Shown one piece after another: positions 1 to 64,000 of a stretch of 64,000 nt of DNA; position 1 is the stretch's first letter, and every line of letters starts with the position of its first letter. The position numbers were made by a program, and so were the translations under genes. A model generated the notes under the pieces. That model worked only from the letters and a program-made list of their open reading frames with translations, was not told the DNA's origin and searched no databases. Origin of the DNA: Oculina patagonica (lineage: Eukaryota); assembly GCF_052425735.1 (NCBI RefSeq), contig NC_135766.1, forward strand, positions 27,714,001 through 27,778,000, given 5' to 3'.

Positions 1-792
1 CTGGTGCTCTTGTAAAAACTCCTGCAACATTTGAGCATGAAATACGACCACCCTCACTTTGCGAACACTTTAACAGATACCACTGAAGTTGTAAATGTAA
101 AGATGATAAACAAGGAAAATTTTAAAAACAAAAATACTAAACGTTTTACGTGTTTGGAAATACCGATATGTTGACTTGTCGACGCCATTTGTCAAAGCAC
201 TTTGGTTCGAATGCGGAACATTTAAAAAGTAAAAACACTCGTTTACCTGAGAATCTGAGCGATGCTCTCACAACTTGCAAAGCAATTATCGGGGTGGTAG
301 TCAGCGGATGTTTCTAAGCCGCATGAGCAGCTCTTCTCATTCTGAACTTGCCAAAACAATAACAACAACATGGCGCCATTGGGAGACGTCGGTTTTTTTA
401 TAGTAGTAAAAGAAGTTTTCTAAGTTGTGTCTTTAAAGCAGCGAAAATGTCTCCGGAAAGGTTCTTGTTGTCAACATGAGGTGTTTGTTATGAAATAAAA
501 CCATCACGGAAATGGTAATGAAAACGTGGCGATCGAATTTTCCCGTGCATGCCGGTCAGAGCTATTGTTCTTGCTCTATTGTTTCGAGGTGGTTTGTTGA
601 CTTGGTCGTTCTTTGTTTTACAACACATGTGACCCCCACGAGGGTTGAAAATCTTGGTACAACCCTTGTAAAAATTTTACCGCGATCGCGCCGCGACTGT
701 CGTGATCACGCCGCGATTTGTTGCCATCGCGACGCGATTGTAAGTGAGCGCGATCGCGGCACGATGAGCGCGATCGCAGCGCGATTGATTAC

Positions 793-1864
793 TAGGCTTT
801 TGTACATTATGCTAGCATTTTTTCGAGCATTTTAGTAAGGGCCTGTTTATATGGAGGAGAGTTGTCCCTGGTAGGAGGGTTACCCTCCATACCGAGCCAC
901 CCCGGGCGAGAGAGCTTTTCATACGTTTCTTTATAAATAGCTGCGAACTGTTTATATGAGAAATTGCAAAGTTGGCTCGGGGGGCAGGGTGACCCTGGGT
1001 GGAGGGTCACTCGCTTTGAAGGTAGGGTGACCCTGGGGAGCGAACCAACTTTTTTCCATATAAACAGTTTGGTTATTTTCGCCTCGCCTACCAGGGACAA
1101 GTTGACACATACAGAGCATGCGCAAACGCTGCAGTCCACCAAAACAAAATTGCAGATACATTGAAATCGAAGTCGGCGGTTTATTTGTCCAAAAAATGGT
1201 CGTGGTCGATGTTTCAGCGTTCCTTATTTAAAAAAGGCAGACATAATAGACGTTTCAAAACAACTCTCGCCAGTCTTTTGAACCGAGAGGGCCAAGTTTT
1301 GGCTCGGTCAACAGGGACAACTTTTTCATATAAACGCTCGGCAAAAGATAGCTCGGGGGAGAGGGTAGCCCTCCTACCAGGGACAACTCTCCTCCATATA
1401 AACAGGCCCTAAGGCAAAAGCATTGAGCATTATTCAAGCATTTTAGTGGCATTTTCCCGGAAAATTGATTTTTTTTCCGAGAAAATAAAAAAGAAATTAA
1501 TTTTTTCAGAGAAAATGAAGACTAGAACTCAAAATTCAACTACAAATAACTTTCTCGAGATAGTCAACTACTTTCTGTACTTAGCCTTGTAGATGATTTC
1601 GAGGATTATAATTTTTGGCTGCATTTATGAACTTGTATACGTTGTTGTTGTTTCTAACAACAATTCTACGTTTTTGTAAGTGCTAACAGTTAACACCATG
1701 TTAAAAACTTTGAAATTTAATTTTGAAAAACCGGTGGAATAATGAGCATTATCCGAGCATTTTAGTTACTTTTTTGGGGGAGACCGAGCATTTTAGTGGG
1801 AAAAATGGAGCATAAAGGTGGAGCATTTTAGTGGAAAAACAAAAGCATAATGTACAAAAGCCTA
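793..1864. mobile_element. hAT-type MITE nested in the 663-3486 element
   Basis: 21-bp TIR TAGGCTTTTGTACATTATGCT. Perfect 8-bp TSD TTGATTAC (785-792, 1865-1872). Internal GAGCATTTTAG repeats. Confidence 0.85.
839..1409. mobile_element. PIF/Harbinger (Tourist-like) MITE nested in the hAT MITE
   Basis: 41-bp TIR GGGCCTGTTTATATGGAGGAGAGTTGTCCCTGGTAGGAGGG. TAA TSD (836-838, 1410-1412). A related terminus occurs at 33281. Confidence 0.85.
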
Positions 1865-3980
1865 TTGATTACTACCGCACGGCGATTTGGGAGGCTGGAA
1901 TAAATCTCGGGAAGTGTTCCCGGCGAGAACTCACTTCTCACCGGGAGAAAGTCAATTGAAATTCTCACGAATCATGCTGTGGTCGGAACGCAAATCATGA
2001 CTTATATTGATGAAATAAACTTAAGGTACTAATCAAAGTAGTAATAAAACTAGTTTGATTTAGAATGTCGAAAAACATTTTAATACGCTACGGTGAGCCG
2101 TGAGGACGTCATTCCTACGAGAAAAGTTTTATTTAGTTTTAGTCTAGACGAACTGGCGCGACAAAGCGGCGCGTGATAATGAGTAAAGATAAATTAAAAG
2201 ATAAGAATTTTTATTTCTTTACAGTCCGTTTTTTTAGAGCTTTTCAAACACTTTGTTTCTTTCTTTTCTTGTCTTCAAGGAAATGACAAATTTCTGTCAG
2301 CCATTTTTTCAAATGCAAATACAATCAGGAATTCGCTGCAATTGCGCTTTTCGCATTGAAAAATCCTCCAGATGGCATTTTAATTGTGGCTCTGAAGAGG
2401 CTGTCAGAATGAGCTTTTTAAGAGCTTTATATTAACCTTCCAGAAGACCACACACAGCGAATTATTCACGCCTTTTCCCGCAAGGTGTCGTGAACTGAGC
2501 GTTACGATTGGCTGAGTTAGGTCACGTGGTACATAGTACACGCCATTGTTATCCCGAGCAGAAAAGAAATTTTATTTTGAGTAAGTTGGAATGCTTTCTC
2601 TTCACAATCAGGACTGGAAAAATGTGTTCTTTTTTGGCTGCTTCTGTTAATAACATGAGTTTAGAAGCGACCTAACTTTAGGGAAAAGCGTCTCTGTGGA
2701 AACTGCTAGAATTTGTTTGTTAATTCGAGCAACAGCTTATTAATTTCGACAGCGCTATCTTGTGGGATTCGTCACGGAATTGTTGACTGAACTACAGCTG
2801 AACTGTGATTTTTAAAAAAAAATTACAAAAAAACATTTTGACGGTAAGGACCATTCAATGCGAAGTTGTACCTGTTGATGCTTGGGACTTAAATGTTGTA
2901 TTGTTTAAAAAGCTTCGGGGAAAGCGCATCTTCGACGGTTCGGCTTCTTCGCAGATGCATGACCAAGAGATAGTTCGCTCGTTTGGTAGATCACATCATT
3001 GCATCTTCCTTCGCTTGAGCACGAGGAAAAGGTTAGTTGCCGTTATGTATGTGTTGTTCCCTTCGTGACATTTTACAGAAGAACTGTTCACTTATTTGCT
3101 TGTAAACTAAAGGCTCACGCTCTCCGGCTTGTGACTATTGCGAAATATATGTGCTTGGCAGCAAAGCTGGCCGTCTTTTTCTGTAGGCTTCTGTAAATAA
3201 ATGATGTTGTTTTGATACAGAGCCAGTGTGTTTGTTTTGTCGATATGCAAAACGCCAAGATAATTGTTTTTAAATTTAAAGATTTAGGCGCGATCGCGGC
3301 ACGATCCAAGCCAAATCGCGGCGCGATTCCCGGCCCATCATCGCGCCGCGAAGTGAGAATCGCGGCGCCAAAAACGCGGCGCGATCGCGGCACGAATCGC
3401 GGCGCAATCCAAGCCTAATCGCGCCGCGAAGTCGGAATCGCGGCGGCCAAAAACGCGGCGCGATCGCGGTAAAATTTTTGCAAGGGAATCATTTGCATTT
3501 CAGCGCTAAAAAGTAGCATGACTTCACAAAATTCTGCCTCTTTATAACTACACGATGATGACGAAATTTTGGGATAAAACAGTGCATTTAGATTTTCAGT
3601 GAAGATAGTTGTCACCCCTTTACAATCACTGAACCCACAGCATCGTAGTCGAGATTGCCTTAGCTTTCATTTCAAGGGAAAAGATAGCCTGCTGCATCAT
3701 CATCCAAAAACCACTAACTAGATCGTGAATTGATCGCGTTGCAATTTATGAGAGCATCGCTATTCGGTCCCAGACCTAGTTTTTATCCCCCCCTGGGTTG
3801 AGAGCTAGCTGAGAAATTAGGGGTTTTATAAAATGCTGCAAAACTCGACTAGCTGTTTTCTAAGATCGTGAAACTTTGTGGGACAAGTATTGATAGATTG
3901 CTTGAAATGACAGCAATCTAGCGCATCGTGCGTCAAGACTTTTAATGACAAGCAAGTAAGCGATTTCGCCCTTAACTCAC

Positions 3981-6900
3981 CTTTTCCGTCTCAATGTTTC
4001 CAGTTCTCCAGGATATTTTCTGGCCTTGAGCCATAACCAGGACGGACCCATCAGCCCCGCTAACAGTAACCTCGTCGTCGTTGTCATCTTCGTCACTAAA
4101 GACTTCTTCGTCGACGTTGTCAGCGTCAGAATCACTTTCACAAGACGCTGCTGCTTGGGTGCGCAAGTCATCTCGTCTTTGGCGAAAAGTTATCTGTACT
4201 TGAATCGCGCAGTCTTGATCCTTTTCCACCGACTTCACAAGACGGTCTCCTTTTCCGCTGCCAAAATACTTCCGGAGTCCTGGTTGCTTCACATCAAACG
4301 TATCTGACTCAGTGTTTCTTATGAGACCATCAAGCTTCTTCCTTACCCACTTCAAGCCTTCATTGTTTCCAGAAATGTCAAAATCGTCGTTTCCTTTTCC
4401 TTTCTTAATCTTCACTTCAAAACCTTTCAGTTCATTTTCAATGGAGCGCAAATCTTGCTGACGAAGTTCTGTCAGATACCTTCTGACAATTTGGGAAGGA
4501 CATATAAACTGTTCTTCCCTGATGCAGTTTGTTTCCAAGAAGGTATTTAGCTTTTTCATCACCTCGATGACGTCATCCCGGAAGCCAGCAACGTATGTGT
4601 CATTCCAGTTGTTCCTGTGAACACAAATGGTTGTTTTGCTGTTGATTTCTTCGCACAACTGCCGCCATTCTGGTGTTTTTAACAAATGCTTACTCTTGTC
4701 ATCCACTTGAACTTTCTCTTCCAACATCAACTTGTTCACGTGACTCGCGGCCTTGTCCGCATGCGCAGCTGACGTGCCAATAATCCTGGCGTCTTTGTCG
4801 ATGACGAACACTGCCTCCACGCTGTTGCTTTCCAACTCACGTTTGACTTCAGTCTGGAGCCCCTCGTCCGAGCCTAAAACTTTCAAGATGGTATTGGACA
4901 GAGTCAATTTCTTTTCAACCATGTCTGACATTTGTTTGTAGAACTTCATAGTTGCCTCAGTAAACTGTGGCTGAGGACCTTCGAAATAGATCTCTTCCCC
5001 TTCGGTATCCAACTTTATTTCAAGCTCCTTGTTCTTTTGTTGAAGTTTCTCCGCAAACTTGATCTTCTTCAACAGAATTAAGCGTTCTTCAGGAACATTC
5101 GGAACTTTCTTCTTCAGATAGGTTTTTCTGGTTTCCTCCCGGTATATCTCTTCCAATTTAGCTTTTAACTTCTCTTCGTAATCTTTAACATCTTTGCTCA
5201 GTGAAACAATTCTAGCAACAAATGGATCAGCGATAGTTTTGACCAGCGGAGGGTCTACCCCCAAACAGGCGCGAACACTGGATAACTGAGCCACCACGGC
5301 TTCCCAGAAATTCTTATTGACTTGAACATCACGCTTCGCAAATTTACCGAGGTAGCTTTGTACTTCATCAATGCACTCTGACTGCCAGGAATCATTTGCG
5401 CCCTCTCCCCGGTACACCATTACAGCCATCTTGTTGTTAGGTTTCCAGGTAATTTCACTCTTCTTCGCAGCCAGTGACTTATTCAGTTGATCAAGCAATG
5501 CTGTGGTGGTGATGAATTCCATTACATCCGGGTCTACAGCTATGTGTAGCTGCTGTGTTTTCGGTTTAGACTGCTGGCTCACTTGAGTTTTCTGGGTGTC
5601 GCTCGCACTCGGTCCCAGTCCTCCTGAATCGTCTGGTACGTCACCATCCTCACTTTCTAGAACCTCGTGGTAGATTTCGATTGACAGCTGCGCTTGGTTC
5701 AAGACGTGTGGTTTTTCTTCATGTCTGGCTAACACTCTTTCCATATCTGAAAGCGATAGAAACTAACAATTATACCAGAACAATTGAATATAAAATATTT
5801 TACTTGCAACTTAAAGGGATTTGTAGTAGAGGCTATTCGTACATATCCTATCTTAAGAACAGTCAGGAAATGTATCACCATTTAATAACCAAGAGTAGTA
5901 AACATTTAATTTCTCTTTACCGCATGAGAAAAAAAATCAAGGATACCCAACAAAGTATGTTTAAACCATGAGAGGATAAGGACCTCTTTTGGTTAAAACA
6001 CTAATTAGCGGTGCAACCACTAAAAAATCCGAAAACCATCTTTTGCCCACGGCTCAAACTGTAGCTTTACATGTATTTAGAACGCTTGTATTCTTTCTTG
6101 ATTTAGTTTTTCTTATCGCTAGAGCTTACGTATTAGTTTAAACTTACGAGAGTCTACATCTTTGTCTACAGAAAACAGACTGCTATAACCGTACTTACAA
6201 ATGAGTTTACCAACCTCTTGGATTTTGAAACACAACCACAGCTTGCCCACTTTTGGGTACAACGTGTACCTTTTCCACAGGACCCCCATTGTTTTTTCGG
6301 CTTTCAAAGTGCATTTTAATGGAATCATGGGTAGTGTTATCCGAAAGACCGCTGACAAGAATGCTTCTACAAACAGGGACTTGTTCGATGGAAACTTTAG
6401 CAGAATCCAAGTCTCTTCTTTCGCCTTCGGTCTTGATTTTGCTGAAATCTAAATAATTTAATAACAATCGTTAAAAAGTGTTTTCTCTTCACCCGTTTTT
6501 CCTGATCAAAAGACTAAAATTTCACTTCCGGTTGGGTCACAAATCGCGTGAAGTGGGGACCTGGGGCATATGGACTCGTAACGTCAAAACAAGAACGTCA
6601 TCCCCGGAACCAAACAAACAGAACGGGATTCTACCAACTGAAAGTTTCTAACCCCACCTAAATCCTCGCTCAAATTTTGGCTTTAACAAAGCAACAACAC
6701 AAGAGACAGAGAAACTGCTTTTCTTTCAGACGGCTAGAATTCGGTAAAAAAAAGAGACGGTCTCGACTATTTTCACCATGTTCACATCAGGATCCTGTGT
6801 AGATTCCACCAAGCAATAATTTGACCGAAAAAAGTAGAAATTCATATCGCTTTTTCTTTCGAAAACCAAGCCAATTTGCATTAGACAAAAATACAAACTT

Positions 6901-8500
6901 TAGTTAGTTAGACTAGACTTGATTTTAAATCGGATCGATATAGCGATGAATACGACTATTATTGAACGCAATTGAGCTCACGAAGACTATGTTTAGATGT
7001 CATCTAGTAACATTCTGACCACTGTTTTGATGCTATGCTTCAAAGGTAACGGCACTAGAGCAATCTCGTTTTCAAAGCCCACGTTCTCTTTAACCAGTGG
7101 TCTGCTGTATAAAGATAACGCGGACTCGGAGGACAGGATTGCCACAAGAGAGATAACATAACGTAAATATGAACTGTATGCGGAAACGATACTTTAAAGA
7201 CAACACAAAGAGTATATAAGAATCATACCACAAATTGACTTGCCTGTTATGTCATTGACCATTGTGACCAGGGCGCTGCCATTTCGTAGCTTTTGTACAT
7301 CCTGTACGTCTTCGCCACTCATTGCTTCGATGAAGTTTGCCACAGCGTCAACAGGCGTCGACTCACTCAGCCCACAAACACGTAATTTATTACGTTCAAA
7401 CCGAGGTTGCTCTTCGACGTTTCCTCTAGGTGCATTGCTTCCACGTGTCCTCCTTCTTCCTTGCCTCTGTTGGCCTCTACCTCTCTCAGAATAGCGCTGC
7501 CTTTGGGTGAATTGAGATTGATCATGTGAAAACTGGTCTCCTTCATTGAACCCTCCAGGAGTTTGGTATTCTTGTCTCTGGACATTGTTACCACGTCCTC
7601 TGTAGCCCCGACTCTTGTTCTTCGGCTTTGGCTTTGGTTTTTGTCCTCGACCACTCCAGTTTCCATGCCCTCTTTGAGGCTGAAAAGTGTTGTCAGCACC
7701 AAAACCCCATTCCTGAGGCATTAATGGAACTGGCATTCCCATACCATTGTCTCTGAATCCTTGGTAATCACCGTGACCCTGTACAAAGCCACCTCTGGGA
7801 CCTCCCCTCGGTCCTTCTCTTGGCCTTCCCCTGACACCTCCACTTTGCCTTGTATTTTGGCCTCGATAAGCTTGGTATCCTCCCCTTTGTTCCATATTGT
7901 TATTATCAAAACTGTCTCTCCTAAAATCGCGTGCTTCTTTGAACTCTCCTTGTTCCCTATGCATTGCATTTTCATTTTCAGAGCCTCTTTCGTTCCTCCC
8001 GCTTCGAACATTCTTCGGCTCAGCTCCTCTGGACCTTTTTTGCTCTCCTCTCCAATCCCCTGCCTGGTTGCTGGGACCGTCCACTTGAGAAACATCAATT
8101 CTTCCTTTCGGTTTCACTGTAGAAGGCTTGGCTGCCACTGGAGTTTTGAATATATCCAGTGGATTTTCCATATCTTGAAATTCCTGTAACTTCTCACTTG
8201 CTTTGTCGATGTCTCCACGTACGTCATCCCGGAGTAGAATTCTCTTGATGAGGACAGGTGGCAGACAACTGAATACTTCCTCAAGCCTTTTGAATTTCTC
8301 TTCTATCTCTTCGGGGTCCTCTTCTTCTTGTATCTTCTTACTGGCTGCAGATGACAATTCCGCTGTTAAACCAATGTCATCGTTTTCTTCCACTGTGTCA
8401 TCTTCGTCAATAAAGTGACTAACATCGAAGTTCTCTCCATCTTCTTCGATATCTTCGTCTTGTTCTTCGTCTTCTTCCTCCTCCTCTTCATTGTCATTCT
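3981..8500 (-). CDS. PARP14-like: PARP14-like protein, copy A (partial). Exons 8500-7244 (acidic, CUE-like, RGG-rich, RRM), 6448-6215 (RRM), 5746-3981 (KH array, start of macrodomain). 3' exons not seen in the window.
   Basis: Splice sites join in phase (1-1, 1-1, 1-0). RRM motifs LRVCGLSE..ALVTM and ILVSGLSD..GGPVEKV..AVVVF. The exon ends ISWRTGNIETEK at the same position as in copy B. The 234-nt exon has the same length in both paralogs. Identity is inferred from co-linear homology to copy B, which has macro/WWE/PARP domains. Confidence 0.85.
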
Positions 8501-9626
8501 CTGTTAATCAAAAGCCCACATTATTGCAGTTTTCACTATAAACATGCGAACACTGAAATTCAAACCTCAACCAACGGTTTACGCTTTTTGCTGCCGTCGG
8601 TCATCTTAGCGGGGGATCTTAGCGGACCTCTCGGGAAACAGACGTTCACTTCAACTGGGTCAAAAGGTCACAGCAGTCGACTATGATTAGTAGGTTTCGA
8701 TCCATTTTGTTTGTTTTTGTTTTTCAAGGTTATAATTGACGGGCAGCGAAAACGCCGCAATCGTTAGTTGGTTTGCATGTGAAAACTGCAATAAACTATT
8801 CCTGGAACGAGTCAGTCATCCATGTACATAATGTGACTGAATGATTCTCAAGCTGTAGTTTCCTTCACATCGAAGGAAGCTACAGAGAAATAAGCTCCAA
8901 TACCTAAGTAATAAACCAAATTGGAACAAGAAGGTTTAAGATTAGGGAAGAATGAGACACATAACGAACGAAAAACGTGAAATATTTGGGCCAAATGTTT
9001 TAAGTTATGCCATCCGTGACGGGGCCTCTAAAATACTTCCCGTTATTCTGGAGGAAAACAGGAAACCCACGTGCTAAATGTCATGTTTGTTCCCAATACG
9101 TTACACAGCTTGGATTCTCTTTAGGGACGAATGAGGATATGTAGGAAACCACGGTTTTCAGTTGATACTTATTCAATATAACAGTGCATTTCCCTGTTAT
9201 CAGTTAACATCAGGGCCTCATTTTGTTGTTGTCTCAGTATTAGAAGATTTTGCCGATTGCCGGAACCAGGTGTAACGGACGTATGCAGGACTTGTTGGCC
9301 AAAATTTCGGTGTGCCAGTGTCTGTTGACATGTGTCAAGATAGATATATTTACCTATAAACAATCTGGTTTTCCCTAGTAACACGGTTGATTTGGGATGT
9401 TTATAGGCTATATCTAATGAAGCACTGATAGCAATTCTCAAGTGATTCTGTTTCGAAATGTACAACTACTTCCGGCTTAGGAAATAAAATCCCCTTCCAC
9501 ATGAGGGGAATTACCCTTCAGCGGGCGACAAAACAACGTTTAACCGATTGGCCTAAAATAAACAGCAAGTAAGTAGTGTATTTTAATTTAAAACTGCTTG
9601 TTCCACGTAGAAATGCTGCAATCTAT

Positions 9627-10757
9627 TAGTCCAGTCAACTTAGTATTACACCCAAAACAAATTGCAACAAAAATAAAACATGCCTTATTCGACTTTGCAT
9701 ATATTGAGGAATAACATACTAAAAGTCACCGTGAATCGGAGTATTGGAACCTCGTCTTTTTTTGCGATATTTGAACTACAATGAAAAATGAGAAATTTAA
9801 TTTATGCATAACTAATGTGAATTTTACAAGTAACATTGAAGGGTCCTTATCGACAGAAATAATCAAGCTAGCAAAACCAAACAACGACAAGCCAACAAAT
9901 CAGTTTACAACAAATGTAGCAGTTATTACTTATCCTATTTATTGCGTGAAATGACATTACTATTTTGCCCTTTTTGGTACCTTAGAGAACGTACTACCAG
10001 CGGCCCGATTCTGGCATAGATGCAAGTATAGTAACAACGTTCGCTAATCGGATATTTCATTAAAAAAGCTGAGTTTTCTTCAAGAATTAAAGATACTGAA
10101 AACTGATAAAGTATAATTATACCTTTTTGACGAAAGAATAAACGCTGGTCAAAAAAGTTACCGTCTGATAACTAGAATTGCGACAAACGATTATGGCGGT
10201 AGTCTTGGATGAAACCCTTAACATAATCTGTCAGAAAACGTAATGCGTGAATTTGCTCCCCCAAAACCCTTTCTGCTTATTGGAAGCTGCCTATAATTCC
10301 AAGAATCAACACTGATTGATCTTTGCAAAAGTCCCCCGAGTGACTGAGCCGTCACAGACGCCGGGGACACAACCCCGGCGTAACTATGGGCACGCCTCCA
10401 TCTCTGCACTTAATTCTTTAACAAAAGGATGAACAAATTCTCTCAAGAGTAGCAGAATGATTTTGGACAAAAGAAAAAAGGGTTAAAACATTTGTAAAAG
10501 GTTTGGTAACAACCTGCAAATGACTTGATAAACATGAATTCAAACAACAACAACAACAACTTTATTCACCCTAAATATTTACAAAAGGAAAAGATATATA
10601 TATGGTATTAATAAATAATTAAGGGTCTGGTGGCCTGAAATAACTGAAGAGTTTAAAAGGGCAGGCAGCCAGTGACAAGTATGGTATCACTCTATCTACT
10701 CAATATTAGCATTTGTATACAGCCACGTCAAATGCTATACAGTTTTGTACGCCAATC
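9627..10757. repeat. Inverted duplication, copy 1 (partner is 11720-12299 plus 24916-25386)
   Basis: Near-identical reverse-complement match, e.g. ORF 10218-10409(-) vs 11974-12165(+) differ by 2 aa. 9650-10085 matches 24916-25352. Confidence 0.9.
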
Positions 10758-11579
10758 GTCACATTTGTTTAAACACTGCGGTGGAAAGCATCAACAGACA
10801 CGCCTTTTTCTCGCTGTTTTAAAATACTTTTTTTAAAAAAAAGCAAATATTTTAACAGGATTAACCCATCTGTACTTTGGAGTACTGTTATCTTAGGGGT
10901 CCTGTAAGATATTAAAATTTAAAAAGATGACTTACAAAGTTTAAAAAAAGTCTAGAAATGTTAAAAAGACAACGGTTAAAAACAAATAAAAACTTATGAA
11001 TAAAAATTACAAATAAAAATGTTCTATAACTTTTGTTTAAAAAGAAGTCTAGAGTTCAATTTTTCATGTCCGACGGTAAACAATTAAAAACTGACGCTCC
11101 TAAAAACGAAAAACTCCGACGGCCAAACTCTAGCTTTATTCTCGGCAGGACATAAGCCATACCTTACTCATGCCATGAGCAACTAGGTCACTGTATGTAT
11201 GACGTTATTTCCAGTCGTTACTTTACATATGTTTCAGAAATAAGGGTCAGATGTGGGATAAGCGATGCATGATGTTAGATTCACTCGGGAAAGAGTGTAT
11301 GTTATAAAGAAAGATTTCCTTTCCAAAATGTAAAACAAGATAAGGTTCGTCGCGCAACTACCTCTGCATTTAAATCTGTGACGCCATCATTACGTCACAC
11401 ATGAAAACATTTGTGTTACTATATTATGGCATATTGGTAATGAATCAATCAGTTGTTATATCAATTTTGGTTTAACTGTCTTTATTATTCGTGGAATTAC
11501 AGACGCTAGAACTTTGTTTTATTTGGTTCCGCCATATTACATACCAGCCAATTTGGGAATTTCGCCAATGGTTTGAAAG

Positions 11580-12299
11580 TCATAAAAAATACAAGGTTCC
11601 AATGCTTAGATTTACGGTGACTTTCAGCAGCGTATTCTACACCAAATTTAAGTCAAGAACAGCATTTTTAATTTTTGTTGCAATTTGTTTTGGGTGCAAT
11701 ACTAATTTGACTGGACTAATTGGCGTACAAAACTGTATAGCATTTGACTCATTTGACGTGGCTGTATACAAAAGCTAATGTAGAGTGGATATAGAGTGAT
11801 ACCAAACTTGTCACTGTGGTTTAAATCAATTTTGAATTCATGTTTATAAATAATTTGAAGTCATTTGCAGGTTGTTACCAAACTTTTTACAAATGTTTTA
11901 ACCCTTTTTCTTTTGTCCAAAATCATTCTGCTACTCTTGAAAGAATTTGTTCATCCTTTTGTTAAAGAATTAAGTGCAGAGATGGAGGCGTGCCCATAGT
12001 TACGCCGGGGTTGTGTCCCCGGCGTCTGTGACGGTTCAGTCACTCGGGGGACTTTTGCAAAGATCAATCAGTGTTGATTCTTGGAATTATAGGCAGCTTC
12101 CAATAAGCAGAAAGGGTTTTGGGGGAGCAAATTCACGCATTATGTTTTCTGACAGATTATGTTAAGGGTTTCATCCAAGACTACCGCCATAATCGTTTGT
12201 CGCAATTCTGTTATCAGACGGTAACTTTTTTGACCAGCGTTTATTCTTTCGTCAAAAAGGTATAATTATACTTTATCAGTTTTCAGTATCTTTAATTAA
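11580..12299. repeat. Inverted duplication, copy 2, left part (split by the CACTA element; resumes at 24916)
   Basis: 11720-12299 is the reverse complement of ~10085-10757. 11580-11720 is a more diverged extra copy of ~9627-9775. Confidence 0.85.
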
Positions 12300-13765
12300 C
12301 ACTGGGCGAAAAAACAGATTTGACATAGTACAAATGTAGTCTAAATATGGTTCAAATATGACATTTGTCACATTTGTCCATATTTGACTAGGAGACAAAT
12401 ATGACATTTGTCCTAAGACAAATAGGATAATGATGCATTCGCTCTTGGAGATAAATATGGACAAATGTGGTGCAAATATGAGTCAAATATTACGTTTTGT
12501 CCCGCTCAAATGCAGACAAATGTAACCAAAGATAACATTTGTAAGGACAAATTTAAAGCAAATATCATCTTTGTCTGGGATATCTGAAACCCACGTTTCC
12601 TTCTGCTACTGTGCCTGAAATGGCTTAAGCAACATAATTCCGCTGCAAGAATACTTGAGTTTAGCTTGCTCTAGATACATGTAAAGTATTCTTGAAATGT
12701 AAAATTTTATATATTTCATGTTTTTTCTTTAAAATTGGATTCAAACTAATCTTGGTTGACCCAGCCCTAAATCTCTTGCCAGTTCTGAAGAAATTATCAC
12801 ACAAAGATATACAGTTGAAAACTGTTTTATTTTACAATTCTCTATTTTCTGTACAAATAAAACCATTTTGTTACTTTATATATTAAGTTCATATACCTTT
12901 ATAAATTATATGCAAACTAAATTTCAAAAGGGAAACAAGTTCTCAAGTTAAAAATGACTCACAGCACAATTTAAAACTGCACAGATCTCTTTTTGAAAAA
13001 AAAATAAGAGGGAGAAGAGAAGAGGCATAAATCTGACCTAAGTCTAGTTCAAAATTCAGAAATATCAATGTTAAACCTAAAGAATTTGAATTCTATATAC
13101 CTCAGACAGCCATTCTTCAACAATTGAAGATAATAAAATATTGGCAGCTAACAAAGACTAACATGTATAGACTTGAGGTTCGATATCAATAAGCGTTACC
13201 GGTAAATAAAAAAGTATCGGTAATAAAAACTAAGCATTCAGTATTCTAAAATTCTGTATGTGAATGGAAACACACCTGCCTTGTTTGATGAAACCCTAAC
13301 AAAAACCTACATGATTTGTGGTCTCTTAGAATAACAAGAAGACAATCACCATTTAAAAAAACTCACTTGGGCACTCTCTTAACCATTTTCAACTAATGCA
13401 TGTCCCTACGGTTGCAAGTCATTATATTGATTTTTTGTTTAACGTTATTAGTTGTTCTATCACATGACCAAAACAGTTCTGTCTAAAATCAAATAAAAAG
13501 AAATTCAAATATGTTCCAAGCATGTCTGTTGACTAAATATATTTATAACTGGGAAAATTCCTAACAAACAATCATGTATAAGATTACTTGAATGTCAAAT
13601 GACACAACATGTCAATACAGTTGTATGTGTATACCAAATATGATGATTTTTATGTGATAATCATGAAGTTCCAAAACTTAAATGTACATGTAACCGACAA
13701 GACATCTGGTCAAAAAACATGTTTGGTCATGTGATAAAAATAAATAACTATTGATATTATTAATT

Positions 13766-16700
13766 TTATACTCCTCTCTCTGGTACAAGAGTTAGAGCCC
13801 AGGCTGGGGCACCCTTCGGAAAGGAACGTTCACTATCGGGAATAACACCCCCCTGCTCTCTCTGTATCATCATCCTCTTTGCTCTTTCACTTCTGGCCCT
13901 ATGTGCCTTGCGGTCTAAGCTCTGAAGTTCACGGGTCAATTCGTCAGATCTCCACCCAAACTTGCGCTTGACAAGCTTTACAAGCTTGGGTGTTGACTCT
14001 TCCTCGGAATTGTCTTCATATACACTATCCTCTGGCGACATATAGTCAATAGTCAGGACTTCCTGAAGTTTGGTTTTTTTCTCTTCTGAATACGAGCACT
14101 GCCTGAGGGCTTCTTTGCGAGCCTTGAGTTTCTGCAAGAATAAATTACAAAAATGTCATCAATTTAAAACCAATTTATTTTTTAAGACTCCATGTCGACC
14201 GGTATGCATTGCGAGAGTTTGTTGTTTTGATCCTGTCGCTGAAGAATATTAATATTTCCATTCAATGCAATATAAGAAGGATGAAATAATCGACAACTCA
14301 ACAATTTGGAAATTTCATAGCCTTTGAAACCATGGCCGAGGCACACAATGCATTACAATTGACACAGAGTCTTTTAAGGTTAATTGTAAAAATCATTAAA
14401 TATTCATGCAGGTGCAAACCAATCCCAGTACCATATTCAGATCACATACATAACTTTAAACCCCAATACAAATGAAACAATAGAATTAACTTTTGATACA
14501 AACTCCTGCTCAGCTGCTAAGTATTTTTAATTAACTTTTGATACAGATCTGTACTGATTCGCATAACAATACTTTGCATTCAATTTATTGTTTTCATTTC
14601 ACAAGTAGAATAAAATATTCGCATCCGATCTGTATGGCCGTTTACAATGGCTCGCCTATCGGCTCGCCATTGTAAACGCCCATACAGATTTCCTGCTCAT
14701 ATTCTATCTACTACCTAAAACACTTACAACTTTTTAACTGACTTGTTACCAAGATGCATTAATGCATTAGAGAAATAAACAACAGTGACATGTTTTAAAT
14801 GGTATAAAAAACAAATTTTTCATATACATTTTTTGCACCTATTGCTCAAACTTTGGGTGGAATGTACAGTGTAACAAATAGTTCATTCACTTACATTATG
14901 TCCTCTTTGATTTCTCCTTGCAATGAAAACACTTTCATTTTGTTTATCTGTTAAGACTCCCTGCACCCGTACACGGGTTGCGACTCGCTTCTGTTTTGCC
15001 TTTAGAGTTTTGAAATATGTCTTTATTGCACCTGTTACAGAGAAATTTAGAGGGATTTTAAGGCTATGCTACATGTGACTTGTTCCAGTATGTATTGTCC
15101 ATTTACCGCCCCCCTCCATTTCCTTCTCCCTCCAAAGTATATGTACATGTACATGTAGGTTTATACATGTATAAGTGTTATTTTCCACTGGCTGAGTGAA
15201 ACAAAATAAGTGGAAATTGTTTTTCTCACACACCGCTGGGACCTGGGAAAGGGTCATGTGACTTTTGGCGGGCAGTTGTTTTTGTTGCGTCCGCCATTGC
15301 TGACCTTTTCCCACCCACTTGCCCTAAGATTTTTAGTTTGTGCAGTATTTTTTGTTAGCTTTGCCATTGTGCAATTTTTCCCTGTGATACAGGATGTACA
15401 TGTATGGTTTTGTTGAGTTTGTAATAAAGGTCAGGTGGCGGTCGGCCTGGCATGGCTACCTGGCGGTCGGCCTACCAGTGGTGTGTGAGAACATTAGTCA
15501 TTGCCTTGGCCATGCAGAACATGTATCATGTAGTTTTTAAATAAATTTTTCAGGTCAATACATGCATCTACAGTATCAACCACAATCGTTGAGCACAGAA
15601 AAACTACACTTTTTGCACAGATCGAATAAAATACATTTTTTAACCTGATTTTTTTAAAGGGACTACATGTACATGTATGTCACGGACATTGAGTAAATTT
15701 CTGGTCTTAACTGTTCTGAAATTAGTGGAAGGCAACTTAATCTATAAAAAACAATATCTTTGAAAATCTAATGGAAGATATAAACTTAGCTACGGCTATC
15801 AATATCGATTTTTGAAGACGTGCAGAAACAATTTGAAATTGTTAGCCTAACATTTTTAAATTGCAATCCGTTTCCATCCGAGCCATCAGCAACCAGTAAT
15901 GCTTGCTAACAGTTTCAGTGCTCCAAAAAAGTTACCAAGAATAAAATTACAGTAAATGTATAACGGAAATCCAGGGGAAAACGATTTTGGTTCAAGTTAG
16001 CGCGAGGTTCGAGTTAGCGAGGGTTCGAGCTATCGGGAGTCGACTGTATTATTTTTAGGTTTCATGCGACATGAATATAAATTTTGGCGGTCCAAAAATC
16101 TGGTAAAATCTGTGATGTACAGTAGTCCCTTTAACTACAACTTAAAAGGTGTTTCTTAGATAAGTGTTCCTTTTCTGGAAACTCATCTTCAATAAAATGG
16201 AATATTTTCTTGTTTTTTCCTCTCACAAGTTTTCAGGGACTTTAAGGCAACTTTTACACACACAGAATCACAAAATATCACAGTTTTACTGAGAAAAAAG
16301 TGGAACTGTACTTACGTTCTAAGATAACAGGATTAGCTTCTTTGAATGCTGAAGTAGCCCTCACTCCTCTCTCTATTGCTTCACTCACTTCACTGTTAGT
16401 TTCATCATTAAAACTGAAAATCAATGAATGAACTGTGCTCAATATAAGAATGTCAGAAGCAGACTCCAAAGTCCTCACCAGTTACAAGACTCCAACAAGT
16501 TTTAGCATGAACTACATTTTAGTTTTCTGGGATCTGTAGCTGTGTTTGGTTTTAAACTGCTTAGTTCATAACAGTGGCTGATCCAGACCTTCAAGTAAGT
16601 GGGGAAAAATACACACCCTCGAAAATGATTTTTCTCAGAGTCGACTTTTTATGCCAAAGGTAAGGTGGCCCCCCCAGGCCCCTTCCATTGCATAATTAAA

Positions 16701-18359
16701 GAGTGATGTGTTATCTTTTTTAAGTTTTACTTTCCTTTTGTCAAGTGGCCTTGTCAGCAAAAATTTTAATAATTCAAGTATTATTATTGGCATTACTATT
16801 TTACCATACCTGTTACCAGGATCTAAGGTCCACTCAATCGGTGGGTCTTTTTCCTTTAATTTTGCAACAACTTTGTGGACACATGCCTATGTAAAATACA
16901 CAGAAGTTCATAAGAAACTGAGAAAGAAAAGAGTTAGATGCCACTGAAACTTAGGTTTTTTGTACTATTTTGAGTACTGTGTGGACAAAAATGGCAGACT
17001 TATAAATTTGCAGCTCATTATTTTTAGTAGAATTTGTGATGGGCATGGCCAGCTCCTGGTTTAAATTACAGTCAAACCGGATGTTCTTTTGATGGGAACT
17101 TTGCAATGTTGCGGCACAATGTTCCAATAGTGATTGACAATTACCTTGTCGCAACATACAACTTTCAATTCAAATTTGCGCAAGCAAGTTGCAAAGTTCT
17201 GGCTTTCATTTTGCCAAATGAAACCAAGTTACACCACCTTTGTTTCAAAGAAACAGAAAATAATTACCCCTTATTTGAATGTTCATCATTGAACAGAATG
17301 CGAGAAATAAGCGACAGGCTTAGTTTCATTGCTCAGCTAGGAATTATGCTTTAAAATTACAAACGTAAGCCGTAACTTGGGGAGCAAATTTAAATTTCTA
17401 AGTGCAATTCCAAGTTTGGCGATTTCAATTTCTCACAGTCTGTCAATAAGCAGCCGACCATAGGGCAATTATTTCATCCTTCTTTGAAACAGAGGTGGAA
17501 TTATCATGTTCCATACAGAAAAAAAATGAAAACCTGAACTTGGCAACTTGCTCAAGCAAATTTGAAAGTTGAAAGTTGCGATGAGCAAACTGTCAATTAA
17601 TATTGGAACATTGCACCACAACATTGCAAAGTTCCCATCAAACATTCGGTGTGACTGTAAATAAAGCAGCCTTTTGTATCCAAAAAAAATTATAAGGAAG
17701 CAGAGTTGTTTTGTTTAGACAAAATACCTCTGTATATCATGTTGCTAAGCAACATGACATACAGAGGTTCTCTACGACGAAAAGTAGTGTCGCTCAACTA
17801 GAACTTGATCCCTGGACGGAAAAGCCTCGGGCCTTACTTTCTACCAACCCCCACCCCCTGCTTAATTTAAAATGTGCTTTCAAGAGCAAGCAAAAAGGCC
17901 GCCTATTGTCATGGTACATGATATCAGAAACAAAAACCTTATACTCACCACCATATCTCGTGGAAGATTTTCCACTCTGCTCCTTTGAGACACAGCAGCG
18001 ATTGACAAGCCTTGCAAGTTGTCAATTTTTTCAGTAAGAGCTGCAAGTGATCTTTGTACCGCTACGAACTGCCTCTCGTGGTCGCAACAATTCATTCTAG
18101 CGTTGACATGAGGCAGCGGCGTGCTGACTGGCGTTGATCGGCCGCTGGATGAGGCTGATGAAGATGGTGTACAGGACACAACTGAAGGTAAACGATCGCG
18201 ATCCCTTTGGGCGACTCGCGGATACGTTGGAGAAGTATCTTCAGGTTCACTCAGACTGTCTGGCAGTGAATCACGACGAATGCAGAATCGAGATCTCTCT
18301 ACAGAAATCCCTGGACGATTTTGTCCTCGAGGAACAATCGGAGTTGCTCCTGAAGTTGT
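13766..18359 (-). CDS. CACTA accessory ORF2, spliced: exons 18359-17949, 16886-16810, 16413-16316, 15031-14895, 14131-13766. First exon uncertain (near 18517-18447).
   Basis: Canonical GT-AG sites chain in phase (0,2,1,0). C-terminal YMSPEDS...WRSDEL..LD...P..APAWA signature resembles ORF2 of animal EnSpm elements. Divergent from the transposase. Confidence 0.75.
15658..16130. mobile_element. Kolobok-like MITE in an ORF2 intron
   Basis: TTAA|AGGGACTAC ... GTAGTCCCT|TTAA. Confidence 0.6.
17069..17657. mobile_element. Tc1/mariner-type long-TIR MITE
   Basis: TA|CAGTC...GACTG|TA with long degenerate inverted arms (TTGATGGGAACTTTGCAATGTTG / CAACATTGCAAAGTTCCCATCAA). Confidence 0.75.
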
Positions 18360-20016
18360 CTAAATAGCAAAATGAAAGATCAATTCAGCGAGACATCTAA
18401 CACCGTGGCCGTTCAAAAATTATAGCACATCGCCAATGAAACTTACGTGAGATGTTGATTCCTCGAGAGAGGAGATTCGGACGAGGAAGGATTGCACGAT
18501 CTGCTTCTTCCAGACATATTAAGCTCAAGTTATACAATAGCCGATGAAATTCTCAGTGAAGACCTCACAAATACCAGTAAAGACGCCGTACTTCACACAA
18601 ATAACACAAGCAAAGTGACGCTCAAAATCCCGCCGATTATGCTAAACAACACAGTCAAATGTAAATGGCCGCTCCGGATTGGACGAGATGCATCACGTGA
18701 GTGCTGCAGCCTTTCTAATTAGCATATTTTGTTTTCCCCTCGACAGATAACAGCAGATTAAATAGCAACGTGTTCGATATATTCATCGGGAAAACTTAAA
18801 ATTATTGTCCTTCCTTTATGCTTAGCATCTTTTCTGGAAATGGAAGGAAAGAGGTACTACTGCAGTCATTGTGATGACTTTGTTAGTCGAAGTACGCGAT
18901 CTCGACATCTCGAACAAGTCGTTGAGAAGCATGAACGATGGAAAGATGTTTTGCTCAAGTGGATTTACGTCTTTTTAATTTTTTAGCAGGAAATGTTAGC
19001 TTTTTACTCGAAGATTGTGCCAAGGAATATAAACAACATTCAAATTTTGTAAGAAAAAACTCCTTAAATTGATCACTACATCTTTTCAACTCTCCCACTC
19101 ATTGTGCGTCTTATAACCGAGTGTTTTTGGAGAATTTTCCGTTTGTAAACTTAGCATAACAATGTTGCCAAGTTTGGGGTGCGTCTTATAACCGAGTGCG
19201 CCTTATAACCGAATAACTACGGTATAAGAGTTTGTCACTCGCCACACGTGAAAGTGCCCTTTGTCAGTATTAAGGGGTGTCTGTATTAAGCGGGTTAATT
19301 TAAGAGAAAATGTATGAGGTTTTAGTTGAGACCAACGAAACTGTCCATAATGCTGGGGTGTCCGTAATAAAATCTTTGCAGCAATGTTGTCGACAGATGG
19401 TTTAAAAACACAAATAGAGACACAGTTCTGAAACAGCAGGTCTGGGATAGGGTAGGAATTTCCAGTGTTAAATCTTGTAAAGGGTTACTGAACAGGGTCT
19501 AGTATACATGTATGGTAATGGTTTCAGAGAGGGAAGAAGGCTAGGGGTATAATGTAGGGTGGTAAAGTGGTTATGCATGACCCCTGATTCAGGTAAAAAA
19601 GGGTGTGATGCGTGAAAACAGCTCTAAACTGGCCTTGATCCGTGAATTACTGTGGCATGTGATCTGGTTATTTTGAGGACCGTGATTCATGATTCAAGCT
19701 AAACACATTGCAAATTCATGGTGATTTCATGCCAATTTAATCGCCGTGATTTTTTTTAGAAATGCAGAGTAGCCATGTTTTTAATCTTTTGCACAAATAT
19801 CATGAGATAGTTGTACTTGAGCAGCAGAGTTGGATAATAAATTCAATACATGTCAGTTTTTGTGTTTTAATTTCTGAAGCTTGGCCATTCTCAATTTAAG
19901 GGGTTTTACAATGTATGTGTTAAAGGTACCCACATAAAACTGACAACTGTATATATATACACTGTAACTTCAGATTTCAGCTATAGACAATAATTTTAAT
20001 TTCTCACTTATTGCAG

Positions 20017-22754
20017 AGGACAGTAACAGAATTCCAGAGTCCTTCTTTGGGAATCTACATGTAGATGATGAAGACAGGAGGTTATTTGATGAAACTTTTA
20101 TTCACAAGTCAATTGGGGAACAAGATGATCTCGAAGAAGGTTTATACCATGAACAAACATTTCATAATGCTAGTCAAGAGGTATGGGATGATTTGTTGGA
20201 GGAAAATGTTTTGGAGGACCTGGATGAATCAAACTTTCCTGGAGCAGTTGAGACCGATCCTGACTCATTTAACAGGAACATCCTTATGAACTGGCTGCTT
20301 CTATTCATCTGTTACTGGTGGACATACTGTAACATTGCTGACCGTGGAATTGAAATGCTTCTGAAATTCTTCCATGCATTTTTTACTGTGCTATCAGAGC
20401 GAGTACCCTGGATGACATTTTTTGCTGCAGCATTCCCTTCAAGCTTATACATGCTAAAGAAGTACTTTGGTCTGCATAAAGATTGTTTCCAGAAGTTTGT
20501 TGTATGTCCAAAGTGCCATTCTTTGTATAATTATGACTCTGCTTATGAGACAGTAGGTGGCAAGCATCTGTCAAAGAAATGCTCCTACGTGGAATTTCCA
20601 AACCACAAACACAGAGCACACCGAAAGCCATGCAATGAAGTCCTGTTAAAGGAGGTCAAGCTTCAAGATGGAAAACTTAAACTGTACCCAAAAAAGGTGT
20701 ACTGTTACAATAGTGTTATTGAAACATTAAAGCTCTTTCTTCAGCGTCCTGGTTTTTCATCACGATGTGAACTGTGGAGGGAAAGGGAGAGCACAAGCAT
20801 ACAGAATTTATTGAGTGATGTGATCCATGGTACTGTCTGGAGAGATTTCAAAGGCCCAGATGGGTCACGCTTTACGAGCCATCAACGCAACCTAGCTTTA
20901 ATGATGAACGTTGATTGGTTTCAGCCGTTCAAACATTCCCCGTACAGTGTAGAAGTCATTTACCTTGCCTTAATGAACTTGCCTCGTGGAGAGAGATACA
21001 AAAGGGAGAACATTATTGTTGTTGGAATTATTCCTGGCCCTAGTGAACCTTCAAGTCTCAATCCCTATTTAGTTCCCCTTGTTTTAGAACTGAAAGAGCT
21101 GTGGGAAGATGGAATTGAGGTTTGTCATTCTGGCTCACCTAGGATACCAGAGAGATTTTTTGCTGCTGTCTTGTTAGTAGCCTGTGATGTCCCTGCAGCA
21201 AGAAAATTGTGTGGTTTCTTGGGACATGGTGCCAGAAGAGGCTGCTCAAAATGTAAAAAGGAATTCATTCCTGGTGAAAATTTTGGCATGAAGATGAACT
21301 TTGGGGGATTTGACAGTTGTATGCCACGTACAAATGTAGAGCATCGCAATGAAGCCCAAGAAATACTTGCTGAGGACACGTATCAAGGACGAGAACGTAA
21401 GGAATCAAAATATGGTACAAGATACTCTGAACTTATGCAATTGGAGTACTTTGATTGCATCAGATTTACTATAATTGACCCGATGCACAATTTATTCCTT
21501 GGAACCGCCAAGCATCTGATGAAAAATGTTTGGCTACCAAATAAAATTTTGAAGCAGAGTGATCTCAAGTCTATCCAAGAATTGATTGACAACATGAAAG
21601 TACCATCCAACATGGGAAGAATCCCAAACAAGATTGCATCAAATTTTGCTAGCTTTACATCTGACCAGTGGAAGTTGTGGACTGTTGTTTACTCTGAGTT
21701 TGCTTTAAAAAAGTATCTTCCATCTGAAGACTACAAACTGTGGCTCTTGTTTGTGAAAGCTTGTCGCATATTAACTTCTCCTATAATAACGTTTCGTTCC
21801 CTTGCTTTGGCACATTCATCACTCATGCAATTCTGCAAGAAATTTGAGACTAAATATGGACAGTTGGAAGTTACTCCTAACATGCATCTGCATTCCCACC
21901 TAATCAGCTGTGTTGTAGATTATGGGCCTGTGCATAACTTCTGGCTCTTTTCATTTGAACGATTTAATGGTGTCCTTGGAGACTTTAAGACCAATCAAAG
22001 GGCAGTCGAAATTCAATTAATGCGAAAGTTTCTACGGGACCAAGACATCAGGGATATTCCATTCCCATGTCTATTTAAGGAACGACTTGGAACTGTCTTC
22101 AGTCAAATGAAGACTTCTGTAATGGATCCTATTCATGATGTCAGTTCTGCCGCAGAGCACTTTTCCCTATCAGAGGGCCCAGTAACAAAGGGAAACCTTT
22201 GGTTTGACATTGCATTATTTTCTTGCATATCTCCACACAGAATAGATTTGCTTGATGATGATGAACTGAATTTTCTTTTGCAATCATATTCAACATTTCT
22301 TGAAGGAGTTGAATTCCAAAATGGAACAGCTATATTTGACCGCTATGCAGGAGTTGAATTTTTGGGAGAGCGCTATGGCTCGCTCGACTCAAGAAGTGAG
22401 CGGTCTTCCTACATCATTGCTCCCTGGGTAGGAGTAAATGGAAACATTAATCCAGCCACATGTAATGCGAGGCCTGGTGTAGTGAGCTACTATTTGAAAC
22501 AGAATGTTTTAATTAATGGAGAATGGAGAACTCTCATTATGGCCAGAGTTGCGTGGTTTCAGGAACATCCTGAGAGATACATGCATCAGAGTGGGACCAC
22601 AGAGATATGGTGTAAAGACATCTTCGAACCATTAGGCCCAGCCTCCTTTATTCCTGTCCAAAGGATTCAGAGAAAATTTGTTGGAACTGTCCAAAAGTGG
22701 AAAAGAGAAAATGTTCTCTTTGTTTTGCCACTTGAAAGGAAAATGTACTTGTGA
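20017..22754 (+). CDS. CACTA/EnSpm transposase (Transposase_21-type DDE). Main exon from the acceptor at 20017; probable first exon at 18840 (CxxC..SRST..RH zinc motif).
   Basis: Motifs LMMNVDWFQPF, CDVPAARKLCG, IIDPMHNLFLG, TPNMHLHSHL, GPVHNFWLFSFERFNG. Uninterrupted ORF of more than 850 aa. Confidence 0.92.
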
Positions 22755-23054
22755 TAACATTTTAATAGTTTGGGTTTATCATTCTTTGAAAGGCTCAGTG
22801 TTTGCCTATAATTAACACTGAACAGTAACTGTAACTGTAGATTGATTTAAGATAGACGCTCAAGACAAACAAGATGAGTGTTTTCTATTTCAAACCAAAA
22901 AGTAGGACTGCTGGTAGTCTTTGCAAGAGTTCGCTGATGCCGTAATTGTTTTAATGTGTTGTTCTAGAAAATATCCATACCACTCCAATGGAATGTTTTT
23001 TTTTCTTCTAAATTTCCACAACCCTTTGGAAATTCCAGTAAAGCTTTTAAAATA

Positions 23055-23549
23055 CAGTAGAACCCCGGTAACTCGAACTCTGAAGGGAAACGTAAAACAG
23101 TTCGCGTTACCGGGGTTTCGAGTTATCGGGGTCGATTGCATATTTAATTTGCCAAGTTAATAATTGATAGTTAACTGATTTTTCAGCACTTCAGTATACG
23201 GTACAGTGCAAAGTGAACTTAACTTGTCAGAAACTCTTAACAAGACCATACATTCTTATGATAAGAGTGGAAAATGGTTGTAAAATACGTGATCCGTTCG
23301 TTGCTCTAATCAATGGGCAACCGTGCCAAGTTGCAAGAACCAGAATTCGAGTTATCGGGGTAAATTTGACCCAAATTTTGTTCAAGGGAAACGAAATTTA
23401 GTTCGAGTTAGCGGGGTTTTCGAGTTATCCGAGTTCGAGTTAACCGAGTAAAAATGACTGAAAAGTGGGGGTCAAATCCAAGGGAAATGGCAGTTCGAGT
23501 TAGCGGGGTTGTTCGAGTTATCCGAGTTCGAGTTACCAGGGTTCTACTG
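23055..23549. mobile_element. Tc1/mariner (pogo/Tigger-like) MITE
   Basis: TA|CAGTAGAACCCCGGTAACTCGAACTC ... GAGTTCGAGTTACCAGGGTTCTACTG|TA. Internal TTCGAGTTA repeats. A related fragment lies at 15970-16047. Confidence 0.8.
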
Positions 23550-24247
23550 TACTTTCCTTTCACAATTTTGGCATTCAAGACCCCACCCCCTCTAAATTTC
23601 CACTGATTTAAATGGAGTGTGTATGGATACTGAAACAGTTTACTGCATATTTCACATTGAAAATTCTAACTCAGTTACTGAACAATAGTTTGATCTCAAT
23701 TTAAATTGCCATAGTTTCATTCCACTTTTTGTAAAGTGATGTCTGGAATTGCACAACTATTATTGGTACCTTAGAAAGTAAGAATCTATCCTTTCACCAG
23801 GTTAGGTGTAGATATCATACCATGAAGCATGAGTAAATACTGTTGTTTCAAGAGATAATTATATGAATTTGCAGGGCTGTGCTCTAGCAGGGCCCGGGTG
23901 CCTTAGGCGGCTTACTTTTGTCTTTGGGGGACCTGTATAACTTTTCTATCATGAAAGCTTTTAAGAGCTGGGCACCCAAGATTTCTTACATAAGAACCTT
24001 CTGGCACCCTGAATTTTTTTCTGAGAGCACAGCTTTGATTTGGCAATCCATTAAGTACCAATCCTGATAATCTTTCAATGAACAGTATAAGCTAGTAGAC
24101 CATTTACAGGGCAACTGTTTGAAAAAAAAATAAAAATTGTGAAATGAATTTGATCACTGTCCTCTATCATGTTTATTTTACATTCAACAGAATGGCATTT
24201 CTTTTAGTTTTTTTAGGATTTTTTATTTCTTATATATGTCAGAAGCA

Positions 24248-24582
24248 CGGGTTTTACAAATGAAAACCACTCCCAGAGAAGTTATTTATTTATGACTTGA
24301 AATGTCTCAAAATTAGACTTATAAACACTTTATGTGGGAAGCTAACTTGGGTTTTACAAATGAAAACCACTCCCAGAGAAGTTATTTATTTATGACTTTT
24401 GAAATGTCTCAAAATTAGACTTATAAACACTTCATGTAGGAAGCTAACTTGGGTTTTACAAATGAAAACCACTCTCAAAGAATGCGAAGTTATTTATTTA
24501 TGACTTTTCAAATGTCTCAGAATTTGACTTATTTGGGAATCTAACTTGGAAATTACAAATAGAAACCACTCCCAAAGAAGTG
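24248..24582. repeat. ~100-bp tandem repeat, about 3.3 copies, inside the CACTA right arm
   Basis: Unit GGGTTTTACAAATGAAAACCACTCCCAGAGAAGTTATTTATTTATGACTT...GCTAACTT recurs. Confidence 0.85.
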
Positions 24583-25537
24583 ACCAACACTGTTGGGGCT
24601 TACACCAGACAAAAACAATGCAAAATTTAATGCCCAAGTCTCGAGCTCTTTCCCATTGCACTGCAAAAAAAAAAAGAAACTCAAAAAAGCAGGAACTCAG
24701 TTTCTAACACATTTGTCTGGTTCGCTTCATATTTGTACATCGGCTAAATATCACTTCAAATTCAATCAGTATTTGTCTTGCGTTTATCGCGGACAAATCT
24801 GTCAACACATTTGTCACATATTTGTCATCTTCAAGATCAGGACAAATATGATATTAGATTTGTCTCACATTTGTCTTTAGGACAAATATGATCAAATCCA
24901 TTATTTCATCCAGTGATTCTTGAAGAAAACTCAGCTTTTTTAATGAAATATCCGATTAGCGAACGTTGTTACTATACTTGCATCTATGCCAGAATCGGGC
25001 CGCTGGTAGTACGTTCTCTAAGGTACCAAAAAGGGCAAAATAGTAATGTCATTTCACGCAATAAATAGGATAAGTAATAACTGCTACATTTGTTGTAAAC
25101 TGATTTGTTGGCTTGTCGTTGTTTGGTTTTGCTAGCTTGATTATTTCTGTCGATAAGGACCCTTCAATGTTACTTGTAAAAATCACATTAGTTATGCATA
25201 AATTAAATTTCTCATCTTTCATTGTAGTTCAAATATCGCAAAAAAAGACGAGGTTCCAATACTCCGATTCACGGTGACTTTTAGTATGTTATTTCTCAAT
25301 ATATGCAAAGTCGAATAAGGCATGTTTTATTTTTGTTGCAATTTGTTTTGGGTTAGACAACGAAATGGCTTATATTGACTGGACTATATCGGGATCTGGG
25401 CAATTCTTGAATTAATTTTGCTTTTTTAATTTCACCGCACTAGCTCAACTAGCACCTTTGATAATTTTGATAACATGGACAGAGCCGATAGAAACTGGCG
25501 TGGGAATTCAAAAAGACTAAATAGATTGCGTTCTAAG

Positions 25538-25913
25538 TTAGATGAGCAAACCTAAATAATAGCGCTGCCTTCGCTTATATTGAAACTGGTCATTACCATA
25601 CGAAAACTGGTCTTCTTCGTGGAGCCCTCCAGTACTCGTTCCCAATCCACCTGAATCGCCAGGTTCATCACCATCCTCGCTTTCTAGAAACCCGTGGTAT
25701 ATTCTTCGTGACAGCTGCGCTTGGTTTAAGACGTGAGGTTTTTCTTCCTGTTTTGCTAACACTCTTTCCATATCTGAAAGCGATAGAAACTAAGAATTAT
25801 ACCAGAACAATTGAATATAAAATATTTTAAAATGTACCTAAATATTTTACTTTCAACTTTGCTACCCATAGATATCCTATCTTAAGAACAGTCAGGAAAT
25901 AACCAAGAGTGGT
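25538..25913 (-). pseudogene. Chimeric PARP14-like exon fragment with its upstream intron
   Basis: 25773-25633 is a paralog of the copy A KH-exon start (MERVLAKQEEKPHVLNQAQLS). 25774-25913 matches intron 5747-5900. It is fused to a segment like the copy A RGG exon (GGLHEEDQFS..QRY), then stops. Confidence 0.8.
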
Positions 25914-26844
25914 CAACTTTTAAGTCGGATTCCGCTGAAAGTTCGAGCAATGAGTGCAAAAATTAAGTACGAAAAGCCTACTCGCAATGCAGTAACATTT
26001 TATATACTACTTGAAACATCTCACTGAAATTCATTTGTCTTCGTGACCCCGTGATTAAATTCTAAACCACTCTCGAGAAAATTAAGTTTTGGCAACATAG
26101 CTATTTTTAATAACTCGAGGACGCTGATTTAGAAAATCATTGTTGCTAAGCTCAATTCGGGTTTTCAACAAAATGTCAAAGCTATACACTGATAAGGTGG
26201 ATTTTATATGAGGCTGTGGTCAACTGTCACTGGACGGCTCGATAGTCATAGACACAGCGTAAAAACTGTCAGACATCATTAGTCATCTTAACAGTACACT
26301 AATAACGAAACAGTACACTAATACAAAACTTAAAATTGCTAAAGGAAAGAACTCCTTATTTGGAGTTATTCCTTATCTGAATTCAGCTTGGCAGCAGTAA
26401 TGTTCGAAATCACATTTTGGGCTAGTTCTTCAAATACTAAGAAACTTTCTCCTTGCATACCGTTTGTTACGAATGGATTCGGTTTGGTGAAGTAAACGTT
26501 TACCAGACTGAACGCAGGATTCTCGGTAACACAACAATTTTACTCAATTCCAGCTTAACATGTCGCACCCTTCGACAATCAACTCAAAAAACACTTCTCG
26601 TCTCAAGTTTTTCTTGGAAAGTCTCTATCACGTGGCCTAAGCGAAAGTCTAAAAATAAACATCCTCGTGGGAAAATACGTCACATGGACAATGTCACGAA
26701 CAATGTCACGCTCAGTTTCGGAAGTAACACAACTTTTTGTAACATAACCCCCTCTTGAAAAGAAATTTGCAAACATTTCTCAATAATAACGAAAAATTGA
26801 CTTTACAGAATTGGGGGTAGTCCAGTGTCTTAGATTTGTCCTTC

Positions 26845-29800
26845 TTACTTAACCACTCGGCTTAGGTAGTCTGCTCCAACATTGTCTGATCCCTTGATAG
26901 CTTCAACCTTCAGGTTATAGCTCTGAAGAAAGATCGTCCAGCGCATAAGACGACTGTTCACGAACTTAGCACTGTTCATGTACTTGAGAGGCTCGTGATC
27001 TGTCTGCAGTACAAAACGTACTCCATACAAGTATAGATGAAATCTCTTGATCCCCCACACAATGGCTAAACACTCCTTCTCGATAGTAGAATAATTCCGC
27101 TCCGCATTGGACAGTTTCTTGCTAGCGTAACAAACTGGAAACAGCTTTCCTTCGTGCTCTTGCATTAGAACAGCGCCAATGCCATTATCTGATGCGTCAG
27201 TTCTCAAGTAGTACGTCTTGCTAGGATCAGGAAGATGCAGAATTGGCGTGCTTGTAAGGTGTGCCTTGACTGACTGATAGGCTCTCTCCTGGGCTTCACC
27301 CCACTCCACTCTGTTTGGCTGGCCCTTGCGTGTTAGGTCCGAGAGGGGAGCTACCACTGCAGCGAAATTTGGGATGAAATCTCGATAGTATCCGGCCAAT
27401 CCCATAAACGAACGGATCTGCTTCTTGGTGCTAGGTCTTGGGGCGTCTCTAATCTTAGCCACGTTATCCTCATGAAGTCCTACTAGACCACACTGCAACT
27501 GATGACCAAGAAACTCAACACTGTCTACGCCAAAAATGCACTTGCTTGGTCTGACTGTCATCCCGAACTGTAGTAGTCGCTTGAATAGCTCACGAAGGGC
27601 TTCGAGATGCTCCTCCCACGTGCGGGTGTGGACTAGGATATCGTCCCAGTAGAATTCGACGTTTGGCAGATCCTTCAGTAATCTTTTCATGGCGCGTTTA
27701 AGGGTTGCTGCGGAATTAACCATCCCAAATGGCATTTTCAAGAACTCATACAACCCATCAGGCGTTACAAAGGCTGTCTTCGGGATATCTTCCTCCGGTA
27801 TGGTTATCTGCCAGTATCCTTTGCTAAGGTCAATCTTCGAAAAGTACTTGTCACCGTTTAATTTCTGGAAAAGCTCCTCTGCAGTTGGCATTGGTTCAGG
27901 ATCAAATACAGTTAGCTTGTTTAACTTTCTGTAATCAACGCATACCCTGTTCGTCCCATCCTTTTTCTTCACAACAACAACGGGTGACGAATACGGCGAA
28001 TTAGATTCTCTGACCACGCCCATCTTAATCATATCGTTAATATCCTCCTTAAGAGATTCTCTGAGGCTGTACGGAACAGGATACGGCTTAGATCTGACTG
28101 GCTCCTCTGACGTAAGCTTGATGTGGTGCTGAACCAAGTTCGTGGTACCAGGCGCTTCGGTGAATAGACTCGAGAACTGGTGTGCCAGGTCCATAAACTC
28201 ATCTCTTTGGTCAATTCTAAGATTGGGTCCTGTAGTCACGTCATGGATAGACTCCTTCGGTACATATCCTCCAATCTCCAGGAAGTCGGCTTCAACTTCT
28301 GTCTCCTCAGTCTCAGCCTCAATTGCCACCGCTGACACTTCTGCTGGCTCCTCTCGCTCAAAATACTTCTTGAGAAGGTTGACATGGTAAACTCTCTCTT
28401 TGCCCTTGACTTTGACCTTGTAATCGTTAAGGCCTACAACAGCGCTGACTTCAAAAGGGCCTTTCCACTGCATTAGCAACTTGTTGTGGTCAGTTGGCAG
28501 TAATACAAGTACCTTGTCCCCTGGCTGGAGCTTGCGGACCTTCGTTTTGCGGTCATAGTAGTGCTTCCCTTTCTGCTGGGATTTCTGCAACTCACTGTGG
28601 GCAAGGTTGAGAGTATCTTCTAGCTTCTCGCGCAGCTCGAAGACATACTGGTAACTGTTCTTTACTTCTGGTTCTTCTACTTCTTTCGTCCACAGTTCCT
28701 TCAGAATGTACATGGGTCCTCTGACAGCTCTCCCATACAATAGCTCAAACGGTGCAAATCCTGTAGACTCCTGGGGAACTTCACGGTAGGCAAACAGCAG
28801 CGGGTTGATGTAGCGATGCCACTGCTTTGGCTGCTCACTGCACAATCTTTTCAGCATTAACTTCAGTGATCCATTAAACTTTTCGGTCATACCATTACAC
28901 ATGGGGTGGTACGGAGTTGTCGTCAGCTGCTTGATGCTCAAGAGACGCATTACCTCCTTCATACATTCAGAGACAAACTGTGTTCCCAGATCGCTAAGGA
29001 TCTCTTCCGGTACTCCAAGGCGGCTGAAGATGTCTACTAGGGCTTCTGCAACGGTTTCTGTATCAATGTTCTTCAACGGGACAGCTTCTGGGTATCGAGT
29101 TGCATAATCCACGAGCGTCAGTATGTATCTGTGACCTTCCTCGCTTGGTGGGCTTATCGGACCAATCAGGTCGATTGCTACTCTCTTAAACGGCTTGTCA
29201 ATTATCGGCATCTTCTCCAACGGAACTTTGGGGACTGACCCCTTTGGTACGGTCTTCTGACATACATCACAGGATTTACAATGTCGCGTGACATCTCCTT
29301 GGATACCAGGCCAGTAGAACGCAGCCTGAATTTTGTCAGCTGTCTTCTTTATGCCCATGTGTCCACCCATTATTGACCCGTGAGCTACATCCATGATTTG
29401 GCGTCTCAACGGGGTTGGAACCAGAACTTGTCTCACGGGCTTTCCACTATTTACGTACGGGTGCTTGTAAACTCGATACAGGACTCCGCTCTTTCGCTCA
29501 AATGAGATCTCAGCTTGGCCCTTCACTCGAGTGTCATCGCGGTCCCAGTACTTCTTCAGACTCGCATCCTCACGCTGCAACTGCATAAGCTTCTCTCTAT
29601 CTACTATGGGACTCTCTGATGAACTTGGCACCTTCAATGGGGTATGTTCTCCGGCTTTCTTAGCTTGACCTCTAGTGGTCACGGCACACGCTTCCTGCCA
29701 GCTGGGGTCTGGGTCATCTGCGGCTCTTGCACCAGGCACATTACCAACGATAAGGTCATAGATCGCATTGGGAAGGCACTGTGCTTCAACTTCTCCTGAC

Positions 29801-30228
29801 AGGTAAGGGGTGTCCACAGTGATCTTTGCAATAGGTACTTTTCTCACAGTATTGTCTATAAGCAGCATACAATTGAAGTCACCAGTGTACTGCTCCTCTG
29901 AAACTAACTCCTTCTTTACTACAATACCACTGCAACCAGTGTCTCTCAAAACATCCACTGTCTTTTCACCCACTCTACCCTTTACAACAGGCATCTTGCT
30001 TCTAGCTCCAGTCAACGGCTCCACGCACGCATTGCTAAGCAACGGAATCCTTTTTCCACAGGCTAAAAGGAGCTGATCCTCTTCAATACAAGACTTGACT
30101 TCCTCTGGCGTAGCGTTTAGCTGGGGTGGCTGAACTAGACAGCCAGCACTCACTTGGTCACGTGGTGCTGCGGGTACACGAGGCTTACTCGATCCTCCAG
30201 CCTTCGGCAAATTCACTTTGAGAGACAC
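26845..30228 (-). CDS. pol: Pol region: protease - integrase - reverse transcriptase - RNase H
   Basis: LRDTGCS (protease); H..H..CxxC and DLIG/SDLG/GMTE (integrase); FYWDD (RT); TDAS (RNase H). Integrase precedes RT. Confidence 0.95.
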   Translation of the reverse strand: MSLKVNLPKAGGSSKPRVPAAPRDQVSAGCLVQPPQLNATPEEVKSCIEEDQLLLACGKRIPLLSNACVEPLTGARSKMPVVKGRVGEKTVDVLRDTGCSGIVVKKELVSEEQYTGDFNCMLLIDNTVRKVPIAKITVDTPYLSGEVEAQCLPNAIYDLIVGNVPGARAADDPDPSWQEACAVTTRGQAKKAGEHTPLKVPSSSESPIVDREKLMQLQREDASLKKYWDRDDTRVKGQAEISFERKSGVLYRVYKHPYVNSGKPVRQVLVPTPLRRQIMDVAHGSIMGGHMGIKKTADKIQAAFYWPGIQGDVTRHCKSCDVCQKTVPKGSVPKVPLEKMPIIDKPFKRVAIDLIGPISPPSEEGHRYILTLVDYATRYPEAVPLKNIDTETVAEALVDIFSRLGVPEEILSDLGTQFVSECMKEVMRLLSIKQLTTTPYHPMCNGMTEKFNGSLKLMLKRLCSEQPKQWHRYINPLLFAYREVPQESTGFAPFELLYGRAVRGPMYILKELWTKEVEEPEVKNSYQYVFELREKLEDTLNLAHSELQKSQQKGKHYYDRKTKVRKLQPGDKVLVLLPTDHNKLLMQWKGPFEVSAVVGLNDYKVKVKGKERVYHVNLLKKYFEREEPAEVSAVAIEAETEETEVEADFLEIGGYVPKESIHDVTTGPNLRIDQRDEFMDLAHQFSSLFTEAPGTTNLVQHHIKLTSEEPVRSKPYPVPYSLRESLKEDINDMIKMGVVRESNSPYSSPVVVVKKKDGTNRVCVDYRKLNKLTVFDPEPMPTAEELFQKLNGDKYFSKIDLSKGYWQITIPEEDIPKTAFVTPDGLYEFLKMPFGMVNSAATLKRAMKRLLKDLPNVEFYWDDILVHTRTWEEHLEALRELFKRLLQFGMTVRPSKCIFGVDSVEFLGHQLQCGLVGLHEDNVAKIRDAPRPSTKKQIRSFMGLAGYYRDFIPNFAAVVAPLSDLTRKGQPNRVEWGEAQERAYQSVKAHLTSTPILHLPDPSKTYYLRTDASDNGIGAVLMQEHEGKLFPVCYASKKLSNAERNYSTIEKECLAIVWGIKRFHLYLYGVRFVLQTDHEPLKYMNSAKFVNSRLMRWTIFLQSYNLKVEAIKGSDNVGADYLSRVVK

Positions 30229-31295
30229 TTGGCAATTTCTCGCTTCATGTCCTTGCCTTCCACACTAGAAACACAACCTTGATACGGCTTGACAGTTGGC
30301 AGCTTTATGCCCTCGACCATTGCACTTGTAGCACTGTACCTGGCTAGGATGAATGGGCGGTTTCTTTGCGTCATCATCCTTTTGGGGTGGGGCTGGTGGT
30401 CTACTTCGTCCACTACTAAACACGTGCTTTCCATGAGCTTGTAAGTACTGGTCAGCAATCTGGGATATCTGTTCCAGTGTCTCTGGAGCCCTTTCACGTA
30501 AGTGAATGGCTAGTTCCTTCGGACATGAATTGATGAATTGCTCCTTGACTATCAAATCTCTTAGGCCATCAAAGCTCTTAGTGGTCTTAGAGAGTTCGAC
30601 CCACCGCATTAGATATGTACTCAAGCGCACAACAAACTGATCAGGACTTTCATCAATCTCAGGCTTAGATACTCTAAATTTATGACGGTAGCCGTCCTCA
30701 GTTAAATCATACCTCTTCATCAGTGCCAGTTTCATTTTATCGTAATCCGTAGCGGCCTCCTCTGACAACCGTGAATAAACATCCAGGGCGCGTCCTGTCA
30801 ACAGAGCACTAAGCTTTGTAGCCCAACCATTCTTCTCCCACTTAGCGTTCGTCGCAAACCGTTCAAAACGCTGGAGATAGGCATCGAGGTCATCCTTACC
30901 GTCCACAAATGACGGTAGTTTAGGGGTCTTGGCTCGTTCCTCTTTGTTATTGTTCGGTTGTGCGGGGAAATGTCCATCTCCCGCCAAACGTGCTAGATCT
31001 AACTCATGCTGTCTTTTCGCGGCTTCGATCGCTTCTCTCTGTCTCAAAAGTTCCACTTCCCTTTCCATTTTTCGGAGATCGCGTTCCTGGCGCCTTGCTT
31101 CTCTTTCATCTTCTTCTTGCCGACGTTTCTCGTCTCTCTCTTCGGCTTGTTGTCGACGTCTCTCTTCTTTCTCCTCTTGTTGTGTTCTTTTTCTCTCTGA
31201 AGTCTTTCCTCTTTCTCCTCTTGTTCTTTTACGAATTTCAACAGCTTTTCTCCTTCGAGTCCAAACTTTTCTCCCATCTGAATAAACTTCTCCAT
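30229..31295 (-). pseudogene. gag: Gag (coiled coil, SCAN-like capsid, two CCHC knuckles) with a frameshift and a nonsense codon
   Basis: The ATG 31295 frame (MEKFIQMG..) switches to the 30265-31407 frame near 31185. A TAG at 30267-30265 falls inside the second knuckle (CF*CGRQGHEARNC), in frame with pol. Confidence 0.85.
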
Positions 31296-32091
31296 TGCTA
31301 AAGACGCTTAAAAGTTTACCACAAAATAATCGAAGCAAACAATCTTCACAAACGCGACTCACTTGTAATTCGATTATCCTCGACGATAAGTTCCACAAAC
31401 CACACACTTCGAATTAATTTGTTTCTTTCCTGCGATTACGGTAGTAAATAAACTCTTCGTTCTTGTGCTCCACTCACACACGGCAAATAGTCAAACAAAC
31501 AATCCACACAATTACTTTCGATTCTCCGGCTCGACGATAAACTCGACAAATCGACACAAACCACACACCTTGAAAGAAACTGTTCCTTTCTAGCGGTTAG
31601 GTTAGTAAATAAACACTTCTTGTGCTCTACACACAGCAAATAATCAAAACAAACAATTCTCACAGATGCCGCTTGCTTGTCCTTCGATTCTCCTCGACGA
31701 TAAACTTCACAAAATCGCCACAAACCACACAACTTGAATAAATTTGCACCTTTCCTGGTTACGGTAGTAAAGTAAACGCTTCTTATGCTTCACTCCCGGA
31801 CGGGCCCCCAATGTTACGAATGGATTCGGTTTGGTGAAGTAAACGTTTACCAGACTGAACGCAGGATTCTCGGTAACACAACAATTTTACTCAATTCCAG
31901 CTTAACATGTCGCACCCTTCGACAATCAACTCAAAAAACACTTCTCGTCTCAAGTTCTTCTTGGAAAGTCTCTATCACGTGGCCTAAGCGAAAGTCTAAA
32001 AATAAACATCCTCGTGGGAAAATACGTCACATGGACAATGTCACGAACAATGTCACGCTCAGTTTCGGAAGTAACACAATTTTTTGTAACA

Positions 32092-32445
32092 CCGTTAATG
32101 ATTCGATTTAGCGCCCGGGGGGCTTATTTACTTTTGGCACGGCAAGGGATGGCGCTTATTTAACATTTTGAGAAACAACCAAATGTTCAAAATAAAACTT
32201 TAATAGATATTAAAATACCTAACAAATAACTAACAATATCAGAAACTATAACAGTAACAAATTGCAAAAAGGTCAGTTACTTTTAAAAGAATTGTTCATT
32301 TCAGCAGTAAATATATACATGTACGGTACGGTGAATATTCATAAATGGGGGGCGCTTATTGGAATAGGGGCGCTTATTGACAAAGAAACATTCGAAAGGG
32401 GGGGGGCGCTTATTGGAAGGAGGGCGCTAAATCGAATCATTGCGG
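32092..32445. mobile_element. Tc1/mariner-like MITE whose left TIR is the Gypsy target site
   Basis: CCGTTAATGATTCGATTTAGCGCCC ... GGGCGCTAAATCGAATCATTGCGG. Internal GGGGCGCTTATT repeats. The TA-CCGTT left end remains at 26458-26464. Confidence 0.7.
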
Positions 32446-32551
32446 TTATTATATTAAGTTATATGGCATACTGTATTGGCCAGAAATGTAGTGTAGATGA
32501 TTTAAACGAAGCCTAAGTTAGAGCTACAGAGGCAACGGAGCGTTTTGAAAC

Positions 32552-32555
32552 GTGT

Positions 32556-32586
<31 letters not shown>
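32552..32586. repeat. (GT)n microsatellite
   Basis: Direct reading. Confidence 0.95.
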
Positions 32587-34544
32587 GGGGGGGGAGCTCA
32601 TCGTACACCTAGCCAACGCATACCTAGTTAAAAGTCCTACACCATATTATTTCGCCAAGCACGATCCTGATGTAACGATTTGTGAAAAGATCACGACTGA
32701 TGAATATCTTGATAAACCAATTTTATGCTGCACTAGCGATACTTTCGGCACTGAAATTTTTGATTCGGTGACCTACTCCCCATCCCCCGGCGCCTATGAA
32801 CTAGTTTGGTGTTCACGAAGACTATGTATTGTTAGCTGTTGTCTAGTAACAATTGCGGCTATTATTTTGACATCATGCTTGAGAAGAAAAGAATAGGTCC
32901 TTATAGATTGCGCTAGTAGAAAAGAGCATATAATGCTATTAGTAGAGCCCGATTATTTTCCAAATTATTTTCAAAAATTATGCTTTTTTTCTTAAAGTAT
33001 GCTTTCGATGCAATCATGAAATTTGACTTTTATCACGTCGGATAGATGACCCTAGTCCGATCTCTAGCAATTTGAGCGGGTTCTGGCCTATCGGACGGCT
33101 GCTCTTCTTCTCGTATCTGCAAGTTGCTTGTGGGAACTGAGACTTACGCAATCTTCACTTTCGGTGTACCCAGTCCTCTAAAGACAACGAACGACGTAGT
33201 ATTGCGGTAACCTTCCCCCCTCCCCCAGACGAATAAAAATAGGCTGAATCATAGACAGAACTTGGAAATAGTGAATCTTAGGGCCTGTTTACATGGAGGT
33301 GAGGTCCCCAGATAGGAAAGGTAACCCGCCTGTCCATATAATCTCTCATTTTTACGACTGAATTTTTAATTCAGGAAGTTTAGTAGCTAGCCCAATGGCA
33401 CTCGTTGGTCGGTCGGTCCACCGTCTGTAACTCCACTAGTAGAAAGAGTATAGCAAGGCGGCCGTATAAAGGCGGCCTTTTAAACTTAAAGAGGTTTACA
33501 AGAAAAACAAGAAGCAAAGAAACAAAATATCGCTAACAATTACGTGTAGAATTAAGTAATCGACCACCAAAAAAGTGAACATTGAGAGCCATTAATCGAT
33601 CGATAACTTTCGTGTCTATCTTTCGAGCTAGCGTCGTACATGAAGGAGCATTCGACAACTAAATCGGGTTCCACATAAGCTTCATCAACGACGGATCTAT
33701 CTAGAAACCAATCGAGTGCGTGGCTGCTTGTTCGCAAGAAAATGAAAAAGCTTTTGAGATGTAACAGCACAAGTACAATTATACCTGAATCAGTCAATAT
33801 GTTCTGATATATTTATTTACAGCGTTATAACTTAACGGCTTACATGTAAATTATTCTGCAATGCATACCTACGGAGCGATGTAATAATCAAACCATTTTA
33901 GTGCTACGAGTTAAAAAAAGAAAAAAAACCTGTCTCCTCTGGGATTTGAACTCACAACCACTCGCTCCTCATCCTAATACCTACACGAGTGTGCGAATCA
34001 GACATGCTAAGTCACGTGAGACGAATATATATTACATCAGTGTAATAGACATTCCGCCGATTATCATGTGCATCATGATAATCGGTTATCATGTGCATCA
34101 AAGAAATGCCTGCTGCTCATATATTTTAAAGGAATGAAAACTAAACTAAAAACTTGGTGAAAAAAATTCAGTCGTGGCTTCAAGAGCTCTTTGATATTAT
34201 ATAATTATATAGCTGTCAGTAAATCATATATTGTCAGCGCAGCTATTTTTCCTTAATTTCTGAGAACTGTCCAATTTGGGATTAAATTTGTATAGTTTCA
34301 ATTAGGACTTTTAGGTGAACTGCACAAACTGTCCAATTTAAGATAAATTGGACAGTTTTGTCTCAGCCGAACAAGTCGAAGAAGAAACACCATTTGACGG
34401 ATATTAGCCAATTAGCACAAAGCATAGCGTCAGCCCTGTAAACTTGTCGCATTGTTAGTCGACAATGGCGGATTTTATAAGGCTTGTTTGCTACGTTTTT
34501 CCACTCCTTTTGAGCTTTTCAGCAATAGTAACAAAATAAAGAAA

Positions 34545-34752
34545 TTTTCAACGTTGTCAGAAGAGGAGCTAGCCACACTAAGAAAAAAAAAATCAAGAGC
34601 AAAACACCCCCAATAGTACAAAACTTGGGTGAACGTAAGTGCAGCGAAACGAAGCAAGAAATCTATCACTGATATTCATCGCCATAAGCTAGATGCAATT
34701 CTTTGTCGTTTTTCCTGAAATTCAAAAAGAAAAGACGGCGACGAATACGAAC
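34545..34752 (+). pseudogene. Degraded Crypton/DUF3504-type tyrosine recombinase N-terminal fragment
   Basis: Frameshifted translation FSTLSEEELATL..STKTWV..LDAILCRF..EI.K.KDGDEYE resembles the Crypton/ZMYM N-terminal motif. Confidence 0.5.
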
Positions 34753-36869
34753 GAGAAAGTTGAAAGGAGTGAGTATTTACCATTAACAAGAAATTTCGGA
34801 AAATTTCCGTTGGGAAGAGTGCGTTCCATTTACACGGAGTCTCATTCGTTCACACGCTCCTCGCTGTTCAGTTTCTGTTGCTCTCTCGAATCGTCCGCGA
34901 AAGGTGATGATGCATGAAGTCATAAAGTTCTTAATTGACGAGGAAAGTCTGATAAATTCAAAAATGATGGGGAAATAAGTATCCTTGCAGCGGCTACAAC
35001 GTTCATGAGACGCTATCTGTGCCACAATATTAACGCTATTTTGAATGTTCTTTGTCGGCATATTCGATCGATGAATACTTGCTCTGCCCAAAGAAAGCTT
35101 TGCTTCAGGCACAAATTTCACCTACCATTTATCGTGATACAGTATATTTTGTAGATCTAATGCAAATACTTGAGTAGAGCACTCGATTATACCCTGAAAA
35201 CTCACCTATGAAGAACTAACATAAGACTGACCCGCCATTTTAGTTGAGGAGCCGTGAGACCTGGCTGTGAAAAAGGCTTGGGACTAGTGAGAAAGACGAG
35301 AAATCTGTAAATGGAACACGAATTTCCATTGGGAAGTTCCCACCCGGAATTTCCGGAAATTTTTTTAATGGTAAACAACCAGTATGTCAGATTCAAGAAG
35401 TTGTAAAGCTCTTCAGATTCTTTGTTTACGACTTTCATTGATTGATGCATGTTTTCACTCATTTGTATCAAGCTTCGCAAACTCAGATGAATAAAATTGC
35501 ACTGTTTTGTTTAAGTTTTATTTGTGAAGACAATGCTTTGAGTGTGTTGCATGTGTTGTGTTATGCCTACTATTGTTGTATGGTTTTTCCGTTCTGGACA
35601 TAAGTTTATTGTTTACGCTTGATTGACTGACTTATAGTGAGAAACTTTGACTAGCAACCAAAATGACGTTAGAATGTATCTTAATGAATGTGTGATCCAT
35701 TAGTAACTAAAGAAACGATAATTTAAAAGCTATGAATGTTAATAAGCAGCTAATAACATAAATAAGCAACGCTGTAAAACTAATAATTTAGAAGAAAGTA
35801 ACTTGTGAGTCAAGAAGCTTGAAGGAGAAGAAAGTTGAAGGAGCAGGGTTGAAGAAGCAAGTTATAGATGGAAGTCAATACTCGAAGGAAGTAAATTGTA
35901 AGTTAAGATTAGAAGAAGGCAATGATGAAAATTACAAGAAAGAAGATGTAAAATCAAAGTAGACTATTAGTCGTTTGCTGTTCGACAGCTGGAGTACCTC
36001 AGCTCTGAGCTATCCCCGTCGACAAACCATCAGCAAAATTTCCTAGAGAAAGAACGCTTCACACTATCGAAACCCCGAGAAACCCCTCTTCAACAAATTT
36101 ATTAGGCCTTTCTAAGTTTGGAGACCGAAATTAACTCTACCTTCCCCTTTAATAAGTCCTTCTAACTGCAAGTTGATCTACGACGGAAAGAAGAATTTTC
36201 AGTATTAAACAAGAGTGGATGAAGGCAATTTACCCTTCTTACAGTATTAGCTTTAATTATTTAATTAAGCCTGTAGCCTAATTTAACTGATCCTATCATC
36301 AATTAACTTTTCCTCACATTATTAATCCAAAATCAGGTACAACTGAATTAATTTGTACATGTATTTTCTTCATTCAGTGTAGTAAGGGTCGTTTAAAACA
36401 CTTTTAATACATTTTATTTTTACTTTAAACTTGACGTGATTATGACGGTTATTATATAATCAACGTAAAAACTTCGTCTATTTTTACAACAATTTTTAGT
36501 GAAATATGATGTTCTTTATTAAATGACACAGACATACTGGTGAAATCTTTGGAAAGGCCATGAGTTACCCGGGTAATGCTGTCACAAAAAAGTCCTAGAT
36601 TTGCGTGAGCAAAACCAGCCAAAGCTCTGTGTCAGAATTTCCCCAATGACAACATTTGTTCACTTTACTCTACATTAAACAACAGGCCCATGGCTGCACG
36701 GTTACAGTAAAAAAGCACGACCATTTTAATTACTAGGATCACCCCAGGCCCAGTTAAAAAGAAATGTTTTACAAGTCAATTAATGGCACTTTGTGGATAT
36801 CCCAAGCTAAAGATGCTGATTAAAGTACTGTTCGAGTAAGTTTGGTACAATTGATACATGTACATATAC

Positions 36870-37019
36870 CTTCATCATCCAGTTCTGAATCATCTTCATC
36901 TCTTTCCGTTTTCAGTTTATCACAATCTGTTAGTGTTTGTAAATCGTCATCTGTTTCCTTTGAAATCTTTTCATCAGTTTCAGGCAAATGGCATGGTACA
37001 GTTACACTTTCACATTGAT
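36870..37019 (-). CDS. Isolated acidic coding exon (50 codons, phase 1-1), probably downstream of the GT4 exon
   Basis: Polypyrimidine acceptor ctctctttatcttgaaag and donor AAG|gtatat. Translation DQCESVTVPCHLPETDEK...ERDEDDSELDDE. Phase matches the GT4 donor. Confidence 0.55.
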
Positions 37020-37776
37020 CTTTCAAGATAAAGAGAGACTACTGAGTTAATTGACCATAATGATGTAATAATATACATTCAGTGGCACATCCAGATCTTC
37101 AGGTAAGGGAAGGGGGACCATTATTTAGACCTTAGAATAAGGGGGGGGGGGGGGGGGGTCAGCACTAGAAAAAAATTTTCTCAGCTCTTCGGGTCCCTAT
37201 TTGTTCTAAAATTAAGGGGGGGGGGGGGGAGAAATGAATTGGCAAATAGATCACAATGAATTGGCAAATAGATCACAATCTTGCGAAGTAGATCTTATGA
37301 GGGCGTGAGGGCATCCTGTAGACCAAAAATCCTTTTGATGCTGTTGATCCATGAGTAAGATTCTAATATCTGATCTGATAATTTGGTTATATGCAGATTG
37401 CTGATCATTGACAGCCTTGCGATGAATATCGACACTTCGCTGTTGACATCTTAGTGCCATGGATTATATACATTTAGGTTTAAATTTCTGTTATTTTTAT
37501 ATGTAGTAAGCTGAATTTAGGGAAAAAGATGTCATCATCTAACATGTACAGTTTTCAACAAGCATTTTCACATACATGTAAACCTGGTTTAAAAAAGAGC
37601 AGAAGCTTTCCCCTCAGGTGTAATACACCTGTATGTGGTTTAAAAAATCGACCTGTAACCAGGTGGACTCATGATAAGAAATAAAACCTCACTCTGGTTC
37701 AAAAAGTCACCTTTAAGTCCTGACATTTTTGGCCAAAAAATTCAACCTTCATCAGGAGTGCGGGGATTGGGGGGAA

Positions 37777-37777
<1 letters not shown>

Positions 37778-37831
<54 letters not shown>
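37778..37831. repeat. (TAA)n microsatellite
   Basis: Direct reading. Confidence 0.95.
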
Positions 37832-37832
<1 letters not shown>

Positions 37833-40621
37833 TATAAAAGTAATAGAAAATTATAATAAAAACCTTCCCAAAATCCTTTGCAACTGAAAAATCGTCAATG
37901 CCAAATAACTTGGTCAGTTTGAAGTCAGTAGAAGTAGTACGTCGTTTAGAAATATCCCTTACCATAAAGTACTTCTTGTATAAGTCGTATGTCAATGACG
38001 TCATTACTCACGTGACTTTGCTCAGAAGTTTGTATTTGCTCACTGTGACGAAAATAGTTTGTTACTGAAAAAACAGTCATTGCAGTTTGAAGCACATTGG
38101 TGTGAGGCATTTTGGACTGCCGGGGTACCGAACAAAATATTAATATTAAGGGGGCTCTGTACAATTTTCAAAAAATGGGAGTTTGGGTACAAGTGCGTAT
38201 CTGGCGTTGCATTAAATGTGAGGAAGAAACGAATTACATGTTGGTAGATATTTATATGTTAAGTACATTTGTATAACTTTTATTGTTTTGACGTCATCAG
38301 TCACGTGACCAGAACGGACCGCAGTTTTAAATTCGCTTGAAAACTTTACCTATATCTCTCTCTTAAGATTTCTTTAAGCCAAGTTGTAGCTTTTTAAATA
38401 GTGTTTTTAAAAATGGCCATTATTACTTTTTCCTAAAAAAGGACGGCAGTAAAAAATACAACTGAAAAGTTTGTTGGCTTTCTTCTCAACGACCATTTGC
38501 GTTAGGAATAAAATAAAATTTTGCCAAAGGAAGGAGTGTATGCTCTTTATGATATCGTTGTCAATTTCTTCTCATTTCAATTGGTTTTGGCGAGGTTGAA
38601 CGTTATTTCTTTCAGACGAAAGGAGTGGGCCTGGGGAGAAGTTAAATAGCTGCCTCTCCCCCTCCCCCCTGCTGGGGGTCATCCCAGCGGATTCCCCGCG
38701 GACCCTATTGTGGGCTCATGTTATTTTCAAAATGGCGACTCTGCGGTCGACTCTGCAAGTTATAGAGGACAGTTTTGTCGATGTTTTTCTTCTTGACGCG
38801 ATCACAACGAGTCCCCAAACGTAGGGTACACCTTCTTCATTTGTATTCCCGATAAAGAAGAATATGGAATGAGTAGAAACGTGGGTAACAGAAACTTAAA
38901 GGTGAGCATTTCTCATTGAACAATGATTTTTTTAGATTGGTAAAAGCTGATGTCTTCGACGTTTCTCATGATTATCAATTTAGCTTACTGGAATTAAAGC
39001 CGGGCTAGGCGTAATTAAAAAGAATAGATAGTGAGATTAGAACGAGGCGACAGTCATTTCGTCGAGGCATGCACCTGTTGTCGTCATCTGAATTTTAAGC
39101 TACTGTTTTTCAAATTAATAAGAATTGCATCCTTTCATTATTTATACGTGCGGAAATGTTTCTCAAAATATTGAACAAGTGGCCATTCTAGGCTGCAAAG
39201 AAAAATTAAGTCAGGAAAATTTGATGTGGTCCCTTTGAAATTGGAAGAAACATTTCAGCTCAGTGTGATCTCTATTTTTTAAGTTAGACTACAGACTTCT
39301 TGCAGTTAACCTGGTAGCTAATCTAGACTTCAATTAAACAGTGCTACTCACGTTTTGGAATGCCTCTTTGGGCAAGTTTAATATCTGAGACCATTTCTTA
39401 ACTTAATATTTGTTCTTCCCATGATGTTTTATTGTATATATATATATATATTACCTTTCCTTTGCATTTTGTGGTCTACAGGTAATTTTTAGGACTAATA
39501 AAATGCCCAATGTTTTGACAGAACATTTTGGGTTACTGTTCAGTAGGTGAAACTATGGATTGTAACAAGTTTACTACAGGTAGTTGTTGATCTCTTAGTT
39601 TTACACATATTAATGTGACAGTCAATTCTAGCAATTCCCTTTCAGTTCTCTCTACACACATTCATTACCTGAGGCATTTAGGATCTGCTTTTTGGCCAGA
39701 CATTTGTCTACTTTATAAAAAATCTGTTTGACATTTTTAAGGCCTGTATTTTCAGTTGTTGGATAACCTTCAGTAGCAATATAAAAATGTGTCAGGCCTT
39801 AAACTTAAGCAAGCCAGAAAACCCTAATCCCAATATAAAGCTAGCAAGCAGCATGATGTATCCTTTGGCAACCAAAGTGCTTTTAAGGCTAACCAGAGTA
39901 CTATGTAGGCTAACCGGAATCCTATGTAGGCTAACTGGAATGGCTTGCATGGCTTGCATGGCTCGCAAAATTGTTTCATGACACATAAGTGCCATCCAAG
40001 TTAGAAATACCTAACTTAAATAAAATTAATATCATAACCTCAAGCCACCTCAGCTAACTATACTCAGGCTAACTGGAGTACTGCTCAGGATAACCAGGGA
40101 GCTTTTTAGGCTAACCTGATGTCCTACGTGTTTATACTGGAATGGCTTTTTTTTAATACATGACATTTTTCTGCAATACTTTATGAAAGGAGGTGTGCAA
40201 AGAAAATTGATTTCTTCTTTTCATGATCCAGGAAGACTGGGCAAAGTAAAACCATTACATATAAGCTTAACCAAAGTCCCATGTCCATAAATGTCATTTG
40301 GCTATCTAGCAAGTGGAAAAAAATATTGCACCCACTAGCCCAACATAAAAGCAGCCAGGTTTTTTCACACACTGAAAAAGGCCATTTAATTTTAATATAC
40401 AGTCTGCATGCTGGAAAATAGCAATTTCATAAAAAAAATAGTTTTTTGTTTGTTTTGTTTCTATTTACAGGTGACTTGAAAACTTTGGAAGGGCATTCCT
40501 GTAAGTCAAAATGAACTCAAAAATACACACTTTGTCAATGTAATAAAATTGTCACATGATTGATTCCCACAAGTTGCCAGTTTAAACTTGAATATACTTT
40601 AGTGACATTTATGGCTCTTTA

Positions 40622-41365
40622 GGGACCGGTCATTATTTATGTAGAGGGGGGGGGGGAGGGAAATAAGAAGGGGGGTCAAGGCTATTTCAGAGTGGCAAGA
40701 GGGGGGGGGGGCTAGAAATTTTTATAAAGAAATTTAGGCGGGGACCAGCAGTTTGAGGTGGGTAAAACAGTTACATAGAAGAGTGCAAACACAGTGATGC
40801 TAAATTGTACAATTTTATGCTATTTCTATTGTTTAGTGATTTGTATTTTACAGAAATACTGTTGCACTCTAAACTCCATTGTTATCTCAAATTTTAGTTA
40901 AATAAAGAATCCAGACCTATCTGCTTTAATATCTTGTTTAACTGAAATTATTTCTTTTTACAAAATGATTATCACTGCAATAGCCCAAGAAGTAATAAAA
41001 CATGATATAACAACAAGAAAGTAGTTCTTTTACACTTTAGGAAAATCATTGGAAAAGAATTATATTTTGATGGTTATTACATTTGTGTTCACCATGAGAG
41101 CATAATTTGTAAAAACTATCACTTTTCCAAAGTTAAGGAGTTAATAATTGAGGTATGTTTACTATACACGTAACTCATCCAAAATTTGCCCTATTGCTGG
41201 AATAGTATCCATAGCAAAGAAACCTTGGCTGACTAAGTGTTCTGATTGTGCATCAGAACAAGGTACTAACTACTAACATGGCCTGGAGGGGGGCCCTTAC
41301 AGAAATTTTGATCTTTCCAACATATTCTCCCCTCCCCCCCCTCTACATAAATAATGACTGGTCCC
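40622..41365. mobile_element. PIF/Harbinger MITE
   Basis: TTA|GGGACCGGTCATTATTTATGTAGAGGGG ... CCCCTCTACATAAATAATGACTGGTCCC|TTA. Confidence 0.8.
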
Positions 41366-41925
41366 TTATATAATATGAACATCACAGAACCCAATAAGGC
41401 TACATGTAAATACTGACAATTACATGTAAGTTTTAAAACCATTCTGAGGTTTATGACAAAAAATTTTTGTTTCAATAAAAACATGCAAATTAAATAATAA
41501 AATAGAATAGAGAATTTACGTTACTATTATGGCAGACCATAAATGTTACTCCAGGTTAATGTGTTCAGTTAATGTGTCAAGTTTTTTGCAGCACAGGCTT
41601 GGTTCCACAGGGAGTCGTTTCAAAAAATATCCATACATGTACCTCCCCCAAAGATAGTTCTTTGGTTTGGACCCTCCCACCCCCTGGGATTTCCAGTTTA
41701 GCTTCATACTTTCTTTCAAACTATTGAGACCCCCATCCCCCTGGGAATTCCCAATGACCATCCTTGGGGTGGGTATGGATATTTTCTGGAACTGCAGAAT
41801 GTAGGCATTTGCTTATAAAAGTTAGCTGCAGATTAACCTGATTGATACACACTAATCTATTTTCACATTTAAACCTGTTTTCTATGGGATACATAATTAT
41901 ATATTGCTTTTACCGGTTTCACTTG

Positions 41926-41936
41926 TAATAATGATA

Positions 41937-42015
<79 letters not shown>
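41926..42015. repeat. (ATA)n/(ATGATA)n microsatellite
   Basis: Direct reading. Confidence 0.95.
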
Positions 42016-42016
<1 letters not shown>

Positions 42017-42313
42017 TAAAACATATTTATACAGGATGACCGTTTCAGTTATAAAAACTGCTATCAACATAAGTCCTGTGTTAAAAAATTACAACGAGCA
42101 GGTCCAGTTTCTTATATTACATGTAGATGGCTGTCATACAGATTTTAAGCAGCCATCACATTGAAGTAATATCATTGATAGCATTTTGCTCTGTACCCAA
42201 ATGTAACCTAACACAGACATCTTCACCTGAAACATCTAAATTAAGCCATAACAGGTGTTATGGGTTAAGGCGTTGATGACAGCCCGGGAGGTTACAACAA
42301 AGATTGTGACATA

Positions 42314-42805
42314 CAGTCAAAGCTCTCGTAAGCGGACACCCTCGGGACAGGAAAAATGTGTCCGTAACTGGAGCTGGCCACTTACGAGAATGGTTCTCAT
42401 AAGCGGCCACTAGAGGTGTAGGGGATGGATGGCCGCTTACAGGAGCTTGCCCAGCTAACAATTAGCGGACACACTTGGATGACGACAAAACAAACACAGA
42501 AATATTGTACTGTAATTACTGTAAAATCATTGTGATGAACGGTGATGTGAAGCCGATTGATAAAAACAAGATACAGAGGTTTTTATAAGATTTTCTTTGG
42601 GGTGTCCGCTAATTCAGGAGCTTCAAACCAAAGAAAAAGTCTAAATCGTAATCTGTGAAAGTGTCCGCGGCCACTTACGGGAATGTCCGCTTATGAGAAT
42701 GTAAAAATACAGAGTTTGTATGGGAGTTAAAACGGGGTGTCAAACAAGGCAGCCGTAAGTAGAGCTGTCCGCTTACAAGAGTGTCCGTTAAGAGAGCTTC
42801 GACCG
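42314..42805. mobile_element. Tc1/mariner-type MITE
   Basis: TA|CAGTCAAAGCTCTCGTAAGCGGACAC ... GTGTCCGTTAAGAGAGCTTCGACCG|TA. Internal GTGTCCGC/CCGCTTAC repeats. Confidence 0.7.
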
Positions 42806-43085
42806 TACTAATGGCATGAAGGTACAATAATTATCGTAGACGTTGGCATTTATCAAGTTGTGATGAAGGTAAGGGGTTGATATAACCTGGTATGCTGTTA
42901 ATAATAAAAAATGTCTTTCTTTGGTATAGAATTATCAAAACTTTGCCATAGATGTACCTTCAGCATGGGATTCATGGTATAAAACCTGACTGTCATTACA
43001 GGGACATGACCTTGAAAAAGCTGTTTTTAACAATTTTCAGAACTACATTTATCAAGTAGGTACCTAGTTGAGAAAAGCTAATAAT

Positions 43086-43319
43086 GAGGCCCTGCCAGGG
43101 AAAATTCCGACAAGCGACATGGCCCAAAAAGTATAGCGACAGCACATGAAATAAAATCGCGACAAATGGCAACCCTTGTGGAAAAACTTAGATTCCGACA
43201 AGGACAAGTAATTTCCCTTCAATTTCACTACCGACAGCGACGTGAAGTTTGATAAAACAGCGACACGGCGCATTTTTAAATTTAGACAAGCAATACGGGT
43301 ACCCCCCTGGCAGGGCCTC
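43086..43319. mobile_element. Unclassified MITE
   Basis: 15-bp TIR GAGGCCCTGCCAGGG. AATAAT on both flanks. Internal GCGACA repeats. Confidence 0.7.
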
Positions 43320-43351
43320 AATAATGAGGCAGAAAAGTTTAGCTAACATAC

Positions 43352-44609
43352 CATTTAAGCTTTCCACTAAATCCTGAATCATCTGTTTAAATCTCTCACA
43401 TTCATTGCTCCAAGAGTAAGTTTTATTGTAGTTCTCTCTGAGCAGCTTGGCATTGTATTCTCTGTCTTGTGGACTTTGATTGGACAGTTGCTGGATCCTC
43501 TGTGCCCACTCGTTAGCATCATCTGATTCAACAATAACAGACTTTCCACCGTCTACTTCTTCTAAAGCTTCAGCTATTCCAGATTCACCAGCAACAAGAA
43601 CAGGAATACCAGCAGAAATGGCTTCCAGGGCAACCAACCCAAACCCTTCTGTGCGTGAAGGTAGCGCAACCATGTCTGACTCAAAAAACATCAGCTTAAG
43701 TTCATTTTGTTCATTACAATAACTACGGATTGTTAATTGGTTGCGGTTTATGCGTGTGTTGTCAAGAAACCATTGTTCAATTTTTCGGTGTTCACCAGGA
43801 GATGAGCCAACAAATGTCAGCTCAAACATCTTGTCAAGGGATCCAATGGCGTTTGCAACAATATCATAACCTTTAAGAGTACGATCTTCAAAGGTAGCTC
43901 GACCAAACAGAAAGACATTAAATTTCTTTACGTCTACTGATCTGTCTTTCACCAGCTGTGATGATTCAATGTAAAACTTTTCAATAATCCCAGGAGTGAT
44001 GATCTCTACCTTAACATTTGGGAGACTTCTGCTGTACTTCTGTTGTAGTCGTGAACCCACAGCAACAACTAAATCTGCTGCTTTACACAGTTCAATTTCA
44101 CGTTTATGTTTCTTCTCATTCTCTTCGATTGTATCGAGTGAAGCACTTTGTGTTACTTTGTACTTTCCAAGGTCTTCACAAAATACATGAACAAAATGCA
44201 CCCACTTGCACTTTGAAGCTTTGACAATGCAATAGGCAGGAGTCCCAAATTTCCTTCCATGACCGATCACAATGTCAGGATTTGGAAGTTCCGGTGGTGG
44301 AATTTGCAACCAATCTATTGGATCGGTTGATCCGGGAATATTTCGAGCAGTGATTAAATTCACTCCATGTTGTCTGGCGTCTTCTCTACCCAGCTCATCG
44401 CTTTGCGAGACGTAACAGTGAACTTTGATGCTGCTTTCACTCGTTGCTTTTGCCAGATTAATAGTAAATTCTCTATTGAAAGTGGATAGACCACCCTTTG
44501 AAGACTTCCACTCATCGCAGAGAAACATGACATCGATATGCTCGGGATTTTTCTGTCCCTCGATGTTAATACTTGCTGCATTCGAACTTTCAGTTTGCTT
44601 GCACGCCAT
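43352..44609 (-). CDS. GT-B fold family 4 glycosyltransferase (Glycos_transf_1, MshA-like) exon of the coral immune-associated type
   Basis: EWKSSKGGLSTFNRE, E.ELCKAADLVVAVG, FGR..FED.LKGYD and PSRTEGFGLVALEAISAGIPVLV (EX7E). Ends at a phase-1 donor AATG|gtatgt. The ORF tail beyond 43352 is intron/MITE read-through. Confidence 0.9.
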
Positions 44610-45038
44610 AACGCGCTTTTCTTCATTAGTAAATGAATCCTACTCTGTTGAAGAGTAGCTTATTCGTACATTTTAGAGCAACATGAACATCTAACTATTA
44701 TTTTGTTGATTCATTCGCGGAAGTCCTGTGAGAGGCTGAGAAAACCTCGTCCCCAGGGTCTACTCCACTTTTACGCTGGCGAAACGCACGTTCTTGGGTA
44801 TAAAAGCATCCATGTTAGATCCACCAAGCGTCCCGAAGGCCGCCGGGCCGCGGGCCTGCTTTTAGCAAAACCCCCGATACAACGGGTGTGCAAATGAAAC
44901 GATGCCGAACAAATTGTCCTCAAACATGGATGGCGGAAGTTTAACTGCATGGGAATATTTCATAAGAGCCGAGAAACGGTATAAGAAAAAACCGACCATT
45001 TAGCTGACTTTTTAGTCTGTTTATGACTTATCCGATAG

Positions 45039-45449
45039 TATCGGCGTACGGCCCGGGAGGCGGGGGGGGGGGGGGGGGGGGGTGCTGCAGCCCCCCCAAA
45101 TTTTGGGCACCTCAGATTTTTTGGGCAGCAAAGGAAAATTTGGGCAAAGCCAGTTTTTAAGAATAGTATTGTAACGTCCATTTAACCTAAAGCCAGTTAA
45201 CTAAATTCACATGAGGCAGACATCTTCGGCCGTCAAAATGGTAGAGACAGCTATTTCTTTTAAGTTTTATGAGCTGATTTGATAGATTCTTATGTAACAA
45301 TTTTTCACTTCATTTGTAAGCCTATGTTAGTGCATCGTATGAGCCTTATTTCTTCTTGTCTGTTTCGTAAAAATTTAGGCAACTTGCGAGAATTTTTTGG
45401 GCAAATTTCTCACCGCCCCCCATGGCAAAAATTTGTCCGTACGCCTATG
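45039..45449. mobile_element. MITE with 7-8 bp TSD (hAT/P-like)
   Basis: TATCGGCGTACGG ... CCGTACGCCTATG. Flanks TCCGATAG / TCCGATAC. Confidence 0.65.
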
Positions 45450-45511
45450 TCCGATACAATGAATGCATGATTACTTCTGAGTTTCCAAGAGGTCACCGAG
45501 CTTGACTAGGA

Positions 45512-45606
45512 TTCTTGGAAAGCCCGGATGTCTTTCTCAGAAACAAACAATATGGTGTAAACAGTGAAAATGGGACTTTCCCCGATATCAGGTTGCGAAA
45601 GTGAAA
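45512..45606. promoter_or_regulatory. Clustered STAT (GAS x2), NF-kB and IRF/ISRE motifs in the divergent intergenic region
   Basis: TTCTTGGAA 45512-45520; TTCTCAGAA 45534-45542; GGGACTTTCC 45572-45581; GAAAGTGAAA 45597-45606. Confidence 0.6.
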
Positions 45607-46422
45607 ATGCCGGACTGACTTTCGTATTAAACAGAGTCATACAGAGACAACGCGGTTGAAGTTGGACAAGAAAGAGCTAGTAAACAAATCCATAAGCTGT
45701 GTTGTCTTTGTACAGACTCATGGGAGCCAACAGTAGCAGGTTAGAACGACGATTTTGCTGGCTTATTTTGCTTTCAATGTAACATTTATCAGTTTATGCG
45801 TATGATTTTAAATGGCTGCGTCAATTCATTTGGGGATATGGTAAAAAGGCAAAATTTACCTAAACTTTTACTATAATTCACTACAAAGAAGGAGCACTTT
45901 TATTTTCGCACTATTACATGGCATGGATATTGAAAATAAAGCATAATTGTTCCACGAACACAGTGTTACAATCATTTCCTCGTTTGTCTTTAATCTTGGT
46001 TTCCCGAACTTTCGATCTCTCGAACCGTTTCGATAATTCGAACCAAACATGTTTTCCCATGGATTTGCCTCAACAATTCGGACACAGCAATTTTAATCCT
46101 GATTTGCCGAACCAATTTTCGTTAATTAGCCTTGGAGGTTGTCGAGAAATCGGGATATCGATTCCACTGTTGTTGATTGTGGAGTGATGCAAAGCTAAGT
46201 AATGCAAAGCACTCTCTCATGTTTACAACTTAAAAATCAGACAAGATTCTGAAACTCAATGATCCTTTTAATACAACACTGACCACGAGGGTTGAAAATG
46301 TTCAGTGTCACGCTCTGCTATCATTTCATTTGTCATGTTTTTCGCGCTCGGAGCAGTCACAGGCACCTCGACTAAGGCCTGAGTTCCATGTACTATTGAA
46401 TGGATGTGCTTCGGTGGTTTCA

Positions 46423-46490
46423 TAGCCTGCGTAGCTGGCGGTATTGTTTTTTGTTGGGTTACCCAACAATACCGCCAGCTACGCAGGCTA
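46423..46490. mobile_element. 68-bp palindromic MITE, TAG termini, 9-bp TSD (Academ-like)
   Basis: TAGCCTGCGTAGCTGGCGGTATTGTT ... AACAATACCGCCAGCTACGCAGGCTA. TSD GTGGTTTCA (46414-46422, 46491-46499). Confidence 0.75.
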
Positions 46491-46994
46491 GTGGTTTCAG
46501 TGAATGTTTGGAGTCTGATTGATATGTAAAATATAACCCAGTATCAAAACAAACAGCAACAAATAAACATACCAGCTTATAATCTTTCATGGGTCGTAGC
46601 AAAACGAAACAGCTTATGGACTCTGGGAATTTTGAATCGAGTGATGGACAAAATGAAAATCGAATACTCGAACGATTTTAGTAAGTCGTGCTTTTTTTCT
46701 CGGTGCCTTTAGCTTTAAAAATCATAGAAGTTTCTTGTTGTTATATATTTGTTACTTCCGGTGTACTCAAGACAATCGAAATTGAAAGTAATTTCAATTC
46801 AATTTCAATTATTTCAATTTCTTTTTATGGACCCTAACTAACAATCATCTCTATTTAGGTCCCAAGGGGTTTAACTCGCTGAAACCGAATTCGCACAATT
46901 GAAAGTGTTGGATTATCGATTTGAACGTTGGGATATTGTCGCCCTGGCCGTTTTAAGTTTGTAAACTAATCTGGCTTTTTCTTTTTTCTTGCAG

Positions 46995-49900
46995 TAACGC
47001 TCGCAAGAGTGGTGACAAGAACCCTTTACTACGCAATGATGAAGGTGAGTGCATTTTCTATGTAGCGTTAAAAATAAACAAATATCTTGTTTAGTTTCCA
47101 TTTTCCTTCGACCCTAATAGAATATTAAAGATAAATAATTTAACAAATGGTGAAAGGAATAAAAATTGGCACCAATGGTCACCTCAACCATAAATAGTTG
47201 ATTCATTACACAAAACATTAATTCTGGAAATACAATACTTTCCGGCCTCATTTAAAACCACATAATGTGCTTCTTTCATCTAGAAAATGTACTTATCCTG
47301 TGATGTAGCGTCTTCGCCAAAATGGAAAGTGATAATTGTTTTGAAATTAAATGTTTGATATAAATTATAGGTCAGTAAAAATTGATTAACTCTACCCAAA
47401 ATATTCACGGTTTTATGTTCATAGATAAAACCACCAAGGAGCAAAATAAGAACACACTCTCGGAACAAAAAGAGACAGAGACGCAGCTTTGCCAGCCGAG
47501 TAAAGATAAACCCAAAGTGGAAAAAGACATTTGCAGGAAATTTGAAGAGAACGACTTACAAGACGGTGCACAAGCTTCTGAGATAAAAACTATTGCCAGT
47601 TCTGATGCAACTGAAAAGCTACAATTGGATATATCCGATTCTATATATTGGACATATCCTAAATTGCATAATTCAGGAACCCCCAGTGCGACAACCAAGA
47701 GTTCAATGGATCATGGTTTAGATGATATCGTTAAAGAGAACGACGTAATCGTTTCTTTTCCTAGTACTACGTCAGTAGAGTCTAAAGACATATCACATTA
47801 CGTCGCAGATGAACACGAATATAAAAAAAATGACGACTGTGGTGGCATTGGACATGCTTATAGGCAAAGTGCTAGCGACCTTGTAAGCGATGGCAGTGGT
47901 TGCATTAGGCATGCTGATTGTAAAGGTCCTGCTGACCTTGGTGGCGATGACAGTGGGACCAGTGGTCATGAAAGCCAGAAAGAGGCCTGTGACGGTTTAG
48001 ACGACGACAGTGGTAGCACTAGTCTTGTTGACGGCCAAGGTGTTTCTGACCGGGATGGCAATGACAGTGGTAGCACTCGATCTGCTAAAGGTAAAGGAAC
48101 TTGTAGTCTTAGTGTACTTGACAGTGGTAGAACTGCACATGCTTATAGTAAAACTACTTGTGACGGTATTGACGATTGTAGTGGCAGCATTCCATCAACA
48201 AATGGGCAAGTTTTTAGTGACCGTCGTAGCCTCAGCACTGGTAAAACTGCGCCAGCTAATGGTAAAATTGATTTTACCAGTGTTGGCGATGGCAGTGAAA
48301 CCAGTGGACCAACCACTGATCATAAACATGCTTCCAGCTGTGGTGGCGATGGCAGTGGTGGTATCGGACTTGTTATTGGTCAAGATAACAATGACCCTTT
48401 TGCCAATGCAATTGGTGACATTTGTCTTGATGGTGATAAAGATGCTTGTGATCATGTTGACGATGACTGTGGAACTAGTGAACTCATAGATGATAAAGAT
48501 CCTTCTGTCCGTAGTGGCGCCAGACTTGTCGATGTTCAATGTACTTATACTTGTGACCATGGTGGCGATATCAGTGGTAGTATAAGACATGCTGGTGGTG
48601 GAGATGCTTTGGACGGTGTTGGCAATGGAAGTGACACCAGTGGACCTGTAGACATCAAGGATGCACCTGGCTGTGGTGGCAATGGAATTCGTGACATTGG
48701 ACCTGCTGACGTTCAAGATGCTGTTGACCGTCTTGGTGATAGCGTATAACAGGAGATGTTAGTAATGACAGAAATGAGCGTGCCCGTGTTATGGCTGCCG
48801 GCCCTGCTACTGCCACAAGTGATGGAGATGCTAATGGAAGCGATATTCGTATGAGTAACAGCGTTGATATCGGTTACTATGACAATGATTGTTATGACGT
48901 GGCTTCAGACAACTACGACAGTAGTGATGACGTCAGTTGTTCATTTGAAAGAAAAGTGGAGTTAAATGATGATGACGGTGCTTGCAATAGCTACTTCAAT
49001 TACTCTGACGACACTGAAAACATTAACTGGTGCGAAGAAGAAGGAGAAGAAGAGGAAGAAGGCTATTGGAATAATGAATATGAGGGTGACAGCTACGAAG
49101 CCCAGTCGCCAGTTCCACTACCAGTATCTTTCTTACCATATTCTTGTTCTGAAGATTACGAAAAAGTAAACAGTTGGAATGGAAAAGAAGAGGACGTAGA
49201 AGAGGAAGAAGGGGAACAGCTAGAACAAGAAGGAGACTATTGGGATGAGGAGTATGAGGGTGACAGCTACACAACGCACTCTTCAGATCCAGCAGCAGGA
49301 CCACTCTTACCATTATCTTCCAGTAAAGATTACGAAAGAGTAAACAGTTGGAATGAAGAAGAAGAAGAAGAAGAAGAAGAAGAAGAAGAAAAAGAAGAAG
49401 AAGAAGAAGAGGAGGAGGAGGAGGAGGAGGAGGAGGAGGAAGGAGAAGAGGAAGGAGACTATTGGTATGACGAGTATGAGGATGGCAGCTACAAAACGCA
49501 GTCGTCAGGTCCAGTAGCAGGACCACAGTTACCATTATCTTCCAGTGAAGATTACAAAAGAGTAAACAGTTGGAATGAAGAAGAAGAAGAAGAAGAAGAA
49601 GAAGAAGAAGAAGAAGAAGATGAAGAAGAGGTTGAGGAGGAGGACGTAGAAGAGGAAGAGGAAGGAGACTATTGGAATGACGAGTATGAGGATGGCAGCT
49701 ACTTGGACGAAAGTGGCGTTCATGTAGGCATTTTTTTCAATGTACATGGCACGAAGAAATCACAAACTGGTTCAAAGACACGTACAAGAACAACTGCTAC
49801 TAAAACGTTGGATGGAAATGTATTCTTGGTCAGCGGACTAAGCGAGAGAACTACAGAGGACGGATTACTGAACTTCATTGAGGTGGTAAGTGGTGGAGAA

Positions 49901-52900
49901 GTCAAAGACATCAGAATGCTGAAACAAGGCAATGCGTTGGTTACCATGACAACACAAGTGCAAGGTATGTGGATAGTGTCCTCAATCAATTTTTCAATAG
50001 CTCAAAATAAAACCGGTGCAATTAACAGAAGTCAAGTTAAAAGTCATGTTAAGTCCTTTTTTCTTTTTATTTCTTACATCTACCCTTCTCCCTCTAGAAC
50101 TTTTAGTACTTTTAGAACCTTTAGTGCACACCTTCCCAATTTTTGAGATGTTAAGCCAAGACTATACAGTGAAAAAGAAGTTTTTTATATGGTGTTTGAG
50201 TTAAACGTCTACCACATTCTTTTGCACTGTTAATTTTTGCGGTGCTGGGGTATTTAACCGGAATGAACATTAAACAGCCTCAAACATCTATCTTCATTGA
50301 TTAGAAAATTAGCCTTTCTGTAGAAGACCTCCTAAATGATTAGGCCCTTCTTCTTAGAATGACTTGCAATCTTTCATTCATTTACATCGGGTTTTTTCCT
50401 TACGTTTCCACTTCATAACTTTGTATATGTGTTGTAAAAGAACTCTTTCAGAAAACAATTTTAATGTGTTGTCACAGATGTTGCAAAGATGAAAGAGAAA
50501 TGCGCAAAAAGGTCATTGGACAGCAGCACAGTCACAATCGAGATTTCCCCTGCCCCGACAAGTATATTGGTCAGCGGCTTATCACCCACCGCTTCTCACG
50601 ATCTCGTGAGATTGTACTTCGAGAGTGCTCGCAGTCAAGGTGGTGCAGTGGAAAAAGTTCTCTTTACAGGCGAGAATGGGGAAGCTGTTGTTGTCTTTGA
50701 AGATACTCAAGGTAAAATTACTTTCATCGGGGTTGGAATAAAACAATACTGATGTAAAATTGGCCTTTAGCTACGAACTTTTAGTGAGACACGCCCAGCT
50801 TGCTCTTGTAATTTATCGCTTACCTTATATTGTAATACATATTCACAGCTATGACAAAAAATTATTTTACTTTTCTCCGGTTTCGGTAAGGTTTAAGTTA
50901 CTAAAACCTTTAAAGTCATTAGTAATTAATAAAACACAAGTATGAGTAAAGTACTTTTTTGGTTCAGCAGATTATGTGATATTCCTTATCTCCTATTATT
51001 ACACTTAGAGATAGAAAAGTTTGTTTGTCTATGCTTGCCAAAAAGCACGATGCCTATAAGCTGAAGTTCTAAGTCTTTACAAGCAAACAAATGGTTTATC
51101 AGGCTTATCGCCTAGGCGACTAGGAGTATCGCTACTTTTCTTGAATGGATGCATATGGGTGCTAGTGATTTTCAGATTTCCATGACAACTCTGTGGTGTC
51201 CCTTTATACTTCTGTGTGGTGGGCGCTGTGAGACTTGAATGTGTTGATTCGACCCAACCGCTTGGTCCGAAGTCTAATGTTCTAACTATCAGACCACCTC
51301 GTCTCCCACATGTTGGCCTTAATTTTATTTTTTAATTTTTTTTGTAGATATGAAACGGGTCTTAGCGAGGCAGGAAGAGCACCCACACGTTTTGGACGGC
51401 AAACAACTGACAGTGTCAGTCTTCCATGAAGTTCTTCAAGACTTCATCGCAGAAGTAGCAGATCAAACAAGCCCTAGCCCCGTTCACGAAAAGTTTGATG
51501 AAAAGCCAGTACCTCAGCAATCAACACAAAAAACAACACAGCGGTTTCATTTGGTTGTAGATCCTGACATAATGGAGTATGTCCACGAAACATCGCATGT
51601 GGATCGGTTGAGAACTTTGCTGGAGGATGGAAGTTGTGTTATAGATTGGTCGCGCGGCAGTAAGCATGCTGCAATCGTGTACGATGGGAAAACGGAAGGT
51701 AATTCCGGCCAGTGCGTAGATGCCGTGCAGTCGTTTCTCGACAAGTTCGTTAAGTGTGACGTTCAAATAGAAGAAGAACTGTGGAACACTCTAGTGGTAG
51801 ACTCAATGTCTGCCGTTCACGACTGTTTGGGAGGTGATCCCCCGCCGCTTGTGAGAGGTATCACAAAGGAATTGTCGTTTTATCTGAGGATCGTTTCACT
51901 GAAATCCGAAAAGGAGTCCCATGACGAAAATCTGAAGGAGGTATTAGAGGAAATCTACTGTCTGGAGAAGAGAAAGAACTATCGCACTGAAAAATTAACG
52001 AACCTCTCAGAGGAAAGAATTCAACTGCTTCGAAAAACAAACTTCAAACAAAAGCTTCGAGATGAATTCAAGGAACTGACGGTGGAGTTTGATGACGAAA
52101 ACAGAGAAATCTTCTTGGAAGGGCCTGAGGAAGACGTGATAAATGCCAAAATAAGATGTTGTGTACAGGAAGCTAAAATTACTGAAAAACAATTGCATCT
52201 TCCTAAAGGTGTCTTGGAGGTGCTGAATACAGCTGAGGGATTACAAGTAGTTAAAGCCGAAATGGCAGAAAATCAGTTAGAAGCGGTGTTTGTGCTAGAG
52301 GAGGACGAATTCAATCCGCGCGACGTTACTGCCAAGGTACTGGGTATCTCACCTGAGCACGCCCACAAGGCATCCGATCTTATAAGCAGTTTGACAACAG
52401 AAATGGCTCTAAAAATTGAAGAAAGAGATCTCGTCTTGACAACAACGTCTGAATGGGAACAGATCTGTGCCGATATCACAAAGGATGGCAATGCTGTTAT
52501 TCAGAGAGATGAAACTGGTAGAACGTGGGTCGCCGGGTTCTCAAAGGATGTTATTTATTCTGTGAAAAGGTTGAACTCGTTTCTAGAAGAAAATGCTTCA
52601 GAGGCTTTGACAGAAGAGTTTACTTGCCCTTTCAAAGATGCCCGGATTTATCTCAGGAAATATCGCGAGAAAGATCTTATTGCTGCAGAAAAGAGATTGG
52701 AGGCATTTGATGTTAAAATTGTCAACGGGGAAGATGCTAAGACATTCGTCATAACAGGCCAAAAAGAAGGATTAATCCTTGCAAGACGTATGCTTGATGC
52801 ACTCCTTCGTGGAATGTTGACTAAGGACATGAAGCTGCAACAGCCGGGTCTTCGCAAGTTCTTTTCAAGTGGCAAGGGAGATGATCTTGTCAAAAAGGTC

Positions 52901-55900
52901 GAAAAAGATCACGAATGTTTAGTTCGAGTTGAGAAGATTTTCCCGAAGATCAAACGAGAGCGGTCTAAGGCAATATTGGTCGAGTCAGATTCTATGGAGA
53001 GCGAGGATGATGAGACAGTTGATGTCGAAGAAGCGTCCACCTCCCTTCCATCGAAGAGTACGTCTTCATTGTCCGTGACAGCGCAAGGGCACAACATCTC
53101 ATGGAAGACTGGAAACATTGCACAAGAAAAGGTAAGTTTTAAAAACGGATGTCTAGTAAGATAGATTTGATTGCAACGTTGTATACACGCATTCCGCGTG
53201 GCTTTTTTATCTGTGAATATGAATATCCTTCAACAGAGTATATCTTTGTTGTAAAATATAATCATAATAAGCGAGTGGTCGTCTCTCTCTGTGCGCTCAC
53301 TTCCAGGCTCTTCTAGCTACCACTCAAGAGACCCTTGAAATAGTATAACTCTAAAAAAATATGTGTATTGTCTCGGGTTGCTATTACATGTGCGATAGAC
53401 TAACAACTAATCTGAGGCACTGCAAAGATCTCTGTAGAGCTACGTCATCACCTTATTTCTTTTTCATTTGCAATCTCTAATGTCCCTGATCAAATGAGGG
53501 ATAAATTATTTGAACGCAAGAATGAAAGTAGTAAAGTCTGTCATCCTATACAACTTTGAAAAAAAGACAAGGTAGGGAATGTTATATTATCCTTCCGTGT
53601 TTTGCAAGTCGGTGTAACCTTGAGTCATTTACTTTCAGGCTCACACAGTGGTGAGTTCTCAAGGAGCATGCGCTAGTGCAATTAAGCGTTCCGCTGGCCA
53701 AGGAATGCTACCACAAACGCCACCTGCTGGGGAAATTTGTGTTTCTGCAGGATTCAAACTGCCATGTCAACACGTGATTCATACACGCTGTTCAGAGTGG
53801 AATGGAGGCGATGGAGAAGTGGTATGTATACGTTATTGGGAATGCCCTGACAAAAGGTAGCACTTTTGAAACACTAAGCTAGCAATTCTCGTCCCCAGAA
53901 TCCATGATCCTCTGGTCTGCGCCAGGGCAGAGGTCTCGATCCTTGGCGCAGACCAGAAGGACCGTGGACTCTGGGACGAGAATGAGAACTAGCACATGAT
54001 GGGAAGTATTGTTCGAGCGAGCAAATAGATAAGAATTTACATTTTGATAATTGCAATAAAATGGTGTTGTTCCGCTCCTTTCCTCCCAGTTCTTTCTTTA
54101 AAAAAATAGGCATAAACAGTTGCCTCCGTATTTCTATTGAATTAATGAAGCATTTGTGTTGGTTGAGGATAGTTTGAAAAAGCGGTGCGGAAAAAAAGTC
54201 GAACATTTCACGTCAGTTTCTCCAAACGCACACATACATGCGTTTATCGGATATAACTTGATCGAAACGTGGAAGTTTTCTATCTTCTAAATATAAAAGC
54301 TTGAAGTTATAGATCTACATGGGACAAATGAATGTTGTGGTTTAAATTTTTCTTTGGGATTAAACTTCTCAAACCTGTTTGATTTGTAGTTTTGTATTGT
54401 CTCAAAAACAAAAGGGAAATTAACATCAAACTAGTTTTAAAAGATCAAACCAAATATAAATTTAAACCACAACATAAACAAAAAGACAATATCGTCGTTT
54501 TATTTTCTTGTAGTTGTTAATTAACAAGTTTATTTTACTTGATTCTAGACATTGAGAGCTATTGTTCGGAAGTCCCTTTGCAAGGTTGATGAACTCAAAG
54601 GAAGCTCCATTGCTTTTCCTGTGATTGGAACTGGGAATTTACAATTTCCTCGAAATGAAGCTTCAAGAATCATGTTAGACGAAGTGGTCAACTTTTGCCA
54701 TAATAATCCACATTCCTCTGTGAAAGATATTCGTTTTGTTATCTTTGACCAAGATCAAAGCCTGATTGCCGCATTTGAGCAGGAGATAAGCTCTTTTCAG
54801 ATAAGCCTTGGAATGTCTCTTCCAAACGAAAACGAACTCACATGGTGGCGAAAGGTCGAGGTTGTTCAAGGTAACCTGACACAAGAGAGAGTCGACGCCA
54901 TTGTCAACATCATAGGTAAGGACATGGACTTGTTCAAGGCTGGAGAACTAAGCAAAGCAGTTGCCAAAGCCGGTGGAGACCAAGTGATTCAAGAATGCAA
55001 GAGTCTGGGACAGCAATCAGGTGGGTCGGCCGTGACGACAAGTGGCGGAGATTTACCAGTGCGTCGCATCATCCATCTAGTGCCAGAATCCTCGAACAAA
55101 CAGCACCTCCGGACCTGTCTTGAAAAGTGCCTTCTCCTCGCCAGTCAGAAGGGTTTCAGATCCATTGCAATTCCTGCCGTTGGAACAGGTGCGTACCACA
55201 TGACAGGCACAGATTCTGCGCAACTAACCTTCCAAGCTTTGAGCAACGTAAGAGGAAACTGCTCAAACCTGTCCCGAATCAGAATAGTTATTTATCAACG
55301 TGACATGCTTGGAGCCTTCACTCAAGAGTATCAACGCGTCATGCAGTTAGCAGGACAAAATTCAAATGTTCCGGCTCCAGCAGCGAAGACGGCGACAACG
55401 AAGAAAACAAAATCAACGAGGAAAGTTTTAGCAAAGAAGAGAAAGCGCCCGCCAGTGAGGTCATCACAAAGCGAGTCGACTGTCAACATCTCAGTCACTG
55501 CTGCGAATGAAAGAGTTGTAAAAAGCGCATTAGAATCTTTGAAGACAGGGTTCTCTGAGGCCTGCACTAGTCAAGAGATTTCCAACGAATGTGTGAGCCA
55601 GCTGTCGGACAGGCAGGTCAGCGTCCTGCTCCAAAAGTCTAAAGAGCGAGATGTTGAACTTAAGATCGAAACTGCTGTGAATCGACTTGAAGTTCGCGGT
55701 GACGCAAATGATGTTACAGTTATGATTGGGGAGATCTGGCGGGAACTAAACGAAAGAGACAGGAGAACAAGAGACCGCGAGCACGCCAAGCTGTTGGCCG
55801 GTCACGTGGAATGGCGGTATGCTATATTTGGCAAAACCAATCGTTTTGGTTCAACCAGGAACGCTAAGATCGAGGAGGCGTACAGTAAAAATCATCGTAG

Positions 55901-57686
55901 CGTAAGAGTTAATATTCGAGGTGATACGTTTGAACTGAGCTTCAAGGACAACACAGGAATAGGACTTTTGTCAGGAGTGGATATAACAATCAGCCGCAAG
56001 GTACTGGGTCCAAGTGAAGGTAAGAAATGTCGCTCGATGTTGTAGGAATTTTTTTTGTGTGGAATGAAACTTTGCTGTGAAAGTTTGTTTTCTTCCTGGT
56101 CCAATTTCTCTCCGGCCCTGGATTGCAAAAGTCTTAAACACTGGGTGGTTATTTGTAAGGATATTGGTTAGAACATAACAAACCATGTTATAGGCACCAC
56201 CTTTGAACGAGCGAAAAAAAAAAAACGATTTCAATTAACCTCCAGGGAGACGTTATTTTACGTCTCATAACTGTTGGGGGGGGGGGGGTGCTTAAGAAAG
56301 GGAGGGAGTTTATAAAATATTTCCAATTCGCATTGTCATGCTCTATTTATTTGTTCAAAGTTTCTATTAAAACAAAACAAAACAAAACAAAACAAATGGT
56401 GATTGATATTTACCGTCAATTGCAAGTCAAACTCACAATTCACCTGCTGTAGTAAAGGGAGGGAGGGAGGGAGGCTTATTTGCAGTTTAATCCCAGAACA
56501 TGCAGGATCCCTTTACTGATGGTGTTAGGCTCCTTTCCTGAATGGGAGTTGAGTAAAAGAGAGAGGATAATTATTGCAAGGGGATAAATGGATAAAAATA
56601 AAGTGTTTCCATTTCTTAACTTATCGTTTGCTTTTTGCTTTTTAATGTAATCACAGGACTGATTTCACTTCCTGGTCACTGGGCACCAATGCCAAAACAG
56701 CGTAACGGGAATGACGTCACGGTGCATACAGTAAAACTCGCTTCCCACTCGACTGAGTTCCAGAATGTCGTGCAAGCGTTTCAAAGGACCGCGGGCTCAG
56801 CAGTCATCAGAAGCGTCGAACGAATTCAAAACCCACTGCTGTACCAGGCATACCAGCTGAGAAAACAAAAAATGGACAAAGATAACAGTGGCAACAATGA
56901 ACGGCAGTTGTTCCATGGGACGGCTTCACGAAACGTAAAGAAAATCAATTCCCAGGGATTTAACAGAAATTTCTCTGGTGTCGCACACGGTAAGTTAGAT
57001 TTAGTGTAACATCGTCGCTCAGTTACAGTTTTGACTCCCTCATAAAACAGACCGTTTACAGCGTCTACTTTCAACGAAAAAAACGCGTTAGAAACGGCGA
57101 GCGAACACGGTGAAAGGAGCGTAAGCGCAAAACACGAGGGACTGGGGAATAAGAAGGAGAAGCAAGTTTTTTCCCCGCGTTCAACGCAGTAACAGCTAAC
57201 GTTCGAAGAAAAATACGAAAAAATAGATGGCTTTGAACAGTCTATCAAAAAAGATCATGAATACCAAAATAGTGATAGTTCCCATGCCAGGCTTTTTGCG
57301 TAGCCTTACCGGCCTTTTAATAATTAACAACAAGAGCTAGCTCGCGTGGTTTTTATTATTAGATATTTTGTACAGTATGTAAATAACACTTGCCCATTAT
57401 TTCCTCAGGAACCGCCCTGGGTAAAGGAGTTTATTTTGCGAGAGATGCCTCCTACTCAATGCGATACGCTGTTCAGGGTACCAGTGAGGGTAGCTTTATG
57501 TACCTTGCCCGGGTTCTGGTGGGGCGATATTGTCATGGCGGCCCTAAGTTGGTTGTACCTCCCCCGAGGAATCCTTCGCGACCGGAAGTTCTGTTTGATT
57601 CTGTGGTGGACGACACAAGTAGCCCAGGGATTTTTGTTGTGTTTTCCGACAGTCAGTGCTATCCGGAATACCTTATTTCCTTCTGA
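46995..57686 (+). CDS. PARP14-like: PARP14-like mono-ADP-ribosyltransferase, copy B. Exons 46995-47044, 47425-49964 (frameshift at ~48744), 50478-50711, 51348-53131, 53639-53821, 54549-56019, 56657-56989, 57409-57686. First coding exon is 45720-45739 or 46616-46680.
   Basis: All GT-AG junctions chain in phase. Two RRMs, a KH array, two macrodomains (SIAFPVIGTGNL; GNLTQERVDAIVN..SIAIPAVGTG), WWE (VEWRY..KIEEAY), and an ART domain (LFHGT, GKGVYFA, IFVVF..QCYPEYLI). Confidence 0.92.
47832..48780 (+). repeat. Coding degenerate 57-nt (19-aa) tandem repeat, about 16 units
   Basis: SGTSGHESQKEACDGLDDD / SGSTSLVDGQGVSDRDGND / SGSTRSAKGKGTCSLSVLD / SGRTAHAYSKTTCDGIDDC. Confidence 0.8.
49020..49705 (+). 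repeat. Coding acidic tandem repeat (~3.5 units) with (GAA/GAG)n poly-Glu tracts
   Basis: Unit VNSWN-(E)n-GDYW.DEYE.GSY...P....LPLSSS.DY. Confidence 0.9.
51110..51310 (-). mobile_element. Degraded tRNA-derived SINE-like repeat in an intron
   Basis: Minus-strand tRNA-like head GGTGGTCTGATAGTTAGAA...GGGTCGAATC. The body is related to a fragment at 63610-63675. Confidence 0.4.
53884..53983. mobile_element. Short palindromic MITE
   Basis: ATTCTCGTCCCCAGA...TGGTCTGCGCCA / TGGCGCAGACCA...TCTGGGACGAGAAT. Confidence 0.6.
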
Positions 57687-57710
57687 TGCTTCTGTTAATG
57701 GAGAGATTAA

Positions 57711-58074
57711 AGGGACTATGTCACCGATTTTACCAGATTTTTGGACAGCCAAAAAAAATGATGATCCATTTTTATCAACAATTGCTATTTTAGAGCACTA
57801 AAACTGTTTTAAAGCGCGTTTGGCTGCGGACGGCTCGGATGGAAACGGATCGCAATGATTTCAAAACGTTAGCCAACGTTTTCAAGCTGTTTCCGCGCGC
57901 CTTCGAAAAAAAAAAAATCGATATTTATAGCCGAAGTTTGATTTCTATCCCGAAAAAAAGGTTGTATCTTCAGTTAAAAGTTTAATGATAATGTTTTTGA
58001 TGGGTAAAGCTCCCTACCACTTATTTCAGGACAGTTTTGACCAAAAGTCTGCAAAACCCCGTGACATAGTCCCT
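57711..58074. mobile_element. Kolobok-like MITE just after the copy B stop codon
   Basis: TTAA|AGGGACTATGTCAC ... GTGACATAGTCCCT|TTAA. Confidence 0.75.
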
Positions 58075-58341
58075 TTAAAAAGCATGACGTTTATTTTTCC
58101 CGCGAACGGCAAAAAAAAAAAAATCAACTTCTGCCGTCTGCCGTTTGGTTTTCGTGTGCGGAAATGAGACTTTTTGTGTTTGTCGTGAATGTGGAATTTT
58201 TTCCCTAACTTTTAAGAGGGATTTATTTTAGAACTCGATAAATAAGGGCCAGGAAACAAAATGAAAGGCGAGCTCGTTTGCCGTATAACGTCAGGCTTAA
58301 TCTCTCTGCTATCAGTTAGGGTGGAGATACCGCACGAAATG

Positions 58342-58764
58342 CCCAGGGGGGGGGGGGGGGGGGTACTCCGGCTTGTAAAGGACGGGGATGATCGAATGGA
58401 GGCAAAATTCAGGACCCAAAAAAAATCCCTAAGTCTTCCGACATTACCCAAAAAAAATCCCTGAACCAAAAATAACCCCCCAAAAAATCCCTTGTCAAAT
58501 TACCCCTAAATTGCCAGGAGGTGCAATAAAATAACACAAAGAACGCTCGTTTTGTTTATTCATCATACCATAAATACGCCAAGGCCGCGCCAAGGCACAT
58601 TAGTTCGTTTTTAATACCCAAAAAATCTCCCATCTAAATTAAGATACCCAAAAAAATACTTGCCAAATTTTCCAACCCAAAAAAATCCCGGAATCGAAAA
58701 TTTCAAACCCAAAAAAATCCTTCGATCATCCCCGTCATTAACAAGTCGGAGTACCCCCCCTGGG
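58342..58764. mobile_element. MITE with 8-bp TSD
   Basis: CCCAG(G)nTACTCC ... GGAGTA(C)nTGGG. Perfect TSD ACGAAATG. Internal ACCCAAAAAAATCCC repeats. Confidence 0.85.
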
Positions 58765-59350
58765 ACGAAATGGCAACAGGCTTGCAATTAGATTTCACAA
58801 ACGTTTGTAACCAGCATGCAAGAAGCAAAGGAGTCTTGTCGCAGCTGTTGTTCTGGTCGTCACGCAACGCTTTCCGCCACAAGTAACATGAAATGAACGA
58901 TTGCGTGATGTTTTGAATACCGGCTGCACAGTTGCTATGGAAATAAAAGCAGTTTGTTCATGCATGTACCAAACCCGAAAGGTGAAGCATCAAAATAAAT
59001 ATTCTGTTTTTGATCAACACTGCCGATTTTTCCAAGGGGGGGGGGGGTCAGAGTGTAAACCGGTATCAGGTGAAAAGTGGAAGATGGCGTCACCCGTTGT
59101 GTCTCCACATTTCTTGATATAAAAACAAAAATGTTTTTTGGTTAGTTGGAAAACTCTGTACATATGAAATAAAAGGTTGACATTAAGTTTGTTCATTGAC
59201 CTGCGTTTTCTTCTGTTTCTGTTCAAGTCACTGAGACTGCGAGCAATCTCGCCTAACCTCTAAAACCCGCGAGGGGGGGGGGGGGGGGGGCGACGAACAT
59301 CTGGCAGATCGCGCTCGTTCCCCACAGATTTTAGTAAAAAAGAAAGATTA

Positions 59351-61093
59351 CCTTATTATAGGAAATTAACGCTTGTGTTAATTAAGGTATTCGAAATTAA
59401 CGCGACTTAAATTAACGCGAATTGAAGAAAAAATTACTTTCCAATAATAGAAATTAACGCGAAAGAGGGGGTAACATTTCAAAATGAAGGAAATTAACGC
59501 GACATAAACAACAGGGACAAGTTTAGTTCAACACTTGTAGGCGTATAATCTTAAACTAAAACAATGTTCGTGGTACTTTTCCCACTTTGAGTGCTTCGAA
59601 GTATCAATGACAGTGGCAAGATAAAATTATGCTTTTTCCTTGGAGTCAAGAACTTCTGGACTGTAACGAAATATTGGGGCCAAAATAATTTGAAGCTCGG
59701 TAAAGCTCGCAGGACTTTATTGACTTTATCTTCAACTTGAAGATTTCAGTTCCACAGGACTACAACAGAATACACTTAATAACTAAACATTAACATTAAC
59801 AAGCTAACAACTAACTCTTGGTCGTGAGGGAAAAATTCTCCTCAAGTTCTTTTAGTGATTCATTATAACAGTTTAAAATATCACAGATAAAGTGGGCGCT
59901 TAGATTCAAGATATTTTCATCGCACATAGCTAAGATATATATAAAAAGTGCCTTATAATTCAAATTTAAAATTTATTTATTGTTATTCTAAGATGAGAAA
60001 ATGATGAGTGGGTGCATTTCATCAAAAAATGGAACTCGTCACCAATAGATGACTTACAGAATGGGCAAAGTCTCTCATCTCGAGGTATCTTCTTGTAACG
60101 ACCTGATTCAATAGGCAGTTGATGACTAGAAATCCGCATTTTGGTTATCGCCACTCTTTGATTGACATTTTTTATTATCCTTAGATAAGGTTCAAACCTA
60201 ACTTCGTTTTTTATTTCGCCGTAAAGACTTAATTTGTTTCCAATTGAAGGATCTAATTTATCCTTATTTATATTTTTCAACCAATGAACCTGAAATTGTT
60301 TTGAAAGATTATTTTTAAACAACCTTAACAGGTTGGGTATTTTACTTCTTTCAAAAGTTGAAAAATCTATTGTCATCACATCTAATTTAGTAAAACGCAA
60401 AAGGTGTTTAATAGTGGTAAACCAAGAGTGCTTACCAGTGTTATCCAATTGAATGTTTGTCTCAAGAGCACTACTTAACATTTTGTTTTCCGAGAATGTA
60501 AGAAGTCTCAAAAAGTATTTAAAAATTGTACTATAAATAAGGAGGTGAAGGGGAAAGCGTCCAAGATCTCCTTTTACTGCGAGGTTACTTGCTTTGGAGT
60601 GAACCCCTAGAGCCATTTTGCATACTTTATTATGCATAGTTTCGGGGATTATTCGTTCATCAAAAACTTTGGAAACAAATTTATCGTAATTACCCCCAAA
60701 CAATTTTAAAAAACAACCCCAAATTTCACAGTTGTACAAAAGGATTGGCTGTATAAGAGAATCGAAAAGCTTAAGAATTGTTGTGACAGAGGCACCATTG
60801 TAAATGTTAATCTCTGATAGGAAACTATATAAAGACCTTGTAGCTTTATTATACAGCTTCTTCTGTGCCAGTGAGAAAGAGCCAGAGATTGTGAAAACAA
60901 TCCCTAGATAGACGTAGCTATCAGTTATTTGTAATGGTTGTTTACCAACCTGGAAATTAACGTCATGGAAATTAACGCTCCACTTAATTAACGACGCGGA
61001 AATTAACGTTAACAAAAATTAATGCGACTTAAATTAACGCGAAAATGTGAAATTCGCGTTAATTTCATGACGCGTTAATTTCCTATAATAAGG
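59351..61093. mobile_element. Non-autonomous TIR element carrying a LINE fragment
   Basis: 22-bp TIR CCTTATTATAGGAAATTAACGC. AAATTAACGC subterminal repeats at both ends. Confidence 0.75.
59830..60950 (-). pseudogene. 5'-truncated non-LTR retrotransposon ORF2 C-terminus (end of RT/thumb and CCHC finger; RTE-X-like)
   Basis: YVYLGIVF, LFDSLIQPILLYNCEIWG, RISSHQLPIESGRY..PRDERLCPFC...DEFHFLMKC. Confidence 0.8.
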
Positions 61094-62974
61094 ATCGCTG
61101 TCTATCTTCAGTTCTGTTTGTGTGGTACTGTCAGCCGTCCTCTCGTCCCAGCCCCCAACGGACTATTTGTATGGGTACAGAAAACGAAATCATAGCTCTT
61201 ACTACAACGACGAGTTAGGCGGCATTCCAAATAACCCCAAACTGAAAAATAAAATTCTTGACTGTTAGCAGTCTCTTTCTTTTCCTAGCGTGCGACGCAA
61301 AAACGCGAATGCTAGCCACATTTAATAATTCCTCCCCGTTTTCCCCCTCATTTGTATAATTTCAACTCTTCCGGTCGCGCGAAGCATCAGGAACAAAATC
61401 CGATTGCTCTACATCTTATGTCAGACTTTTACAGCTCCGTATACCTATATGTAGGCCAAATATACCTATAGCTGATATGTGGAATAACCCCGTCCCCCTA
61501 CCACCCGCCCTGTAACAGATAGCGAGGGTGATCTTTAGAGTGTGTGACTCGTGATGTTGTGTGACAAGCAAACGACATCATGTTTCACGCTCGAGCGCGC
61601 GCGGTGTTGGCGGATAGTATTTTGGCGCCACTGTTTGCTCGGGCTGCCGAATTCGAAGCGGTCACGTTACTGATTGAAACTGTAAGCTTTGAAATCCATT
61701 TGATTCCTTGAAAGATTCGCATACAGCGCTTAACTGGTTCAATCGAGTGGAGAAGAACGAGGAAAAGAAGAACTTCTGCATCAATCAGGTGAGGAATACG
61801 TCCCAAATGATTCGTCCAGACAGATCTGTGTTTTTAGATTTTGAACGTTTATAAAAGGCGCTCGATGATAAGTTCGCACGTTTATTATTGTGGTTGAATC
61901 GCGCTTTTGTTTTCTTGTGTTAAGACTCTATAGATTTACAACGCAACCTGATTATAAGGGCACCATTTGAATTATGTTTTTGTTTTGCCTCCGTAAAGAA
62001 ATCCATTCAGAACACTCAATCCTTAGAAAACACGTGTAAACACGAACTTGTGACATTGATCGCATCGATTTCCTGACGTCGGTTTAATAAGCTTTTCAGT
62101 TTTCTTCCGACCTAGCAGCCTTGGGTAACCGAGGTATTTCTTTAAAGCTTCGTGTCAGAATTATTTTTTTTAAAGCTGGCTTGCGATTCGACTGGCGATC
62201 GAGCGGTCAAAGAAGCTAACATGGCAGGCCAAATCTGATCTGTTGATCTGGCCGCAGCCATTTATCCCTGCACGCGGTGTGACAGCAATATTTTAGTGTT
62301 GTTTCCTTTAAGGCCTCTCATAAATGTTCGCTGGGATATTCTTTTGTTTATCGGGTGTCATCTGCTCGTTTGTACAGCCAAGCGAATTCAGCAATTCACA
62401 ATCCTACTCTATTATTTTATTACAAAGCAAAAACAAGAGATTCATTATTTGCGTCTTGAAGTTGTCACCTATTACAAGTCAACTCGGTGTCACTTTGTCA
62501 CACAAAGGGTCGGAAACTACATGTCACACAACACACGCGTTTTGTGTATTCCTTTCAAAACTGGATATTTTTACTGACATATATAGAGTTCAGTGAAACC
62601 AGAAGATGTTCGTGATCTAACTTAAATTCACGGTTCAATAGGAATGGATCAATTTTGTAGATGTGGTGATAATAAATTTTCAAACAATTTCTTAGCTTTT
62701 AGGCGCCTGTGCAAAGCTACTGTCTATTGTTATAGTTCATAGTTCATAGGGCCGGATGGATAGTGCCCGCCCGTGAAATTTCTTGTAAACAAGCAGGCTA
62801 CAGACAGAAAAAAAACCACTAAATTCGCTGCATTTAGTGGGTTTCTTGTCTGTTTTTGTCTCGTTTGTTACATTTCGGCATTCAATTGAGTAATTTACCC
62901 TGAAAAGTAAAAAAATAATTCACGATGCTCGCGTTTTTGATTGGGCGCGCGGAAGAAAATTTAGTGGTGAACAA

Positions 62975-63170
62975 TAAAAACAATAGAGTGTTTCCATCTC
63001 GGAACTGTCGGTCTGATAGTTGCCCCTTGGAAATTAAATGTTCTTAAAACTAGCATATTAGCTCTCGAACCTGCGCTTTTTCGCGCTAATATTTGTTTTA
63101 AAAACATCAAATTCCCGCGGGGCAACTATCAGCCGATAGTTCCATGACAGACGGAAACACTCTATTGTTT
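62975..63170. mobile_element. Palindromic MITE-like repeat
   Basis: AAACAATAGAGTGTTTCC..GATAGTTGCCCC / GGGGCAACTATC..GGAAACACTCTATTGTTT. Confidence 0.6.
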
Positions 63171-63559
63171 GGCCGAAAGGTGTAAAACAGACCTCGAACT
63201 TGCAGACGATGTTCAAGATTATACTTCTAAGATTTGAACATAAGGTTTCCAAAGGAAAAAAACTTGTTCCTATATTTTTGTGCTCTCCCGAGCTGAGATG
63301 CCGTAAAAAAACCCGAGACACAAGTTAGCTCTACCTAAGCCCCGTACTGATTTTTTAAAACGAAGTTTCTGTTACAGTGGGGCAAAGTTGTGGAATAGTC
63401 TTCCCCACGATGTCAGAGCTGCTAGTTCCTCTAGCCAATTTAAAAGATTTATCAATTGCCTGATGTCTCCCTCGTGCTCCCACACGGCAAACATGTAAAT
63501 CAGTTTTTTTTGTGTGTTTTAATCTTTGTAACTGATGTTTTTACCGTGTATAAATTAAG

Positions 63560-63560
<1 letters not shown>

Positions 63561-63591
<31 letters not shown>
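63561..63591. repeat. (TATG)n microsatellite
   Basis: Direct reading. Confidence 0.9.
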
Positions 63592-64000
63592 GAGTCACAA
63601 GACATGGCGACTAGGAGTATTGCTTCCCCCCCCCCCCACCCCCCCCCCCCTGGATGGGATGCTAGTCCATCGCAGTCGCATCGATTTAAAAAAACAAAAA
63701 GTTTAAACATTGGTTTAAAGTTTTAAAGAAAAAAAAAACACCCGAGTTAAGTCAATGTGTAAAAACGTTCCCTTTTTTCATTTATAGTAATGTTTAGTAC
63801 AAGGATAAGGCGTGAAAACGGTCTGTGTTTCAGATGCATGGTAAATCATAATGCGACAGCTTGCTGCCAGTAAACAGCGCGATTCATTCAAACTTTCTCA
63901 AGTGGCGACTCTACGGTGCATAGGACTGTAACATTGATTTAAATATTAGCCAGTCTGACTCGGGAGATTAGTCCCCGTGTCAATAATTTAAATTACTTTT

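Follow-up and report, generated by a model that had tools for sequence, protein, structure and literature searches.

Vertebrate interferon-stimulated gene (ISG) and primary-response promoters combine GAS, κB and ISRE/IRF-E sites, as at IRF1, GBP, CXCL10 and the PARP14/PARP9–DTX3L group, and PARP9 and DTX3L share a bidirectional interferon-responsive promoter. The human IFN-β enhanceosome (PRDIV-III-I-II) is compact and conserved, with an ATF-2/c-Jun site and with contiguous, overlapping IRF and NF-κB sites at invariant spacing. Cnidarians induce many ISG homologues without a known interferon. In Nematostella vectensis, promoters induced by poly(I:C) are enriched in STAT, IRF, NF-κB and ETS motifs (Lewandowska et al. 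2021, PMC8476169), and the induced genes include a PARP14-like gene (NVE20880, log2FC ~3.7) and a ZNFX1-like gene (NVE19355, log2FC ~5.3; PMC8476169 supplement). In addition, Nematostella NF-κB binds a vertebrate-type κB site and activates κB reporters (PMC2751831). We find nothing on promoter motifs, PARP14 or ZNFX1 in Margolis 2021, a 2026 Nematostella immune-cell paper and a heat-stress paper, and literature searches for an induction of PARP14 in corals bring up nothing useful.

We analyse a window of 64,000 nucleotides from the stony coral Oculina patagonica (contig NC_135766.1, positions 27,714,001 to 27,778,000; coordinates without a prefix refer to the window). An earlier note on this DNA described an interferon-enhanceosome-like motif cluster between head-to-head GT4 and PARP14-like genes. 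The 95-base stretch in question (45512–45606) is very probably a genuine promoter, old and immune-style, but probably not one shared with the GT4 gene. It is likely to serve the PARP14-like gene as a proximal promoter, conserved and of immune type, with STAT, ETS, NF-κB and IRF inputs. This kind of element is already known from vertebrate ISG promoters and from the Nematostella enrichment; what is new is an unusually well-resolved stony-coral case. The Nematostella result concerns the same motif classes, and genes of the same two kinds, as an enrichment over hundreds of promoters obtained with vertebrate matrices, whereas in the coral one promoter is defined down to its individual sites, their footprints across species and their fixed spacings.

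Like vertebrate ISG promoters, the coral promoter groups these site types close to the putative start (within ~150 nt) of an effector gene of antiviral type, and the target is also a PARP14 homologue, with KH, macro, WWE and PARP domains. Unlike them, it carries an invariant ETS core between two GAS sites held 21–22 nt apart, its factor binding and inducibility are putative and, to our knowledge, no interferon is known in cnidarians as a signal for the GAS pair. As in the IFN-β enhanceosome, the IRF and NF-κB sites are held at a fixed spacing (23–25 nt). In contrast to the enhanceosome, STAT- and ETS-type sites are found instead of a conserved ATF-2/c-Jun site, the sites are not contiguous, the linker from GAS2 to the κB site ranges from 18 to >140 nt among species, and the target is an effector and not a cytokine gene. 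No AP-1/ATF site is conserved in the alignment, and the Oculina TGACTAG at 45503–45509 is not kept. The term enhanceosome-like therefore overstates the resemblance.

Sites, exons and repeats at the probable PARP14-like promoter

Sequence reading and a regex scan identify STAT-, ETS-, NF-κB- and IRF-type sites in the 95-bp stretch, and the four motifs listed in the earlier note are all present where it placed them. The first, GAS1 (TTCTTGGAA, 45512–45520), is a STAT-type palindrome. GAS2 (TTCTCAGAA, 45534–45542) starts 22 nt after GAS1, and an ETS-like core that was not in the earlier list (CCGGATGT, 45524–45531, plus strand) lies between the two. The κB site (GGGACTTTCC, 45572–45581, plus strand) is the sole strict κB 10-mer across the 64-kb window. 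The IRF-type site (GAAAGTGAAA, 45597–45606, plus strand) is located 25 nt past the start of the κB site, in the conserved context GCGAAAGTGAAA. Thus, consensus GAS, κB and IRF sites are clustered within 95 bp, as in an ISG-type composite promoter.

The cluster is followed by a TATA-like TATTAAA (45625–45631, plus strand), a candidate core promoter by sequence, which would place the TSS near 45655; TATTAAA as such is not kept in other species. The cluster ends 114 nt before the ATG at 45720, in agreement with the ~0.1 kb given earlier for a candidate PARP first exon, and a gap of at least 83 nt separates it from the first base that RNA-like contigs show as transcribed. The public runs are used as contigs, which show transcription from 45689 on but not its start, strand or level. 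The part of exon 1 contained in these contigs (45689–45739, plus strand) is joined to exon 2 (46995–47044) by the junction 45739>46995 in run X4, and exon 2 is joined to exon 3 by the junction 47044>47425 in run X1, both with GT..AG borders. The ATG opens a 20-nt coding exon that encodes MGANSS, a myristoylation-type start with G2. The further IRF-like motifs reported earlier (~46601, 46778–46789 and 46881–46889) are present, and all of them are in intron 1. One of them is ISRE-like (GAAATTGAAAGT, 46778–46789, plus strand; regex scan). The surrounding block (46714–46798) aligns at 76% to contig L010 of the closest species, and to that species only, with GAAATTGAAA kept at L010:1527.

Downstream, plus-strand ORFs from 47382 on encode PARP14-type KH, Macro, WWE and PARP catalytic domains, identifying the gene as PARP14-like. 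Exon 3 (47425–48749) encodes a long disordered N-terminal region, the frame of which closes at 48747–48749 in this assembly; GenBank model ACROYT_G032225 (464 aa, exons 1–3) ends there, at 48749. According to the alignment with L010, the N-terminal region continues in another frame (48767–50146) and ends in an RRM-like segment: a single 874-aa ORF of L010 aligns to 47439–48728 in one frame and to 48767–49969 in another. An RNA-like contig of 1710 nt extends from 47609 beyond 48700. An assembly indel, a genuine frameshift or a split of the gene could account for the frame break between 48728 and 48767 relative to orthologues, and the gene may accordingly be split, damaged or mis-assembled. The following exons encode the PARP14-type KH domains (51350–53164; PF23249, PF23248), the Macro and WWE domains (54552–56045; PF01661, E 4e-25; PF22005; PF02825) and the first part of the PARP catalytic domain (56635–57009; PF00644, E 5.5e-11), all on the plus strand. 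At least six PARP14-like paralogues surround the window (C9:27.62–27.87 Mb; KH-exon identity 26–42%), one of them inside it on the minus strand (3972–8393).

On its upstream side, the cluster is close to a repeat. The segment 45441–45760 is single copy and matches only itself in the 529-Mb genome, and the adjoining segment 45216–45440 belongs to a high-copy element (at least 652 candidate copies, 87–94% identity). Therefore, the cluster is not part of the repeat. The earlier note had called the repeat a MITE; the repeat is real and ends near 45440, leaving the cluster outside, but its identity as a MITE is doubtful, as only a 9-nt terminal inverted repeat is seen by eye and a search for inverted repeats of at least 14 nt in it finds none. 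We also considered a transposon-derived (MER41-like) immune enhancer and rejected it: the cluster is single copy, and cross-species homology starts at 45481, outside the repeat. Elsewhere in the window, a tnp2-type transposase ORF is located at 20193–22754, and a Ty3/gypsy-type retroelement with minus-strand gag/SCAN, RT, RNase H and integrase ORFs at 26845–31407. Two DNA-like runs that cover the flanking single-copy DNA are without contigs of at least 95% identity over 45592–46143, a segment that may be divergent, polymorphic or filtered in those runs.

The motif cluster far exceeds chance. Defined as two GAS sites, one κB site (GGGRNYYYCC) and one IRF site (GAAANNGAAA) within 95 bp, it appears in 0 of 1000 order-1 and 0 of 1000 order-3 Markov simulations of the window, bearing out an enrichment over random background. 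In the 529-Mb genome, a strict κB site followed by an IRF site within 5–35 nt occurs six times (reversed-pattern control, two), a tandem GAS pair followed by a κB site within 10–40 nt occurs four times (control, one), and all four sites occur together at this locus only. Consequently, although the motifs are short (the window contains 43 GAS-like 9-mers and 14 IRF-like 10-mers) and repeats directly adjoin the cluster, it is extremely improbable that short motifs co-occur here by chance, or as a transposable-element fragment, with no regulatory function: none of the 2000 simulations gives the cluster, the region is single copy, and the cluster is syntenic and conserved across species in which neutral sites are near saturation.

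Conservation across stony corals

A search with the N-terminal exon returns the Oculina protein itself only. Because the N-terminal region is disordered and fast-evolving, we reach orthologues through the KH exon. KH exons in other coral assemblies are 57–86% identical to that of Oculina, compared with at most 42% for the in-genome paralogues, indicating that they are orthologues. The orthologous loci are L010/L021 (ERZ25067872), L011/L017 (ERZ25878340), L015 (ERZ25067556), L014/L016 (ERZ26858540) and L012 and L013, which are two haplotype contigs of ERZ25067546. Identity to Oculina at four-fold sites of the KH exon is 76% for L010, 55–59% for the L011/L012/L014 clade and 48% for L015, indicating that neutral sites are far diverged.

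The promoter is still alignable across species by sensitive blastn and multiple alignment. The module has the same order (GAS1, CCGGATG, GAS2 where present, κB, IRF, ATG) in Oculina, L010, L015, L017 and L012/L013. In the orthologues, the IRF site is followed after ~100–150 nt by ATGGGAGCnAAC...AG|GT, and ATGGGAGCnAAC at exon 1 is kept. The module is thus present in orthologous loci of four other coral species, and the cross-species alignment fits the earlier suggestion that the promoter is ancient, within stony corals.

The sites themselves stand out from the surrounding promoter. In an unbiased ranking of promoter 10-mers, the five most conserved correspond to the ATG, the IRF site, the κB site, the ETS/GAS2 junction and GAS1. 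The four motifs of the earlier list have a mean identity of 0.89 against a promoter background of 0.55; none of 20000 randomly placed sets of four windows reaches this mean, and the excess persists with the three deep lineages alone.

Conservation follows the motifs base by base. GAS1 retains the TTCnnnGAA form in L010, L015 (spacer changed to TCG), L017 and L013. The ETS-like CCGGATG is invariant in 6 of 6 aligned sequences, with a mean identity of 0.97. GAS2 is kept in L010 (spacer C>G) and L015, and is lost from the proximal copy in the L012/L017 clade but retained in the upstream duplicates of that clade. While the TTC...GAA arms are constant, the free spacers change (TTG to TCG in GAS1, TCA to TGA in GAS2), a mode of change typical of binding sites. 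The κB site is identical in L010, L015 and L017. The IRF site is identical in L010, L017, L012 and L013 and carries a 1-nt insertion in L015 (GAAAGTAGAAA). The GAS-to-GAS spacing is 21–22 nt everywhere, and the κB-to-IRF spacing is 23–25 nt in all.

The κB site of L012/L013 follows a different course. At the orthologous position it has decayed to GAGACTTCCC, and an exact new copy of the κB 10-mer is located 41 nt upstream; an extra inverted IRF-type site is found as well, the new sites lying ~40–80 nt upstream. This looks like site turnover. The identity excess, the empty random placements and the turnover in one clade together indicate that the promoter sites are constrained and have been under purifying selection across deeply diverged stony corals. 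In L014/L016, neither exon 1 nor the module is found within 13 kb upstream, where a Pao-type retroelement sits, and the module would be either lost or displaced.

Two further variants concern the L012/L017 clade. A 4-nt insertion (CCGG) breaks GAS1 in L012 (L012:3490–3505, compared with L013:3625–3636), providing a natural site variant. In addition, the promoter and exon 1 are partially duplicated in tandem (L012:3180–3345, L017:7600–7760). In the upstream copy, the two GAS sites are 22 nt apart and are accompanied by a κB-like site and, in L012, by a degenerate exon 1 (ATGGAAGCC).

The GT4-conflict neighbour

The head-to-head neighbour is a GT4-conflict glycosyltransferase ORF of 473 aa on the minus strand (43188–44609; PF20706, E 7e-82), the product of which is a 100% match to ACROYT_G032223; an exact-protein look-up of this product gives no record. 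The cluster is 903 bp from the GT4 ATG (ORF start 44609), in line with the ~0.9 kb of the earlier note. The GT4-conflict family has at least 583 candidate loci in the genome, with tandem arrays at C9:1.5–2.2 Mb, on C4 and on C14. As at the PARP9–DTX3L promoter, a macro-PARP gene is placed head to head with a putative immune gene. In the coral, however, the partner is GT4-conflict, none of the orthologous loci examined has the pairing, and repeats make up most of the DNA between the two genes.

The earlier note proposed an ISG-type bidirectional promoter that co-induces both genes. A single promoter for the minus-strand GT4-conflict gene and the plus-strand PARP14-like gene would suit their head-to-head arrangement, in which 1110 bp separate the two ATGs. 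It would also be in keeping with the palindromic form of GAS sites and with the ability of enhancer-type sites to work both ways, and GT4 and PARP-domain genes are also near each other at C5:11.34–11.48 Mb and in coral contig L009. Such a promoter is nevertheless quite unlikely. By tblastn, no GT4 homologue is found in L021, L017, L012, L013, L015 or L016, with an upstream reach of 3–8 kb overall (7.6 kb upstream of the module in L021, 8 kb in L017). The 7.6 kb preceding the module in the closest species contain instead the 3′ end of a further PARP/macro gene in tandem; the upstream neighbour in L017 is an alpha-kinase gene. In the nearest GT4 paralogues (77–90% protein identity), upstream homology ends at 44696, ~90 nt from the ATG. 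Furthermore, ~740 bp of repeat-containing DNA (44700–45440), with a DNA-run depth ~30–400x that of single-copy neighbours, separate GT4 from the module. Finally, in the RNA-like runs that cover the PARP14-like exons, hardly any contig matches the 5′ half of GT4 at 95% identity or more, a weak indication, from contigs only.

The absence of GT4 from the orthologous loci and the repeat-rich 44700–45440 indicate that the head-to-head pairing is recent, in the Oculina lineage, and that the module evolved for the PARP14-like gene, GT4 being a probable lineage-specific arrival outside the ancestral unit. Of the earlier proposal, the ISG-type part is supported on the PARP14-like side, with its spliced exon 1 and conserved sites. 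The bidirectional part is not supported, as the pairing is absent in orthologues, and neither is co-induction of GT4, on the same grounds together with the ~90 nt of paralogue homology and the intervening spacer.

Two observations concern the GT4 side. A GT4 homologue locus on L009 was tried as a promoter comparison and set aside, its homology ending 76 nt upstream of the ATG. At 44714–44724, ~105 nt upstream of the GT4 ATG and just past the limit of homology with the GT4 paralogues, TTCGCGGAAGT contains an overlapping GAS site and ETS core.

Shared site vocabulary and probable immune-type regulation

A second promoter of similar composition is found in the genome. The region C4:22606470–22606568 (L018:5971–6069) is one of the six genome-wide matches of the κB+IRF pattern, which was derived from the PARP14-like locus alone. 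Within 100 bp it contains GGGACTTTCC, GAAAGCGAAA, GCGAAAGAAA, TTCTCGGAA, AGGAAGT and TTCTCAGAA, making up a κB site, two IRF-type sites and a GAS-ETS-GAS block in which the GAS pair is again spaced by 21 nt. This cluster is located on the 5′ side of a minus-strand ZNFX1-like gene, the first recognisable exon of which is 3.3 kb away and encodes the ZNFX1 domain (PF25396) and a helicase motif. The sites are arranged and oriented differently from those of the PARP14-like promoter, suggesting that the two promoters have a vocabulary in common but not a syntax. A pattern built from both loci matches these two only genome-wide; it is circular, and we do not count it as evidence. A short minus-strand exon (MDRKNVGRGRSGG...) begins 75 nt from the κB site of the ZNFX1-like promoter.

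For the IRF and κB sites, candidate factors are encoded in the Oculina genome. A domain search finds IRF DNA-binding domains at seven loci and the Rel-homology domain (RHD) in one gene, all above the cut-off. For STAT_bind, a family search of the genome at E 1e-5 gives no match, and at E up to 5 it gives two weak collinear exon matches at C7:18.35 Mb (E 0.006 and 0.4); introns account for the weak detection of the STAT gene. Two IRF DNA-binding-domain loci (C9:28029793–28057469) are on the chromosome-scale contig that contains the window, ~270–280 kb away from it.

The sites exist, lie upstream of a spliced exon 1, 83–114 nt away, and are constrained; the identity of the proteins that bind them and a pathogen-inducible output are predictions. 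The module consists of two rigid sub-modules: a tandem STAT-type GAS pair 21–22 nt apart with an ETS core between, and an NF-κB site followed 23–25 nt later by an IRF site and ending ~115 nt before the ATG. In the most likely mechanism, the sensing of nucleic acids or microbes would activate Rel/NF-κB and IRF proteins, which would cooperate with a STAT and an ETS factor and turn the gene on in infection or stress, in the manner of the switching at vertebrate interferon-stimulated genes.

Constraint is no proof of immune function, since cnidarian NF-κB and STAT have developmental roles too. The promoter could be conserved for a constitutive, developmental or general stress role, its sites being occupied by ETS and other factors, or by members of these same families acting outside immunity, and its likeness to ISG promoters could be superficial. 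Conservation reveals constraint and not the stimulus, the gene is contained in RNA-like contigs of several studies without a known challenge, and an ETS core, invariant here, is a common feature of housekeeping promoters. However, four immune-type consensus sites are jointly kept with motif-preserving substitutions, the ZNFX1-like gene has the same vocabulary, poly(I:C) induces the homologues of the two genes in Nematostella, and the promoters induced there are enriched in the four motif classes. We therefore regard a non-immune role as rather unlikely and favour an immune-type promoter of the PARP14-like gene.

It is possible, and we put it forward tentatively as a less than even prospect, that a pre-interferon ISG grammar is hard-wired in stony corals and shared by PARP14-like and ZNFX1-like antiviral genes, consisting of a tandem GAS pair with an ETS core and a κB-IRF pair at fixed spacing. 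If so, a STAT-activating secondary signal (a cytokine-like loop) would join primary NF-κB/IRF activation in cnidarians, and the regulatory logic of interferon-stimulated genes would be older than interferon. The locus bears on whether STAT, IRF, NF-κB and ETS factors cooperated on antiviral effectors before interferons. A promoter of ~100 bp with conserved sites defined to the base, and a second gene with the same vocabulary, provide a substrate for functional assays.

Other composites in the genome combine subsets of these sites. Four near-identical composites of a κB site and GAAATTGAAA are found at C1:5795409, 5875070 and 5902026 and at C1:22245234, with no recognisable gene among the ORFs tested; in L019, an ISRE-like AAAGTGAAACC is located directly upstream of such a composite. 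At C4:2132376–2132427 (L022:4977–5028), a tandem GAS pair and a κB site (GGGGATTCCC) are positioned ~60 nt upstream of a 228-aa bZIP_Maf ORF, and a second bZIP_Maf ORF is located 3.5 kb upstream.
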